Source: Brevundimonas sp. (GTDB lineage Bacteria > Pseudomonadota > Alphaproteobacteria > Caulobacterales > Caulobacteraceae). From it: DNA of 61,744 nt. The stretch spans positions 1 through 61,744 of the forward strand of contig JAAXIW010000239.1 in NCBI GenBank assembly GCA_012270135.1, written 5' to 3'. The notes below the pieces were generated by a model. It saw only the letters and a list, made by a program, of their open reading frames with translations. It was not told where the DNA came from and searched no databases. The translations under genes were made by a program, and so were the position numbers. Shown one piece after another: positions 1 to 61,744 of the stretch (the stretch's first letter is position 1; every line of letters begins with the position of its first letter).

Positions 1-189
1 GAGGAAGCCTATCGCCTGTCCCGGATCGGCTTCGAGGCCGGCCGCATCTCGCAACTGGAGCTGCGCGGAACCCGCGCCGCCCTCATCACCGCCCGCAACG
101 CCGCCGTCGACGCCCGCCTGGCGCGCGTCCGCGCCGAAATCGATCTCGCGCGCCTGCAAGCGCGCGCACCCTTCGGAGGGGGCCAATAA
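1..189 (+). CDS. czcC: TolC/CzcC-family outer membrane efflux protein, 3' end only
   Basis: Frame +1 reads EEAYRLSRIGFEAGRISQLELRGTRAALITAR...ARAPFGGGQ*, a typical OEP C-terminus; TAA overlaps the ATG of the next gene. Confidence 0.8.
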   Translation, partial: EEAYRLSRIGFEAGRISQLELRGTRAALITARNAAVDARLARVRAEIDLARLQARAPFGGGQ

Positions 190-1376
190 TGCGCAAGCCG
201 CAATCCAACAGAACGCTGCTCATTGGCGGCGTCGCCGCCGTCGTCCTGCTCGGAGGCGGCGGGCTGTTCCTGGCTCTCAATCGCGACGCGCGGCCGGCCG
301 CCGAGGGCGAGGCCGGTCACGCGGAAGAGGAGGGGCACGCGGAAGGCGAGGGCGCCGAGGCCCCCGAAGGCGTCGTGGCGCTCACGGCCGAACAGATCCG
401 CGCCGCCGGCATCGCCGTGGTCGCCGTCGGCGCCGGCGGCGGGTCAGAGACCCGGCTGGCGGGACGCGTCGAGCCCATGGTCGATGCGCGCGCCGCCGTG
501 GCCGCCTCGGTCGGCGGCCGGGTCGAGCGCGTGCTCGTCGCGCCGGGGCAGTCCGTGCGCGCCGGTCAGGCCCTCGCCACATTGGTCAGCGGCGACGCCG
601 CGACCTTCCGCGCCGACGCCGACGCGGCGGTGGCGCAGGCCGAAGCCGCGCGCCAGGCCTATCACCGCGATCGCAACCTGGCCGACCAGGGCGTGGTGGC
701 CCGGCAGGAGGTGGAGACCTCCCGAGCCCAGTCGCTCAGCGCCGAGGCGTCGGCGCGCGCCGCCCGCGCCAGGGCTTCGGCGGCCGGATCGCCAAACGCT
801 TCGGGACGGCTGAGCGTGACCAGCCCGATTTCGGGCGTCGTCACCTCGGTGCAGGTCGGCCCCGGAGGCTTTGTCCCCCAGGGCGGCGTCGTCGCCGAGG
901 TCACCAACCCCGCGCGGATTGAACTGGTCTTCAACGCGCCGCCGGCTCTGGCCGCCCAGGTCCGCGCCGGATCGCGCCTGAGGGCGACCGGGCCCAACGG
1001 GGAATTCGAAGCCGTCGTCACCGGCGTGGCGCCCGGCGCCGGCGCCGAGAGCGGCGCGACGATCATTCGCGCCCGGCCGTCGGGCGTGTCGCTGCCGCCG
1101 ACGGGATCCGCCGTCACCGGCGCCATCGTTACGGGCGATGCCGTCCCCGGCGGCCTGACGGTCCCCAGCGAAGCCGTGCAGACCATCGAAGGCGCGACGG
1201 TCGTGTTCGTTCAGGTCCAGGGCGGCTTCCGGGCCGTCCCGGTGCTGGCCGGTCGTCAGGCGGGAGGGCGCACGGAGATCCTGCGCGGCCTCGACGAGGG
1301 TGAACGCATCGCCGCCGCCAACGCCTTTCTCTTGAAAGCCGAACTCGCCAAGGGCGAGGCCGGCGATGACGACTGA
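189..1376 (+). CDS. czcB: Heavy-metal RND efflux periplasmic adaptor (CzcB/CusB family)
   Basis: N-terminal anchor, His/Glu-rich linker, lipoyl-like VGGRVERVLVAPGQSV and SPISGVV motifs; sits between OEP and RND genes. Confidence 0.9.
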   Translation: MRKPQSNRTLLIGGVAAVVLLGGGGLFLALNRDARPAAEGEAGHAEEEGHAEGEGAEAPEGVVALTAEQIRAAGIAVVAVGAGGGSETRLAGRVEPMVDARAAVAASVGGRVERVLVAPGQSVRAGQALATLVSGDAATFRADADAAVAQAEAARQAYHRDRNLADQGVVARQEVETSRAQSLSAEASARAARARASAAGSPNASGRLSVTSPISGVVTSVQVGPGGFVPQGGVVAEVTNPARIELVFNAPPALAAQVRAGSRLRATGPNGEFEAVVTGVAPGAGAESGATIIRARPSGVSLPPTGSAVTGAIVTGDAVPGGLTVPSEAVQTIEGATVVFVQVQGGFRAVPVLAGRQAGGRTEILRGLDEGERIAAANAFLLKAELAKGEAGDDD

Positions 1377-1384
1377 GGCGCGGC

Positions 1385-4300
1385 ATGTTCAAATCCATCA
1401 TTGAAGCCTCGGTGCGCTTCCGCTGGTTCGTTGTGTTGGCGACCGCGCTGGTCGCCGCGCTCGGTCTGTTCGAACTGACCAAGCTGCCGATCGACGCCGT
1501 TCCGGACATCACCAACCGGCAGGTCCAGATCACCACCGTCGCCCCGGCGCTCGCGCCGGAACAGATCGAGCGGCAGGTCACCTATCCGCTCGAGACGGCC
1601 ATGGCCGGCATTCCCGGACTGACCAGCACTCGCTCGTTGAGCCGCAACGGCTTCAGCCAGATCACGGTCATCTTCACCGACCAGACGGACATCTATTTCG
1701 CGCGCCAGCAGGTGGCCGAACGCCTCGCCCAGGCGCGCGAAAGCATGCCCGAGGGCGTGGAGCCGGCATTGGCGCCGATCACCACCGGCCTCGGCGAGGT
1801 CCTGATGTGGACCGTGGACTATCTGCCGTTCAACAGCCGCAACCTCGCCCGGCCGGGACAACCCGGCTGGCAGCCAGGCGGCGTCTACCTGACCCCCGAG
1901 GGGGAGCGGTTGACCACGCCCGAGGCGCGCGCCACCTACCTGCGCACTGTTCAGGACTGGATCGTCGCGCCGCAGATGCGGACGACGCCCGGGCTCGCCG
2001 GCGTCGACACCATCGGCGGCTATGTGAAGGAATACGCCGTCCGCCCCGACGCCGCCCGCCTGTCAGCGTATGGGCTGGGGCTGGGCGACCTCGTCACGGC
2101 CCTGGAGCGGGCCAACACCCAGGCCGGAGCCGGCTACGTCCAGCGCGGCGGCGAGGCGCTGACCGTCCGGACCGACGCCCTGGCCTCCACCGTCGAGGAT
2201 CTTGCCCAGGCCCCGGTCGTCAACCGGGGCGGCCTGGTGGTGCGCGTCGCCGATGTGGCGTCGGTCGAGGTCGGGCAAGCTCCGCGGCTGGGCGGCGCGA
2301 GCCGCGATGGCCACGAGTCGGTGCTCGGCACGGCCTTGATGATCGCCGGCGGCAACAGCCGCACCGTGGCCCAGGCCGCCGGAGAGCGCCTCGAGGAGGT
2401 GCGCGAGACCCTGCCCCCCGGGATCGAGGCGGTGACCGTGCTCGACCGAAGCGCCCTGGTGAACTCCACCATCGGCACGGTGGCGCGCAATCTGACCGAA
2501 GGCGCCCTGCTCGTCATCGTCGTGCTGTTCCTGCTGCTGGGGAACCTGCGGGCGGCGAGCATCACCGCCCTGATGATCCCGATCAGCTTCCTGTTCGCCG
2601 TCATCGGCATGAACCGCTTCGGCATCAGCGGAAACCTGATGAGCCTCGGCGCCCTCGACTTCGGCCTGATGGTCGACGGGGCGGTGGTGGTGGTGGAGAA
2701 TACCCTGCTGATGATGACCCGGCGGCGCGCGGAATTAGGCCGCATGCTCAGCCGTCACGAACGACTGGACGTCGCCATGGCCGCGGCCCGGCAGATGGTG
2801 AAGCCGGCCGCCTTCGGCCAGCTGATCATTCTGCTGGTCTTCACCCCCCTGCTGATGCTCGAGGGCGTGGAGGGTAAGACCTTCATTCCCATGGGGGCGA
2901 CCGTCATGCTCGCCCTGGTCGGCGCCTTCATCTTCTCCTTCACCTTCGTCCCGGCCATGACTGCGCTGCTGGTACGCGACCCGAAAAGCGCCCACCTCGA
3001 CGCCAACGACCGCGTGCAGGAGCACGAAACCCGCGTCCTGCGCTTCGCCCGCCGCTGGATCCAACCCGCGATCAGCGCCGCCGTAGACAAGCCCCGTGTC
3101 GTGCTCGCCTCGGCCCTGGGCGCCTTGGTCGTCGGCAGTCTGGCCTTCGCCACCCTCGGCCGGGAGTTCATTCCCACCCTCGATGAGGGCGATATCGCCA
3201 TGCAGGCCCTGCGGGTGCCGTCCGCTTCGCTGGACCAGTCCTTGGCTATGCAGATGGCCCTCGAGCGGGTCGTCAAGGCCCAGCCCGAGGTGGAGACGGT
3301 GTTCTCGCGCACCGGCACGGCGGAGGCCGCCGTCGATCCCATGCCGCGTAACATCTCCGACAGCGTGATCATCCTCAAGGACCGAGGCGACTGGCCAGAC
3401 CCGGGCCTCGAAAAGGAGGCGCTCATCGAGCGCATTGAGGAGGCGGTTAGTCAGCAGATCGGCAATAATTTCGAGTTCAGCCAGCCGATCGAACTGCGCT
3501 TCAACGAACTGATCTCCGGCGTCCGGACCGATTTGGCGGTGCTGGTCTACGGCGACGACTTCGACACCCTGCAGAGGGTCGGCGAGCAGGTGGCTCGCGC
3601 ATTGGAGGAAACACCGGGTTCCGCCGACGTTCGAGTGGAACAGGCGTCGGGGTTGCCGACGCTGACGGTCAGCGTCGACCGCTTCGCGGCGGCCAACTAC
3701 GGCCTGTCGGCGGCGGACGTCTCGGAGGCGGTCTCCACCGCCATCGGCGGAACAGAGGCTGGACGCATCTTCGAAGGGGATCGGCGCTTCGACGTTGTCG
3801 TCCGTCTGCCCGAGGCGACCCGCAACGATCCAACCAGCCTGGCCGCCCTGCCGATCGTCTCCTCGACCGGCGTGGTGGTGCCCCTGTCCTCGGTGGCGCG
3901 CATCCAGACCGCCGAGGGGCCCAACCAGATCAGCCGCGACAACGGCAGTCGGCGCATGGTGGTGCAGGCCAACGTCCGCGGCCGGGATCTCGGCGGTTTC
4001 GTCACGGATGCGCAGACGCGGGTGGAGCGGATCGATCTTCCGCCGGGCGTCCGGCTCGATTGGGGCGGTCAGTTCGAGAATCTCAAGCGCGCCGAACAGC
4101 GTCTGGGCCTCGTGGTTCCGATCGTATTCATCCTCATCGGGGTCCTGCTTTTCATGGCCCTCGGCTCATTCGCTGAAGCCGGTCTGGTGTTCGCCTGCGT
4201 CCCGCTCGCCTTGGTCGGCGGGGCCCTGGCGCTGCTCTTGCGCGGCATGCCCTTCTCCGTCTCGGCGGCGGTCGGCTTCATCGCCGTCTCGGGGGTGGCG

Positions 4301-4606
4301 ACCCTGAATGGCCTGGTGCTGATGCAGGCCATCCGCGAGCGGCTGACGGCGGGCCTGGTGCCGCGTGAGGCCGCGATCGAAGGGGCGTCCAGCCGCCTGC
4401 GGGCGGTTCTGACCACCGCCCTGGTGGCCATCGTGGGCTTTATTCCCATGGCCATCGCCCACGGGGCCGGGGCCGAGGTCCAGAAACCATTGGCCACAGT
4501 GGTCATCGGGGGCCTTTTGACGGCGACTGCGTTGACACTGCTGGTGTTGCCCACCTTCGCCGCCAAGGCGGTGAAGCATCGCAAGGCGGAAGGGATCGAG
4601 GATTGA
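1385..4606 (+). CDS. czcA: CusA/CzcA-family heavy-metal RND transporter
   Basis: 1073 aa; LPIDAVPDITNRQVQI, GALDFGLMVDGAVVVVEN, GAEVQKPLATVVIGGL motifs. Confidence 0.95.
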   Translation: MFKSIIEASVRFRWFVVLATALVAALGLFELTKLPIDAVPDITNRQVQITTVAPALAPEQIERQVTYPLETAMAGIPGLTSTRSLSRNGFSQITVIFTDQTDIYFARQQVAERLAQARESMPEGVEPALAPITTGLGEVLMWTVDYLPFNSRNLARPGQPGWQPGGVYLTPEGERLTTPEARATYLRTVQDWIVAPQMRTTPGLAGVDTIGGYVKEYAVRPDAARLSAYGLGLGDLVTALERANTQAGAGYVQRGGEALTVRTDALASTVEDLAQAPVVNRGGLVVRVADVASVEVGQAPRLGGASRDGHESVLGTALMIAGGNSRTVAQAAGERLEEVRETLPPGIEAVTVLDRSALVNSTIGTVARNLTEGALLVIVVLFLLLGNLRAASITALMIPISFLFAVIGMNRFGISGNLMSLGALDFGLMVDGAVVVVENTLLMMTRRRAELGRMLSRHERLDVAMAAARQMVKPAAFGQLIILLVFTPLLMLEGVEGKTFIPMGATVMLALVGAFIFSFTFVPAMTALLVRDPKSAHLDANDRVQEHETRVLRFARRWIQPAISAAVDKPRVVLASALGALVVGSLAFATLGREFIPTLDEGDIAMQALRVPSASLDQSLAMQMALERVVKAQPEVETVFSRTGTAEAAVDPMPRNISDSVIILKDRGDWPDPGLEKEALIERIEEAVSQQIGNNFEFSQPIELRFNELISGVRTDLAVLVYGDDFDTLQRVGEQVARALEETPGSADVRVEQASGLPTLTVSVDRFAAANYGLSAADVSEAVSTAIGGTEAGRIFEGDRRFDVVVRLPEATRNDPTSLAALPIVSSTGVVVPLSSVARIQTAEGPNQISRDNGSRRMVVQANVRGRDLGGFVTDAQTRVERIDLPPGVRLDWGGQFENLKRAEQRLGLVVPIVFILIGVLLFMALGSFAEAGLVFACVPLALVGGALALLLRGMPFSVSAAVGFIAVSGVATLNGLVLMQAIRERLTAGLVPREAAIEGASSRLRAVLTTALVAIVGFIPMAIAHGAGAEVQKPLATVVIGGLLTATALTLLVLPTFAAKAVKHRKAEGIED

Positions 4607-5205
4607 TGAGCGAACGAGACGAGACGGAAGGCGTCCAGCGCCGCACCCTGCTGGTGGTGTTGATCCTCAACGCCGCCCTGTTTGTAGGGCTCGGGATCGG
4701 CGGCTTGCTCGCCGATTCCAGCGCTCTGCTGGCCAATGCCCTGGACAATGCGTCTGACTCCGCCGTCTACCTCATCAGCTTTCTGGCGGTGGGCCGCGCC
4801 CTGATCTGGAAGACCCGCGCCGCCCGGGCCTCCGGAATCCTGCTGCTGATCTTCGCTGCGGGCGTCCTGCTGGACGTGCTGAGACGAACGCTGATGGGGA
4901 CGGAGCCCATAGGCTGGACGATGATGGGCATGGCGGTGGTCGCCGCCATCGTGAACCTGGTGTGCCTGGAACTGATCCGGCGCCAACGCAGCGAGGATGT
5001 GAACATGAAGGCCGCCGAGACCTTCAGCTTCAACGATTTCGCCTCCAACGGCGGCATCCTGATCGCGGGTGGCCTGGTCCTGTGGCTGGATCAGTCCTGG
5101 CCGGATCTGGTCGTGGGCCTAATCGTGGCCGGCATCGCCGTGAAGGGCGGCGTCGACATCCTCCGCGACTCCCGGGCCGAAACGAGAGCGGGGGAAGAAG
5201 CCTGA
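4603..5205 (+). CDS. Short cation diffusion facilitator (CDF) transporter
   Basis: ADSSALLANALDNASD, FSFND and WPDLVVGLIVA motifs; coupled to czcA. Confidence 0.8.
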   Translation: MMSERDETEGVQRRTLLVVLILNAALFVGLGIGGLLADSSALLANALDNASDSAVYLISFLAVGRALIWKTRAARASGILLLIFAAGVLLDVLRRTLMGTEPIGWTMMGMAVVAAIVNLVCLELIRRQRSEDVNMKAAETFSFNDFASNGGILIAGGLVLWLDQSWPDLVVGLIVAGIAVKGGVDILRDSRAETRAGEEA

Positions 5206-5323
5206 GTGACGACGGCGGCTACGCCCATGATCACACGGCCGGGGCCAAAGCCCGGGTCGGTGGCGAAGTGAGCGGCCCGCGCTGATAACCATTCCTTGCC
5301 CCGTTGCGGACTAGGCTGCGCCC

Positions 5324-6490
5324 ATGGTCCGCAGCGACGCCGCGCCGATGAAGTCCCGCCCACCGCGCATCGCCCGCGGCGGCTGGCTCGACGCGCTCCG
5401 CTTCATCGTCGGGGCGCTGATCATCCTCTACCATTTCCGCGAGGCCTCGCCGGTCCCGCTGCCCCAGCTGCATCCGGTGTTCGACCGCGGCTATCTGCTC
5501 ACCGACTTCTTCATCATCGACTCCGGTTACGTCCTGGCGCGCATCTACGGCGACCGGCTCGCCGCCGGTCAGGCGTCGCTGCGCGCCTATGCGCGCCAGC
5601 GGCTGCTGCGGGTCATTCCGGCCCACCTCGTCGTCAGCCTTATCCTCGTCGTCCTCGTCGGCGGCGCGGCTCTGGCGGGGATCGCGCCCAGCAACCCGCG
5701 CTGGTTCGACTGGTCGCAGCTGCCGGCCCAGGTGCTGCTGCTCCAGGCCTGGGGCGTGCCGGGCGGGCAGGGGTGGAACGCCCCGACCTGGACGCTCTCG
5801 GCCCTGATTGCCTGCTACCTCCTGCTGCCCTGGATCTGCCGGGCCCTGTGGCGCTGGCCGCCGATCGCCGTGGTGATCGGCGCGACGCTGCTGGTCGTCG
5901 GCGCCGACCTCGCGGCCTCGCTGTGGCTCGGCGATCCGATCTACCGCCTGCCGATGCGCTACGGCGTCCTGCGCGCCTTGCCGCTGTTCCTGCTCGGGGT
6001 CGCGGCGGCCTTCTACGGTTCACGCGTCTATGTCGCATCCCGTCTGGCCGGCGCGATCGGGGTCGGCGCCGCCATCGCGCTTGTCATCCTTCAGGCCTTC
6101 GGCGCCTTCAGCCTGTTGTCGCTGGGCCTGATGACCGTGATCATCTGGGCCGCCGGGGCCGTATCGGTGCGCAGGCCGTCACGCCTGATCGAACATCTGG
6201 CCCTGATGTCGTTCTCGATGTTCCTGACCAATGAGGTCACCCGTATCGTTTGGTTCGGCCTGCTCGACGCCCTGGGCCAGGACGCCCTGTCGTCGGGGGT
6301 TCGCTGGGCGCTGTGGTCGATCGGTTTCATCGGCGCCTTCGCGGCCGCGGCGGTGTTCCGCTATGGCTTCGACCGGCCGGTGCAGAGCTGGCTCAACCCG
6401 TCGCGCGTCAGGCTGGCGGCTGCGGACAGGAACGCACCCGCGACGCCTCGGGCGTCAGGCGCCGTTGTGGCGGCCGAACACGCGGGTTGA
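5324..6490 (+). CDS. Acyltransferase family 3 (OafA-like) membrane protein
   Basis: WLDALRF..IILYH, FFIIDSGYV, WNAPTWTLS motifs; multi-TM; start may be 5348. Confidence 0.85.
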   Translation: MVRSDAAPMKSRPPRIARGGWLDALRFIVGALIILYHFREASPVPLPQLHPVFDRGYLLTDFFIIDSGYVLARIYGDRLAAGQASLRAYARQRLLRVIPAHLVVSLILVVLVGGAALAGIAPSNPRWFDWSQLPAQVLLLQAWGVPGGQGWNAPTWTLSALIACYLLLPWICRALWRWPPIAVVIGATLLVVGADLAASLWLGDPIYRLPMRYGVLRALPLFLLGVAAAFYGSRVYVASRLAGAIGVGAAIALVILQAFGAFSLLSLGLMTVIIWAAGAVSVRRPSRLIEHLALMSFSMFLTNEVTRIVWFGLLDALGQDALSSGVRWALWSIGFIGAFAAAAVFRYGFDRPVQSWLNPSRVRLAAADRNAPATPRASGAVVAAEHAG

Positions 6491-6922
6491 ACCATCGTTG
6501 AGGATCAGGACGGTCGTATAGGGTTCGCGCCCGGCGGCTTCCATGCCCGGCGAGCCAGCCGGCATGCCGGGGGCGCTCAGCGCCCGGGCGGCGGGGCGTT
6601 CGCTGAGCAGCCGGTCGACGTCGCCGGCCGGAACATGGCCCTCGATCGCATAGGGGCCGACGACCGCCGTGTGGCAGGAGGCCAGCCGGTCCGGAACGCC
6701 ATGTTGCGCCCGGGTCGGCGCGAGATCTTCGCGCTCGACGACCTCGACGGTCCAGCCGGCCTGGCGCATGTGGGCGATCCAGCCGCCGCAGCAGCCGCAC
6801 CAGGGCGTCTTGTAGGCGGTCATCCGCTTCGGCGGCGCGGCGAGGGCCGGGGCGGCTAAGGCGGCGAGGGACAGGCCGCTCAGGATGGACCGGCGGTCAA
6901 GGATGGTCGGAGAACGGTTCAT
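6455..6922 (-). CDS. DUF411 metal-binding periplasmic protein
   Basis: Tat-like RR signal, CGCC, SCHTA, IEGHVPA and PGMPAGSPGME motifs. Confidence 0.9.
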   Translation of the reverse strand: MNRSPTILDRRSILSGLSLAALAAPALAAPPKRMTAYKTPWCGCCGGWIAHMRQAGWTVEVVEREDLAPTRAQHGVPDRLASCHTAVVGPYAIEGHVPAGDVDRLLSERPAARALSAPGMPAGSPGMEAAGREPYTTVLILNDGSTRVFGRHNGA

Positions 6923-6952
6923 GGCGGTCCTGGGTGACGATGACGCCGCGGC

Positions 6953-7183
6953 TTAGCCGGGCGTGTGACCTGCGTGCCCGCCGCTCTGCGGCGTTTCGGG
7001 AGCGGGCGCCGGAGCCGGGGCGGGTGCGTCCGGAGCCGGGGCCGGAGCGTTCATCTCGTCGCAGCACTCCATGGCGGCGCCGGGGGCCATGTCCTTGCAG
7101 CAGGCGCAGGCCTCCGCCGCGAGCACCGCGCCGGCGCTGAGGGCGAGGAAGGCGGCCGCCGCGGCGGCGATCTTGAGGGTCAT
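6953..7183 (-). CDS. Small secreted Cys/Met/His-rich protein
   Basis: GGAG RBS, signal peptide, CACCKDM...MECCDEM, Pro-Ala linker, HAGH tail; paralog at 46526-46753. Confidence 0.75.
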   Translation of the reverse strand: MTLKIAAAAAAFLALSAGAVLAAEACACCKDMAPGAAMECCDEMNAPAPAPDAPAPAPAPAPETPQSGGHAGHTPG

Positions 7184-7255
7184 CGCGGGTCTCCTTGAAA
7201 TCGAGCCGCCTTGATCGGCCCGCGGGCGTCCGCCGTCAATGGGCGACCCCTGCGG

Positions 7256-7456
7256 TCAGGTGTCCACCCGTTCGACCGCGACCCAGCGTCCGCCGCGCTT
7301 CTCGACCACGAAGCGGGCGGACGTTTCCTCGAAGGCCGGCACGTCGCCGTCCCGGAACCAGATCCACGCGCGCGACCGGCTGCCCGGGCGCACGAAATAG
7401 GCGCGGCTGGAGCCGGCGTCCTGCCATTCGATGGTGACGGTCTTGCGGAGGGGCAT
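7256..7456 (-). CDS. Small hypothetical protein (66 aa)
   Basis: MPLRKTVTIEWQDAG...VERVDT; protein-like composition, co-oriented with neighbours. Confidence 0.55.
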   Translation of the reverse strand: MPLRKTVTIEWQDAGSSRAYFVRPGSRSRAWIWFRDGDVPAFEETSARFVVEKRGGRWVAVERVDT

Positions 7457-7741
7457 GGCAAGAACAAAAGCAGAACACGAAGCGGGGTCAAGCCGGCTTC
7501 GCGCGCCCGCCGTCGTCATCCACAGGCGCACGCCGGGACGCCGCCCAGAAGGCTAAGGGCTCCGCCCTCGCGCGGGTCAGGGTGAAGCGGCTGCGCCGCC
7601 GGACCGGCCGGTCTCCCCGACCTTCCGCGCGGTCATGCTGTTCATTTTCATCATCGTCGTCGGCTTGTGCAGGCCGGGCGATCCCCCTCCGGCCGGTCCG
7701 CCCTGGCCCTTGCTACCCCGGTCTCGCCGACGCGCAGGGTT

Positions 7742-8582
7742 TCAGGCGCGCAGTTCGCGTGCCTGCAACCCTTGCCCGTCGCCCGGCCCCTCGACGAATT
7801 CGCGGACCTCGGCCTCGATGGCGGTGTCCGTTGTGTCGAGCAGCACCGCGGCGGTGTCGCGCATCAGGGACCACGACCACCGGGCGATGACGATCGCGCC
7901 GACGATGCCCATCAGCGGGTCTAGCCAGACCCATCCCATAGCGGCCCGCAAGCAGGGCGATGATCGCCAGCACCGAGGTCAGGGCGTCGGCCAGCACATG
8001 GATGTAGGCGGCGCGCAGGTTGTTGTCGCGATGGCCGCCATGACCGTGCTGGTGATCATGGTCGTCGTGATGATCGTGGTCGTGGTGATGGCCATGCCCG
8101 TGGCCATGACGACCGTGGTGGTGCCCCCCGCCGGACAGAAGGACGGCGCTGACCAGATTGACCACGAGACCCAGGATGGCGACCAGCGTCGCCTGGCCGA
8201 AGGCGACCGAGCGCGGATCGATCAGGCGGCCGATGGACTCTCCCGCGATCCCGAGCGCCACGATGCCCAGAACCAGCGCCGAGGCGAACCCCGCCAGGTC
8301 CCCGACCTTGCCGGTCCCGAAGCTGAAGCGCCGGTTGGCGGCATGCCGCTTGGCGTAGGCGTAGGCGCCGGCCGCAACGGCCAGGGCGCCGGCGTGGGTC
8401 GCCATGTGAAAGCCGTCGGCCAGCAGGGCCATCGAGCCGTAGACCAGGCCGGCGATGATCTCCCCGACCATCATGACGGCCGTCAGGCCGACCACCCACA
8501 GCGTTCGCCGTGCGCTGTCGTCGTGCGAACGGCTGAGGAAATAGTGGTCGTGGGTCAGATAGTCGGTCTCGGACGCGGACAT
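7742..8582 (-). pseudogene. dmeF: DmeF-like CDF Co/Ni efflux transporter, frameshifted and 3'-truncated
   Basis: GSMALLADGFHMATH, His-rich loop, DNNLRAAYIHVLADALTS; frame shifts near 7938 (LAGRY then GWVWLDPLMG in another frame); C-terminal domain missing after EFVEGPGD. Confidence 0.85.
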
Positions 8583-8592
8583 GGCGCGGGCC

Positions 8593-8868
8593 TTACTTTG
8601 AATAGCGGCGAATGATGGCGATCAACTCGTCGGCGCCGCCCTGCCGGGCGTCCTCGCTCAGATCGGGATGAGCGACGTGGTGGCGCAGATGGTCTTCAAT
8701 CAACTCTTCCAGAAGCCCGCCCATGGCGCCCCGCGCGGCCGCGACCTGCTGCAGGATTTGCGAACACCCGGCTTCAGACTCGATGGCGCGCTCTATTGCG
8801 CTGAGCTGACCCGAGATCCTCCGGACCCGCGCGACGAGCTTCTTCTTGTTCGTGGAGGTATGCGCCAT
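8593..8868 (-). CDS. RcnR/CsoR-family metal-sensing repressor (DmeR-like)
   Basis: MAHT...ARVRRISGQ...CSQILQQVAAARGA...DHLRHH; directly upstream of dmeF. Confidence 0.9.
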   Translation of the reverse strand: MAHTSTNKKKLVARVRRISGQLSAIERAIESEAGCSQILQQVAAARGAMGGLLEELIEDHLRHHVAHPDLSEDARQGGADELIAIIRRYSK

Positions 8869-8869
8869 G

Positions 8870-8888
8870 GATACTCCCCTATAGTATC
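8870..8888. promoter_or_regulatory. RcnR/CsoR-type operator
   Basis: GATACT-cccctat-AGTATC inverted repeat with a C/G tract immediately upstream of the repressor start. Confidence 0.7.
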
Positions 8889-8924
8889 TTGCACCGGCGC
8901 GCGACACCTCCTATGAGGCCGCTT

Positions 8925-9032
8925 CCTGTTGGGGAGTAGCTTCCGGCGTCTGATCGCCGGGGTCGGATCAACACACTCGCGTTTCGGCGCGCGGTCCGAC
9001 CAGCGGAACCGCCGCCTAGCGAGACCAGCGCG
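8925..9032 (+). ncRNA. yybP-ykoY manganese riboswitch
   Basis: GGGGAGTAGC...TCAACACACTC...GCGAGACC hallmark segments upstream of mntP; ends approximate. Confidence 0.85.
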
Positions 9033-9091
9033 TCCCACCGCCGCACCGGCCGGGGAGGGAAGCGCTGTTCGTTGCCGGGTGGATGCTCGTC

Positions 9092-9655
9092 ATGACTCCT
9101 GTCGCCATCGCCGTTCTGTCTCTCAGCATGTCTACCGACGCCTTCGCCGCCGCCGTTGGGCGTGGTGCTTTGCATCGACCGAACCTGGCCGGCGCCGTGA
9201 AGGCAGGCCTGGTATTCGGGTGTATCGAGGCCATCACCCCGGTGATTGGCTGGGGGCTCGGCATGGTCGCTGCAGGCCTCGTCGAACGCGTGGATCATTG
9301 GATCGCCTTCGGTCTCCTCGCCGCTGTTGGCGGCAAGATGATCTGGGAAGCGACCCGTCCCCTGGCTGAGGATGCCCCACGCCGGTCCGGACCTTGGGCG
9401 CTGATCGCCATGGCGGTCGGGACCAGCATCGACGCGGCGGCTGTTGGCGTCGGCCTGGCCTTCATCGGAGCCAATATCTGGGTTATCGCGGCCTCAATCG
9501 GCGTCACGACCTTCCTGCTGACCACGATCGGCATGCTGATTGGCCGGGCCGTCGGCCAGCGTTTTGGCAAGATCGCCGAGCTTCTGGGAGGGCTCGCGCT
9601 TGTCGCGCTCGGTCTGATGATCCTGCTTGAGCACCTCGGCGTCATCGGCGCGTGA
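9092..9655 (+). CDS. mntP: Manganese efflux pump MntP
   Basis: LSMSTDAFAAA, DHWIAFGLL and TSIDAAAVG repeats; riboswitch upstream. Confidence 0.92.
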   Translation: MTPVAIAVLSLSMSTDAFAAAVGRGALHRPNLAGAVKAGLVFGCIEAITPVIGWGLGMVAAGLVERVDHWIAFGLLAAVGGKMIWEATRPLAEDAPRRSGPWALIAMAVGTSIDAAAVGVGLAFIGANIWVIAASIGVTTFLLTTIGMLIGRAVGQRFGKIAELLGGLALVALGLMILLEHLGVIGA

Positions 9656-9698
9656 TTGCCAGGACCCTACCGGCTCGACAGGGTGCGCAGGTCATCAC

Positions 9699-10106
9699 CT
9701 ATGCGATCGATCCGAGTTCTGCGATCACCGGACACCGAACCCGCCCGCCTTCGCTGCAGTCCGCGACGGCCTGCTTAAGCACCGTCCGGAGCCGCTCCAG
9801 ATCCGCGATTTTGGCGTCCACGCTGGCGATGTGGTCCTGGGCCATGTCGCGGACTTCGCAGCAGGCCTGGACGCCCGGCTCACTCAACGCGATCAGCCGC
9901 CGAATGGCGTCGATGCCGAATCCCAGTTCGCGGGACCGGCGGATGAAGCGCAGGCGTTGGGCGTGTTCCGGCTCATAGCTCCTGTGTCCGCCCTCGGTGC
10001 GGGCCGGGGCGGGCATCAGGCCGATCCGCTCGTAGTAGCGCACCGTTTCCAAGTTCACCCCGGCGCTCTCTGCGAGGCGCCCGATCGTCAAACTTCGTGC
10101 GGACAT
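9699..10106 (-). CDS. MerR-family metal-responsive regulator
   Basis: TIGRLAESAGVNLETVRYYERIGL HTH; Cys residues in CCEV and C-terminal CSEGGRVRCP. Confidence 0.92.
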   Translation of the reverse strand: MSARSLTIGRLAESAGVNLETVRYYERIGLMPAPARTEGGHRSYEPEHAQRLRFIRRSRELGFGIDAIRRLIALSEPGVQACCEVRDMAQDHIASVDAKIADLERLRTVLKQAVADCSEGGRVRCPVIAELGSIA

Positions 10107-10111
10107 GGCTC

Positions 10112-10142
10112 TTGATCCCGTAGCGGCTACGGGTTGTAGCCT
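10112..10142 (+). promoter_or_regulatory. MerR-type promoter/operator
   Basis: -35 TTGATC, 19-bp spacer, -10 TAGCCT, with dyad CCCGTAGC-G-GCTACGGG. Confidence 0.85.
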
Positions 10143-10168
10143 GTAGCAGAAATCGAACGGGAGGCCCC

Positions 10169-10555
10169 ATGGCCATCGATCAAGACCGGCCCAACATTCC
10201 TGAGGTCGCCGTCAGCGCCTCGGCCGCCATCGGCGGTGTGGCCTCGGTGTTCGCCTGGGCCGCGTGCTGTGTACTGCCTCTGGCTCTCTCGGTGGCGGGC
10301 GTGTCCTTCGCCGGCGCCGCGGTCATCGCGGGCGCGCGAACCTGGCTGACGCTTCTGGCCGCCGTCATCTTGGCCGCCGGCTGGCTGCTGCATTGGCGTC
10401 GCCTGCGGATGTGTCGGAAGGACGCATCCTGCCGCCGGCCCTCGCGTCTGGCGTTCTGGCTGCTGGTGATCGCCAGCCTGCTGATCGTCCTGTCCCTGGC
10501 CTGGCAGCCCTACATCGAACCATGGGCCATGCCGCGACTGGCGGCCATGCGATGA
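10169..10555 (+). CDS. MerT-like metal transport membrane protein
   Basis: AACCVLPL in TM1, CxxxxxC loop, three TM segments; downstream of the MerR promoter. Confidence 0.75.
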   Translation: MAIDQDRPNIPEVAVSASAAIGGVASVFAWAACCVLPLALSVAGVSFAGAAVIAGARTWLTLLAAVILAAGWLLHWRRLRMCRKDASCRRPSRLAFWLLVIASLLIVLSLAWQPYIEPWAMPRLAAMR

Positions 10556-10770
10556 GCCCCGCCATCGTTCTGGAATCGACGCTGACCTGCCCGCACTGCG
10601 GTCACGTCGCGACCGAGACCATGCCCACCGACGCCTGCATCTGGTTTTACGATTGCCTCGGTTGCGGCGTGAAGCTGAAGCCTCAACCCGGCGATTGCTG
10701 CGTGTTCTGCTCCTATGCCGACGTGCCGTGTCCGCCGATCCAGGTGGATGGAAAGGGCTGTTGCGGCTAG
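10552..10770 (+). CDS. GDCCVxC domain-containing Cys-rich protein
   Basis: TCPHCG...MPTDAC...PGDCCVFCSYADVPCPPIQ. Confidence 0.9.
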   Translation: MSPAIVLESTLTCPHCGHVATETMPTDACIWFYDCLGCGVKLKPQPGDCCVFCSYADVPCPPIQVDGKGCCG

Positions 10771-10804
10771 GCTTAGGCGGCACTGCTGCATTCCGGAGTT
10801 CGCC

Positions 10805-11164
10805 GTGACCGATCACGCCACGCCCAACCTGCCGTCGCGGGATTTCGAAGCTACGTCCCAGTTCTACACTCGACTGGGCTTCCAGCAGGGCTGGCGCGAC
10901 GAAGGGTGGATGATCCTGAAACGGGGCGGGCTGACGCTTGAGTTCTTCCCGCACCCGGAACTTGATCCGCTGACCAGCAACTTCAGCTGTTGCCTGCGGC
11001 TTGACGATCTCGACGCGTTCTACGCCGTGTGCCTTGGCACCGGACTGCCGGAGACGTGCTGGGGCCAACCCCGATTGCACGCGCCCAAGATCGAGGAGTC
11101 GGGCATGCGGATCGGCGCGCTCATCGACCCGGACGGAACCCTGATCCGCCTGATCCAGAACTGA
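10805..11164 (+). CDS. ble: Bleomycin-resistance protein (VOC fold; Tn5 Ble/BRP-MBL-like)
   Basis: GTG start; ATPNLPSRDF, GWMILKRGGLTLEFF, SCCLRLDDL, DPDGTLIRLIQN. Confidence 0.85.
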   Translation: MTDHATPNLPSRDFEATSQFYTRLGFQQGWRDEGWMILKRGGLTLEFFPHPELDPLTSNFSCCLRLDDLDAFYAVCLGTGLPETCWGQPRLHAPKIEESGMRIGALIDPDGTLIRLIQN

Positions 11165-11210
11165 GGCTTCGCGCCTTGCCCCGATGCACGCGTTGCGCGA
11201 GACTCGCGTC

Positions 11211-12131
11211 ATGAAGACTTCGATCGATCATCTGCCGCCGCGCAAGCAGGTGGAACTGCGCCGGGTGGTCGAGGTGATCCGCGAGTCGTTCGCCGAAACC
11301 GTCTCGACCCGTCGGGCCGAGCGGCTGAAGAACGGCAAGATCCTCAAGATCATCCTCTACGGATCGTATGCGCGCGGCGATTGGGTCCATGATCCGGTCG
11401 GACGCTACTTCTCGGATTTCGATCTGTTGATCGTTGTCGATCATGAGGATCTGACCGACGGCGAGTTCTGGCATGACGCCGAGAACAAGCTGATGCCGGG
11501 CGAGACCCTGATCCGCACGCCGGTGAGCCTTATCGTGCACAGTCTGGAAGACGTGAACGAGCAGTTGGACCGCGGGCGATACTTCTGGGCCGACATCGTG
11601 CGTGAGGGCATCGTTCTCTTCGACACGCCCGGCGCCAAGCTGCGCAAGCCGGCTGACCTGAAAGCTCAGGTTGCCCTTAAGGAAGCGGAGGAGTTCTTCG
11701 GAGATTGGACGCAGAGTTCGGCCAGCTTTGCTCGTGGCGCGAAATTCTATATGGGCGAGGGCGCTGATCCTAAGCTCGCCGCGTTCAACCTTCATCAATC
11801 GGCTGAACACCTCTACCACTGCGTTTTGCTGGTTGTGACGCTCTACAGCGGCAAGGCGCACAACCTCGCCTTCCTGCGCAAGAAGTGCGAGGCGATCGAC
11901 GCCCGCCTGGCCGAGGCCTGGCCGCGCGAGACCAAGTTCGAGCGCCGCTGCTTCGAGCTGCTGCGCGAGGCCTATGTGAAGGCTCGTTACTCCAAGCACT
12001 ACAAGATCAGCGTCGAGGAACTGACCTGGTTGACCCAGCGGGTTGAGGTGCTGCGCGCGCTGGCGACGACTGTGTGCGAGGAACGGCTGGCCCATCTGCG
12101 CGAAGCGGCGAGCGATGACCCTTCCGCGTGA
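11211..12131 (+). CDS. Nucleotidyltransferase (MNT)-HEPN fusion protein
   Basis: ILYGSYARGDW...SDFDLLI NTase motif; C-terminal HEPN with AAFNLHQSAE...AYVKARY. Confidence 0.85.
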   Translation: MKTSIDHLPPRKQVELRRVVEVIRESFAETVSTRRAERLKNGKILKIILYGSYARGDWVHDPVGRYFSDFDLLIVVDHEDLTDGEFWHDAENKLMPGETLIRTPVSLIVHSLEDVNEQLDRGRYFWADIVREGIVLFDTPGAKLRKPADLKAQVALKEAEEFFGDWTQSSASFARGAKFYMGEGADPKLAAFNLHQSAEHLYHCVLLVVTLYSGKAHNLAFLRKKCEAIDARLAEAWPRETKFERRCFELLREAYVKARYSKHYKISVEELTWLTQRVEVLRALATTVCEERLAHLREAASDDPSA

Positions 12132-13236
12132 TTTGATCCCGCCCAGCATGCGCGCGACGCTGGACGCCGCAAGACGGATGGCCGATCCCTTTGAGGACGT
12201 CCGCCGACAGCACGATATGCTGCGGGCCAGCGGCGTGCTCGGCATCGCCGAGCGCATGAAGCTGGAGACCCCGCTGGCCTTGGCCGCGATGGGTCGTAAC
12301 CCGTTCACGGACCGGATGCAGGGCGTCGGCGCCCTGATGAGGGCTCAGACCGACGCGGACCGCGTCTATCGCGCCGCGTTTCCGAATGGCCTGATCGAGC
12401 AGGCCGAGCGGATCGCGCAACTGTCCGCCGGCTTCGCCTTGCCGGATGGTCTCGAGCGCTTCAGGACGCCGACGGACAGTTTCGTCGATCGCATCCTCCG
12501 ACTGTCGGACAGTGGTCTTGGCGCGAGCGCCCTGGCGATCGGGCGACCCGCCCAGATCGAGGCCTTCGCGCGGGCCTCGGCGATGGCCGACATGTTCGCC
12601 GAGAGCGACCGGCTGACGCGGGGAGTGCGAGAGGCGGTCGGCGCCTTCTCCATCACGGAGATGCCGCAGTTCGCCAATCTGGCCGGTTATCGCAGTTTCC
12701 TCGACGCGGCGGGACTGCGGCTTGCGCACTGGCCGAGACGGCGTCTCCTGACGATGGCGGAGAAGCGCCGTCGCCTGAAGGCCCGCCTTCAGGCCAACTC
12801 GGCCCCGCCGCATGTGAAGCGCGCCAAGACTCTGGTTCACCGCTACGAACTGACCTTGAGGGAAATTCTAGATGCCGTGATGGCCGAGACCTACGGTGAG
12901 GACTGGGCGGACGAGCGCCTGCCGCTGTGCGACTGCAAGGATTTGCTGGGGAAGTGGAAGAAGCGGGGAGGCGAGGTTTTCGACCATGCCGACTACACCC
13001 ACTACGCGCGGATCATGAGCCATCCGGAGCATTTCCAGGCGATCTTCGAGGCTGGTTTCGACGACCCAGAGGCGGTGTTCGATCTTCTGAAGCAGGCCGG
13101 GAAGCTGCGCGCGGCGTCGCACCATGCGCACCTGTTCACGCCCGAAGATCTGAAGGCGCTCCGCCTGACCTGGAACCAGATCGAAACAGGCTTGATCGCG
13201 CTCACTCCGGATTTCGAACTCGAGTGGACGGGTTAA
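12115..13236 (+). CDS. Protein with C-terminal Swt1-like HEPN domain
   Basis: ELTLREIL...YGEDW...ADYTHY...LRAASHH (Rx4H); overlaps the upstream gene. Confidence 0.6.
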   Translation: MTLPRDLIPPSMRATLDAARRMADPFEDVRRQHDMLRASGVLGIAERMKLETPLALAAMGRNPFTDRMQGVGALMRAQTDADRVYRAAFPNGLIEQAERIAQLSAGFALPDGLERFRTPTDSFVDRILRLSDSGLGASALAIGRPAQIEAFARASAMADMFAESDRLTRGVREAVGAFSITEMPQFANLAGYRSFLDAAGLRLAHWPRRRLLTMAEKRRRLKARLQANSAPPHVKRAKTLVHRYELTLREILDAVMAETYGEDWADERLPLCDCKDLLGKWKKRGGEVFDHADYTHYARIMSHPEHFQAIFEAGFDDPEAVFDLLKQAGKLRAASHHAHLFTPEDLKALRLTWNQIETGLIALTPDFELEWTG

Positions 13237-13265
13237 AAGGCGACGAGGTCGGAATCGCCGTCCTC

Positions 13266-13523
13266 TTAGTGGAGCACTTCCCCGCCGACCGGATCGACCT
13301 GACGCAACTGGCCGGCCGCGTCCTGGACAAAGACTTCCACTTGCTCGCCCTTGTCGATCAGCGTCGTCGCCTTCACGAGCGCGGACTCTATGGCGTCGAC
13401 GCTGAAGTCGAAATGCCCTGAGGGTCGGCCATCGCGAAGCACCCGCCAGTCGCCGTCGCCCCGGATCACCGTGAACTGGATGGTGTCGGACTGCCTCTCC
13501 AAGGGATCCCTCCTTCGCTCCAA
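13266..13523 (-). CDS. Small hypothetical protein (possibly DUF2188-like)
   Basis: 85-aa ORF with GDWRVLRDG and EVFVQDAAGQ segments; start uncertain. Confidence 0.55.
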   Translation of the reverse strand: MERRRDPLERQSDTIQFTVIRGDGDWRVLRDGRPSGHFDFSVDAIESALVKATTLIDKGEQVEVFVQDAAGQLRQVDPVGGEVLH

Positions 13524-13571
13524 TCCGCGATGCGGATGGCGCCATGAACCTACCGCGACACCGCTTGAGCG

Positions 13572-14918
13572 TCATAGCATGTAGCCCACATCCGATGCGC
13601 CCGTCGGATAGGCGAACATCGTGGTCTTGAGGTCATCCGCAGTCAGTCCATGGCGGATCGCCAAAGCGAAAATATTGATGACCTCGTCCACGTTCGGGCC
13701 CACGAGGTGGGCGCCCAACACCCGTTCCGTCCCTTCCTCGACCAAGACCTTGAAGCCGAAGGTGGGTTCGGCCGCTGCGCGTGCTGTGAACCAGTCGGAG
13801 GCCTTCTGATTTTTGACTCGGTAGAGCAGACCCTGATCCTTAGCCTCCCTCTCCGTCAGCCCGACCGCCGCGATAGGCGGGATTGTGAAGGCCACGCTCG
13901 GGACGCCGCGATAGTTCGGCCTTTCGGAGTTACCGTTCAAAATGTTGGCCGCCACGACCTTGGCGTCGTGGCTGGACACGGGGGTCAGCGGCGGACCGAC
14001 CTGGGCTGCGTCGCCCGCGGCATAGACGGCTGGATTGGAAACGCTCTGCAGAAATTCGTTGAGCTTCAGGCGGCCTCCTTCATGCTCGACCCCGGCGGCG
14101 TCAAGGCCGAGATCGTCGATCGCAGGTCCTCGTCCGGCGGCGTGAATGACCAGATCAGCATGGACATCGACGGCTTTCCCCTTCGTCTGGGCGTGAACCC
14201 GAAAGCCTGCGCGCGTCTGCTCGACCGCCTGGACTGTCGTTTCGAGGCGCACGTCAACGCCGAGTTGGCGAAAGCTTTCCATGAGCCAACCGACCACGTC
14301 CGGGTCGAACTGGGGAAGCAATCGCTCGCCACGCTGGAGGATTACGACTTCGGCGCCAGCCCGCGCGGCGATGTGGGAGAACTCGGCCGCGATATAGCCT
14401 CCGCCGACCAGCACAATGCGCTTTGGCATGTCACCCAGCTCGAGGAAGCCCTCGTTGGTGACCAGATGCTCTTCCCCCGGGATGCCGAGTTTCCTGGGTT
14501 CGGCTCCGGCGGCGATGAGCAGGTTCGAAAACTCCAGCGTTTCCTCGCCCACCTCAAGGCTGTTGCGGCCGGTGAGGCGCGCCCGTCCATGAAAAGTGTC
14601 GATGCCTCTTTCAGAGTACCGCTCTTGGTGCTTTTGGGGAACGGGATCGGTGAAACCCCGCTTGAAGGCCATGAGGTCGGCCCAAGCAATTCGGGCGTCG
14701 CCGGCGACACCCCTGCCTCGCATCCGCCATGTATGATCGACGGCGTTGGCCCCGCTGATCAGCATTTTTTTTGGATCGCAGCCCCGGAGCGCGCACGTGC
14801 CTCCAAAGGGACGAAAATCGACAACCGCGACGCTGCGACCAGCAGCGCGAACCCGCATGGCTCCGACCATGGCGGCGGTCCCGGTCCCGATCACCACAAG
14901 ATCATAATGTTTGGTCAT
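13572..14918 (-). CDS. Pyridine nucleotide-disulfide oxidoreductase (glutathione reductase/MerA-like class)
   Basis: GTGTAA FAD site, GGTCALRGCDP redox disulfide, GGGYIAAE NAD(P)H site, C-terminal YPT. Confidence 0.9.
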   Translation of the reverse strand: MTKHYDLVVIGTGTAAMVGAMRVRAAGRSVAVVDFRPFGGTCALRGCDPKKMLISGANAVDHTWRMRGRGVAGDARIAWADLMAFKRGFTDPVPQKHQERYSERGIDTFHGRARLTGRNSLEVGEETLEFSNLLIAAGAEPRKLGIPGEEHLVTNEGFLELGDMPKRIVLVGGGYIAAEFSHIAARAGAEVVILQRGERLLPQFDPDVVGWLMESFRQLGVDVRLETTVQAVEQTRAGFRVHAQTKGKAVDVHADLVIHAAGRGPAIDDLGLDAAGVEHEGGRLKLNEFLQSVSNPAVYAAGDAAQVGPPLTPVSSHDAKVVAANILNGNSERPNYRGVPSVAFTIPPIAAVGLTEREAKDQGLLYRVKNQKASDWFTARAAAEPTFGFKVLVEEGTERVLGAHLVGPNVDEVINIFALAIRHGLTADDLKTTMFAYPTGASDVGYML

Positions 14919-14954
14919 CGATGTATGCTCCGCGCTCGCTCTGTAGCGGCTACC

Positions 14955-15268
14955 TTGGGACGGACGAGGCGGTACAGTGCCTCGGTCACCACCGCGTTGA
15001 CGGCGCCAAAGAGAAGGTGCCCGGCGACCCCTCTAGCCTGGGTGAGCAGGGGGTTGTCTCGATTGGGAGCACTGTAGCCGAACACAGGCGTCAGACCTTC
15101 GTCGATCATCAAGAGCATGGTCGCTCCAGCACTTCCTCTTCCCGTACTTTCGGCGGCTTGATCTGGTAGAGCGCCGTCTGCGCCCTCTCGGTTACCCTCG
15201 TGGCCACGAGACCGGCGATGACGCCGAGGCCTGTCTCCGCAGCCAGCGATTTTGATGGAGTTGCGCAT
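14955..15268 (-). pseudogene. Degraded DUF1440-like membrane protein remnant
   Basis: Fragments in different frames: GVIAGLVATRVTERAQTALY and IDEGLTPVFGYSAPNRDNPLLTQARGVAGHLLFG. Confidence 0.5.
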
Positions 15269-15664
15269 TGTTCTGACTCCCGATGAGCACGCTCCGGCCG
15301 CCTCATCCGGCTGGCTTACGACACCGCGACTGTCCCTCGAACGGAACGCTCGGAAGGGGAACGAAGCTGGAGTTGCTTCAGGTTCCCTTCATAGCAGGAG
15401 ACACCTCAGATTCATGCCAGGCGTGGCCGCGCCCGTCGCCATGCCGCGCGTCAGCTGCGACGACGCGGAAGCGGTGAATCCTGGGCACGTCTTTGGTGGC
15501 GGAGCGGATGCACCGGCATTGGCGGCACGATCCCTACGAGCGCCGCGATTGGCCGCATGGTTCAAGCGGCGGTGACCAGCCGTCTCTCCTGCGACGCGCC
15601 AAGCCTTGCGCGGCCTCTCAATGGCCTGATCTGACCGAAGCCCGTCCGGCTTCCGCAACCGTTC

Positions 15665-15719
15665 GCGCGACTTTCTTCCCCGGCCTGACGGCCTTCCTCG
15701 CGAGGCAAGAAAGTCGCGC
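15665..15719. repeat. 13-bp perfect inverted repeat upstream of DUF736
   Basis: GCGCGACTTTCTT (15665-15677) and AAGAAAGTCGCGC (15707-15719). Confidence 0.8.
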
Positions 15720-15842
15720 TCCCGGTCCTCCGCTGCGCTGCGGGGCTCCCTGTGCTCGCCTGCGGGCCGCCCGGCCTCCGGTCCGCCGATCGCCATCGAG
15801 GCCGCGGCAGGCGTGGCCCGAGATCAGCAAGGAGAGACTTCC

Positions 15843-16139
15843 ATGGCCACCATCGGTTCCTTCACCCAGCAAGCGGACGGCAGCTACAGCGGTTCGATCA
15901 AGACCCTGACCCTCAACGTCAAGGCGGCCCAACTCCGGGCCAATGACAAGACCGACGACAAGGCTCCTGATTTCCGCATCTTCTCCGGCCAGACCGAGTT
16001 CGGCGCGGCCTGGAAGAAAACGAGCCAGCAGAACCGCGACTACCTGTCGGTCAAGCTCGACGATCCCAGCTTCCCGGCCCCGATCTACGCCTCGCTGGTC
16101 GAGATCGATGGCGGACACAGCCTGATCTGGTCCCGCTGA
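15843..16139 (+). CDS. DUF736 family protein
   Basis: MATIGSF...GSIKTLTLN...APDFRI...GAAWKK...[19 protein letters not shown]; AAGGAG RBS. Confidence 0.92.
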
Positions 16140-16146
16140 GCGAGCC

Positions 16147-16182
16147 GCGGCGGCGCTGACGACAGCGCCGCCGCCCCTTCTT
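16147..16182 (+). terminator. Intrinsic terminator-like hairpin
   Basis: GCGGCGGCGCTG-acga-CAGCGCCGCCGC followed by a pyrimidine run. Confidence 0.55.
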
Positions 16183-16207
16183 CAAATCCCGTCTTGAGGA
16201 GGCCGCC

Positions 16208-17098
16208 ATGTCGCGCCCCAACGAACCCTCACGTCCCGACCTCTACACCCGCATCACCCACCAGATCGTCGCCCAGCTCGAAGCCGGCGTCCGGCCCTGG
16301 AGCCAGCCCTGGGCCGCATCCGAAAGCGTCAGCCGACCCCTCCGGCACGACGGCACGCCTTACCGCGGCGTCAACGTCGTCCTGCTGTGGGGCGAGGCCG
16401 CCGCCCGAGGCTTTCAGTCCTCCACCTGGATGACCTTCCGGCAGGCGCTGGCCCTGGGCGCTCATGTCCGCAAGGGCGAAAAGGGTTCCACCGTCGTCTA
16501 CGCCGACCAGCTGGTCCGCATCGACGATGACGACGCCGGGGAGGAGACGACCCGACGCATTCCGTTCCTGAAGGCCTACACGGTCTTCAACGTCGAACAG
16601 ATCGAGGGTCTCCCGGCCTCGTCCGCCCCGGCGCCCGCGCCGGTCCTGAACCTCGGTCAACGGATCGCCCGGGCCGAGACGTTCTTCGCCGCGACGGGCG
16701 CCGACGTCCGTCATGGCGGCGGCTGCGCCTTCTATGCGCCGGGACCGGACTTCGTGCAGATGCCGGTGTTCGAAAGCTTCCGCGATCCGGAAGCCTACTA
16801 CGCGACGCTGGGCCACGAGCTGACGCACTGGACCAGGCACCCCGCTCGGCTCGACCGCGACTTCGGACGCCGCCGGCATGGAGACGCCGGCTACGCCCGG
16901 GAAGAACTGGTGGCCGAAATCGGCGCCGCCTTCCTCTGCGCCGACCTGGGGCTGGCTCTCGAGCCGCGCGAGGATCACGCCGCCTATGTCGCCTCATGGC
17001 TCGAGGTGCTGCGCGACGACAAGCGATTCATCTTCTCAGCCGCCGCCCACGCCCAGCGCGCCGTGGACTTTCTTCATGCGGCCGGCGAGGGCGGCTGA
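16208..17098 (+). CDS. ardC: ArdC antirestriction protein (ssDNA-binding domain plus zincin-like metallopeptidase)
   Basis: GVRPWSQPW, YRGVN, WMTFRQA, VRKGEKG, HELTHWT, YAREELVAE. Confidence 0.92.
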   Translation: MSRPNEPSRPDLYTRITHQIVAQLEAGVRPWSQPWAASESVSRPLRHDGTPYRGVNVVLLWGEAAARGFQSSTWMTFRQALALGAHVRKGEKGSTVVYADQLVRIDDDDAGEETTRRIPFLKAYTVFNVEQIEGLPASSAPAPAPVLNLGQRIARAETFFAATGADVRHGGGCAFYAPGPDFVQMPVFESFRDPEAYYATLGHELTHWTRHPARLDRDFGRRRHGDAGYAREELVAEIGAAFLCADLGLALEPREDHAAYVASWLEVLRDDKRFIFSAAAHAQRAVDFLHAAGEGG

Positions 17099-17198
17099 CG
17101 CCGGGGACGTAAAAGATGCAGGGGCGCGCGCCGGTCATGGCTGGCGCGCGCGTCACCTGCGCTGTAACCTTGGGGTCTTGCTGGACGTATTGAGCTTG

Positions 17199-17531
17199 AT
17201 GATCGGACGTCGAACAACTGCGGCCTGGGCGCCGGCCATTCTGGCCGTGTTCGCCCTGCTGTTCGCGTCGAGCCCGGTCACGGCCTGGGAGACTCCGGCC
17301 GCGGCCATGTCGATGCCGATGGCGACCGCCGACGGCTCCAGTCCGGATGCCCCCTGCGATCCCGTGAAGATGAGCTGCGCTCGGCTGTGCGCCGTGCTCT
17401 GCCATGGCCTGGTTCCGACGCCCGCCGCGGCCGTCCCGGTAGCGGCCTCCGCCGATGTGCACGATCGTTTACCGGCCGACGCCCTCGCGGGGGTGGAGCC
17501 GGAAGCGGAGGACCCGCCCCCTCGAACCTGA
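17199..17531 (+). CDS. CutF/CopL-like exported leader protein with CxxxC and C-terminal Pro-rich motif
   Basis: 110 aa; signal-like N-terminus, CARLCAVLC, ends EPEAEDPPPRT*. Confidence 0.7.
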   Translation: MIGRRTTAAWAPAILAVFALLFASSPVTAWETPAAAMSMPMATADGSSPDAPCDPVKMSCARLCAVLCHGLVPTPAAAVPVAASADVHDRLPADALAGVEPEAEDPPPRT

Positions 17532-17577
17532 TCTCCACCGACGATCCTTTTCTCAGAAAACCGATCCATGGAGATCA
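17529..17577 (+). promoter_or_regulatory. RBS-sequestering RNA hairpin
   Basis: TGATCTCCA (includes upstream stop codon) pairs perfectly with TGGAGATCA (includes the SD of the next ORF). Confidence 0.65.
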
Positions 17578-17580
17578 ACA

Positions 17581-17735
17581 ATGAAACGTGCTTTTTCGCT
17601 CGCGGCCCTCGTGCTGCTGACCTCGGCCTCGGCTGCCTTCGCGGCCGCGCCCGCCTCGGGGGGCACGGCCGCCGCCTCCTGCGCCGCGCTTCTCGCGGCC
17701 TGCTGTACCGCCGGACCCTGCTGCTGCGCCGCTGA
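17581..17735 (+). CDS. Small secreted Cys-rich peptide; the literal frame stays open to 17991, probably through a 1-nt indel near 17730
   Basis: GGAG RBS; MKRAFSLAALVLLTSASAAFA signal; SCAALLAACCTAGPCCC; out-of-frame TGA at 17733 followed by a strong hairpin. Confidence 0.55.
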
Positions 17736-17740
17736 CGGAG

Positions 17741-17766
17741 GACGCCCGCGCGAAAGCGCGGGCGTC
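17741..17766. terminator. 11-bp stem hairpin with GAAA tetraloop
   Basis: GACGCCCGCGC-gaaa-GCGCGGGCGTC; no U-tract, so termination is uncertain. Confidence 0.45.
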
Positions 17767-17899
17767 TGCCTCCGAGGCCGCTTCCCTCCTCATGATCCGT
17801 CCGGCTGGGGCGTCCGACAGGACGGCGGGCGAGCGGCCGTGCAGCGGTCGCCGAGGGGAGGACGTGCAGCACCGGAGGCCTACGGGGCGAGGGGGGTGA

Positions 17900-17945
17900 C
17901 GGTCAAGGGCAGGATAGGCTTTGCGCCGGCAACGTCTGACAGACC
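17900..17945 (-). other. oriT: Origin of transfer (oriT), RP4/MOBP-type nic site
   Basis: Minus strand reads CCTATCCTG^CCC (17918-17907), matching the RP4 nic core; immediately upstream of mobC and the relaxase. Confidence 0.8.
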
Positions 17946-17954
17946 CACCTCCCG

Positions 17955-18476
17955 ATGGCCCGCCTCACCCTTCGCGTCTCGCCCGATCTGATCCGCCGGT
18001 TCGACGCCGCGGCGGCGGGGCAGGGCGGGCGCTCGCGCTTGCTTCGCCGGCTCATGGAGGGGGCTGCGCAGGCGTCCTTTCCGGCGCCGCCGGAGGCGGT
18101 CAGCGCGCCCAGGTCGGGCAAGCTGACCCTGCGCCTCGGCGAGACCGACCTGCGTCTCCTGGAGGCCGAGGCCGCCGCCGTCGGGCTGTCGCGAACCCAA
18201 TGGAGTGTCGCGCTCATCCGGCGGCGGTTGCGGGATCGTCCGCAGTTCAGCCGTCCCGAGGCCTTGGCGCTGATCGAGGTGCGGCGCGAGCTGCGGCGCA
18301 TCGGCGTGAACATCAACCAGATCGCCCGCGCCCTGAACACGGCGGTGATGGAGGGGCAGGTGCTCGATCTGGAGATGGCCCAGCTCGGCGCCTTTCAGGC
18401 TGAGATCGCGGCCTGGGTGGAAGCGCTCGGCGAGGCCTTTGACGGCAACCTGTCCTATTGGGCCGGGCGGCCGTGA
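17955..18476 (+). CDS. mobC: MobC relaxosome accessory protein
   Basis: Two RHH-like segments and the ELRRIGVNINQIARALN motif. Confidence 0.88.
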   Translation: MARLTLRVSPDLIRRFDAAAAGQGGRSRLLRRLMEGAAQASFPAPPEAVSAPRSGKLTLRLGETDLRLLEAEAAAVGLSRTQWSVALIRRRLRDRPQFSRPEALALIEVRRELRRIGVNINQIARALNTAVMEGQVLDLEMAQLGAFQAEIAAWVEALGEAFDGNLSYWAGRP

Positions 18477-19465
18477 GCGACTTCCGCTCGCCGCGCGGGT
18501 TCGAGGAAGCCTTGCGGCCGCCGGTCGATCCGCGCCGCGCGCGGATCACGCCCGCGGTGCTTCGGCCGTCTCGGAACAGAGGGCAGGAGTCGGCCGCCCG
18601 CTTCATCCGGGTCCTGCGCCGGGCGCCGGAGGTGATGGTCAAGGTGACCGGCCGTACCCGGGACGGCGGCCACCTGAAGGCGCACCTCGACTACATCAGC
18701 CGCAATGGCGCCCTGACTCTGGAAGGGCCGGACGGGGAGCGGCTGGACGGGCGCGCTGAGGTGCATGCGCTCGCCCGCGACTGGGCCGAGGAGTTCGCGA
18801 TGGAACCGGGACGCAGGCGTGACGCCTCGGTCTCCCTGTCGATCGTGCTCAGCATGCCGGCGGGGACGGATGCGGTGCGTCTGCACGACGCCGCCCGGGC
18901 CTTCGCGGCCGAGACCTTCAGCGAGCGCTTCCCCTATGTCTTCGCCCTGCACGACGAGGGACGGCACCCGCACGTGCATCTGACGGTGCGCCGGCTGGGA
19001 CGCGAGGGCGAGCGGCTGAATCCGCGCAAGGCCGACCTGCAGATCTGGCGCGAGGGCTTCGCCCGGGCGCTGCGCGACCGGTCCATCGAGGCGGAGGCCA
19101 CCCCGCGGCGGACGCGCGGCGTGACCCGAAAGGCGGAGCGGACGCCGATCCGCAAGATGCGGGAGCGGTTCGTGGCGGGGAAGGGCGATCTGCCCGAGAC
19201 GCTCGCCGCCGCCTACCGCGACGCGCTCCGGGGCGACGGCGGGGAGGGACCGTGGCTGGAGGCAATTCAGGCGCGTGAACTGGCGATGCGGCGCGCTCTG
19301 GTCGCGGAAGCGGTTCGACTGGGTCGGTCCGATCGGCTGGCGGATCGCACCCTGGCCCTGGTGGTGGAGCGGTTCGTGCGGGACCGGCCCGGGCCGAAGA
19401 CGCGCGACCAGGCCTTGAGGGACGCAGGCGTCGATCGCTCGACCGGGCGAGAGCGAAGCCGATGA
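18473..19465 (+). CDS. VirD2-like MOBP relaxase
   Basis: PEVMVKVTG, HLDYISRNG (catalytic Tyr), IVLSMPAGT, HDEGRHPHVHL (HUH); GTG overlaps the mobC stop. Confidence 0.92.
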   Translation: MSDFRSPRGFEEALRPPVDPRRARITPAVLRPSRNRGQESAARFIRVLRRAPEVMVKVTGRTRDGGHLKAHLDYISRNGALTLEGPDGERLDGRAEVHALARDWAEEFAMEPGRRRDASVSLSIVLSMPAGTDAVRLHDAARAFAAETFSERFPYVFALHDEGRHPHVHLTVRRLGREGERLNPRKADLQIWREGFARALRDRSIEAEATPRRTRGVTRKAERTPIRKMRERFVAGKGDLPETLAAAYRDALRGDGGEGPWLEAIQARELAMRRALVAEAVRLGRSDRLADRTLALVVERFVRDRPGPKTRDQALRDAGVDRSTGRERSR

Positions 19466-19496
19466 AGCGGCGCGACTCCACGGGCCCGGTTGCGGA

Positions 19497-19526
19497 GTGT
19501 CAGAAACAGAACTATATTTCTGACAC
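19497..19526. promoter_or_regulatory. Inverted-repeat operator of the AbiE operon
   Basis: GTGTCAGAAA-N10-TTTCTGACAC directly before the antitoxin RBS; AbiEi proteins autoregulate through promoter inverted repeats. Confidence 0.7.
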
Positions 19527-19536
19527 GGAGACGATC

Positions 19537-20130
19537 ATGCAAGTCCTTGCTGAACAGATCATGGAGCGCGTCCGGGCCCTGCCGGAGGGCGCGCCGGTCG
19601 CCGCCAAGGGGCTGCTCCATCTGGGCAGCCGCGCGGCGGTGGATCAGGCCCTGTCGCGCCTCGTGCGACGGGGGCGGCTCGTGCGCGCCGGGCGCGGCGT
19701 CTACATGCGTCCGCTGGAAAGCCGCTTCGGATCGCGGACGCCTTCGGTGGAAACGGTCGTGCGCGCGGTGAGCGAGCAGCGCGGCGAGGTCGTCGCCTCC
19801 AACGGGGCGGCGGCGGCCAACGCTCTGGGCCTGACCACCCAGGTGCCGATCCGCATGGTCTATCTGACCAACGGCAAGAGCCGGCTCCTCAACGTTGGCA
19901 AGCAGACGGTGGAGTTCAAACATGCGCCGGCATGGCAGCTGCTCCTGGCCGATCGTCCGGCCGGCGAAGCAGTTCGCGCCCTGGCCTGGCTGGGGCCGGA
20001 GAAGGCCGCGACGGCGCTGGAGGCCCTGAAACGAAAGCTGGGACCCGCCGCCTTCGGCGAACTGGTGTCCGTCGGACCGCGTCTGCCCACCTGGCTGGCG
20101 CGGTCGGTCAGCCAGGCGGCCCATGTCTGA
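19537..20130 (+). CDS. abiEi: AbiEi-like antitoxin / regulator (DUF6088)
   Basis: LGSRAAVDQALSRL...GRGVY wHTH; AANALGLTTQVP. Confidence 0.85.
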   Translation: MQVLAEQIMERVRALPEGAPVAAKGLLHLGSRAAVDQALSRLVRRGRLVRAGRGVYMRPLESRFGSRTPSVETVVRAVSEQRGEVVASNGAAAANALGLTTQVPIRMVYLTNGKSRLLNVGKQTVEFKHAPAWQLLLADRPAGEAVRALAWLGPEKAATALEALKRKLGPAAFGELVSVGPRLPTWLARSVSQAAHV

Positions 20131-21139
20131 AATCTTCCTGCAGCTTTCGGCCGAGGACCGCGCTGAAGCCCTCGCGGCGGCGGCGTCGGACTCCGGCCGG
20201 CCCGCCCATCTGCTCGAGAAGGACGTCTGGGTCGTCTGGGCCCTGAACGCGCTGTTCGAGTCGCCCTTGGGCGAAGGCCTGGTCTTCAAGGGCGGGACAT
20301 CCCTGTCCAAGGCCTACGACGTCATCCAGCGGTTCTCGGAAGACATCGATCTGACCTGGGACATCCGTCGCCTGCTTCCCGATCTGGCCGATGCGCCTGA
20401 AGACCCCGTGCCGCAGACTCGCGCCGAGGAGCGGCGCTGGTCCCGGGACGTTCAGCGGCTGTTGCCGCTCTGGGTAGAGGGCGAGGTGCGGCCGCTTCTG
20501 GAGGCCCGGATCGCCGCAGACGGCGTCGGCGCCACGGTGCGGATCGAAGGCGCCAAGGCCTTCGTCGACTATGCGCCGACCAGCACTGGCACCGGCTATG
20601 TCTCGCCCAGCGTGATGCTCGAGTTCGGCGCGCGGGCGACCGGCGAGCCGAGCGCGCCGCGACCCGTGGTCTGCGATGCGGCGGCCCATCTGCAAGGCGT
20701 CGTCTTCCCGACCGCCACGCCGCGGGTGATGGCGGCCGAGCGGACGTTCTGGGAGAAGGCCACCGCCGCCCACGTCTATTGCGCGCAGGGACGACTCCGG
20801 GGCGATCGCTTCTCTCGCCACTGGCACGATCTGTCCCGACTGGACGCGGCCGGCTTCGCCGAGACCGCGATCGCGGATCGGGCGGTCGCCGAGGCGGTCG
20901 CGCGCCACAAGGCGATGTTCTTCCGCGAGACCGCCGACGGCGCGGAGATCGACTATGGACAGGCGGTCACGGGCGGGCTGCGTCTGAAGCCTGAAGGCGC
21001 CTCGCTGGAGGCCCTCGGGGATGACTACCGCCGGATGGTCGAGGACGGCCTGCTGGAGGCGGACGCCGAGCCATTCGAGAAGCTCATGGAGACGTGTGCG
21101 GCGCTCGCGGACCGCGCCAACGCCGCGGCGACGGGTTGA
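20123..21139 (+). CDS. abiEii: AbiEii/AbiGii nucleotidyltransferase toxin (type IV TA)
   Basis: LEKDVWV, FKGGTSLSK, RFSEDID, ERTFWEK, SRHWHD. Confidence 0.92.
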   Translation: MSEIFLQLSAEDRAEALAAAASDSGRPAHLLEKDVWVVWALNALFESPLGEGLVFKGGTSLSKAYDVIQRFSEDIDLTWDIRRLLPDLADAPEDPVPQTRAEERRWSRDVQRLLPLWVEGEVRPLLEARIAADGVGATVRIEGAKAFVDYAPTSTGTGYVSPSVMLEFGARATGEPSAPRPVVCDAAAHLQGVVFPTATPRVMAAERTFWEKATAAHVYCAQGRLRGDRFSRHWHDLSRLDAAGFAETAIADRAVAEAVARHKAMFFRETADGAEIDYGQAVTGGLRLKPEGASLEALGDDYRRMVEDGLLEADAEPFEKLMETCAALADRANAAATG

Positions 21140-21984
21140 CCCCGCGCTACGCCCCGATCGAGCAGGAAGCGATCCTGCTCAAGGCGGTCTGGGACATGAT
21201 CGACGACATGGTCAATCTGGAGATCTTCGAGTACCCGATGACCTCCCGCCCGACCAATTTGGTGTTCAAGTCGGGAACCCACAAACGGGTCTTCGCCATC
21301 CTGCTGGCGGATTTCCTGGCCCAGCCCCGGCCGTCTGCGCTGCCCTTCGCCTTCGCCCCGTCGACCGCAGGCGCGCGCGAAACTGATCGAACCTATCTGT
21401 TCTATCTGGACGCCATCGGCCGTCAGCCGACGCTGGGCGCCGACGCCTCCGGTCTGGCGGCTTCCGCCTCGGCCTTCGCGGACTGGCTGAACGCGGAGTG
21501 CGTCTGGCCCAAGGTCTGGCTTCCCGGACTCGACCTGTCGGTGGACCTGCGCGTCTCCCGCATCTGGCTGCTCAAGGTCGTCGGCGACGCCAACAAGCAC
21601 AACTTCTCCCGGCTCGATGCCCGGGTGAAGCAGATCAGGGCGATGCTCGCGCGGCACGGCCATGAGGTCGATGAGGGGATGGTCTATCGGTCGGTGCCGG
21701 ACTTCCAGCAGTGGTTCTACACCGACGTCTTCTCCTATCACGCCAGCACCATCGGCGAGTTCCTGGACCAGATCCGCCGGGCCCTGTTCGCCTACCTCTC
21801 GCCGGAGTTCGCCCGGGCCTGGCGACGTGGCGACCGGTTCGAGGGCGATTACAGCTTCGATATTCCGGCGGACATCCGCGATCCGCTGGCGCTGGGCATG
21901 TATTGGGACCTGATGAACCGGATGAGGGACGGCGTCGGATTCCCGGCCTTCACCGTGTCGCCGTATCTGAAGAACACTTTCTAG
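21136..21984 (+). CDS. Hypothetical protein coupled to abiEii
   Basis: TTG start overlaps the abiEii TGA; 282 aa of globular, aromatic-rich sequence; no family recognised. Confidence 0.7.
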   Translation: MTPRYAPIEQEAILLKAVWDMIDDMVNLEIFEYPMTSRPTNLVFKSGTHKRVFAILLADFLAQPRPSALPFAFAPSTAGARETDRTYLFYLDAIGRQPTLGADASGLAASASAFADWLNAECVWPKVWLPGLDLSVDLRVSRIWLLKVVGDANKHNFSRLDARVKQIRAMLARHGHEVDEGMVYRSVPDFQQWFYTDVFSYHASTIGEFLDQIRRALFAYLSPEFARAWRRGDRFEGDYSFDIPADIRDPLALGMYWDLMNRMRDGVGFPAFTVSPYLKNTF

Positions 21985-21993
21985 GCGCGACCG

Positions 21994-22578
21994 CTAGCGC
22001 CGCCGCTCGCGGTCGCGCGTCGTGTCCCGTTCCGTCGGACGCGCGCGGCCGGCGCGCGCCCAGGCGGCCTCCAGCAGCTTGGTCTGGATGGCGGGATCGG
22101 GGATGAGACGGGCCACCACCACGGCCGCGCGGGCGAGCCGCTCGGCGAGCGGATCCTGGAGGGCCTTCTGGGAGGAAGCCCGGTCGATTCCGGCCGCCTG
22201 GCGATCGCGGTCCCTGGGCCGATGGCCGTGGACCTCCAGACCCAGGCTCTGGGCCTGGATCCAGACCTCGCGCCGGAAGGCGGGGTCGCCAGAGACCTGT
22301 ATCCGCTCCCAGCCGCGGTGCCGCGCGATCTTGAGCATGTCGATGACGGCGTCGGGATAGGCCTGGGTCGAGGTGAGCGATCCACCCCGGTCGCGGAACA
22401 TCGGCGCGGGCGCACGATGATCCCGGAAGAACCGCTCCGCCCGGCCCCTGAGATCGCCCTCGACCAGATAGCGGTCCAGCACCGCGTCCGGCACGTCGCC
22501 CTTGGCGGTGGAGCGGGCGGGTGCGCCGGGCGCGGGCCGCAGGCGGTTGACCGCCGGAGCGGGCTCTGACGGGGTCAT
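21994..22578 (-). CDS. LPD7 domain-containing protein
   Basis: FRDRGGSL, MLKIARHRGWERIQVSGDPAFRREVW; last gene of the vir operon. Confidence 0.75.
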   Translation of the reverse strand: MTPSEPAPAVNRLRPAPGAPARSTAKGDVPDAVLDRYLVEGDLRGRAERFFRDHRAPAPMFRDRGGSLTSTQAYPDAVIDMLKIARHRGWERIQVSGDPAFRREVWIQAQSLGLEVHGHRPRDRDRQAAGIDRASSQKALQDPLAERLARAAVVVARLIPDPAIQTKLLEAAWARAGRARPTERDTTRDRERRR

Positions 22579-24395
22579 GGCTCGCGCTCCGGCGGGGTGG
22601 CGTCGACGACGCGGTCGAGCCAGGCCGCCACATCGGTTTCATCCGCGTCGGGCGGAGGCGGAGGAAGGCCTTCGGCGGCGAAGGCGCGGGCGATGACGTC
22701 GAAATCCATGGGATCCTCCTCGAGAGCGGGCGGGACGACCGGCGCTTCGACCGTCGGCCCGGGCGTGGGAGCGGGACGCAGACGGCGCTGGAAAATCCGG
22801 TCGCGCCAGTAGGCGATCTTGCGGCCGCGAACAGGCGGAAGACCGGCCTTCAGGACGATCAGGGCGGTCTGCGGAAGCTGCATGAGCTCCTGGGGCAGCA
22901 TCAGCGCCCGGCGCTGGTCGGACACGGTCGTACTGCGTCGGCCGCGCGCGAGGCCGGCCGGTCGGCTGCGGCTTCGCCCGTCCGTCGTATAATAGCCCAG
23001 CCGTTCGCTGAGCTCCCGGGCGATCCTCAGTTCCTTGGGCGCGAAGACGATCTCGATGCCGCAATTGGTCATCACGTCCTCTGCCAGATCGGGTCCGTAG
23101 AGCGCTCGGAGCTGGGAGGGACTCTGAAGCACGGCCAGCAGACGCAGTCCGTAGCCCGCCACCCAGGCGAAGGCGTGGGCCAGCACCGGCGCCGGGCCGA
23201 GGCGAGCGAATTCGTCGAGCAGGACGAGGGTCGGACGGTCGGCGGGGGCGGGAAGGCTGCGGCTGTTGAGATCGACCAGCTGCTGAAAAAGCAGCGCATA
23301 GAGCGGCTGGATCCTCAGCATGTTGTCCGGCGTGGCGCCCAGATAGAGGGAGAGATCGCCGCGGCGCAGGTCGCACAGGTCGAAATCCGAGACCGAGGTG
23401 GCGGCGTCGATCCGGGGGTTGAGCCACAGCCCCATGCGAGTGGTGATCGACTGACGCACGGAGGCGAAGGTGTTCTCGCTGGAGCTGGTGAAGTCCGTCA
23501 GGGCGGCGACGACGGGCCCCGGAAGAGGGCGTCCCTCCCGCGCGCGCGCCGCGACGATGCGGGGCAGCCGAGCACGGGCGTTGCCGGCGGTCAGCTGGCG
23601 GAAGATCTCGCCGAGGGTGAAGGGGCGATCGGGCGTGGCGGCGACATAGCCGCCCACGCCGATGAAGCCAGTGCGCGACGCCTCGGCCCAGAAGGGATCG
23701 GCCCTGTCATGGACTGGAAACAGCATCGCCGCCATGCGCTGAAGCTCGTCCAGCACCTGGATCGGATCGGCGCGGTCGATGTGGGCCAGGGGGTTGAACC
23801 GCGCGGTTCGGCCGTCCGACGCCAGGGGATCGAACAGATGGACCGTCTGGCCGGCCTCGGCGCGGTAGCCGGCGGTGGCGACATAGTTCTCGCGCTTGAT
23901 GTCCAGCACCACGACCGAGTCCGGCCAAGCAAGCAGGTTCGGGATGACCACGCCGACGCCCTTGCCGGTGCGCGTCGGGGCGTAGAGCATCACATGCTCG
24001 GGGCCGTCGGCGATCAGGAAGGCGCCGTCGGCCCGCCCCAGGACCACGCCGCGGCGCGACCTCAGACCGGCGTGGCGCTGTTCGGCCGCCGACGCCCATC
24101 GGGCGGCGCCGTGCAGCGGGCGTCTCTGGTGGAGCAGCACGGCGACGATCAGGATCCCGCCGACCAGACCCGCGCATGACAGGCCCACGGCCAGCCAGCG
24201 CCGCAACTCGGGATCGTGACGGTAGTACCAGAGCCAGCCGGGGACGCGCGTCGGGTCGATATCGCCGGAGAACCGACCCAGGCCGATGAGGGCGATGGTC
24301 ACGGTGAGAACGCCCAGGACTGCGGCGGCGGCGAGGCCCGCGGTGGCGATCAGCGCCCCCCTAGTCGCCGGGCTGGCGCTTGCGAAGCGGGTCAT
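22575..24395 (-). CDS. virD4: Type IV coupling protein VirD4/TraG
   Basis: LHGAARWA, APTRTGKGVG Walker A, LDIKRE, LLDEFARLG Walker B, RALMLPQEL. Confidence 0.95.
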   Translation of the reverse strand: MTRFASASPATRGALIATAGLAAAAVLGVLTVTIALIGLGRFSGDIDPTRVPGWLWYYRHDPELRRWLAVGLSCAGLVGGILIVAVLLHQRRPLHGAARWASAAEQRHAGLRSRRGVVLGRADGAFLIADGPEHVMLYAPTRTGKGVGVVIPNLLAWPDSVVVLDIKRENYVATAGYRAEAGQTVHLFDPLASDGRTARFNPLAHIDRADPIQVLDELQRMAAMLFPVHDRADPFWAEASRTGFIGVGGYVAATPDRPFTLGEIFRQLTAGNARARLPRIVAARAREGRPLPGPVVAALTDFTSSSENTFASVRQSITTRMGLWLNPRIDAATSVSDFDLCDLRRGDLSLYLGATPDNMLRIQPLYALLFQQLVDLNSRSLPAPADRPTLVLLDEFARLGPAPVLAHAFAWVAGYGLRLLAVLQSPSQLRALYGPDLAEDVMTNCGIEIVFAPKELRIARELSERLGYYTTDGRSRSRPAGLARGRRSTTVSDQRRALMLPQELMQLPQTALIVLKAGLPPVRGRKIAYWRDRIFQRRLRPAPTPGPTVEAPVVPPALEEDPMDFDVIARAFAAEGLPPPPPDADETDVAAWLDRVVDATPPEREP

Positions 24396-25371
24396 GCCAG
24401 ATCTCCGTCACACGGAACCGGCCGTCGACCTTCTTCATCTGGACGACGACATCGACGAGCAGGTGCAACAGGGCGCGGATGTCCTCGCGCGGCAGATCGC
24501 GCCCGCCTTCGGATTCCCGCACCAGCAAGGTCAGTTGCTCGAAGGCGAGGGCGGCCGAATCCGCGTGCACGGTGGTGATCGAACCGGGATGCCCCGAGTT
24601 GACGTTGCGCAGGTAGAAGAAGGCCGTGCCGTCGCGAAGCTCCTGCAGCAGGATGCGGTCCGGCCGCATGCGCAGGGCGCTTTCCAGAAGCTGTTTGGGG
24701 CCGATCCGGGCCAGACCCTGGCCGTCCTTGGAATAGACCAGATGGACGACGTTGCGGTGGGGCGTCACGAACTCGCGGGTGTCCTCGATCGTCAGCAGAC
24801 GCTCGTGATCGGGGATGAGGGCGATCAGACCCTTGGCCAGGGTGGTCTTGCCCGAGCCGGTGGCGCCCGAGATCAGGATGTTGCGGCGGGCGGTGACCGC
24901 CAGGGTGAGGAAGCCCGGCCAGTCGCCGGTCTGGCGCAGGCGCATCAGCTCCGCGTCGACGGGATCGGCGGTCTCGGCGCGGGCGTTGGCGACCTGGTCG
25001 AACAGGCCGGCGGCCGCGAACTCGGCCAGGCCGAGGCGTCGCCGCGACGGCTTTCTCAGGGTCAGGGACAGGCCGCCGTCGGCGACCGCCGGCGGCAGCA
25101 CGATCTGGCAACGGATGTCGCCGGGCAGGGTGGTCGAGCAGATCGGCTGTTCGGGGCTGACGTCCTGTCGGGTGTAGGCGGCGGCCGCGACCGCGAGGGT
25201 GCGCAGCCAGGCCTCGGTCAAGTCCGGCGCCTCGGCCCAGCGCCAGACGCCGTCGGCCTCGACCCCGACCTCGCCGGGGCGGTTGACGACGACCTCCGTC
25301 ACCGTCTCCGGTTCCAGAAAGGGGCGCAGCGGCGCGAGGTAGTGATCGAGGACGGAGGTGTCGTCCATCAC
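24361..25371 (-). CDS. virB11: VirB11 ATPase
   Basis: GATGSGKTT, TIEDTRE, LRMRPDRI, SGHPGSITTVHA. Confidence 0.95.
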   Translation of the reverse strand: MMDDTSVLDHYLAPLRPFLEPETVTEVVVNRPGEVGVEADGVWRWAEAPDLTEAWLRTLAVAAAAYTRQDVSPEQPICSTTLPGDIRCQIVLPPAVADGGLSLTLRKPSRRRLGLAEFAAAGLFDQVANARAETADPVDAELMRLRQTGDWPGFLTLAVTARRNILISGATGSGKTTLAKGLIALIPDHERLLTIEDTREFVTPHRNVVHLVYSKDGQGLARIGPKQLLESALRMRPDRILLQELRDGTAFFYLRNVNSGHPGSITTVHADSAALAFEQLTLLVRESEGGRDLPREDIRALLHLLVDVVVQMKKVDGRFRVTEIWHDPLRKRQPGD

Positions 25372-26483
25372 CGCGACCGCAGCTGATAGACGCCGGAGAA
25401 ATCCAGATCCTGGGCGACGAAGATCGACACCTCCGCGCCCTGGCCCTTGCGCAGCGTCGGCGGGATATCGACCGAGCCCTGGAGGGCGACCCCGGCCGCG
25501 TCGGACGGGAGGCGGGCGGTCGCGCCGCCGTCGTCGCGGCCCACGGCGGCGTAGACGCCGTCATCGACGATCGACAGCAGCAGGGCGCCCCCGAACCGGT
25601 CCCAGAAGCGGGTGTCGATCACGCCGTCGAAGCCGGATCGGCCGAGCGCGTCGGCGGCCGGCGAGGCGAGGGCGACGGCGACCCCGGTCGGCGTCACCGC
25701 GCGGGTCCAGAGGACGAATAGACGGCGACGGCCTTGCTGGAGGCCGCCGCGATACTCGCCGAGAACCCGGGTGCCCCGCTCCATGAGCACCACGGCGCCG
25801 TTGTCGGACCAGGCGTCGCGGGACAGGACGCAGGTCACATAGCCCGGGGTAGTGCTGTCCATGGCGGTCTGCAGCACGCAGGGGACGCTGGTCCCGGCGG
25901 TGATCAGCAGGTTGCGGTCGGGCAGGCGCCCCGCGCGGGCCTGACCGACCGGGGTGACCTGCCTGAGTTGGTCCAGGGAGGTCTGCGGTCCCGCAGGCGC
26001 GCCGGGCCCCGGGGCCTGCGGAGGAATGGCCGAGGCGCCGCCCGCCCGGCTGTAGGCCAGCACCGGCGCCCGCCGCGCGCTTTCGGCCAGAGCGCGTCGT
26101 TCCTCCGCAGGCGACGGACCGGAACGAGGCGCGCCTTGAGGTCCGGCCTCGATCGGCGGAACAGAGGGCCCGTCGTCGAGCACGGGGGCCTCGGGATCGA
26201 CGACTGGCTCGCTGAGCAGGGGCGCCGGGCCGCGTCGCGCGGGCTCGAACGGCGCGGTCTGCCGCGGCGGGTCATCACGCGTCGTCGGGCCTTCGGCGTC
26301 GCGGTCGCCGCGATCCCAGCTCGCGACCAGGAAGACGCCGCAGCCGGCGGCGAGCGCGGCGAGGGTGATCATCTTGCCGCGCGGTCCGCCAAACCGTCCG
26401 GCGATCGGGGAGACGCCGCGGTCCGCCGCCGTCGAGGCCGGGGACGGACTCTCGTCCGGAGGCGGCGCCGCGACCCCGGTCAT
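25368..26483 (-). CDS. virB10: VirB10/TrbI core complex protein
   Basis: GTSVPCVLQTA, RLFVLWTR, DALGRSG, FWDRFGGALLLS, IFVAQDLDF. Confidence 0.93.
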   Translation of the reverse strand: MTGVAAPPPDESPSPASTAADRGVSPIAGRFGGPRGKMITLAALAAGCGVFLVASWDRGDRDAEGPTTRDDPPRQTAPFEPARRGPAPLLSEPVVDPEAPVLDDGPSVPPIEAGPQGAPRSGPSPAEERRALAESARRAPVLAYSRAGGASAIPPQAPGPGAPAGPQTSLDQLRQVTPVGQARAGRLPDRNLLITAGTSVPCVLQTAMDSTTPGYVTCVLSRDAWSDNGAVVLMERGTRVLGEYRGGLQQGRRRLFVLWTRAVTPTGVAVALASPAADALGRSGFDGVIDTRFWDRFGGALLLSIVDDGVYAAVGRDDGGATARLPSDAAGVALQGSVDIPPTLRKGQGAEVSIFVAQDLDFSGVYQLRSR

Positions 26484-27307
26484 GACGGATCTCCGACGGG
26501 AGCCCGATCGACGACAGGCGAGGCCGTGCCCGTGCCCAAGCCCCTGCCGCGCGGATCGAAGGCGTCGTTGAACAGGCAGAGGACCGATGACCCGCGTCTC
26601 AGCCGCAGGCCGCGCGCGACTCCGTGGACGACCACGAACTCACCGCGTACGTCGTAGGGGATGAGCCGCTCCGAGCCGTCCTCGGCGACCTCGAACAGGG
26701 CCGGCAAGGCCTGAACCCCCGGAAAGCGCAGGACGGTGAAGCGGCCGTTGTCGCTGACCTCGCTCGGCTGCAGGGCCGCATCGCCCTGGGCGGACCAGGC
26801 CAGATTGCGCGGCCCTTCGAGAACGCCGCGGTCCAGCTCCAGGCCGATCAGGCGCTGTTCGACGGCCGCGGCCTGAACGGCCAGGGCGCGGGCGGCCTGG
26901 GCCTGATCGTCGGCCGGATAGCGGAAGCGCACCTGATAGGCGAGGGCGGCGCGGTCGCCAGGGTCGCGCGCGACCAGTTCGAAGGCGTAGTGGCGGATGA
27001 CGCCGGCCCGCTCGGTGACCACCAGCAGATTGGTCGCCTGATGGCGCTCGCGCGGCTTCAGGAACAGCACCGACCCTTCGGCGGCCACCTCCCAGGCGAC
27101 GCTGTCGCCGATCGCGGCGTGGCGGATGATCTCCTCGGGCGAGAAGACGATCTGGGTCGCCGTCCGGAAGGCGCCGGCGATGCGGTAGACCGCCGCCGGA
27201 TCGTAGACGATCTCCCGGATCCGGGGATCGGGGGGTGTTTGCGCCATCGCCGGAGCGGCGAGGACGATTCCGGCGATCAGCGCCAGGGCGGACAGGGGGC
27301 GTGTCAT
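26480..27307 (-). CDS. virB9: VirB9/TrbG
   Basis: Signal peptide, DPRIREIVYDP, GDSVAW, LFLKP, TNLLVVT, SDNGRFT. Confidence 0.92.
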   Translation of the reverse strand: MTRPLSALALIAGIVLAAPAMAQTPPDPRIREIVYDPAAVYRIAGAFRTATQIVFSPEEIIRHAAIGDSVAWEVAAEGSVLFLKPRERHQATNLLVVTERAGVIRHYAFELVARDPGDRAALAYQVRFRYPADDQAQAARALAVQAAAVEQRLIGLELDRGVLEGPRNLAWSAQGDAALQPSEVSDNGRFTVLRFPGVQALPALFEVAEDGSERLIPYDVRGEFVVVHGVARGLRLRRGSSVLCLFNDAFDPRGRGLGTGTASPVVDRAPVGDPS

Positions 27308-27987
27308 CGGATGACCTCCGGATCGGCGCGGTAGGAGGTCACCTGGAAGCCAAGAGGGTTCCTCAGCCGGTCCGGCTCCGACATCGGCGCGCGCGTGTAG
27401 GTGAAGGCGATGGTGGCGATCCAGTCGCTCTCGACGGTCTGTTGGGCCTGGCGGACCGTGCGTCGGAAGCGGACATTGGCGACGCCGGCGTTGATGAAGC
27501 CGATGGCGCGGATCGCCACGATGGCCTCGCCGTCCGGACCGTACAGATTCTGCGGGCTGGCCGGGTTGGAGCCCCGGAACAGATCGGCCCAACGGCGTTG
27601 CTCGCCGGGCGCGGACAGGATGGACACCAGCCGGAAGGCGTCCTCCGCCGCCGGGTCGAGATAGCCCTCCCGCTGGCGGACATATTGTCCGAGAAAGTAT
27701 TTGCTGACCGCTTCCTCGTAACGGACGGGCCCGCCCTCGGCGGAAAGGCCGCGCATGACATCGACCGCGCCGGTGGCCTGGTCGACCCGGATCACGAAGG
27801 GTTCGGTCGACTTGAGCGGCGTCAGCAGGGCGACGGCTCCGGTCGAGATCACGGCCAGACCCGTGGCGAGCGCCGCGGCGGACCAGGCCAGGCGGCGTGA
27901 TCGGAGCGCCGAGGCCAGGCGGTCCTGGTCCCAGCGCCGCGCCTCGACGAAATAGCGCTTCAGCTCGGAGGAGGGGACGCCGCTCAT
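27304..27987 (-). CDS. virB8: VirB8
   Basis: TPLKSTEPFVIRVD, YVRQREGY, RLRNPLGFQVTSY. Confidence 0.93.
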   Translation of the reverse strand: MSGVPSSELKRYFVEARRWDQDRLASALRSRRLAWSAAALATGLAVISTGAVALLTPLKSTEPFVIRVDQATGAVDVMRGLSAEGGPVRYEEAVSKYFLGQYVRQREGYLDPAAEDAFRLVSILSAPGEQRRWADLFRGSNPASPQNLYGPDGEAIVAIRAIGFINAGVANVRFRRTVRQAQQTVESDWIATIAFTYTRAPMSEPDRLRNPLGFQVTSYRADPEVIR

Positions 27988-28175
27988 GCGCAGCCTCCCG
28001 TGTCCGGTGAGGCGACGGATTCGGCGGGAGGCTCGGACGCGGGCGTCAGCACCGATCCGTAGGGGTTGGCCGGTCGCCGGGCGGAGCCGTCGCAGGTCGG
28101 CAGCGCGGGATCGCCGCGGTGGGCGCAGGCTCCCAGCACCAACAGGCTAGCGAGCAGAAGTGAGCGGTAGGTCAT
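27984..28175 (-). CDS. virB7: VirB7-like lipoprotein
   Basis: LGAC lipobox, CDGSARRPAN; between virB6 and virB8. Confidence 0.7.
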   Translation of the reverse strand: MTYRSLLLASLLVLGACAHRGDPALPTCDGSARRPANPYGSVLTPASEPPAESVASPDTGGCA

Positions 28176-28176
28176 G

Positions 28177-29097
28177 TCAGGCGCCTCTCGGTCGGATGGA
28201 GCCGCCGCTCCTCGGGGGCTGGCGGCTGGATTCCTGCGGCCCCTGGGCGCGGCCCGAGCCGCGTCCGCCCAGGGCGGCGGCGTTGGCGAAGTCGGCCAGG
28301 CCGGCGCTAGCGCCGCCGGCGATCCCGGCGGCGATGGCGGGGGTCTGCAGGAAGAAGATCGCGCCCAGCAGGCACAGGGCGATGAAGATCAGGCCGCCAA
28401 TCATCGGATCGGCGCCCTGGATCGCGCCCCATTGATCTCGCACCAGCGACAGCACGAGCTGGAAGATGACGATGATCAGGGCGAACAGGACGAGATAGTT
28501 CACCGCCTGGCTGAGCCAGCCGAAGAAGAAGCGCCGGGTCGCGTCGAAGAGGGCGCAGGCGATGAAGATTGGGCCGAGGGTGACGAGCAGGGCGAGGGCC
28601 AACTTGGCCACCAGCACAACGCCGAAGCCGAGGGCCGCGGCCAAGGCGCCGACTAGGAAGACCGCCGCCGACACCACATAAGGGCCGGGGTTGAAGGCCG
28701 ACGCGTCGCGCGAGATGTCCTCGCCCAACCAGGCGGCATAGGCGAAGAACTGGTCGAAGGCCGCGCCGACGCTGGGCGTATCCGCTCCGCTGACCGCGCG
28801 GGTCAGGGCGTTGGGCAGTCCGGTGAACAACGGCTCGGTGACGAAGGTGGAATAGGCCGCCGTCGTCGCCAGCAGATAGAGGAAGGCCAGCTTCAGCGAG
28901 CGGACCGCGAAGTCCATCACCGGTTCGCTGATCGCGCCGCGCAGGATGGCGACGCCGTAGAGCACGACATAGAGGACCAAGGCGATCCGCAGCGGACCTT
29001 CGACCTCGGCGATGACCGAGGACAGGCGGTCGCCGAGAAAGACGTTCAACCGCTCGTCGATGAAGTCGTAGCTGGGCTCGAAGACGCGGAAGCTCAT
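28177..29097 (-). CDS. virB6: VirB6/TrbL
   Basis: Polytopic membrane protein; LGPIFIACALFDATRRFFFGW; operon position. Confidence 0.9.
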   Translation of the reverse strand: MSFRVFEPSYDFIDERLNVFLGDRLSSVIAEVEGPLRIALVLYVVLYGVAILRGAISEPVMDFAVRSLKLAFLYLLATTAAYSTFVTEPLFTGLPNALTRAVSGADTPSVGAAFDQFFAYAAWLGEDISRDASAFNPGPYVVSAAVFLVGALAAALGFGVVLVAKLALALLVTLGPIFIACALFDATRRFFFGWLSQAVNYLVLFALIIVIFQLVLSLVRDQWGAIQGADPMIGGLIFIALCLLGAIFFLQTPAIAAGIAGGASAGLADFANAAALGGRGSGRAQGPQESSRQPPRSGGSIRPRGA

Positions 29098-29106
29098 GGC
29101 CGGTCC

Positions 29107-29322
29107 TCAGAACGCCTGCTCATAGGCGCGCATCCGGGCGTCACGCCGGGCCTCGGCCAGGCCGCGGCGCGCCGCCTCGCACTCCGTTTGCGTCCGGCCG
29201 GCGTCGCAGGCGGCCACGACCCGGGCCGCCGCGTCAGGGTCGGCCGCGAATTCCCCGGCCGTTCGGTCCGGCGCGCCGCAGCCGGCGAGCGCGAAGGCGG
29301 CGAGCAGGGCGATCCGCGTCAC
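29107..29322 (-). CDS. Entry-exclusion-like lipoprotein (EexN type)
   Basis: LAGC lipobox, two further Cys; located between virB5 and virB6. Confidence 0.65.
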   Translation of the reverse strand: MTRIALLAAFALAGCGAPDRTAGEFAADPDAAARVVAACDAGRTQTECEAARRGLAEARRDARMRAYEQAF

Positions 29323-30047
29323 TGGAAGGCCCTCTCGTAGACGCTCATGCGCGCCGTGCGGGCGGCTTCGGCCCGTTCCCGGGCGCGTTGCTCCTCCAGC
29401 CGGGCCTCGGCCGCCTGGGTCAGGGCCAGACCTTGCAGCCGCACCTGTTCGTTCTGGATCAGAGCCTGTTCCGCCGCGAGCCGCGCCTCCAGATCCATCA
29501 CCGCCCGGGCGTTGGGCGCGGTGTCGAGGGCCGAGCGCAGCGTCTCCAGACCCTCAAGCCGCCGGTCGGCGGCTCCGGCCACCGCCTCGCCCACGGCGAG
29601 ATCGCGCGCCGTGCGGGCGCCGGCGCGTTCGAGGCTGTCCCGGTAATAGGCGTTGGCCGGGCTCAGATCGCCCGTCGGCGGCGTGTACAGCCGGGTGTCG
29701 CGACGGATGGCGTTGGCGCGGTCAGCCAGGTCGCCGAGCGCGCCGAGGTCGCCGTTCGCCGCCGCCCGCATCGACCGCATATCGGGCAGGGGATTGCGCA
29801 CGGGCGGCAGGCCGAGCTCGCCGGCCAGGGCGTTGACGTCGGACAGGTTGTTGAGACTGTCGAACAGCCGCTGGCCCTGTTCGACCTGGGTCTGCAGCGC
29901 TTTCAACTGATCCAGGGTGGTGCGTGCCTCCTCGATCATCTGGGCGAGGGCCCTCGGGTCGTGGACGATCTGCTGGGCCCGGGCGGCCGGAGCGCCAGCG
30001 ACAACGAGGGCGGCGACGGCCGCGGCGGACAGGATTCGGGCTCTCAC
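29319..30047 (-). CDS. virB5: VirB5/TrbJ minor pilin
   Basis: Signal peptide, QQIVHDP, helical DLEARLAAEQALIQNE. Confidence 0.88.
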   Translation of the reverse strand: MRARILSAAAVAALVVAGAPAARAQQIVHDPRALAQMIEEARTTLDQLKALQTQVEQGQRLFDSLNNLSDVNALAGELGLPPVRNPLPDMRSMRAAANGDLGALGDLADRANAIRRDTRLYTPPTGDLSPANAYYRDSLERAGARTARDLAVGEAVAGAADRRLEGLETLRSALDTAPNARAVMDLEARLAAEQALIQNEQVRLQGLALTQAAEARLEEQRARERAEAARTARMSVYERAFQ

Positions 30048-32419
30048 AGGAACCTCCTCTGGTTATGGAAGGGGGCGCGCCATTGCGCGTAGTCGTCGCC
30101 CGCCTCGGCGCGCAGACGGTCGAGCAAGGCGACGGTCTCGGTCCGGCCGGACAGGATGGCCAAGGCGTCGTCCATGCCGCGCAGGTCGAGTTCGACCACC
30201 ACGCTGTCGTGACCCTGTTTGACCAGGAAGCGGTGCGACTCCGGGGTCAGCACCTCGCGGACGAGCCGGAACTCCTCCTGGGTCAGGCCGAAACCGTCGA
30301 CGTAGTCCCGGGCCTGGCCGTGGGCGTTGGGCAGGAAGATCTTGGTCGCGCACTGCTCGAGGATGGCGTGGGCGATGGGCGAGCGGAGCGCGTCGGCCGG
30401 CGACTGGGTGCCGAACACCATCAGGGCGTTCTGCTTGCGCCAGGTCTTGAGACCGTCCCGGGCGAGCTCGGTGAAGGCCGGATCGTCCAGCACCTTCCAG
30501 AACTCGTCGATGTCGAGCACGAGGCGTCGGCCATCGACGCGCTCGGCGATGCGATGAAACAGATACAACATCGCGGGCGTGCGAACCTCGTCATGGTCTA
30601 GCATCTGGGTGATGTCGAAGCCGGCGAACCGCGCCTCCAGGCTCAGGGCGTCCTCCTCATTGTCGAGTACCCAGCCCAGCGGACCGCTGCGCTGCCAACG
30701 CTCCAGGCGCGCGCCCACGCCCCCGGCGTCGCCCTGGCCGAGCAGGCTGCGCAGGGCGGCGATGGATCGACGCTCGCGAGGCAGGGCCTCCAGCGCCGCG
30801 ACGCCCTGATCGATGGCGCGCGCCTCCGGAACCGTCAGGGTTTCGTGGGGGCGGTCGACCAGGGCGCGGACGAGGCGAACCAGGAAGGCGCGGTTCGCCG
30901 GCGTCGGGTCGAGCGCCTTGAATGGGGCGAAGCCCGTCGGCTCGCCGTTGCGCAGGGCGAGATAGGTCCCGCCGCAGGCGCGCACGAAGATCTCGGCCCC
31001 CCGGTCCTTGTCGATGAACAGCTGCTGGGCGCCGAAGCGTTCGAGCTGGGCCAGCATGAAGTTCTGGACGACCGTCTTGCCCGATCCGGACGGCCCGCAG
31101 ATGAAGGTGTGGCCCAGATCGCCGACGTGGAAGTTGAACCAGAACGGCGAGCCGGCCGTGGTGCGCAGCACCGCGACCGCCTCGCCCCAGTGGGCGCCGC
31201 GCGCCTTGCCGACCGGATGGGCGTGGAACGGCGCCAGGGCCGCGAAATTGCGCGAGGTGATGGCGGCCGGCCGGGTGCGGCGGGCGAAGGCGCCGGGGAA
31301 CTGGGACCAGAAGGCCGCCTCCAGTCCGAGATCCTCCCGGGCCACGACCAGACCGGAATCGGCGAGAATGGCGCGCGCCTTGGATAAATGGTCCGCCAGC
31401 GCCCCCGGCGTATCGCCGTGCACGAGGATCGAAGCCTGGTGCTCGCCCATCACGAAGCGGTTGCTGACCAGGTCGTCGAGCGCGTCCGACAGGCCGGTGA
31501 TCTGAGAGGCCGCGCGGTCGCGCGCGGAGACCATCTGGTTCTGCTTGCGCTCCATCACCGTCCGCGCGGCGGCCTTGGACAGGAACGCGAAGGACTGGCT
31601 CGCCACGAAGCCGAAGCGGACGCTCAGCAGATCGTCCCACAGCCCCGGCCGGGTCGTCGCCGGATATTCCTTCACCGCCAGGACGCCGGCGTAGCGAGCG
31701 TCGGCGACGTCCCGCAGCTCCAGGGTCTCGCGACCGAAGATGACGCGCACCGTATGAACGGCCGCGCCGAGGTGGCCGAAGACGATCGGAACCGCCGAGC
31801 GCCGACCTGTCAGAACCAGTCGCATCACCTCCATCGGCTCGGAGAACCAGAGACCGTCACGTTCATACAGGCCGAGCCGGCGCGGCGCGTAGCGGTCGAG
31901 ATACTGGATCAGGTCCCGGCCCGCTTCCTCGATCCGCTGGAGGTGGGCGGTCTCGACCTCGGCGTCCGCCCGCCGCGCCGCCTTCAGGCGACGCGCCAGG
32001 GCCGCGGCGCGATCGCCCGCCTCGCGGCCGGGGTGGAGGACGAGGGTGACGAAGAGCTCATCGATCCAGAGCCGACGCTCCGCGACCCGATCGTCGTAGA
32101 GCGCGCCCAGTTCGCCGGCGAAGTCCGAGCGGAAGCCGGCGGACCGCTCGAGTTCGGCCGGGCGGCGCACCACATGGTGCCAGATCGCCAGGCGATCGTC
32201 GGCCAGATTGCGCCAGGCCTGGTTCAGCTTGATATGCCAGTCGTTCAGATCGCGCGCATCCGCGGTCTCGAAACTGGCCCCGTCGATCTGGAAAACCATC
32301 ATCAGGGCGCCGTTGTCGAGCGCCACCACGGCGTCGGAGACGTGGCGCGCGTAGGGCAGATGAGGCCGGGCGTCGGCCTCGCGCCGCAGGCGCATCGCGC
32401 TGACGCCGCCCTCAGCCAC
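30044..32419 (-). CDS. virB4: VirB4 ATPase
   Basis: HLPYARHV, GPSGSGKT Walker A, DKDRGAE, IDEFW, RKQNA; start is GTG 32419 or ATG 32395. Confidence 0.95.
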   Translation of the reverse strand: MAEGGVSAMRLRREADARPHLPYARHVSDAVVALDNGALMMVFQIDGASFETADARDLNDWHIKLNQAWRNLADDRLAIWHHVVRRPAELERSAGFRSDFAGELGALYDDRVAERRLWIDELFVTLVLHPGREAGDRAAALARRLKAARRADAEVETAHLQRIEEAGRDLIQYLDRYAPRRLGLYERDGLWFSEPMEVMRLVLTGRRSAVPIVFGHLGAAVHTVRVIFGRETLELRDVADARYAGVLAVKEYPATTRPGLWDDLLSVRFGFVASQSFAFLSKAAARTVMERKQNQMVSARDRAASQITGLSDALDDLVSNRFVMGEHQASILVHGDTPGALADHLSKARAILADSGLVVAREDLGLEAAFWSQFPGAFARRTRPAAITSRNFAALAPFHAHPVGKARGAHWGEAVAVLRTTAGSPFWFNFHVGDLGHTFICGPSGSGKTVVQNFMLAQLERFGAQQLFIDKDRGAEIFVRACGGTYLALRNGEPTGFAPFKALDPTPANRAFLVRLVRALVDRPHETLTVPEARAIDQGVAALEALPRERRSIAALRSLLGQGDAGGVGARLERWQRSGPLGWVLDNEEDALSLEARFAGFDITQMLDHDEVRTPAMLYLFHRIAERVDGRRLVLDIDEFWKVLDDPAFTELARDGLKTWRKQNALMVFGTQSPADALRSPIAHAILEQCATKIFLPNAHGQARDYVDGFGLTQEEFRLVREVLTPESHRFLVKQGHDSVVVELDLRGMDDALAILSGRTETVALLDRLRAEAGDDYAQWRAPFHNQRRFL

Positions 32420-32747
32420 GGGCCAGCTCCGTCGGACGGTAGCGCCGGATGAGAGGCAACGGTGTCGCCGAACTGCCGCCCCAGAGGGCGGCGTTGCGCG
32501 ACCGGCCCTTGGTGTCGACATAGACGAACAGCAGCCGGAAGGCGTTGTGATCCGCCCGACAGATCGCCCGGAACACCAGGTGCAGGGCCGGCGCGACGAG
32601 GAGATAGAGCAGGCTGCCGCCGACCAGGAAGACGACGCCCGAAAGGATGACATTCACGCCCATGGCCTCCATGGGGACGCCCAGGATCATGGCCGGTCGG
32701 GTGCAGGCCAGGAACAAGGGGTCTTCGGTCAGGCGCTCTTCAGCCAT
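32412..32747 (-). CDS. virB3: VirB3
   Basis: DPLFLACTRPAMILGVP, WGGSSATP. Confidence 0.92.
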   Translation of the reverse strand: MAEERLTEDPLFLACTRPAMILGVPMEAMGVNVILSGVVFLVGGSLLYLLVAPALHLVFRAICRADHNAFRLLFVYVDTKGRSRNAALWGGSSATPLPLIRRYRPTELARG

Positions 32748-32922
32748 GCGGGCCTCCGGCGGACAGGCGCGACAGGGCCAGGCCGATGGCGACGCCGGAG
32801 GCGAGGCCGGCGAAGATCTGGGCGAAGCGCTTGGGCGAGATCAGCTTCAGGCCGAGCATCAGGACCAGCGCCAGGAGCACCGAGGCCGATCCGATCACGA
32901 CCCAGGAGAGGGCGTCGTCCAT
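32740..32922 (-). CDS. 60-aa two-TM hypothetical protein between virB2 and virB3
   Basis: Start overlaps the virB2 stop (TGATG) and end overlaps the virB3 start; fills the gap exactly. Confidence 0.65.
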   Translation of the reverse strand: MDDALSWVVIGSASVLLALVLMLGLKLISPKRFAQIFAGLASGVAIGLALSRLSAGGPHG

Positions 32923-33221
32923 CAGGCGCCGCCCGTGATCAGATTGACGATCTCGGCCGCGCCGAAGACGACCACGATGCCGAGCACCACGATCGCCGCG
33001 CGCCGCAGGTCGAACAGGCCGAACATCCAGAGAATGCCGACGACCACGACCGCCAGGACGGCGAGCAGCCGCGCGGTGTTGCCGGTCAGCATGTCGACGA
33101 CGTTCTGAAGCAGGCCTTCGACGTTGGCGGAGGCGAAGGCCGGCTGGACCAGAATCAGGCTGGTCGCCAGGGCGATGGCGCCGACGGCGCCGAACCGGCG
33201 AGAGGAGATGGAGGCGGTCAT
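32922..33221 (-). CDS. virB2: VirB2/TrbC pilin
   Basis: Signal ending PAFA, two hydrophobic helices, VVFGAAEIV. Confidence 0.9.
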   Translation of the reverse strand: MTASISSRRFGAVGAIALATSLILVQPAFASANVEGLLQNVVDMLTGNTARLLAVLAVVVVGILWMFGLFDLRRAAIVVLGIVVVFGAAEIVNLITGGA

Positions 33222-33844
33222 TCAGAACTCCCGGTCTGGGTGGCGGTGAAGGTCAGGACCAGGCTGGTCCGGGCGCGCGCGAAGACGTCCCAGTCCGCCG
33301 CTGGCGCGGTCTGGACCGGGTCGGGCAGCGGCGCGGTCGCAAGGGGCTGGACGGGGCGCAAGGCCTGAACGCCGAGGCGGACGGCGGCCGCCTCGACCCG
33401 GGCGACATAGCCGTTGCGGAAGCCGCGCTCGGGATGACCGGTGTTGTAGCGGGAGAGGGCGATCCTCAACGTCGTCTGCGGATCGACGCCCTCGGCCGGC
33501 CGATAGCCCGCGCGAAGCACCTGACCGGCGGCGGCGAGGTTTCGGCAGGGATCGAAGGCCGCCTCGACCGACAGGCCGAGCCAGTCGAGGTTGTCGCTGT
33601 TGATCTGGGCGACGCCGAGATCGAGGTTCGCGCCTCGGGCCAGAAGGTCGCGCGCCACGCGCGCCGCCTCGGCGGCGTCGCGTGGCGTCCGCGCCGGCCG
33701 GGGGCCGCGGTTGACCCCGATGGCGTTCGGATTGAAGCGGCTTTCCGCATAGGCGACGGCCGCCAGGGTTTCGGGGGCCACATGCGGGGCGCAGGCTTGG
33801 GACAGGCTGAGGATGAGGGCGAGGTCCAGCAAGGGAGGCTCCAT
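33218..33844 (-). CDS. virB1: VirB1 lytic transglycosylase
   Basis: CAPHVAPETL, AESRFNP (catalytic Glu), DLGVAQINS, FDPCRNL, ALSRYNTG; start approximate. Confidence 0.92.
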   Translation of the reverse strand: MEPPLLDLALILSLSQACAPHVAPETLAAVAYAESRFNPNAIGVNRGPRPARTPRDAAEAARVARDLLARGANLDLGVAQINSDNLDWLGLSVEAAFDPCRNLAAAGQVLRAGYRPAEGVDPQTTLRIALSRYNTGHPERGFRNGYVARVEAAAVRLGVQALRPVQPLATAPLPDPVQTAPAADWDVFARARTSLVLTFTATQTGSSE

Positions 33845-33908
33845 CGTGAGCCCCGAGCAAAGCCGATGAGTCCCGGCCGCCGCGACCCGCGACCCTCCCG
33901 CCGGGCGT

Positions 33909-34169
33909 TTACGGTAGGAAGGTCCGGGGTTCAGGCGGCCGCTGGGCGGCCGCGAGCCGCGCCACGGCCTGGACGCGCGTCCGCACCCCGAGCGCACGGC
34001 AAGCGCCCATCAGATGTTCATCGACCGTGCGGGCGGACAGGCCGACCCTTTCGCCGATCGCCGCCGATGTCAGACCCTCGGCGGCCAGGGCAAGGCACTG
34101 CTTCTGCCGATCGGAAAGCCGGTCGAGCGTGGAGGAATCTGAAAGAGGGTCGGCGGGTAGCGGGCGCAT
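33909..34169 (-). CDS. Stand-alone LuxR-type HTH regulator
   Basis: LSDRQKQCLALAAEGLTSAAIG...RTVDEH...LGVRTRVQAV; no ligand-binding domain. Confidence 0.85.
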   Translation of the reverse strand: MRPLPADPLSDSSTLDRLSDRQKQCLALAAEGLTSAAIGERVGLSARTVDEHLMGACRALGVRTRVQAVARLAAAQRPPEPRTFLP

Positions 34170-34228
34170 CCGGTCATGAGGCGCCGAATGGAACCCTTGG
34201 ACCAGTCCGTAAGCCCGCCACCCGGGAT

Positions 34229-34729
34229 CTACGGTGCGCCCTTGTCCGAGCCGCCGTCGTCTCCGGTGGGGGAAACGAGCCGATGTCGCCGTTCCTCAAG
34301 CCAGGCGTCCGCCGCGCTCTCCCGGCGGACGGACTGCGCGGCCAGCTCGCGCAGGGCCTTGGTGAAGGTGTTGATGATGGTCAGGGACTCCAGCTCCGCG
34401 ATCGCGTCGCCCGCCTCCTCGTCGAACTCCTGCAGCACGACCGCGAGAATGGTGGCGAGCTTATTGTCGGCGCACCGCAAGGCGAAGGCGGGCGACCCGA
34501 GCGCCAGCGCCGCGAGGATCGCGTGGGGATCGCTGTCCGTGACCTCGGCGAAACGATGGACGCGCTCGATGTTGATGCGTCCGCCGCCGGACTCGAAATG
34601 CTCGTAGGAGCGCAGCGCCATGTTCATGGACTTGGCGACATCCGCCGCCCGCAGCCGACGATGGGTGCGGATCAGCCGAAGGGCGGTGGACAGGGTCTCG
34701 CTCTGGGACTGACGGTCGGCGCTCTCCAT
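34229..34729 (-). CDS. XRE-family HTH regulator
   Basis: LRLIRTHRRLRAADVAKSMNMALRSYEHFESG. Confidence 0.8.
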   Translation of the reverse strand: MESADRQSQSETLSTALRLIRTHRRLRAADVAKSMNMALRSYEHFESGGGRINIERVHRFAEVTDSDPHAILAALALGSPAFALRCADNKLATILAVVLQEFDEEAGDAIAELESLTIINTFTKALRELAAQSVRRESAADAWLEERRHRLVSPTGDDGGSDKGAP

Positions 34730-34985
34730 GACGTCGCTCTAACTCCGTTTCCGAGCACCGCGACTCGCGCGCACCGCACCCCTACTGGTTGAAAAATGAA
34801 GCAACCGTGCATCAAATGAAAGGTGGGAAACAAACGGGTCTATAAACCTTGTGTATTTGCGCAAAATATCTGCGGGTCGCACGCGAAATCTTTGCGGAAG
34901 TCGCCGATTACATGGTCGCATTCTCATCGCAACCCGAACTCGGCGTGGGTCGCGGCTTGAGCGCCCTCGCTGGGGGTTGGTCGTG

Positions 34986-35597
34986 ATGCGATCGCGAGAC
35001 CCCTATAACGACGCCCTGACCGCCTTGGCGGCGTTCGCCGGATCAGGCCGCTTCGGCTGGGGAGAGCCGTTGGTCGCCACCGCCTTGGCCGCCGAACTGG
35101 AGCTGTCCCAGACGCCCGTGCGCGAGGCCCTGGCCCGGCTCGCCGGCGAAGGTCTGATCGAACATCGCCCCGGGCGTGGCTACTACGCCCCCAGTCCCAG
35201 CGCCGACGACATCGTTGATCTCTACGAAATCCACCGGCGGCTGGTGCATTTGGCGATCGACCTTCTTGACGCCGCCGGAACGACTGTGGCGCTCCAGAGC
35301 GTCGGCGAGAGGAGCGAGGAGCGCTTCTACGCCGCCCTGGTCCGGTCGCCGGGGCGGGCGGTCTTGGCGCAAACCCATTGGCGCCTGACGCTGCGGCTTC
35401 GACCCATTCGGATCGTCTCGGCCGAATTGGCGCCGCCGGACCTGGCCTGGATCGTCGGTGTCGAACGCCACGTCGCGGACGGCGCGCTCGTCGCGTTGCG
35501 GCGCGAGGTCGATCTGCATCATCGAGAGAGATCGGCGCTCGCCACCGCCGTCGTGGCAGTCATGCGACAATCTGTCGAAAGTATAGGACAGATATAG
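34986..35597 (+). CDS. GntR-family regulator of the lasso cluster
   Basis: LAAELELSQTPVREALARLAGEGLIEHRPGRGY; GntR genes precede known proteobacterial lasso clusters. Confidence 0.88.
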   Translation: MRSRDPYNDALTALAAFAGSGRFGWGEPLVATALAAELELSQTPVREALARLAGEGLIEHRPGRGYYAPSPSADDIVDLYEIHRRLVHLAIDLLDAAGTTVALQSVGERSEERFYAALVRSPGRAVLAQTHWRLTLRLRPIRIVSAELAPPDLAWIVGVERHVADGALVALRREVDLHHRERSALATAVVAVMRQSVESIGQI

Positions 35598-35668
35598 TTT
35601 GAATATAGAGCCTCGCGGGCGCTGGCTTAGGGTGCGGGGCGTTTGGCCCCGTTCAAGGAGGCTACGAC

Positions 35669-35986
35669 ATGAAGACCAATCCCCTTCCGGGCCTGATCGG
35701 GCTCGGCTGCGCCAGCGCACTGACCCGCGCCGGCGGCGGCGTCGAAAAGATGGAGCTGATCCCGCTCTATTTCTACGACGACGCGTCCACGACCCAGATC
35801 GTCGGGCTCGGTTCCGCGGTGGAGCAGACCCGCGCCGACGGCCCGGGGCACAATCGGGAACTCAACCCGATCTACACCTACGTCGATCCCTCGGTCGCCC
35901 GCATCGGCGGGGCCGCGGAGCAGACGCGGGCGGACCAGCCCAGCGGCAATCGCGAGCTGATCCCGGTCGAGCGTTGGACCGCCTGA
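35669..35986 (+). CDS. Lasso peptide precursor with three tandem leader-core units
   Basis: AAGGAGG RBS; LIGLGCASALTR|AGGGVEKMELIPLYFYDD, IVGLGSAVEQTR|ADGPGHNRELNPIYTYVD, VARIGGAAEQTR|ADQPSGNRELIPVERWTA*. Confidence 0.9.
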   Translation: MKTNPLPGLIGLGCASALTRAGGGVEKMELIPLYFYDDASTTQIVGLGSAVEQTRADGPGHNRELNPIYTYVDPSVARIGGAAEQTRADQPSGNRELIPVERWTA

Positions 35987-36004
35987 GCGCGACGGCTCCG
36001 ACGG

Positions 36005-36032
36005 GGGGCGACGGCGGCGACGCCGCCGCCCC
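36005..36032 (+). promoter_or_regulatory. GC-rich hairpin between lasso A and B genes
   Basis: CGGCGGC-gac-GCCGCCG flanked by GGGG/CCCC; A-B intergenic hairpins are known in proteobacterial lasso clusters. Confidence 0.55.
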
Positions 36033-36036
36033 TGCC

Positions 36037-36666
36037 GTGCGCCTGTATTTCGCGCCGGACGTTCACCACGCCTGCGTCGGTGGTGACGCCGTCCTGCTCG
36101 ACGTGCGCGGCGACGGTTATCATTGCCTGCCGGACGGCGCCGCCCTGTGCCGGCGGCTCGCGGGAGGCGGTCTCGTCCGGATGAACGGCCCCGTCTCGGC
36201 CCTGATCGCGGCGGGGTTGATCGGAGCGGAGCCTTCGCCGAAGCCCCGGGTTCCGCCGGCTCGCCCGGTGCGTTCCGTGATCCACGCCGGAGGGCGTCTG
36301 GACCTGATGCGGGACCTGATCCCGGGGCTCTGCGCGATGCACGAGGTGCGGGCCGCCCGGCGCGGGGCCGGCCTGTCGCCTTATGTCAGTCTGGGCGGCG
36401 CCGAGCCTCGTGACGACCCTATGGCCGCGATCGAGGCCGGTCGGCGGTTCTGGACCCTGATGGCCTATTTGCCGATCGAGGGGGAATGCCTCGTCCGGTC
36501 GGCGCTGCTGGTCCGTTTTCTCCGGCGTCAGGGGCTTCGGGCCGACTGGGTGTTCGGCGTGCGCCTGTGTCCGTTCACCGCCCATTGCTGGGTGCAGGTC
36601 GGCGAGGTCTGTCTCAACGATGATGTGGAGCGGCTCGTGGCCTACACGCCGATCATGGTGCGATGA
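36037..36666 (+). CDS. Lasso peptide B protein (leader peptidase, transglutaminase-like, with N-terminal RRE-like segment)
   Basis: GTG start; DAVLLDVRGDGYHCL; catalytic ECLVRS, FTAHCW, CLND. Confidence 0.9.
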   Translation: MRLYFAPDVHHACVGGDAVLLDVRGDGYHCLPDGAALCRRLAGGGLVRMNGPVSALIAAGLIGAEPSPKPRVPPARPVRSVIHAGGRLDLMRDLIPGLCAMHEVRAARRGAGLSPYVSLGGAEPRDDPMAAIEAGRRFWTLMAYLPIEGECLVRSALLVRFLRRQGLRADWVFGVRLCPFTAHCWVQVGEVCLNDDVERLVAYTPIMVR

Positions 36667-38402
36667 GCGGCGACGCCGGCTATCTCCTCGTCGCCGACGC
36701 CGCGGACGCCCGCGATCCCGCCGTCGAGGCGGCCCTGGCGGCGCTACTGCGGAGCGGCTGGACCCTGCGGCTCGACGGCTTCGGTCTGAGGATTCTGACC
36801 GGACCGCGTTTCCCATGGCCCGTCGCGCAGGTTCATCGCGCCCATGCCCTGATCGGGGAATGGCGCGGGGAGGGCGCGCATCCTTCCGCGATCGCAGGCC
36901 GCTTCCCCGAAGGACGCCCGCTCGGCGCGGGCCTCATGAGCGAAGGCTGGGGCGCCTATCTGATGGTCTGGCGAGATCGCGACGGCCACCTGAACCTGGT
37001 GCGGGATCCGACCGGAGCGGTGGATGTGGTGTGGTGGCGGCGAGGTCCCGTCACCTTGGTGACCGACTGTCCTCCGCCGGCGCTCGACGCCGTCTTGCCG
37101 GACACGCTCGCGATCGACTGGCCACAACTGGGCGCCCTTCTGGCGACGCCTTCGCTTCTGACCGACGGATTGCCCCTCCAAGGTTTGACGCCGGTCGGCG
37201 CCGGTTGCTGGAGCCGGCCGGACCAAGACCTTCCCGACGAACCCCTGTGGCGGCCGACCGACTTCGTCCGTCGGGGCGCCGACGACGCCCCGGACGCTCT
37301 CGTGCGGGTCGTCGATCGCACCATCGACCGCACCATGCGCTCGCGTCGCCGGGTGGTCTCCGAACTCTCCGGGGGACTGGACTCGGCCATCGTGGCGGGA
37401 AGCCTGAGGGCGACGGGGCACGCCGAGCGCGCGGTCTTCATCAACTACTATGGCGACGACGCCGAAGGCGACGAGCGTCGTTACGCGGAGGCGGCCGCGG
37501 CGCTGAGCGGCGTTCCGCTCGAGACCGTTCGCAAGCCGGTCGAGGCGATCTCCGACGCGGACTTCACCACCCTGGCCTCCGGACTCCGTCCCGCCCTCCA
37601 AGGGGTGGACCCGGCCTATGATCGGCACGCCGCGGGCCGACTGGCGGCGCTGGGCGCCGACGGCCTGTTGACGGGACAGGGCGGCGACAGCGTCTTCTTC
37701 CAGGCCCCGGATCCCCTCGTCGCCGCCGACCGGTTCCGCCGCCAGGGCTTGCGCGCCCTCAATCCGGCCTATCTGGCGGCGGTGGGCCGCTGGACCCGCC
37801 ACTCCGCCTGGACCGTCGGCCGACTGGCGGTGCGCGGCCGGACGCAGACCGGATCGGGGCCGCGTCACCGGTGGCTCGACGACGCGGCCGAGCTTGCGCC
37901 CGCCAAGCGGGGGCAGCTGGAGCGGTTCGTGAACTGTCAGCTGTTCTGGACGGACTGTCTGAGGGCGCGCCAGGCCCCGCTGCTCAATCCCTTCCTCAGT
38001 CAGCCGGTCGTCGAACACTGCCTCGGCGTGCCGTCCGACCGGCTGACCCTGGGCGAACGGGACCGGGGCCTGGCCCGCCTGGCCTTCTCGGAGCGCCTGC
38101 CGCCCTTGATCGCCGAACGGCGGGACAAGGGCGATCTGAGCCACTTCTACGGCCAGGTCGTACGGGACAGCGCGCCGGCGCTCGCCGCCTTCCTCCTGGA
38201 GGGACGACTGGCGGCCCAGGGCGTCCTCGACCGGGCGACGCTCGAGGTTGATCTCGACCCGGCCCGCCTGCTCTGGCGCGAGGGCGCCAACGCCCCGTTG
38301 CTGGCCGCCGTCCTGGAGGCCTGGGCGCGCCACTGGGAGGGTCGGATCGCGCGTCGCCGGACCGAGGTAGCGCGCCAGCCAGTCGAGGATGTGGGCGTGT
38401 AG
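36663..38402 (+). CDS. Lasso cyclase C (asparagine synthetase-like)
   Basis: RDPTG, ELSGGLDSAIV, LTGQGGDSVF, PFLSQPVVE, RGLARLAF, RRDKG. Confidence 0.93.
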   Translation: MSGDAGYLLVADAADARDPAVEAALAALLRSGWTLRLDGFGLRILTGPRFPWPVAQVHRAHALIGEWRGEGAHPSAIAGRFPEGRPLGAGLMSEGWGAYLMVWRDRDGHLNLVRDPTGAVDVVWWRRGPVTLVTDCPPPALDAVLPDTLAIDWPQLGALLATPSLLTDGLPLQGLTPVGAGCWSRPDQDLPDEPLWRPTDFVRRGADDAPDALVRVVDRTIDRTMRSRRRVVSELSGGLDSAIVAGSLRATGHAERAVFINYYGDDAEGDERRYAEAAAALSGVPLETVRKPVEAISDADFTTLASGLRPALQGVDPAYDRHAAGRLAALGADGLLTGQGGDSVFFQAPDPLVAADRFRRQGLRALNPAYLAAVGRWTRHSAWTVGRLAVRGRTQTGSGPRHRWLDDAAELAPAKRGQLERFVNCQLFWTDCLRARQAPLLNPFLSQPVVEHCLGVPSDRLTLGERDRGLARLAFSERLPPLIAERRDKGDLSHFYGQVVRDSAPALAAFLLEGRLAAQGVLDRATLEVDLDPARLLWREGANAPLLAAVLEAWARHWEGRIARRRTEVARQPVEDVGV

Positions 38403-40715
38403 GTCGCGCAGGTTGCCGGGGCTGGCGAGCACATGGCCCTCGCCATAGTAGGTCAGCAGAGCCGCGTCCCGGTTTAGTCGGTAGAGGACGCCGAACAACT
38501 TGCCCATGCGCGGCCGCTCCAGATCGCTTTCGATCAGCAGGGCCGGCGCCCGCAGGTCCGCCGCCGAGAACAGCGGGCTCATCTCGACATAGCGGGCGGC
38601 GTCCGCCGGGAAGGCGCCGATCGCCGCCTGGCCTGTCTCCGCCCAGCCGGACAGCTGGCCGATGGGCACGCCCTCGTCGGGTGCGGAGCGGAAGAAGGGC
38701 GGCAGTTCGAAGGCGCTGATCAGGTCGGCGTAGCCGTTGGAGGCGATCACCGCCGCGACCCGGTCGCTGTGGGGCGCCGCGTTGAGCACATTGAAGGCCC
38801 CGTAGCTGTGACCGAGCAGGGCGTAGCGGTCGGCCCGGACCCGGCCAGTGGCGCCGGCCGCATCGGCGATGGCGTCGATCTGCGCGGCAAGGGCCGCGCC
38901 GGACCAGCGCCCATCCGGCGGGTTCGGCAGGCTGACATAGAGAACCGCATAGCCGCCCCCGGCGATGACCGCCGGATTGTTCTGGAGCATGGCGGAGCGG
39001 CGCGTGAGCGGTGACGGCGGACGCGACGAGACGCGGCCGGGGTAGACCTCGACGACCAGCGGCGCCTTGACCCCTTCCGGCAATCCCGGCGGCAGGAGCA
39101 GCCAGCTCTTCAGCGCCTGGCCGGCAGGACCGGTGTGCGCAACTTCGATGATTTCGCCCCAGTCGAAGGTCGCGCGATCGAGGTTGATCTCCGCCAGGGT
39201 CAGGCCGGCGTCGGCGCGATGGAGCCGGAAACGGGCGGATCCGTCGGCGGAGTCCTGACGGGCGACGACGAAGGCGCCGTCAGGGCTGGAGGCGACGCGG
39301 GTTTCATCCGGTTCCAGCGGCGAGACGCAGACCGGCGCCGCGTCGATCGCGGCCTTGGCGCAGCCGTCGCTGATCAGGGTGCGGCCGGGGGTCGCCTCGC
39401 GCACATAGGCGGCGCGGAAGCCGGCGTCGCGAGCCTCGCCGAGGTCGCTGATCCGGCCGGCGACGTCCGGGCCTCCGTTCAGGGACAGAAGCCGGTCGCC
39501 GCGCTCGATACGGGTCTCGCCGTTCCAGTCGACGAGCCGATCGCCCGTCTGGGCCGGGATCGGCGCGAGACCGCCCGGCACGCGCCATTGGGCGACGCCG
39601 GCGTCATCCAGGACCCGGAGCACGGGCGTGTCGCCGAGCCAGCCGCCCAGCGCCACCGGTTCGTCCCACGGGCTTCGCTCCGTCGCCGGCTTGTCCGCGA
39701 ACCTGGAGACCAAGCCGTCCAGCCCGATCGCGACATAGGCGCCGGACCGCTCGAAGCCGGCTTGGCCCACGTGGCGCGCGAAGGCGAGAAGCCGACGGCT
39801 GTCGGGGCTCCACGCCATCAGATAGGGGCCGTAATCGAGAGCGGGGTCGATCCGGGTTTCGGCGCCGGTGTCGATGTCGATCAGGCGCAGGGCGCGTCGG
39901 CGGATCGGGTCGCCGACCAGGACCGGGCGATCGGGATCGGGCTGCAGATCCTCGCGGTCCTCCAGCACGGCGATACGGGCGCCGTCCGGCGACAGGGCGA
40001 GATCGAAGATCGCACCCGCGGCGAGCGGCGTCTGCGCGCCGCTACGCACATCCAGGCGGAGGAGCGACAACGGTGGGCGATGTTCGCGGGTGTCGCGGGC
40101 CGAGCCGCTCGGAATGAAGGTGCCGCCGACGGATCGGCCGGACGCTGTCGCCGCCCAGAGCGCCGCGATACGGTCCTGGGCCTGGAAGCCGGTGCGGGCG
40201 ATCTCGGGCAGCTGTCCGCCCGGCTGCACGACGACGAGCAGTTCGTCGACGGTTCGCCAGAGCGCCGTCAGCCCGAGCCGCGGGTCTTCCGGCGCGAGCG
40301 CGGTCCAACGGACCGCGCCGGTCTCGAGCGACAGGACGCCCAGCCGCCAGCTGTCCGGCGTCAGCTCGTAGACGATCAGCCGGCGACCGTCGGGCGAGAA
40401 CCGTCCAGCCGTATAGCCGGCGGAATGGTCCGGGGTCTCCAGGGTGCGGACGACCTCGCCAAAGCGCGCGTCCACGATCTGGACGGCGCTGAGGAGGCGG
40501 TCGGTGTCCCTGGACAGCTTGTAGGAGGGCGCGCGGTCGTAGCGCGCCCGGCGTTCCAGCGCGATCCAGCGGCCGTCCGGACTGACGCGCGCATCGCCGA
40601 GACTCTCCTGACGCAGCAGGGCGTCGATGGTGAAAGGGCCGGAGGACTGGGCGAGCGCGGGACAAGCGAAGGCGAGCCCGGCCGCAAGGCCGAGCATCAG
40701 AACTGTGCGGTGCAT
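36744..40715 (-). CDS. Lasso peptide isopeptidase (AtxE2-like S9 prolyl oligopeptidase family); catalytic domain ends near 38361 but the frame is open to 36744
   Basis: Signal peptide, SPDG propeller repeats, GHSYG nucleophile, YYGEGH catalytic His; convergent with the cyclase. Confidence 0.85.
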   Translation of the reverse strand: MHRTVLMLGLAAGLAFACPALAQSSGPFTIDALLRQESLGDARVSPDGRWIALERRARYDRAPSYKLSRDTDRLLSAVQIVDARFGEVVRTLETPDHSAGYTAGRFSPDGRRLIVYELTPDSWRLGVLSLETGAVRWTALAPEDPRLGLTALWRTVDELLVVVQPGGQLPEIARTGFQAQDRIAALWAATASGRSVGGTFIPSGSARDTREHRPPLSLLRLDVRSGAQTPLAAGAIFDLALSPDGARIAVLEDREDLQPDPDRPVLVGDPIRRRALRLIDIDTGAETRIDPALDYGPYLMAWSPDSRRLLAFARHVGQAGFERSGAYVAIGLDGLVSRFADKPATERSPWDEPVALGGWLGDTPVLRVLDDAGVAQWRVPGGLAPIPAQTGDRLVDWNGETRIERGDRLLSLNGGPDVAGRISDLGEARDAGFRAAYVREATPGRTLISDGCAKAAIDAAPVCVSPLEPDETRVASSPDGAFVVARQDSADGSARFRLHRADAGLTLAEINLDRATFDWGEIIEVAHTGPAGQALKSWLLLPPGLPEGVKAPLVVEVYPGRVSSRPPSPLTRRSAMLQNNPAVIAGGGYAVLYVSLPNPPDGRWSGAALAAQIDAIADAAGATGRVRADRYALLGHSYGAFNVLNAAPHSDRVAAVIASNGYADLISAFELPPFFRSAPDEGVPIGQLSGWAETGQAAIGAFPADAARYVEMSPLFSAADLRAPALLIESDLERPRMGKLFGVLYRLNRDAALLTYYGEGHVLASPGNLRDLHAHILDWLARYLGPATRDPTLPVARPGLQDGGQQRGVGALAPEQAGRVEINLERRPVEDALGRQSSLQEEGGERRRAVPYDLAVEVAQIALVPPFGDQGRQALREGQAGQAPVPFAQGQPVGRHAEAVFDDRLTEEGIEQRGLARPQTVRPEQLTVHEPLQLPPLGGRKLGRVVEPPVTRPRSGLRPAAHRQSADGPGGVAGPAAHRRQIGRIEGAQALAAEPVGGDEGIRGLEEDAVAALSRQQAVGAQRRQSARGVPIIGRVHPLEGGTESGGQGGEVRVGDRLDRLANGLERNAAQRRGRLRVTTLVAFGVVAIVVDEDRALGVPRRPQASRHDGRVQSPGEFGDHPATRAHGAVDGAIDDPHESVRGVVGAPTDEVGRPPQGFVGKVLVRPAPATGADRRQTLEGQSVGQKRRRRQKGAQLWPVDRERVRQDGVERRRRTVGHQGDGTSPPPHHIHRSGRIPHQVQVAVAISPDHQIGAPAFAHEARAERASFGEAACDRGRMRALPAPFPDQGMGAMNLRDGPWETRSGQNPQTEAVEPQGPAAPQ

Positions 40716-43672
40716 CACCAGCTCCGGGTCAGCTGGAGCGAGACGTAGCGGCCGATGACGTCCGAGTTCGCCGCGTCATAGGCCACGCCTTCGGGCGCGT
40801 CGTAGAAGGGCGGATCACGGTCAAAGAGGTTCTGGATCGTCAGGGCGACGGCCGTCCCGGCGAACGGACCCGTCTCCGGCGCATAGCGCACCTGAAGATC
40901 GGCCGTGGTCCAGGAGCCGATGCGACGCCCGGAGGTGTCGGCGTAGTCGGAGACATGATCCACCGCTCCGCCGAGGGTGAGCGGGCCCCTCGTCCAGCTG
41001 AGATGGGTGCGACCCCGCAGGCCCACGGGATAGTTCGGTCGATCCAGCTGGGAGACCACGGGGGAGGTGGGCGTGGCCCGGGCGTCGAAGCGCTCCAGCC
41101 AGGTCAGGCTGCTGGTCAGATCGAAGGCGTCAGGGCCGACCGCGAAGGCGTAGGCGACCGTGAGGTCGGCGCCCTGGACCTGGACGCTGGCGGTGTTGAC
41201 GTAGCGGGCGTCGACGATGGCGCCGTAATCGGTGGCCGGGAACAGGTCACGCAGGTTGGTGGTCGGCAAATCGAGGATCGCCTGCATGTCGGCGCGATCC
41301 TGGGCGTTGTTGGCCGGATCGATGATCCGAACGAACGGGCTCAGGGTGGTGTCGCTCAGCGCGGTGAGGATGTTCTCCAGAGCCGGTTGGCCGATCCGGT
41401 TCTCGAAATCCGTGCGGAAGGCGTTGACGCTGATCCGGAGACCCTGAACCGAGGCGGGCTCGAAATCGCCCCCAACCGTCCAGGTGTCGGCGGTTTCGGG
41501 CTCCAGATCCGGATTGCCGCCATACAGGATCATGGTCAGGATCTGGTTGGGTCCGCGGGGCAGGATCGAGGGACTGGCCGTCGCCGCGTCATTCACCTCG
41601 CGCAGGGCCGGCGCCCGGAAGGACCGGCCGTAGTTGGCCCGCAGGCGCGCGCCCGCCATGGGTTCCCAGACCAGACCGACCTTGGGGCTCGTCGTCTGAC
41701 CGACATCGCCATAGTCCTCGAACCGGGCCGCCAGCGACAGTTCGAGCCGTTCCAGTCCCGGACGGCTGTTGCCGGCCCCGAACAGGGGAATCCGCGCCTC
41801 CGCATAGACCGCCGCCACGTCGCGCTCGCTGGCGTTCAGCGCGCCCAGGACGGGCGCGATGCCGGAGGTGAAACTGTCCACCTTGCGGTCGAAATTCTCG
41901 CGCCGGAGCGCCGCCCCGACCGCGAGTTTCAACGGGCCGCCGGGCAGCTCCAACAGGTCGCCGTCCAGCATCACGTTCGCCGTGGTGATGCGGCTCTCGC
42001 TCCACAGATGGGTCCAGCCGCCCGTGATGAAGTCCAGCGCGGCCTGCGGATTGACGTTCCCCGCCCCGAACGGATTGAGAAAGCCGTCCCTGGCGGCGCT
42101 GTAGCCCGTGGCCGGATTGTCCGCCAAGGCGCCCAGCGCCTCGCGCAGATAGGTCGATTGCAGCGTGCCCGACGACCCGAAGCCGGCTTCTTCCGCGCCG
42201 TAGGCGAGATAGCTCGACAACCGCCACGAGCCGCCCAGGTCGAGATCGGCGCCGATCGTCGCGGACAGGGTCTCGACCTCCCCGGATTGCACCGGGTTGG
42301 GCGTCTGACCGGCGAAGGAATAGGCGATCAGGTGCGAATTCGCGCCCGTCGGGGATTCGAAGAAGGGGTTATTGCGGTTGACGGTCAGCAGCGTGGCGAT
42401 CGGCGACGATCGGGTCTCATAGTCGCGCCGGGCCCAGCGCGCGTCGCCGGACAGGGTCAGCCGGCCGCCGAGATCCTGCCGTCCCGCCAGATAGGCGATA
42501 TGGCGGGTCTGCCGCGGAAAGACGTTCATGCCGAACCGCTGATTGGTGCGGTTCTCCTGCCCCGGCAGGAAATCGCCCGGAGCCAGGTTGGTCCCGTCCT
42601 GACCGCCCGGGATGGCGAAGGCGGAGACATAGGCGCCCGACGCCGGGTCGATCACCATGATGTTGCCGGGGTTGCTGTAGTTCAGTCGGCGATCCGATCC
42701 GCCGAAGCGGCGCAGATCGGCGTCACCCGCGCGATCGCGTTCGGCCGCGGGCAGGGCTTCGCGGTCCTGGTATTCGTAGACGCCCATAAGACTGCCGCTG
42801 CCCCATCGCCGCCCGATCGTCTGGGCGAACAGGACATCGGAGAAGGCGCCGTCGGCGGCCGTGCCGTAGCGCGCTCTGGTCTCGGCGCCGTCGTAGTCGT
42901 CACGCAGGACCACATTGATGACCCCGCCCACGGCGTCGGCGCCGTAGAGAGCCGAGGCTCCGTCGAGCAGGACGTCGATCCGCTCAACGGCGGCCGTCGG
43001 AATCGACGAGACGTCGGCGAAATCGCCCTTGGAGCCGGTCCCGGCGATCCGCCGGCCGTTGACCAACACCAGGGTCGCGTCGCTGCCGAGGCCGCGCAGG
43101 TTCACCCCATTGGAGTAGTTGGCGTTGGTGCCGCTGCGGTCGCCGCCGTTGCTGAGGGTGGCGTCATTGGCGGTGCCTGCGAAATTCTGCGGCAGCGCCG
43201 CCAGGGCTTGAGCGACGGTCGCGTGGCCGTCGCGATCAATCTGGTCGCGGCTGACGACCACCACCGGCGAGGGGCCGTCGAGCACCCCGCGCAGCAGGCT
43301 GCCCGTGACGACGACCTCGTCCAGCTGGACGGCTTCCAGCTGTTCGGCCTCGGCGCGTTGCGACGGGTCGATGAGGACGAACACATTGGGCCGGCTCCGT
43401 CGATAGGTCAGGCCGGTGTCGCGCAGGAGCAGCGCCAGCGCCGTCTCGACGGAATAGTCGCCCGAAAGTGACGCCGAGGCCCGGTCCGCCACCAGGGCGC
43501 TCGGATAGAGGATCTGCTGACCGCTCTGGCGAGCGAAGGCGGGGAGGGTGCGCGCCAGCGGCCCTGCCGGGATGTCGAAGCGACGCGCGGACTCGGCCTG
43601 CTGGGCGCAGACCGGCGTCGCCGACGCCATCAGAAGCGCCGCGAGCGCCGTTGAAGTGAAGCCCTGTCTCAT
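40715..43672 (-). CDS. TonB-dependent receptor/transducer with N-terminal STN signalling domain
   Basis: FDIPAGPL..FARQSG STN, EVVVTGS, NLRGLG, DGASALYGADAVGGVIN, GNPDLEPE, C-terminal W. Confidence 0.93.
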   Translation of the reverse strand: MRQGFTSTALAALLMASATPVCAQQAESARRFDIPAGPLARTLPAFARQSGQQILYPSALVADRASASLSGDYSVETALALLLRDTGLTYRRSRPNVFVLIDPSQRAEAEQLEAVQLDEVVVTGSLLRGVLDGPSPVVVVSRDQIDRDGHATVAQALAALPQNFAGTANDATLSNGGDRSGTNANYSNGVNLRGLGSDATLVLVNGRRIAGTGSKGDFADVSSIPTAAVERIDVLLDGASALYGADAVGGVINVVLRDDYDGAETRARYGTAADGAFSDVLFAQTIGRRWGSGSLMGVYEYQDREALPAAERDRAGDADLRRFGGSDRRLNYSNPGNIMVIDPASGAYVSAFAIPGGQDGTNLAPGDFLPGQENRTNQRFGMNVFPRQTRHIAYLAGRQDLGGRLTLSGDARWARRDYETRSSPIATLLTVNRNNPFFESPTGANSHLIAYSFAGQTPNPVQSGEVETLSATIGADLDLGGSWRLSSYLAYGAEEAGFGSSGTLQSTYLREALGALADNPATGYSAARDGFLNPFGAGNVNPQAALDFITGGWTHLWSESRITTANVMLDGDLLELPGGPLKLAVGAALRRENFDRKVDSFTSGIAPVLGALNASERDVAAVYAEARIPLFGAGNSRPGLERLELSLAARFEDYGDVGQTTSPKVGLVWEPMAGARLRANYGRSFRAPALREVNDAATASPSILPRGPNQILTMILYGGNPDLEPETADTWTVGGDFEPASVQGLRISVNAFRTDFENRIGQPALENILTALSDTTLSPFVRIIDPANNAQDRADMQAILDLPTTNLRDLFPATDYGAIVDARYVNTASVQVQGADLTVAYAFAVGPDAFDLTSSLTWLERFDARATPTSPVVSQLDRPNYPVGLRGRTHLSWTRGPLTLGGAVDHVSDYADTSGRRIGSWTTADLQVRYAPETGPFAGTAVALTIQNLFDRDPPFYDAPEGVAYDAANSDVIGRYVSLQLTRSW

Positions 43673-43736
43673 GTGTCTCCCCCGGTTTCTTATCCGCATT
43701 GATGCGGGACCGGGAGGAGACGACCGGTCGCGGGCC

Positions 43737-44744
43737 TTACCCTAAGTCCGGGGTCAGATTATTTTTCGATGCGCCCGAAAGCACCACATGACCGTCCTCG
43801 GCCCGTTCGGCGGTGAGCGGATAGAGGTCGCGCAGCGCCGCCACGAAACCCTCGACGTCGCCGGCGTCGAACACCCCGCTCACCCGGATGGAGGAAATGT
43901 CCCCGGCGCGCAGTTCGATCGGATGACGGGTGTAGCGGTTGACCTCAGCCACGGCGACGCCGATCGGCGTTTCGTGGAAGGTCAGTCGGCCCGCCGCCCA
44001 GCTGGTCGCCGCGGGTAGATCGGTCGTGACCACCCGGGGTCGGGGGACGGACGTCACCAGCTGCTGTCCCGGCTGCATCGACCAGCGCCGGTCCGCCTGT
44101 TCGCCCTCGCGCACATCGACCCGGCCCTCGACAAGCACCACGCGTGCGCCCGTCCCGAAGCGCCGGACGTCGAAGCTCGTGCCCAAGGCCGTAACCTCGG
44201 TGTCGCCGGCCTTGACGACGAACGGCCGGTCCGGGTCGCCCTCAACGTCGAACCGGGCCTGGCCCGTGACGAGGGTGACCAGCCGGCGGCCCCCGGTCAG
44301 GCGAACGTCGATCCTGGAGTCCGTGTCGAGCGTGATCGTCGAGCCGTCGGCCAGTTGAACGACGCGGCGTTCGCCGACCTGGGTGAGATAGGGGGTCGGC
44401 TGCTGCGCTGACCACAACCACCAGCCCACGGACAGGGCCGCGATCGCGGCGCCGACGGCGCCGACGGGGGCGAGAACACCGAGCAGGCGGGGGCGGGCCC
44501 TGCGGCGGGAGGCGGCGCGGGTCCGGGCGTCCGCCGAAAGCGCGGCCATCTCGGGTTGGTCGGCCAGGGTGCGACTCGCGTCCCACATCGCCTGCATGCG
44601 GTCGAAGCTCTCGGCGTTCCTGGAGTCCCGTCGCCAGGCGCTGAAGGCCTTCACGTCCGCCGTGGTGACCTTGCGCTGGTTGAGCCGCGCGAACCAGTCG
44701 GTGGTCTCCTTGCGTCTGATGTCGGCGTCAGCCTCGGTCGTCAT
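43737..44744 (-). CDS. fecR: FecR-family anti-sigma factor
   Basis: DWFARL, TM segment, TQVGERRVVQLADGS, VTALGTSFDV, AEVNRY, VSGVF. Confidence 0.92.
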   Translation of the reverse strand: MTTEADADIRRKETTDWFARLNQRKVTTADVKAFSAWRRDSRNAESFDRMQAMWDASRTLADQPEMAALSADARTRAASRRRARPRLLGVLAPVGAVGAAIAALSVGWWLWSAQQPTPYLTQVGERRVVQLADGSTITLDTDSRIDVRLTGGRRLVTLVTGQARFDVEGDPDRPFVVKAGDTEVTALGTSFDVRRFGTGARVVLVEGRVDVREGEQADRRWSMQPGQQLVTSVPRPRVVTTDLPAATSWAAGRLTFHETPIGVAVAEVNRYTRHPIELRAGDISSIRVSGVFDAGDVEGFVAALRDLYPLTAERAEDGHVVLSGASKNNLTPDLG

Positions 44745-44754
44745 CAGTCTTCGC

Positions 44755-45240
44755 CTAAAGGTCCAGCCGCAGCGCGCAGTAGTCGAGCGCCTTGGACATC
44801 CGCCACTCCACCGTCTTGACGCTGATCTCGAGCTCCTTGGCGATCTCGGGATACGTCATACCGTCAAAGCGGCTCAAGACGAAGACGTCGCGGTAGAGTT
44901 GCGGCATGGATCGTATGATCTGGGCGAGCAGAACCTGATCGAACTGGGGCGCGCCTTCGGATTCGGGGGATTGGAGGTCGGCGTCGCTTGGCCGACGGCG
45001 CCTATGTTTGGCGTCATCGCGCACCAGATTGAGGGCGACCCGGAGCAGGAAGGCGCGGGGATGGGCGATCCCGCCGTCGGCGAAGGGCGCGATGCGGATA
45101 TAGGTTTCCTGCACGACGTCGGCCGCATCGTCCGGACCGATCCGAGCCCGGAGGCGACGGTTCAACCACGCAGCGTAGCGGCGGTACAGGCCGTCCAGGC
45201 CGCCGCCGACCTCCGCTTGCAATGGCTTCGCTTCGCTCAC
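44755..45240 (-). CDS. fecI: ECF sigma factor (FecI-like)
   Basis: AADVVQETYIR region 2; VFVLSRFDGMTYPEIAKELEISVKTVE region 4; probable GTG start. Confidence 0.9.
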   Translation of the reverse strand: MSEAKPLQAEVGGGLDGLYRRYAAWLNRRLRARIGPDDAADVVQETYIRIAPFADGGIAHPRAFLLRVALNLVRDDAKHRRRRPSDADLQSPESEGAPQFDQVLLAQIIRSMPQLYRDVFVLSRFDGMTYPEIAKELEISVKTVEWRMSKALDYCALRLDL

Positions 45241-45721
45241 CCTGCCTCTCCGACCGCAATTCAGACGGCTGGAATCCGGGGCGCGAACGGACAGCCGGGC
45301 GCAGGCGCTCACACGCCTGACACGGTGATCCGGTCAGCGACAGCCACGCCGCGCGTGGGTCGTCGAAGAAGATATCGCACAGGGGATTCCAAGCCCCTGC
45401 CGACGCGTAGGTCGGCCTTGGCGAGCATGAATCAAACGAAATCCCGACGCAAGCGGGAGGGGTCGGGCGTTGGAATCCTCTGCGAACGAGGCCCGTTACT
45501 TCAGCGCGCAGCGCCGCCTCCGTCAGCGACGAACCCCGGCTCCGGCTGTGCGCCTATCTCGCGGCGCCCGACGGCCCCGCTGTAGTCGCGACCTGTCTGC
45601 GGTTCAACCGGCGGGGAGGCTTCCGTCCCGCAAGAAACCTGCGGGCGACCCGCAATTCATCGACGTTGCCCGGGCGCGAACCCGCCGTGTACGGAGGGAG
45701 TCGGACAACCGGTGGTGTAAT

Positions 45722-45964
45722 ATGGAAGCTGTATCCGAAGATCCGGGCCGTGGATCGCACGCGGTCACCCTGAGCCCGCGCGAACAGGAATGTCTGCAAT
45801 GGGTCTGTCGCGGGAAAAGCTCTTCCGACATCGGAATCATTCTGTCGCTGTCGCCCCGCACCGTGGACAGCTATCTTGAGAAGGCCTGCTCCAAACTCCG
45901 GGTCCGGACCCGGATCGAAGCGGTCGCCTCGGCGGTCCGGCAAGGTCTGATCGACCCGGGATGA
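45722..45964 (+). CDS. Stand-alone LuxR-type HTH regulator
   Basis: LSPREQECLQWVCRGKSSSDIGIILSLSPRTVDSYLEKACSKL. Confidence 0.85.
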   Translation: MEAVSEDPGRGSHAVTLSPREQECLQWVCRGKSSSDIGIILSLSPRTVDSYLEKACSKLRVRTRIEAVASAVRQGLIDPG

Positions 45965-46158
45965 GGGGAGGGGGCGGGCCAGGAACTTCTGTGATGAAGC
46001 CCGGCGTTTCGCCGCCGATCGCCGCCGACGTTTGCACGTCCCCTGGCTCTTGATCGGCGCCTATCGTTCCCGGAACCCGCCGCCGGCGAGTCTAGATCGG
46101 CCAGCCCAAGCGCGCCAGCCGGGCTTGACCCCCGGCAGCAGTGGAGCAAGACACCCAG

Positions 46159-46458
46159 ATGGCTAAATACGCGCCGCTCGCAGCCTTTCTCCGACGTCAG
46201 AAGAGCGCCGAGGTGGACCTGTCCTTTCGGGACATCGAGCGGATCGTCGGCGGCATTTTGCCCAAGGCGGCGTCGCTGGAGGTTTGGTGGCGCGTGGATA
46301 CGGCGAGGGCGCCGATGCCCCAGCATCTCGCCTTCGCCGAGGCGGGTTTCGTCGCTGAACCGCGGACGCGGGCCGAGACCGTCCGTTTCATCCGGATTGC
46401 GGCAGGCGGCGCCCCAGGGAGCGAGGCGCGGCTCAGCGCGGCGAAGACCGAGAGTTGA
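46159..46458 (+). CDS. Small conserved hypothetical protein (MAKYAPL...LSFRDIE...WW type)
   Basis: Close paralog of 53417-53806. Confidence 0.75.
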   Translation: MAKYAPLAAFLRRQKSAEVDLSFRDIERIVGGILPKAASLEVWWRVDTARAPMPQHLAFAEAGFVAEPRTRAETVRFIRIAAGGAPGSEARLSAAKTES

Positions 46459-46525
46459 CGCCTGTCCGCTCCGGGCAGACCTCCGATCAGTCGGAGCGCC
46501 TGCCGGAGCGGTTCAGATCGGCCGG

Positions 46526-46753
46526 TCAGTTATGGTCGGCGTGACCTTGGGGAGCCGGAGCATCCGAGGGCGCCGGCGCGGGCGGCGCGGGTTCGGCGGG
46601 CGGCGAAGCGTCAGACTTCATCTTGTCGCAGCAGCTCATGGCGGCGTCAGCGGCCATGTCCTTGCAACAGTCGCAGCCTTCGGCGGCCAGGGCCGCTCCA
46701 GCGCTCAGGGCCAGGATCGCGCCGGCGGCGGCCAGCAGGTTGGAAACTCGCAT
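46526..46753 (-). CDS. Small secreted Cys/Met/His-rich protein
   Basis: AGGAG RBS; signal peptide; CDCCKDM...MSCCDKM; HADH tail; paralog of 6953-7183. Confidence 0.78.
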   Translation of the reverse strand: MRVSNLLAAAGAILALSAGAALAAEGCDCCKDMAADAAMSCCDKMKSDASPPAEPAPPAPAPSDAPAPQGHADHN

Positions 46754-46763
46754 CGTCGTTCTC

Positions 46764-46975
46764 CTAGTGAACCATGAAGCTGACAGACCCGGACATCTTG
46801 TGCCCGTCCGCGCCTTCCGCCGTCCAGGCGGCCCTGTAAGTGCCCGCCACGAGGCGGGGCAGGGCCACGCTGACGGTCGCGGCGGCCGGCGCGGCAGGGG
46901 CGTTGACGACGACCGGGGCACGTCCTTCGGCGGTGAGGGTCACGGTCTTCAAAATCATCGCGTGCGGGAAGTTGC
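46764..46975 (-). pseudogene. 5'-truncated CopC-like gene
   Basis: C-terminal GTYRAAWTAEGADGHKMSGSVSF present; signal peptide and N-terminal His absent. Confidence 0.65.
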
Positions 46976-47433
46976 TAGCGTTTACACAGGCGCTGGTGGG
47001 CCCCGAAGCGCATGAACTTTCGACTATGCGCCGACGAGCAGTAATCGGCGAATTCTCGCGTGATGCTCGAGTTCCGCGTCTAGGCGATCGGCGAGGCGGC
47101 GCTTAGCGACCTGCGGTCTGCGACGCGGCGGCGCCTCTACAAGGCGTTGTCGTCCAGACCGGCGCCCTGCCGGTGACAGCGGTTGAGCGGACCCGCTGTG
47201 CCGAAGCGCGACTGGACCGTGACTCACTTTGTCCGGCCTTCCCTTGGTAGATGTGTCTCTGCTTGCCGGCCGCCACCAACTGATCCGGTTTAAATCACTG
47301 AAGCCGAGTTTGTGGATGAACCCGCCGTCGAGTGTTTTTGTCGGGGGCCGGCCGGCTTCAGTTTCATTTCGTGAGGGGCGGGGGCGCGTGCCGCGTAAGA
47401 GACAGTAGGGGCGTCCCTTCCTAGGAGTTTGAG

Positions 47434-47796
47434 TTGACCCGTTTCAAAATCGCATCGCTCGCCGCGACCGTCGCGGCGCTTTCCCTGGTCGCCGGTCAGG
47501 CGGATGCACACGCGCGTCTCGTGAGCGCCACGCCGGCCGCCGGCGCTGCGGTCGCGGCGCCGCGCACCATCAGCCTCACCTTCAGCGAGCGCGTGGCGCC
47601 GGCCTTCTCCGGTTTCGATCTCGTCAATGCGGCGGGCGCGACCATCCGTGTCCAGACACGGGTGTCCGAGGACGGCAAGACGATCTCGGGCGCTCCGGCG
47701 AGGCCGTTGGCGGCCGGGGCCTACGTGGTCAACTGGCGGGTGGCGTCTCCGGACGGGCACCGGATGACGGGGTCCACCAACTTCTCGGTCCGCTGA
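47434..47796 (+). CDS. copC: Copper resistance protein CopC
   Basis: Signal ADA|HARLVSATP, LTFSE, WRVASPDGHRMTG. Confidence 0.92.
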   Translation: MTRFKIASLAATVAALSLVAGQADAHARLVSATPAAGAAVAAPRTISLTFSERVAPAFSGFDLVNAAGATIRVQTRVSEDGKTISGAPARPLAAGAYVVNWRVASPDGHRMTGSTNFSVR

Positions 47797-47800
47797 TCAG

Positions 47801-48721
47801 ATGGAGACAACGGTCGTCCTGCTGAGGCTGGGGCAGTACATCGGCGCCGTCCTGCTGTTTGGCGTCCCCCTGTTCTTCGCGTTCAGGATGCCCATGTCGG
47901 ACGCGGCCGCCGAAAGGTGGCCGCGAACGACGCTGCTGGTCGCCGCCGTGGCGACCGTCCTGGCTGCTCTCGCCAACCTCGTGGTCCAAACCGCCGTGAT
48001 GGCGGGATCGCTGACCGAGGCGCTGAAGCCGGAGTCGCTGTCCTACGTGGCATTCGGCACGGGCCTGGGCGTCGGCTTCCTGGTTCGCGCGGCGATGGCC
48101 CTTTTGGCCGCCGTTCTGCTGATCAGTCTGAAACCGGGACGCGGCGGCTGGATCGTGCTGACCGTCGTCGGCGCTGTGGTCAGCGCCAGCCTGGCCTGGA
48201 CCGGTCACGGCGCGGCGACGGAAGGCGCGGGCCGCTGGCCGCATCTGATCGCCGATGTCGTTCACGCGCTCGCCGCCGGACTCTGGCTCGGCAGTCTGGT
48301 CGCGTTGTTCCTGATGCTGCGGACCCGCCACGGGCACGCGGCGGGCGCGCCGGTGACTCACGCCGCCCTGGAGGGGTTCGCCGGTCTGGGAACGCTCGCC
48401 GTCGTCCTGCTGACGATCACGGGTCTGGTGAACAGCGCCTATCTGATCGGGTTCAGCCGGCTCGGGAGCCTGTTGACGACGCCCTACGGCGTTCTTCTGA
48501 TCCTGAAACTCGTCCTGTTCGCCGGCATGCTGGCCCTAGCGGCCTCGAACCGCTTTGTCCTGACCCCGCATCTCGGATCGGCGCTCGAAGACGATCACGC
48601 CCGTCCGCTCGCCTTGCGCCGCCTGCGGCGCAGCCTGGCGCTGGAGACCGTGCTGGCGGCCCTGCTGCTTCTGATCGTGGCGATCATGGGCACCCAGGCG
48701 CCCCCCGCCGCCATGATGTGA
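47801..48721 (+). CDS. copD: Copper resistance protein CopD
   Basis: AWTGHGAA, HALAAGLWLG, TPYGVLLILKL, ASNRF. Confidence 0.92.
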   Translation: METTVVLLRLGQYIGAVLLFGVPLFFAFRMPMSDAAAERWPRTTLLVAAVATVLAALANLVVQTAVMAGSLTEALKPESLSYVAFGTGLGVGFLVRAAMALLAAVLLISLKPGRGGWIVLTVVGAVVSASLAWTGHGAATEGAGRWPHLIADVVHALAAGLWLGSLVALFLMLRTRHGHAAGAPVTHAALEGFAGLGTLAVVLLTITGLVNSAYLIGFSRLGSLLTTPYGVLLILKLVLFAGMLALAASNRFVLTPHLGSALEDDHARPLALRRLRRSLALETVLAALLLLIVAIMGTQAPPAAMM

Positions 48722-48750
48722 ACCTCGCCGAGCTTTTGTGAAGGATCGGC

Positions 48751-49887
48751 CTACAGCGCGGGAACGGGAGACTTGGCCGCGGGGGAGGTCGATCGCGACC
48801 CCGACTGCGGACGATTGAACCAGGCCTGGGTCGGTCGGTCGAAGGCGTAGCGGAAGACGGCGGCGCCGCCGAAAGCCGCGGCCAGGCCGACCGCCCAGGC
48901 GGTCCATTGCACTGACGGACTCCAACTCCGCCAATCGACGGCGTCGAGCACGCCGAACCACACGATCCGGATCACTTCGTTGGTCAGGAAGATCGCGAAC
49001 GCCATCAAAGCGAGGTGCTCGACCAGCCTGGACGGGCTCCGAACCGGCAAGGCCCCGGTGGCGAAGATGATGACGGTCAGGAGGCCGAGGGTCGCCAGAT
49101 TATGGGGTCCCAGAGCCTGCAGACCCGCCAAAGCGACCACGGCGGAACCGCCCAGACCGGCGGCCAGACGGGGCGGGCAATAGACCTGCCGGGCGAACAG
49201 AGCCACGGCGACGCCGAGGGCGAACAGCGGAAAGGCCCGCAGGAAGCCGAGGCGCAACGGCATCTCGTAGATCGGCAACCCGAAGGCGGCGTGGGCGGAC
49301 AGGTTGGCGGCGAGCAGCCCGCCCACCCCAAGAGCGAGGATCAGCCATGGGGACAGGCCGCGCGCCGCGCGAGCGAGGAAGGGCAGGCTGACGTAACAGC
49401 CCAGGAGCGCCGAGAGCGTCCAGGTCGGCGCGTTCCATCCCTCTCCGCCCGGCACCCCATAGGCCTGCACCAGAAAGAACTGGGCGGGAAACCGGGACCA
49501 GTCGAACCATTCCGGGTGGCTGGGTGTTTGGCCCAGGATCGCCGCCGTCAGCACCAGCCCCGCCAGGGCGAGGCTGACGGTCATGTGGGCCGGAACCACC
49601 CTGAGAAATCGCTGACGGTAGAAGACGGAAAGCGGAATTCGCCGGTTCGCGAGCCGCTCGCCGTAGACGCGGGCGAGAACGTAGCCGGAGTCGATGATGA
49701 AGAAGTCGGTCAGCAGATAGCCGCGGTCGAAGACCGGATGGAAGAGCGGCAAGGGGATCGGAGCGGCCTCGCGGAGGTGATAGAGGACGATCATCGCCCC
49801 CACGACGAAACGCAGAAGGTCGAGCCAGCCGCCGCGCGCGATCGGCGGCGGGCGTCGGCGCTCCGGGGGTGCTGGATCTTCCGTCAT
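48751..49887 (-). CDS. Acyltransferase family 3 protein (paralog of 5324-6490)
   Basis: IARGGWLDLLRF, HPVFDRGYLLTDFFIIDSGYVLAR, WNAPTWTLS. Confidence 0.85.
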   Translation of the reverse strand: MTEDPAPPERRRPPPIARGGWLDLLRFVVGAMIVLYHLREAAPIPLPLFHPVFDRGYLLTDFFIIDSGYVLARVYGERLANRRIPLSVFYRQRFLRVVPAHMTVSLALAGLVLTAAILGQTPSHPEWFDWSRFPAQFFLVQAYGVPGGEGWNAPTWTLSALLGCYVSLPFLARAARGLSPWLILALGVGGLLAANLSAHAAFGLPIYEMPLRLGFLRAFPLFALGVAVALFARQVYCPPRLAAGLGGSAVVALAGLQALGPHNLATLGLLTVIIFATGALPVRSPSRLVEHLALMAFAIFLTNEVIRIVWFGVLDAVDWRSWSPSVQWTAWAVGLAAAFGGAAVFRYAFDRPTQAWFNRPQSGSRSTSPAAKSPVPAL

Positions 49888-50074
49888 CCAGCCATCATCC
49901 CCCCACAGGCGCCAAGGAAGGCTTGCCCGACACGGTGAACGAGGCCTTGCCGCCGGTGGTCGCGCGTAGGGGTTCGCGCGGGGCGGTGTGAGTGCATCAG
50001 GCCTCGAGTGGCGACCAGCGGAGGGCAAGACCCGGGAATCCGGCAAACCCTTCCGCTCCCTCGCCCGCTTGTCC

Positions 50075-51121
50075 TCAGCGGGTCGGTTTCGATCGAGGCG
50101 AGCGGCGTCGGGGCTTTCCGAGGAAGGCCCAGGCGCCGACCACCCCCAGGGCCGCCATGGCGACGCCGCTGAGCGCCGTCACCGCGCTATAGAGCCAGCC
50201 GCCGACCGAACTGGCGTGCAGGGGGTAGAAGGCGTTGTAGGCCCGGACGCCGGTCGGCAGGGCGTTGGCGTCGGAGGTCGCGACCGCCCGGCTGGTGGCC
50301 GGATCGATGGTCACGGTGGTGCGGCCGTTGGGATGCCACTCGCCGGGCTGCTTCAGACGGATCGTGGCGGGCTTGCCCGGTGCGGCGGGGCGGACAACCA
50401 TGCGCGGGATCGCTTCGGGGAAGCGGGCCTGGGCCTCTGTCAGGGCGTGGGCCCAGTCGACGTCCCCGGTCCCGACCACCGGCGCCGGCGGCGTCGGGAC
50501 AGCCCCCAGCAGGGCCTGGGTCGTGCCGTGAAAGACGATGGCCGCACCGGTGATGCTGAAGACGACCAGCGGGATGGCGAAGATCAGGCCGAGATTGCGA
50601 TGGCTGCCGATCAGTTCGCGCCGGGCCCCCGAGCGGGGCCAGACCCGCCAGCCGGTGGCGCGCCAGGCGGGAATCCAGACGATCAGGCCGGTCAGGATCA
50701 TCACCGCCAGGGTCAGGCCGGCGCCGCCGGCAACCAGCTTGCCGGTGTGACCGGCCAGCAGCTCGTGGTGAAGGTCGAAGATCCATGTCTCGGCTCGCGC
50801 CGGGCCCCACCAGCGGTCCACCACCTTGCCGTCGGGGTCGGCGTAGCCGAAACCGTCCTCGGCCAGGTAGAGCCGGTGAACGCCGACCGCCCCGCCCGGC
50901 AGGACCACCGAGGTGAGGCGGGGCTCGGCTGCCTCGAGCCGGTCCAGCGCCGCACCCAGACGGGCGGCATCGAGATCGATCTCGGCGCGCGCGGCGGGGA
51001 CGGTGGCGCGGATCCAGTCGTCCTCGAACACCAGCAACGATCCCGTCAGGCCCAACACCACGGCCAGGATCGAGAGGGCGGTCCCGGCCCAGGCGTGGAG
51101 CGTGCGGATCGCGCCCATCAC
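50075..51121 (-). CDS. PepSY-associated TM helix protein
   Basis: LHAWAG, GLTGSLLVF, DLHHELL, HRNLG, YPLH. Confidence 0.88.
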   Translation of the reverse strand: MMGAIRTLHAWAGTALSILAVVLGLTGSLLVFEDDWIRATVPAARAEIDLDAARLGAALDRLEAAEPRLTSVVLPGGAVGVHRLYLAEDGFGYADPDGKVVDRWWGPARAETWIFDLHHELLAGHTGKLVAGGAGLTLAVMILTGLIVWIPAWRATGWRVWPRSGARRELIGSHRNLGLIFAIPLVVFSITGAAIVFHGTTQALLGAVPTPPAPVVGTGDVDWAHALTEAQARFPEAIPRMVVRPAAPGKPATIRLKQPGEWHPNGRTTVTIDPATSRAVATSDANALPTGVRAYNAFYPLHASSVGGWLYSAVTALSGVAMAALGVVGAWAFLGKPRRRSPRSKPTR

Positions 51122-51125
51122 CGGC

Positions 51126-53258
51126 TCAGAAGCTCCGCGTCAGGGTCACGGTGGCCGTGCGCCCGCGACCGGCGAAAAAGCGCAGATTGTCGGTCGGCCC
51201 CTGTGTGTCCGAGAAATAGGAAATGTACTGCTCGTCCAGCAGGTTCTGCACCCCCAGCGACACCGTGCCGAAGCCCGCCTCGTAGCGGGCCACGGCGTCG
51301 AGCACCGTATAGCCCTCGAAGCCGTTGGCCGCGGGCTCGCCGTCGAAGTCGCGTGCGAGATAGGTCTGGGCCTGAAGGCGCAGGGCGATCGGGCCTGTCT
51401 CGTACTCGCCCCACAGCAGCAGGCGGTCGGGCGAGATGTTCGCTCCGTTCAGGTCGCGGTCCAGATCGCCGTCGCCGTCGCTGTCGCTCTGGCCGTCCAG
51501 CGCGGCGTAGCTGCCGCCAAGGGTCAGGGCGTCCGTGGCGCGCCATAGTCCCTTCAGCTCCAGTCCATCGATCCGCGTGGCCTGGCGCTGCACCTCGAAG
51601 ATGCCCGAGGGCAGGCGGTTCAGCAGCGAGCCGCGTTCGGCCTCGGACCGGAACACGGCGGCGGACAGCTCGACGCGCGCGCCGCGGTATTCGACCCCGA
51701 CCTCGGTGTTGTCCGACACCACCGGCTCGACGTTGAGGAAGGTGTCGACGTCCTGATTGGGGCGGTTGATGCCGCGCAGCACCCGACCGACGTCCGGCAT
51801 GGTGAAGCCCTGGGCGAAGGAGCCGTAGACGAGGAGAGCCGGAGTCACCTCGAAGGCGGCGCCGATATTGAACAGCGTCTCCTCGAAGCCCGGCTCGCCG
51901 CCCGCCACCGTCTGAGGGCCGTAGGCGTATAGGGTCTGGAAGTCGTCGACCTTAAGCTTCGCCGATTCACGCCGCACGCCCGCCGACAGGCTGAGGCGGC
52001 CCGCCAGGACCGACTGGTTCAGCTGCAGGAAGGGCGACAGGCTCTCGTAGGCGGTCTCGGGCACCCAGTTGCGCCCGGTCAGGATCAGTTCCTGATAGGT
52101 CCGGTCGCGCAGGCCGTCGAGGCCGACCAGGGCCTTGAGGCCCGCCAGACCGGGAACCTGGCCCTGCCAGTCGATCTTGAAGCCCAGCTTTTCCGAGTTG
52201 TTGGCCGACTGGTCGAACAGGGTCCCGACCGTGGCGATGCGGGGGTCCTGGAAGTCCGGGAAGCTGCCGCCGCCGAATACGCCCTGGTAATCGTGGGCGA
52301 AGACCTGGGCCCGCAGGACGCCGCCGAACAGGTCGCGATCGGTGTAGGTCAGGGCCGCAGTGGTCACCGCGTTCGAGGGCTGCTCGCCCGGCGCCGCGCC
52401 GCGCACGGCGGTGGTCGGGACGCCCGTCGCCCGGTCGCCCGCCACGGTCACATAGTCGCCGTCGCCTTCCAGATCGAAGCGGTTGACCCAGCCCTCCAGC
52501 CGGCGATCGCCGCCCAGGTCCCAGCCACCGCGCGCAAGCAGCGAGACGGCTTGCGAGTCCTGGACCTCGCCCTGGGCGCCGTCGAAGCCGACGCGGCTGC
52601 CGTCAGCGTCATAGTAGGCGCCGCGGGTCTCGAAGGCCGCGCCCACGGTCAGGTCAAAGGCGCCGAAGTCACGGCCGCCGATGGCGGCGATCTTGGCGCC
52701 GACGCCGTCGCCCTGCAGCTCGTCGTCGGTGGTGACCTGGGCCATCATCCGCCCGGTCAGGCCCTCCGCCTCGGACGGCTTGCGGGCGGTGACGTAGTTG
52801 ACCACCCCGCCGGTGGCCCCGATGCCCTGGATGGCGTTGGAGCCGAAGATGACCTCGACCCGGTCGATGAAGAAGGGATCGATGGTGTAGCCGTCGCGGC
52901 TGTCGTCGCGCAGCGGCGTCGACTGCGGCACGCCGTCGACGAGATAGAGCGGCGAGCGTCCGCGCAGGGTCTCGCCGAAGCCCGACAGCTTCTGCCGCGT
53001 CGGCGAGAAGGAGGGCACCAGGGCCGCCACCGTATCGACGGCCGAGGCGGCCAGCGCCGTCTGCTGGACGATGGCCTCGGCGTCGATGAGCTCGACCGTG
53101 GCGGCGATCGCGGAGCGCGGGGTCTCGATCCGGGAGGCGGTGACCACCACCTCGTCCAAAAGCGTCGCGTCCGGGGTGGGCCCCTCCTGGGCCGCCGCGG
53201 GAAGCGCGGCCAGCAGCAGCGGCAGGAGGGCGACGGTGGCGAGGAGACGAGGGGACAT
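51126..53258 (-). CDS. TonB-dependent siderophore-type receptor
   Basis: EVVVTASR, LRGRSPLYLVDGVPQ, GATGGVVN, NLLDEQY, C-terminal F. Confidence 0.9.
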   Translation of the reverse strand: MSPRLLATVALLPLLLAALPAAAQEGPTPDATLLDEVVVTASRIETPRSAIAATVELIDAEAIVQQTALAASAVDTVAALVPSFSPTRQKLSGFGETLRGRSPLYLVDGVPQSTPLRDDSRDGYTIDPFFIDRVEVIFGSNAIQGIGATGGVVNYVTARKPSEAEGLTGRMMAQVTTDDELQGDGVGAKIAAIGGRDFGAFDLTVGAAFETRGAYYDADGSRVGFDGAQGEVQDSQAVSLLARGGWDLGGDRRLEGWVNRFDLEGDGDYVTVAGDRATGVPTTAVRGAAPGEQPSNAVTTAALTYTDRDLFGGVLRAQVFAHDYQGVFGGGSFPDFQDPRIATVGTLFDQSANNSEKLGFKIDWQGQVPGLAGLKALVGLDGLRDRTYQELILTGRNWVPETAYESLSPFLQLNQSVLAGRLSLSAGVRRESAKLKVDDFQTLYAYGPQTVAGGEPGFEETLFNIGAAFEVTPALLVYGSFAQGFTMPDVGRVLRGINRPNQDVDTFLNVEPVVSDNTEVGVEYRGARVELSAAVFRSEAERGSLLNRLPSGIFEVQRQATRIDGLELKGLWRATDALTLGGSYAALDGQSDSDGDGDLDRDLNGANISPDRLLLWGEYETGPIALRLQAQTYLARDFDGEPAANGFEGYTVLDAVARYEAGFGTVSLGVQNLLDEQYISYFSDTQGPTDNLRFFAGRGRTATVTLTRSF

Positions 53259-53305
53259 GGAGCTCTTCAGGGGAACGACAGGGAGGGCGTCTGACCACAG
53301 GCCTT

Positions 53306-53324
53306 GTTGCGAGTCAATCGCACT
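53306..53324. promoter_or_regulatory. Putative Fur box (Caulobacter-type)
   Basis: TGCGA-gtcaa-TCGCA dyad about 50 bp upstream of the receptor start. Confidence 0.6.
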
Positions 53325-53416
53325 CGCATCTAGCCAGCCTGGTGTTGGCTTCTTCGTGGCTATCGCAGGGGCCGAGCAGCGCTTGACCTGCGGGGCGGCG
53401 AGAGGAAAAGAGGTTC

Positions 53417-53806
53417 ATGGCCAAATACGCGCCCCTCGCAACCTATCTGCGGCGTCAAAGGCGGACCGAAGTGGTGCTAACGTTCCGCGATATCGAACGC
53501 ATCATCAGCGGCCTTCTTCCGAAGGCTGCGGCGACGGAGGGCTGGTGGAAACCTGAGCGCGGCGCGCCCGCGACGCCACAGCATCTCGCCCTGGCGGACG
53601 CCGGCTTCGTGGCCGAGCCGCATCTCCGAACGGAGACGGTGCGGTTTATCCGCGACGGAGGTCCTCGCGACGGGTCGATCGGAGGTCGGGATCGGCCGGT
53701 TCTCGACGACGGCGGTGTCATCGCCAACGAGCGGACGGCCGTCGCGAAGGGCGAAGAGACCGGTCGGCTCAGCGGTCGTCAGGCTCACGGAGCGCCGGCG
53801 GGCTGA
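53417..53806 (+). CDS. Small conserved hypothetical protein (paralog of 46159-46458)
   Basis: MAKYAPLATYLRRQ...LTFRDIERI...WW...PQHLA...AGF. Confidence 0.75.
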   Translation: MAKYAPLATYLRRQRRTEVVLTFRDIERIISGLLPKAAATEGWWKPERGAPATPQHLALADAGFVAEPHLRTETVRFIRDGGPRDGSIGGRDRPVLDDGGVIANERTAVAKGEETGRLSGRQAHGAPAG

Positions 53807-54929
53807 GCGCGGCCGGGGCGAGCTCGTCGCGACGCCTGTCGAACCGGCGCCTTATCCAGGTTCGGCCGGGCTTTTCGACGAGCAGATGCAGCGCCGCCGC
53901 GATCAGGGCCGTGGCGATGAACAATCCGATCAGTTCGACCGGCGTGATGCGGAAGGTGCTGTCGACGCCGCGCAGTTCGGCCACGACGCCCTTCCAGGCC
54001 ACGATCACCGGCATGTGCACCAGATAGAGGGCGAAGGACGCTTCTCCGGCGAAGACAAGGCCCGGGGCGGCGAGGGGGCCCTCGCAATCCGCCCGCGCGA
54101 GCAGGGACCAGGTCAGAATCACGGGGGCGGCGAGGGCGACGATGATGCGGTCGTCCAGCGACAGCTGCATCGCGCCCAGCAGCAGGACGGTCGTGGACAG
54201 GGCGGCCGCGGCGGCCACGGGCGGGCTCCAGCGCCAGCGATGGCCCAGCCCGTAGAGCGCCATGCCGACCAGGAATTCGGGGACGATCCGGAGAATGCCG
54301 AGGGAGTCCTCAGCTCGCGGAAGGACCTTGCCGAACGCCTGGACGTAGAAGGCGTCGAGGGCGACGAACGCCGCGGCCCCGATCCCCAGCAGCACCCACG
54401 GCCGCGCTCGCAGACGGAGGGCCAGCCAGGCGTAGGCGGGGAACAGCAGATAGGCGAACCATTCCGCCGACAGGGACCAGCTCGGGCCGCTCCAGTTCAA
54501 CTCCGCATCGGTCGGAAACCAGGCCTGGATGAGAAACAGCGTCTGGAAGAAGGCCAGCAGCCCATAGCCCTCGCCGTCGAAGCGAACGCCCGCGGCGGTC
54601 GCGCCCAGGACCATGACCAGGGCGCCCGTCAGAACGGCGACGTGCAAGGGGTAGAGACGCGCCAGCCGGGCGACGATGAAACGCCGGTAGCTGAAACCGC
54701 CGCTTGCGAAGGCCGGGCCGTAGACGTGAGCCAGAATGAAGCCCGACAGCATGAAGAAGGCGTCCACCGCCAGCCGGCTGCGCTCGATGATCGGGCTGAA
54801 GCCCAGGGCCGGATCCCATTGGAGCTGATAGTGAAACAGCACCACCCCCACGGCGAGGAAGGCGCGCAGACTGGTCAGAGCCCTGAGATCGGCGGGGTAG
54901 CCGTCTCGGGTCGGCGGTACGGATGTCAT
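53769..54929 (-). CDS. Acyltransferase family 3 protein
   Basis: LTSLRAF..VVLFH, VDAFFMLSGFIL, RLARLYPLH, WSLSAEWFAY, GEASFALYLVH. Confidence 0.9.
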   Translation of the reverse strand: MTSVPPTRDGYPADLRALTSLRAFLAVGVVLFHYQLQWDPALGFSPIIERSRLAVDAFFMLSGFILAHVYGPAFASGGFSYRRFIVARLARLYPLHVAVLTGALVMVLGATAAGVRFDGEGYGLLAFFQTLFLIQAWFPTDAELNWSGPSWSLSAEWFAYLLFPAYAWLALRLRARPWVLLGIGAAAFVALDAFYVQAFGKVLPRAEDSLGILRIVPEFLVGMALYGLGHRWRWSPPVAAAAALSTTVLLLGAMQLSLDDRIIVALAAPVILTWSLLARADCEGPLAAPGLVFAGEASFALYLVHMPVIVAWKGVVAELRGVDSTFRITPVELIGLFIATALIAAALHLLVEKPGRTWIRRRFDRRRDELAPAALSPPALREPDDR

Positions 54930-55212
54930 TCGCGATGGCCCCCCAAGGGCGGCGGATCAGCACCGCCGCCATATTGAGATACGCATCGGGCGGGAACATC
55001 CCTCATGCGCGACGCCAGACGGGGCCGGCCGGTCATACGGGACGTCCAAGTCTGGCTCGGGGCTCGGCATGCCCTCGGCCGGTTTGCCAGCCTGGACCGC
55101 TGCGGCTCTGGGTGAGGCCGCCCCCAAGACATGTCATGTCCCTCAGCCAGACGAGAGGATGTCCAGGCCGACCGCCGGGCCTGGCGACCAAACGCCGGGA
55201 GTCCGTCCCCGG

Positions 55213-55488
55213 CTAGCGGGAAGCGCGGCCGAGAAGTTCGATCAGTTCGGACGCCTTGGCCTTGCGGTCGGCGAGATCGTCACCCGCGATCGCGCCCATG
55301 ACGCAGTGATCCATGTGGTCCTTCAAGACCTGGCCCTCGACACGCGACAGCGCCGCCCGAACGGCCTGGAGCTGGGTCAGGACGTCGATGCAGTAGCGGT
55401 CCTCCTCGACCATTCTGGAAAGACCACGCACCTGTCCCTCTATGCGGCTCAGGCGGTTCAACACCTTCGGCTTGATCTCGGTCTGCAT
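55213..55488 (-). CDS. csoR: CsoR-family copper-sensing repressor
   Basis: RLSRIEGQVRG...RYCIDVL...HMDHC; divergent from the Cu-ATPase. Confidence 0.9.
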   Translation of the reverse strand: MQTEIKPKVLNRLSRIEGQVRGLSRMVEEDRYCIDVLTQLQAVRAALSRVEGQVLKDHMDHCVMGAIAGDDLADRKAKASELIELLGRASR

Positions 55489-55539
55489 CCTGTTCCTCGT
55501 TCCGACCGTTCGATCCTACCTCACCGTCACACCTTGCGC

Positions 55540-55558
55540 GATACCCCTGTGGAGTATA
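55540..55558. promoter_or_regulatory. CsoR-type operator
   Basis: ATAC-ccctgtgga-GTAT between the divergent csoR and ATPase genes. Confidence 0.6.
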
Positions 55559-55588
55559 TTTGTTAGTGAGGTTGTCTGAGGAGCCGTC

Positions 55589-57943
55589 ATGGCTACGTCA
55601 TCCCATTCCCATCCCGCCGGTCACGGCTGTTGTTCGAACAAGACGCCTCAAGCCGGCGCCCAGGCGATCGATCCGGTCTGCGGCATGACCGTCGATCCGG
55701 CGACCACGGCGCATGGGGCCGCCCACGCGGGGGAGGAGTATGTCTTCTGTTCGGCGGGCTGCCGGACCAAATTCGTGGACGATCCGGATCGCTATCTCGG
55801 CGAGCGGCCCGAACCGGCTCCCGTCACGCCCGGTGCGATCTACACCTGTCCGATGCATCCCGAGGTGCGCCAGGAGGGACCGGGCTCCTGTCCGATCTGC
55901 GGCATGGCGCTGGAGCCGGAGACCGTCACCGCCGAGGCTCCGGTCAATCACGAACTGATCGACTTCACCCGTCGCCTGTGGATCGGCGCGGTTCTGACGC
56001 TGCCGGTCTTCGCGCTCGAAATGGGCGGCCATCTGACCGGGCTGGCGATGCGGATTCCGGGCCAGACCTCCAACTGGATCCAGTTCGCCCTGGCGACGCC
56101 GGTCGTGCTGTGGTCCGGCTGGCCGTTCTTCCAGAGGGGCTGGGCGTCCATCCGCAATCGCAGCCTCAACATGTTCACCCTGATCGCCATCGGCGTCGGT
56201 GCGGCCTGGATCTACAGCGTGGTCGCGGTTCTGGCGCCGCATCTGTTCCCGGCGGCGGTCCGGCGGATGGACGGCAGCGCGCCGGTCTATTTCGAGGCGG
56301 CGGCCATCATCACCGTCCTGGTGCTGGTCGGCCAGATCCTGGAGCTTCGGGCGCGCGAACAGACGTCGGGGGCCATCAGGGCCCTGCTGGACCTCGCCCC
56401 GAAGACCGCGCGGCGCGTCCGCAACGACGGCGGCGATGAGGACGTCACCCTCGATCTGGTCGCTGTGGGAGATCGGCTGCGCGTCCGTCCCGGCGAGAAG
56501 GTGGCGGTCGACGGAGAGATCTTGGACGGCCGGGTCACCCTCGACGAGTCCCTCGTCACGGGTGAATCCATGCCGGTGACCAAGGACGTCGGCGACAAGG
56601 TCGTCGCCGGGTCGCTCAACAAGACCGGCTCGTTCGTCATGCGAGCCGACAAGGTGGGCGCCGACACCCTCCTGGCGCAGATCGTCCAGATGGTGGCGCA
56701 GGCCCAACGCAGCCGCGCGCCGATCCAGCGGCTGGCCGACAAGGTGTCGGGCTGGTTCGTTCCGGCCGTGATCGGGATCGCCGTTCTCGCCGCGATCGTC
56801 TGGGGCCTGGCCGGCCCCGAACCGCGGCTGTCCTACGCCCTCGTCGCCGCGGTCTCCGTGCTGATCATCGCCTGTCCGTGCGCCCTGGGCTTGGCCACGC
56901 CGATCTCCATCATGGTCGGGGTGGGGCGCGGCGCTCACGCCGGGGTGCTCATCAAGAACGCCGAGGCGCTGGAGCGCTTCGAGAAGGTGGACACCCTGGT
57001 GCTCGACAAAACCGGCACCCTGACGGAGGGGCGCCCCTCGGTGACGGCCGTCCGGCCAGCCGACGGGTTCGACGAGGCCGAGCTTCTGAGACTTTCCGCC
57101 AGTCTTGAGCGGAGCAGCGAGCATCCGCTGGCGGACGCCGTCGTTCGGGCGGCGAGCGACCAAAATCTGGTTCTGTCCGAGGCGTCGGACTTCGACAGCC
57201 CCGTCGGGCGCGGCGTCACCGGGGTCGTCGACGGCCGCCGCGTGGCGCTCGGCAACAGCCGCTATCTGGCCGAGATCGGCGTCGACGTCGGGCCTCTGGA
57301 AGCCGGGGCCGATACGCTTCGCCAAGACGGCGCGACCGCCATCTTCGTCGCCGTGGACGGGGCTGCGGCCGGCGTGCTGGGCATCGCCGATCCGGTCAAG
57401 GCGACGACCGCCGAGGCCATCCGCGATCTGAAGGCGTCGGGGCTGCGTCTGGTGATGATGACCGGCGACAACCGTACAACGGCGGAGGCGGTGGCGCGCC
57501 GGCTCGGCATAGACGACGTTCAGGCCGAGGTTCTGCCCCAGGACAAGGCGGCGGTCGTCGAGCGGCTGAGAGCGGAGGGTCGGATCGTCGCCATGGCCGG
57601 AGACGGTGTGAACGACGCCCCGGCCCTGGCCGCCGCCGACGTGGGGGTGGCCATGGGCGCCGGCTCGGACGTCGCGATCGAGAGCGCCGGGGTCACCCTT
57701 CTCGGCGGCGATCTCCAGGGCCTCGTCCGGGCGCGCAAACTGTCCCGTGCGGTGATGAGCAACATCCGCCAGAACCTGGTCTTCGCCTTCGGTTACAACA
57801 CCCTCGGCATTCCGATCGCGGCGGGACTGCTCTACCCGGTCTCCGGCCTCCTATTATCGCCGGCCCTGGCGGCGTTGGCGATGGCCCTGTCCTCCGTCAG
57901 TGTGATCGCCAACGCGCTGCGGCTCCGGGCCGTCCGACTCTGA
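55589..57943 (+). CDS. Cu(I)/Ag(I) P1B-type ATPase with YHS and HMBD domains
   Basis: [46 protein letters not shown]. Confidence 0.95.
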
Positions 57944-58218
57944 TGGACGTCCCATGGCCAGAAGGCCGTCGCAGACGAGAGCCGCGGCGGGCGCCAATAC
58001 GCATTCCGGCGACCGATCCCTCGCCTGATCCAACGGCGTTCGGGAATATTTAATCACGGCGGAACCGTGGCTCCGGGGCCGGATTACGCTGGACGATGTC
58101 CGGCGTGGGCAGTCGGGGCAAGGGACCAAACTCGCACCCGCCGCAACGTTGTCGGACGCATCGATCGTCTGGCCGTCCGGCGATCCGCCGGCGACCCCCT
58201 CAAGCGGAGAGACTCCCT

Positions 58219-58899
58219 ATGCTCACCCCGACTTTCACCCGCACGTCTCTCTTGGTCGCCGGCTGTTCCGCTCTCGTTCTGGCGGCCTGCAGCCCGGCGG
58301 CGGAACCGCCGCCGAACACGGAGGCCGAAGCCTCGGCTCAGACGCAGGAGCCGATGGCCATGGCGCAGACTCCGTTCTCCGCCGCCGAGGCCAAGATGCA
58401 CGAGGCCATGATGTCCGCCATGGGCGCGGATGCGGGCGAGACATGGGCCCGCAAGATGATCCCTCACCACCAGGGCGCGCTGGACATGTCCGAGATCGTG
58501 CTGAGGGACACACAGGACGCGGATATCCGTCGCATGGCCCAGAAGACCATCGAGATGCAGCCCGGCGACATCGCCGAGCTGCGGCGCTGGCTTGAAACGA
58601 ACGTGGGCGCCGCCGCCGGCGCGGCGGCTCCAGGCGGAAGCGCGGAAAATCCATACGCGACGGCCGAGGCCGAGATGAAGGACGCCATGATGGCCGCGAC
58701 CGGGGCCGACACGGACCAGACCTGGGCTCGCAAGATGATCGCGCATCACCAGGGCGCCCTCGACATGGCCCAGGTGGTGTTGCGCGAAAGTCAGGACGCC
58801 GACATCCGGCGCATGGCGCAGAAAACGATCGAGATGCAGACCGCCGACATCGCCGAGTTGCGCGCCTGGCTGGACTCCCATCCGGCCGGCGCCGCCTGA
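58219..58899 (+). CDS. Tandem DUF305 (CopM-like) lipoprotein
   Basis: LAAC lipobox; two copies of TWARKMIxHHQGALDM...IRRMAQKTIEMQ. Confidence 0.85.
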   Translation: MLTPTFTRTSLLVAGCSALVLAACSPAAEPPPNTEAEASAQTQEPMAMAQTPFSAAEAKMHEAMMSAMGADAGETWARKMIPHHQGALDMSEIVLRDTQDADIRRMAQKTIEMQPGDIAELRRWLETNVGAAAGAAAPGGSAENPYATAEAEMKDAMMAATGADTDQTWARKMIAHHQGALDMAQVVLRESQDADIRRMAQKTIEMQTADIAELRAWLDSHPAGAA

Positions 58900-58948
58900 T
58901 TGGCGATCGGAATGTGATTGAAGAGCGTTGTCGCGAAAGGACCGATCC

Positions 58949-59440
58949 ATGGAAAAGATGAAGACGATGGACTCAAAGATGAAGACGATGGACTCGATGA
59001 AGGGGAGCTACCGTTCCTTCGGCGTCGAGCTCATCGTGGATTTCATCATCATGTACCTGGTGATGTACACGATGATCGCGTCCCTCAATCACTTCTATTT
59101 CAACCTCAACAACGTCTACATGACGCTGATGATGGTGTCGCCGATGGCCATCCTCATGCTGATCTTCATGCGATCGATGTATCCGTCGAAACGGACCAAC
59201 CTTCTGATCGGCGGAGCCGCCGCCCTGGTGTTCGCGGTGAGCTTCTACGGCATGCGGACCCAGGCGGCGGTGGGCGACACCGAGTTCTTGAAATCGATGA
59301 TCCCGCACCATTCCGGCGCCATCCTGATGTGTCAGCAGGCCTCGCTGACGGATCCGGAAGTGCTGGGTCTGTGCGAGGAGATCGTCAGCTCCCAGGAGAG
59401 GGAGATCGCCCAGATGAAAGCCATCCTGGCGAGGCGCTGA
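58949..59440 (+). CDS. DUF305-domain membrane protein
   Basis: Met-rich TM region; FLKSMIPHHSGAILMC, SQEREIAQM. Confidence 0.85.
   Translation: MEKMKTMDSKMKTMDSMKGSYRSFGVELIVDFIIMYLVMYTMIASLNHFYFNLNNVYMTLMMVSPMAILMLIFMRSMYPSKRTNLLIGGAAALVFAVSFYGMRTQAAVGDTEFLKSMIPHHSGAILMCQQASLTDPEVLGLCEEIVSSQEREIAQMKAILARR
58954..58995 (+). repeat. 21-bp tandem duplication
   Basis: AAAGATGAAGACGATGGACTC twice, encoding KMKTMDS twice. Confidence 0.9.
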
Positions 59441-59577
59441 TCCAGCGCCAGGCGACGGGAGTTTCCGGCCCGGTCGGCTCTGCGGCAGCGTGTCGCGAGG
59501 GCCGACCGGGTCGCCTGCGTAAAACCCTATAGATCGTCGCCTCGCCGAGGCGCGGTTCTGACTTTGAGGAGTATCTT

Positions 59578-61449
59578 ATGAAGCTGGATCGTCGACTGCT
59601 GCTGCGCGGCGCCGTCGCGGGCGGCGGTCTCGCCGCCTTGCAGGGCCTGATGCCCGCCTGGGCGCAGACGGGCTCGCCGGGGCTGCGGTCGGACCTGCCT
59701 ACCCTGACTGGGCCGAATATCGATCTGACCATCGGTCAGACGCCCTTCACCGTGAACGGGCGCACCGCGACGGCCACGACCATCAACGGCGTGCTGCCGG
59801 CGCCGGTGTTGCGGCTGCGCGAAGGCCAGAACGTCCGTCTGGCGGTGACGAACACCCTGGACGAAGACACCTCGATCCACTGGCATGGGATTCTTCTACC
59901 CTTCCAGATGGACGGGGTGCCCGGGATCAGCTTCCCAGGCATCAAGCCGCGCGAGACCTTCGTCTACGAGTTTCCGATCAGGCAGTCCGGCACCTTCTGG
60001 TATCACAGCCACTCCGGCCTGCAGGAGGCGCTCGGCCACTACGGGCCGATCGTCATCGATCCGGCCGGCGCCGATCCGGTCGCCTACGACCGCGAGCATG
60101 TGCTGGTCCTGTCGGACTGGAGTTTCATGCATCCGCACGAAATCCTCGACAAGCTGAAGAAGAGCCCCGGCTACTTCAACCGGCAGCGCACGACCCTGGC
60201 GGGCCTCTTCTCCGGCGAGGACCGCATGAGCCTGGAGGAACGGCGCATGTGGGGCCAGATGCGGATGGACCCGCGCGACATCCTCGACGTGAATGGGACG
60301 ACCTACACCTATCTGATCAATGGACACGGCCCGCAGGAGAACTGGACCGGCCTGTTCCGACCCGGCGAACGGGTGCGACTGCGCATCATCAACGCCTCGG
60401 CCATGTCGATCTTCAACGTCCGCATCCCCGGCCTGTCGATGACCGTGGTCCAGGCCGACGGCGAGAACGTGCGCCCGGTCGAGACCGATGAGTTCCAGAT
60501 TTCGGTGGCGGAGACCTACGACGTCATCGTCCGCCCGACCGAGGACCGGGCCTACACCATCGTGTCCGAAGCCATCGACCGATCGGGAATGGGGCGGGCG
60601 ACCCTGGCGCCACGCCTCGGCATGACCGCCGAGGTCCCGCCGCTCCGCGAGGTTCCCAATCTGACCATGAAGGACATGGGCATGGGGGACATGGGCGGCA
60701 TGGGCGGAATGGGCGGCATGGACCACGGCTCCATGGGGGGCCAGCCGGGCGGCGCCATGGCGGGAATGGATCATGGGGCCATGACCGGCGCTTCCGGCGG
60801 CGCCATGGCGGGGATGGATCACGGCGCCATGGCGACCCAGTCCACCGGTGCGATGACCGGGATGGATCACGGCTCCATGGCCGGCATGAACATGCGCGAT
60901 CCCGCCAACGCGCCGCCGGACATGGCGGTGGGCGTCGGCGTCGACGCCATCGCCATGGCGCCGGCCAACCGCATGGGCGAGCGCCCGACGGGGTTGGCCG
61001 ACGTACCCCACCGCGTACTGGTCTACACCGACCTGGTCTCGCTGACGCCCAACAAGGACCAGCGTCCGCCGTCGCGGACCATGGAGATCCACCTGACCGG
61101 CAATATGGAGCGGTTCATGTGGGGCTTCGACGGGAGGAAGTTCAGCGAACTGGTCGAGCCGATCCGCTTCGAGCGGAACGAGCGGGTGCGGGTGACCCTG
61201 GTCAACGACACCATGATGGCCCACCCGATCCATCTGCACGGCCACTTCTTCGAGCTGGTGACCGGCGGACCGGCGGGTCACCAACCGCTGAAGCATACGG
61301 TCAACGTTCTCCCCGGCGGCAAGGTCACCTTCGACCTGACCGCCGACAACCCCGGGGACTGGGCCTTCCACTGTCACATGCTGATGCACATGCACGCGGG
61401 CATGTTCAACGTCGTCACCGTCCGCCCCATGGCAGGAGCCTCGTCATGA
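59578..61449 (+). CDS. copA: Copper-resistance multicopper oxidase CopA
   Basis: Tat RR signal; IHWHG, WYHSH, HPIHLHG, HCHMLMHM; Met-rich MAGMDHG repeats. Confidence 0.95.
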   Translation: MKLDRRLLLRGAVAGGGLAALQGLMPAWAQTGSPGLRSDLPTLTGPNIDLTIGQTPFTVNGRTATATTINGVLPAPVLRLREGQNVRLAVTNTLDEDTSIHWHGILLPFQMDGVPGISFPGIKPRETFVYEFPIRQSGTFWYHSHSGLQEALGHYGPIVIDPAGADPVAYDREHVLVLSDWSFMHPHEILDKLKKSPGYFNRQRTTLAGLFSGEDRMSLEERRMWGQMRMDPRDILDVNGTTYTYLINGHGPQENWTGLFRPGERVRLRIINASAMSIFNVRIPGLSMTVVQADGENVRPVETDEFQISVAETYDVIVRPTEDRAYTIVSEAIDRSGMGRATLAPRLGMTAEVPPLREVPNLTMKDMGMGDMGGMGGMGGMDHGSMGGQPGGAMAGMDHGAMTGASGGAMAGMDHGAMATQSTGAMTGMDHGSMAGMNMRDPANAPPDMAVGVGVDAIAMAPANRMGERPTGLADVPHRVLVYTDLVSLTPNKDQRPPSRTMEIHLTGNMERFMWGFDGRKFSELVEPIRFERNERVRVTLVNDTMMAHPIHLHGHFFELVTGGPAGHQPLKHTVNVLPGGKVTFDLTADNPGDWAFHCHMLMHMHAGMFNVVTVRPMAGASS

Positions 61450-61744
61450 TCCGTCGGTCCGTGGGTCTCGTCCCTCTGCTCCTCGCGGCTTCGGCCGGCC
61501 CGGTGTTCGCCCAGAGCCACGCCGGGCACGGCGCGGCGGCTAACGCCGTCCAGCCTTCCGTCCAGCTGCCCGCCGGGTGCGTCCGGCGCGGCGCGGCGAC
61601 CGCGGATCCGTCCCGCGTCGGAACGCCCGGGGCGCCGGTCTGCCCGACCGGCGCCGTGCCCGAGCGCGCGCCGGCGGCGGCGGATCCGCACGCCGGGCAC
61701 GACATGTCGACGATGCGGCAGACCGCGCCCGCGCCGGCCATGCC
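61446..61744 (+). CDS. copB: Copper resistance protein CopB, 5' part
   Basis: ATG overlaps the copA stop; signal peptide then HAGH and DPHAGHDM motifs; runs off the window. Confidence 0.75.
   Translation, partial: MIRRSVGLVPLLLAASAGPVFAQSHAGHGAAANAVQPSVQLPAGCVRRGAATADPSRVGTPGAPVCPTGAVPERAPAAADPHAGHDMSTMRQTAPAPAM

What the first reader, a model, noticed from the sequence alone, without database searches (positions are those of the whole stretch)
35669..35986. One ORF encodes three tandem lasso peptide leader-core units (multi-core lasso precursor)
Seen: one uninterrupted 105-aa ORF with a strong RBS directly upstream of lasso B and C. It holds three 12-aa leader motifs (LIGLGCASALTR, IVGLGSAVEQTR, VARIGGAAEQTR), each with hydrophobic -12, Gly -8 and Thr -2. 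Each is followed by an alignable 18-aa segment: AGGGVEKMELIPLYFYDD (from 35729), ADGPGHNRELNPIYTYVD (from 35834), ADQPSGNRELIPVERWTA (from 35930). All three have Ala1, Glu9, ELxP and an aromatic at position 16 (Y, Y, W). There is no internal stop and no ATG ahead of leaders 2 or 3. Known: lasso precursors have Thr -2 and a 7-9 residue ring closed on Asp/Glu; clusters making several lassos (caulosegnins, astexin-2/3, xanthomonins) use separate genes; multi-core precursors are known in cyanobactins and graspetides. Inference: one B/C pair processes a polyprotein into three 9-residue-ring lassos. I know of no characterised lasso precursor like this, but cannot check the literature here.
Basis: partly seen in the sequence, partly recalled or inferred. 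Interest (0 to 1): 0.95.

Follow-up and report, generated by a model that had tools for sequence, protein, structure and literature searches.

The report
Three-in-one lasso peptide precursor gene
This bacterial gene strings three leader-plus-core units of knotted "lasso" peptides into one protein, a layout kept in dozens of related Brevundimonas genomes and not described in the papers searched, and one enzyme pair likely cuts it into three separate lasso peptides.

Summary
One open 105-aa gene carries three leader-core units in an otherwise ordinary isopeptidase-type lasso cluster (GntR-A-B-C, isopeptidase, TonB receptor, FecR, sigma). It is not an assembly error: two other species' genomes and contigs of four sequencing runs carry it nearly unchanged. 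It belongs to a family: at least 36 of 267 genomes of the genus have a fused two- or three-unit precursor, on one branch of the cyclase tree; relatives outside that branch, with the same gene order where checked, use separate genes. Internal cores keep Arg-1, Ala1, Glu9 and Tyr16 in 23 of 23 distinct units found without selecting for them, and are under purifying selection (dN/dS 0.19, against 0.15 for terminal cores). The cores match the characterised caulonodin IV-VII type. Best reading (inferred, untested): B cuts after every leader and C closes each core, so internal lassos first carry the next leader as a tail. A published database already lists relatives but parses them as one long leader or one 59-aa core. 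Ten paper searches found no description; five key papers were not readable. Two look-ups of this scan's earlier findings showed nothing alike.

The parts
35655..35661 (+). Ribosome-binding site AAGGAGG, 7 nt before the ATG
   Evidence: sequence; AGGAGG or GGAGG-like sites stand before most fused relatives
35669..35986 (+). Precursor gene A, 105 aa, three leader-core units in one frame
   Evidence: 318/318 and 317/318 nt identical in L032 and L031
35669..35728 (+). Leader 1 (aa 1-20), ends LIGLGCASALTR
35729..35782 (+). Core 1 (aa 21-38): Ala1, Glu9, Tyr16; true C-terminal end unknown
35783..35833 (+). Linker plus internal leader 2 (aa 39-55); predicted to stay first as the tail of lasso 1
   Evidence: fate inferred
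35834..35887 (+). Core 2 (aa 56-73): Ala1, Glu9, Tyr16; true C-terminal end unknown
35888..35929 (+). Internal leader 3 (aa 74-87), the shortest spacing seen (9 residues from position 16 to the next Gly-8)
35930..35983 (+). Core 3 (aa 88-105), terminal: Ala1, Glu9, Trp16, free C-terminus
35987..36060 (+). G+C-rich stem-loop between A and B (predicted -41.8 kcal/mol for these 74 nt, no shuffle control); not a terminator by the consensus scan
36037..36666 (+). Lasso B protein, one chain: N-terminal leader-binding part (assignment recalled) plus Cys protease; start codon GTG is my choice
   Evidence: PF13471 E 1e-20; NF033537 lasso_biosyn_B2 71.8 bits, cut-off 33; Cys151 and His183 invariant in 48 homologues
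36663..38402 (+). Lasso cyclase C, 579 aa
   Evidence: PF00733 E 7e-22; lasso cyclase models hit below their cut-offs; SGGLDS motif in the sequence
38377..40718 (-). Lasso-isopeptidase-like S9 peptidase (homologous part; in this window the frame runs on to 36744)
   Evidence: PF00326; GHSYG and EGH motifs; S9 peptidase in PDB, E 6e-12
40715..43699 (-). TonB-dependent receptor with STN domain
43737..44744 (-). FecR-type anti-sigma factor
44755..45312 (-). ECF-type sigma factor
34851..35597 (+). GntR regulator before the precursor (start uncertain)
   Evidence: PF00392 E 6e-13

Best explanation
The gene encodes one 105-aa chain of three complete lasso leader-core units beside a lasso B protease and C cyclase, and B likely cuts after each of the three Thr-Arg leader ends so that C can close an Ala1-Glu9 ring on each freed core, predicted to give three different caulonodin-type lasso peptides. 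Shown: the layout, the enzymes' identity, the conservation. Inferred steps: (1) B recognises every leader, internal ones included. (2) Each cut frees an Ala1 amine; a lasso ring needs that free amine, so each core needs its own leader and no chain of linked lassos can form. (3) Core 3 is an ordinary 18-aa substrate; cores 1 and 2 come out as 35- and 32-aa species that still carry the next, spent leader as a tail, and C closes the ring round them with Tyr16 as the lower plug. (4) Housekeeping carboxypeptidases would trim those tails towards 17-22 aa, since the fused clusters show no gained gene where compared. (5) The layout likely arose once, by fusion of adjacent separate precursor genes, and fixes co-production of two or three lassos; their biological role, as for other isopeptidase-type clusters, is unproven (a receptor/sigma-coupled signal or uptake role is the literature's analogy).
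For: Enzymes. Internal units found through the cyclase alone keep Arg-1, Ala1, Glu9, Tyr16 in 23 of 23 while core positions 2-8 show 5-7 residues each; 54 of 54 in the larger, partly pattern-selected set; 46 of 47 in an independent protein search, the exception being a mis-split by my motif. dN/dS over 22 disjoint pairs: first core 0.19, middle core 0.20 (4 pairs), terminal core 0.15, internal leader 0.21; ring positions 2-8, which no search pattern fixed, 0.33 (first) and 0.25 (terminal). The same core type is made from separate genes: caulonodin VI has Ala1, a 9-residue ring and Tyr16, VII has Ser1, Glu9, Trp16, both with LIRxGSAKRLTR leaders (PMC12214591 supplement rows; plug between 15 and 16 for VI). 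Tail extensions are tolerated by some lasso enzymes, truncation by host carboxypeptidases is known, and a natural 18-aa tail exists (PMC13352647). Fusion origin: tree; same gene order in separate-gene clusters; first gene Tyr16 then second gene Trp16 in 23 of 32 separate-gene clusters and first unit Tyr16, last unit Trp16 in 22 of 27 fused precursors.
Against: No product has been seen. The same review says tail additions 'typically' cut yields strongly; predicted first tails of 20 and 17 residues are at or above the natural record of 18. The only experiment found on this family, the terminal core BulA fused to a foreign leader with the foreign cyclase FusC, gave no lasso; it does not test the native enzymes. 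Support for the fused branch is moderate (86/84). The nearest separate-gene relatives do not follow the Tyr-then-Trp order (L064 has Trp then Tyr; L006, L070, L071 have Phe then Trp), and in one subgroup both cores are near copies, which points to duplication or homogenisation there.
Confidence: 0.6

Rival explanations
1. All three cores become lassos, but the tails are handled differently: either the 32-35-aa long-tailed forms are the end products, or a housekeeping endopeptidase must remove the spent leader before C accepts cores 1 and 2.
For: No dedicated trimming gene among the 11 cluster and flanking proteins scanned and the same gene set in fused and separate clusters. A Gly at core position 20 is kept in most internal units, as in many free tails (count made before my motif fix). 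A natural lasso with an 18-aa tail exists.
Against: The linker length varies (9-13 residues from position 16 to the next Gly-8) and this window's terminal core ends two residues after Trp16, so a long tail is not needed by this core type. Carboxypeptidase truncation of lasso tails is known in cells.
Confidence: 0.22
2. Only the terminal core is matured; the upstream units are extra leaders that raise enzyme occupancy, or decoys, and their cores are cut off and discarded or left unthreaded.
For: This is how a published table parses 5 of the 9 rows I retrieved (53-56-aa leader plus one core). A second leader improved modification in an engineered graspetide (PMC13003496 passage). Tail additions usually lower lasso yields.
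Against: A spacer has no reason to keep Glu9 and Tyr16 invariant or to hold ring positions 2-8 under purifying selection. First cores score higher against first cores of other precursors than against last cores (32.3 against 21.7), as expected of distinct products.
Confidence: 0.13
3. The three units are really separate genes or separate translation products: stops were lost in assembly, or internal starts give single-core precursors.
For: The genome is 77% complete and in 389 contigs. An in-frame ATG lies at Met28. Relatives use separate genes.
Against: Contigs of 4 of 4 runs laid match the gene without a difference (two are flagged as possible sources of this DNA, and all four are near-identical). 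L031, from a single-contig genome, differs at 1 of 318 nt. All 69 pattern matches read through the junction between units in one frame (34 of 35 genome loci as intact multi-unit genes, one frameshifted in leader 1; 34 of 34 metagenome loci, one cut by the contig end). No start codon stands between core 2 and leader 3, and a start at Met28 would still give a two-core chain.
Confidence: 0.03

Closest known systems
Caulonodins IV-VII (Caulobacter sp. K31; class II lasso peptides)
   Same: Ala/Ser at position 1, 9-residue ring on Glu9, aromatic residue at 16, 17-19-aa cores, leaders ending in L-I-R-x-G-x-A-x-x-x-T-R/Q type motifs, two precursors per cluster with Tyr16 (VI) and Trp16 (VII) (PMC12214591 supplement rows and passage).
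   Different: Each caulonodin has its own gene of 36-40 aa; here two or three units are one chain, so internal cores have no free C-terminus.
Isopeptidase-type proteobacterial lasso clusters (astexin-2/3, benenodin, caulosegnin, sphingopyxin)
   Same: GntR before the precursor; isopeptidase, TonB-dependent transporter and sigma/anti-sigma pair downstream (PMC9266682 passage); same gene set here.
   Different: Multi-product clusters of this kind use several precursor genes (PMC7549694 passage); a June 2026 review gives the precursor as one 20-40-aa leader plus one 13-33-aa C-terminal core.
Engineered lasso C-terminal fusions (astexin-1, pandonodin)
   Same: A lasso is matured with extra sequence on its tail (PMC13352647 section 17), which is what internal cores would need.
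   Different: Those are laboratory constructs with one leader and one core; here the extension is natural and is itself the next leader.
Multi-core RiPP precursors: graspetides (plesiocin, chryseoviridin, thuringinin) and cyanobactins
   Same: Several cores in one ribosomal chain (graspetides: PMC13003496 passage; cyanobactins: recalled).
   Different: They use one leader for all cores and different enzymes (ATP-grasp ligases; PatA/PatG proteases, recalled). Here the whole leader is repeated before every core, and no such enzyme family appears among the 11 proteins scanned.

Membership tests
Lasso peptide cluster | Leader peptidase B (transglutaminase-like Cys protease) | tested here: met
   PF13471 and NF033537 above cut-off; Cys151, His183 invariant in 48 homologues
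Lasso peptide cluster | Asparagine-synthetase-like cyclase C | tested here: met
   PF00733 78.9 bits, cut-off 21; NCBIfam lasso cyclase models match only below cut-off
Lasso peptide cluster | Precursor with Thr-2 and an Asp/Glu acceptor at core position 7-9 | tested here: met
   All three units have Thr-2 and Glu9
Lasso peptide cluster | One N-terminal leader (20-40 aa) and one C-terminal core (13-33 aa), as the 2026 review states it | tested here: not met
   Three leader-core units in 105 aa against the description; this is the departure
Lasso peptide cluster | Product is an isopeptide-closed, threaded [1]rotaxane | not testable with these tools
   Needs MS, protease and NMR work
Isopeptidase-type clade | GntR - A - B - C, then isopeptidase, TonB receptor, anti-sigma and sigma | tested here: met
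   definition
Isopeptidase-type clade | S9 peptidase opens the threaded product | not testable with these tools
   Catalytic Ser and His motifs present; no AtxE2 or SpI-IsoP structure among the 2 PDB hits; activity untested
Caulonodin IV-VII core type | Ala/Ser1, Glu9, aromatic residue at 16 or 17, no Cys in the core | tested here: met
Benenodin-family precursor (NCBIfam NF033522) | Score above the curated cut-off | tested here: not met
   15.8 bits against 33
Graspetide or cyanobactin multi-core precursors | ATP-grasp ligase or PatA/PatG-type protease beside a single-leader, many-core precursor | tested here: not met
   None among 11 proteins of window 33.2-45.3 kb scanned against Pfam; leader repeated before each core

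The most novel reading that the evidence does not exclude
This is the first natural polyprotein route to lasso peptides: a (leader-core)n chain, n = 2 or 3, born by fusion of separate precursor genes, from which one B/C pair makes every core into a threaded lasso while the next leader still hangs on its tail. The family is spread on a conjugative element across dozens of Brevundimonas species and has been sitting mis-parsed in mining tables.
Probability: 0.6. Interest if true: 0.85.

Novelty: new variant of a known kind. Interest (0 to 1): 0.76.

Why it matters
Lasso precursors are described as one leader plus one C-terminal core, and mining tables are laid out that way. A natural leader-core repeat breaks that pattern and makes an open mechanistic question directly testable with an unmodified substrate: can the cyclase close a ring round a core whose tail goes on into another leader, and in what order does B work along the chain? 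Enzymes evolved to accept long C-terminal extensions would be good tools for lasso display and lasso-protein fusions, and for making several lassos from one gene. It also corrects database entries (wrong masses for 59-aa 'cores', first cores missed) and gives a clean case of precursor-gene fusion inside an unchanged cluster.

Tried and rejected
Lost stops or mis-assembly: rejected. A dedicated trimming protease gained with the fusion: not found; gene order and set are the same in fused loci and in the 5 separate-gene loci read over 14-18 kb, but this used the window's own genes as queries, so an unrelated small gene elsewhere would be missed. A changed B protein: no insertion or extra domain visible in fused-clade B against separate-gene B (every second row shown). 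More than three units: none seen among 69 pattern loci, 61 profile hits of 38-200 aa or the 25 hits among 1.84 billion cluster representatives (lengths 38-147 aa; 15 new hits read). Wide taxonomic spread: not found; 1 of 338 genomes of other genera of the family had a full two-unit match (G316), and the pattern is tuned to this family, so unrelated multi-unit lasso precursors were not searched for. Expression: contigs of 3 of 4 RNA runs laid (three studies) cover the precursor gene, one of them 35641-35999; contigs cannot show strand or level, DNA carry-over is possible and the runs were found with this stretch, so I give it little weight. Sigma-70 promoter and terminator scan: nothing. B has no sequence match in the PDB. 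My first split of units mis-cut two precursors; corrected. The first tree run did not finish; rerun. Left out of the 79-row tree: 11 of 90 loci (5 with under 400 aa of C aligned, 2 without C, 3 distant, 1 duplicate).

Full report
1. The observation. Window 35669-35986 (+) is one frame of 105 codons with no internal stop, behind AAGGAGG at 35655-35661. It holds three units, each ending its leader in G-x-A-x-x-x-T-R and starting a core with Ala1, Glu9, E-L-x-P and Tyr, Tyr or Trp at 16. The units align without gaps at DNA level and each has the third-position GC of a real gene (0.87-0.93; cyclase 0.85). The repeat score (161) was reached by 0 of 1000 shuffles, and no other of 30,992 frames in the genome has two such motifs at this spacing.

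2. The cluster. Downstream lie a single-chain B protein (PF13471; NF033537 above cut-off) and a cyclase (PF00733), then on the other strand an S9 peptidase, a TonB-dependent receptor, FecR and an ECF sigma factor; a GntR gene lies upstream. This is the near-constant layout of isopeptidase-type lasso clusters (PMC9266682, passage). Further left are XRE and LuxR regulators, a transglycosylase (Pfam SLT) and genes that I read from recall as a VirB type IV secretion set, so the cluster probably rides on a conjugative element. It is the only lasso cluster that the window's B and C find in the genome, which is 77% complete.

3. Not an artefact. Two other species' genomes carry the gene at 318/318 and 317/318 nt, one of them a single-contig genome. 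Contigs of 4 of 4 runs laid span 35400-36900 with no difference inside the gene; two are flagged as possible sources, and all are near-identical, so the diverged relatives below are the stronger evidence.

4. A family, sampled without regard to layout. Searching the genus with the cyclase gave matches in 121 of 267 genomes. I read the DNA upstream of C in 90 loci in all: 40 of the 41 best matches (44-100% identity; one at a contig edge was not fetched) and a part of the weaker ones. Of those 40, 35 have a fused precursor (28 with two units, one of them frameshifted in leader 1; 7 with three), 1 has two separate genes (L064), 2 end at a contig edge and 2 have lost the precursor region. Of the other 39 loci in the tree, 0 are fused: 32 have two or three separate genes, 6 one gene, 1 none in the DNA held. 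With G029, whose C gene is broken, at least 36 of 267 genomes have the fused form. In the cyclase tree all fused rows lie on one branch (FastTree 97, 79 rows; IQ-TREE 86/84, 31 rows) inside separate-gene clusters; the branch that adds L064 has 100/99, so L064 may be a sister or a re-split. A DNA pattern for two units (it recovers the 37 fused loci then held) found 35 loci among 185,579 species genomes, nearly all titled Brevundimonas or unnamed Caulobacterales, two Caulobacter MAGs, one Alphaproteobacteria bin and one bin titled Rhizobium, and 34 in metagenomes. All 69 read through the junction between units in one frame: 34 of 35 and 34 of 34 as multi-unit genes, the exception frameshifted in leader 1. 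Gene order is the same wherever the locus reaches, except four loci without isopeptidase or receptor hits. In all, 56 distinct precursors: 47 counted with two units (one of them cut by a contig end) and 9 with three; three-unit relatives include diverged forms (L005, L141, L156). Profile searches added more diverged two-unit forms (P0103-P0106, P0110) and none with four. Database names, where given, are 'hypothetical' or 'uncharacterized' protein.

5. Internal cores look like products. Among precursors found through the cyclase alone, 23 of 23 distinct internal units have Arg-1, Ala1, Glu9 and Tyr16, while positions 2-8 take 5-7 different residues; 20 of 20 terminal units have Arg-1, Ala1, Glu9 and Trp or Tyr16. 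Over 22 disjoint pairs from 47 genes, dN/dS is 0.26 for leader 1, 0.19 for the first core, 0.21 for the last leader, 0.15 for the terminal core, 0.20 for the middle core (4 pairs). Part of that set came from the pattern, which fixes some key codons; ring positions 2-8 are free of that bias and give 0.33 (first) and 0.25 (terminal). Pairs share ancestry, so the printed p-values overstate. First cores resemble other first cores more than last cores (mean 32.3 against 21.7). The core type is a characterised one: caulonodin VI has Ala1, a 9-residue ring and Tyr16 with the ring between 15 and 16; VII has Ser1, Glu9, Trp16; both have LIRxGSAKRLTR leaders and separate genes (PMC12214591, passages and supplement rows).

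6. Origin. Five separate-gene clusters read over 14-18 kb have the same gene order round the precursors. In 23 of 32 separate-gene clusters the first gene has Tyr16 and the second Trp16 (4 more have Phe then Trp); 22 of 27 fused precursors have Tyr16 first and Trp16 last. A free single-core relative of the first-unit type ends in a tail much like the internal linker (P0111). This favours fusion of adjacent genes with loss of the stop, the gap and the first few leader residues. Against: the nearest separate-gene relatives do not show that order, and in one subgroup (L003, L029, L034, L038, L048, L054, L061) the two cores are near copies, so duplication or homogenisation also acts.

7. Mechanism. 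[quoted passage not shown] Inferred: B cuts before Ala21, Ala56 and Ala88. Because each ring needs a free amine, each core needs its own leader, which explains a (leader-core)n layout rather than the one-leader, many-core layout of graspetides. Core 3 is a normal 18-mer; cores 1 and 2 are first 35 and 32 aa, with tails of 20 and 17 residues from position 16, and would then be trimmed. I give 0.6 to this, 0.22 to all cores made but with other handling of the tail, 0.13 to the terminal core only, 0.03 to separate products. Binding of internal leaders to B was not modelled. The only experiment found on the family is negative and off-target: the terminal core BulA behind the fusilassin leader was not cyclised by FusC (PMC12480086, passage and supplement rows; its file 4 could not be read).

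8. What is in print. Ten searches of the open library (for most hits I saw only the listing) turned up no account of a natural multi-unit lasso precursor. The June 2026 review has no 'multicore' or 'multiple core' and describes one leader plus one core. Multi-product clusters are described as having more than one precursor (PMC7549694, passages). The sequences themselves are not new: the LassoPred table, compiled from earlier RODEO and RRE-Finder mining, holds 6 relatives in 9 rows, 5 rows parsed as a 53-56-aa leader plus one core and 4 as a short leader plus a 59-aa core, three precursors under both parses. Also seen in passages only: PMC13003496 and PMC5067487. Not held, so unseen: Tietz 2017, Kretsch 2023, Barrett and Mitchell 2024, Zong 2016, Rubin and Ding 2020. 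Most subscription papers and all preprint supplements are outside reach, so an earlier remark cannot be excluded; I put that at about one in four. This scan's own index showed no look-alike sequence and no like finding.

9. Verdict. Real, conserved and under selection; a new variant of a known kind: known enzymes, known core type, precursor layout not found described. Interest 0.76: a lasso specialist would not expect it, and one E. coli expression with LC-MS decides it.

Noticed in passing
window 36744-40718 (-), base 38210: The isopeptidase frame has no stop where near-identical relatives have one (L031 and L032 differ at this base; L096 also stops there), so it runs on for about 490 more codons antisense to the cyclase gene. 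Allele or assembly error not resolved.
   Followed up: partly
L053/L167 (G020:C3) and L047/L166 (G070:C77): Clusters of the fused-type cyclase branch that have lost the precursor: in the first GntR and A are gone and B follows the XRE gene; in the second LuxR, XRE, GntR, A and B are gone while C, isopeptidase and receptor remain.
   Followed up: partly
P0002 (one JGI contig): A copy of this precursor lacking 19 residues that cover leader 2, so core 1 runs straight into core 2. Single record; real deletion or assembly slip unknown.
   Followed up: partly
window 35834-35887; L005, L141, L150, L156: The middle cores of two separate three-unit lineages are alike (GPG in most, then ELNP-V/I-F/Y-TY), and two-unit relatives of this window (P0007-P0015) have a first core that looks half like core 1 and half like core 2. 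Unit number may shrink or grow by recombination between repeats.
   Followed up: no
L003, L029, L034, L038, L048, L054, L061: In this subgroup the two cores of one precursor are near copies (similarity 54-66 against 11-32 elsewhere), a sign of duplication or gene conversion.
   Followed up: partly
L033 (G060): Two-unit precursor with a frameshift in leader 1; real break or sequencing error unknown.
   Followed up: partly
L108, L112, L120, L121; L099: Four fused-precursor loci show no isopeptidase or TonB-receptor hit in the 6.6-9 kb held downstream; L099 has about 2.4 kb extra between C and the isopeptidase.
   Followed up: no
window about 28000-45300: The whole segment, secretion-system genes included, is 97-100% identical in another genome record (L096), and the precursor region is held in full by runs of freshwater, drinking-water, wastewater and seawater metagenomes: a recently mobile element. 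Lasso cyclase matches occur in 121 of 267 genomes of the genus.
   Followed up: partly
window 35599-36666 (+): The B reading frame is open for 146 codons upstream of its likely start, across the whole precursor gene in another frame; B has no clear ribosome-binding site and a strong stem-loop covers its start.
   Followed up: no
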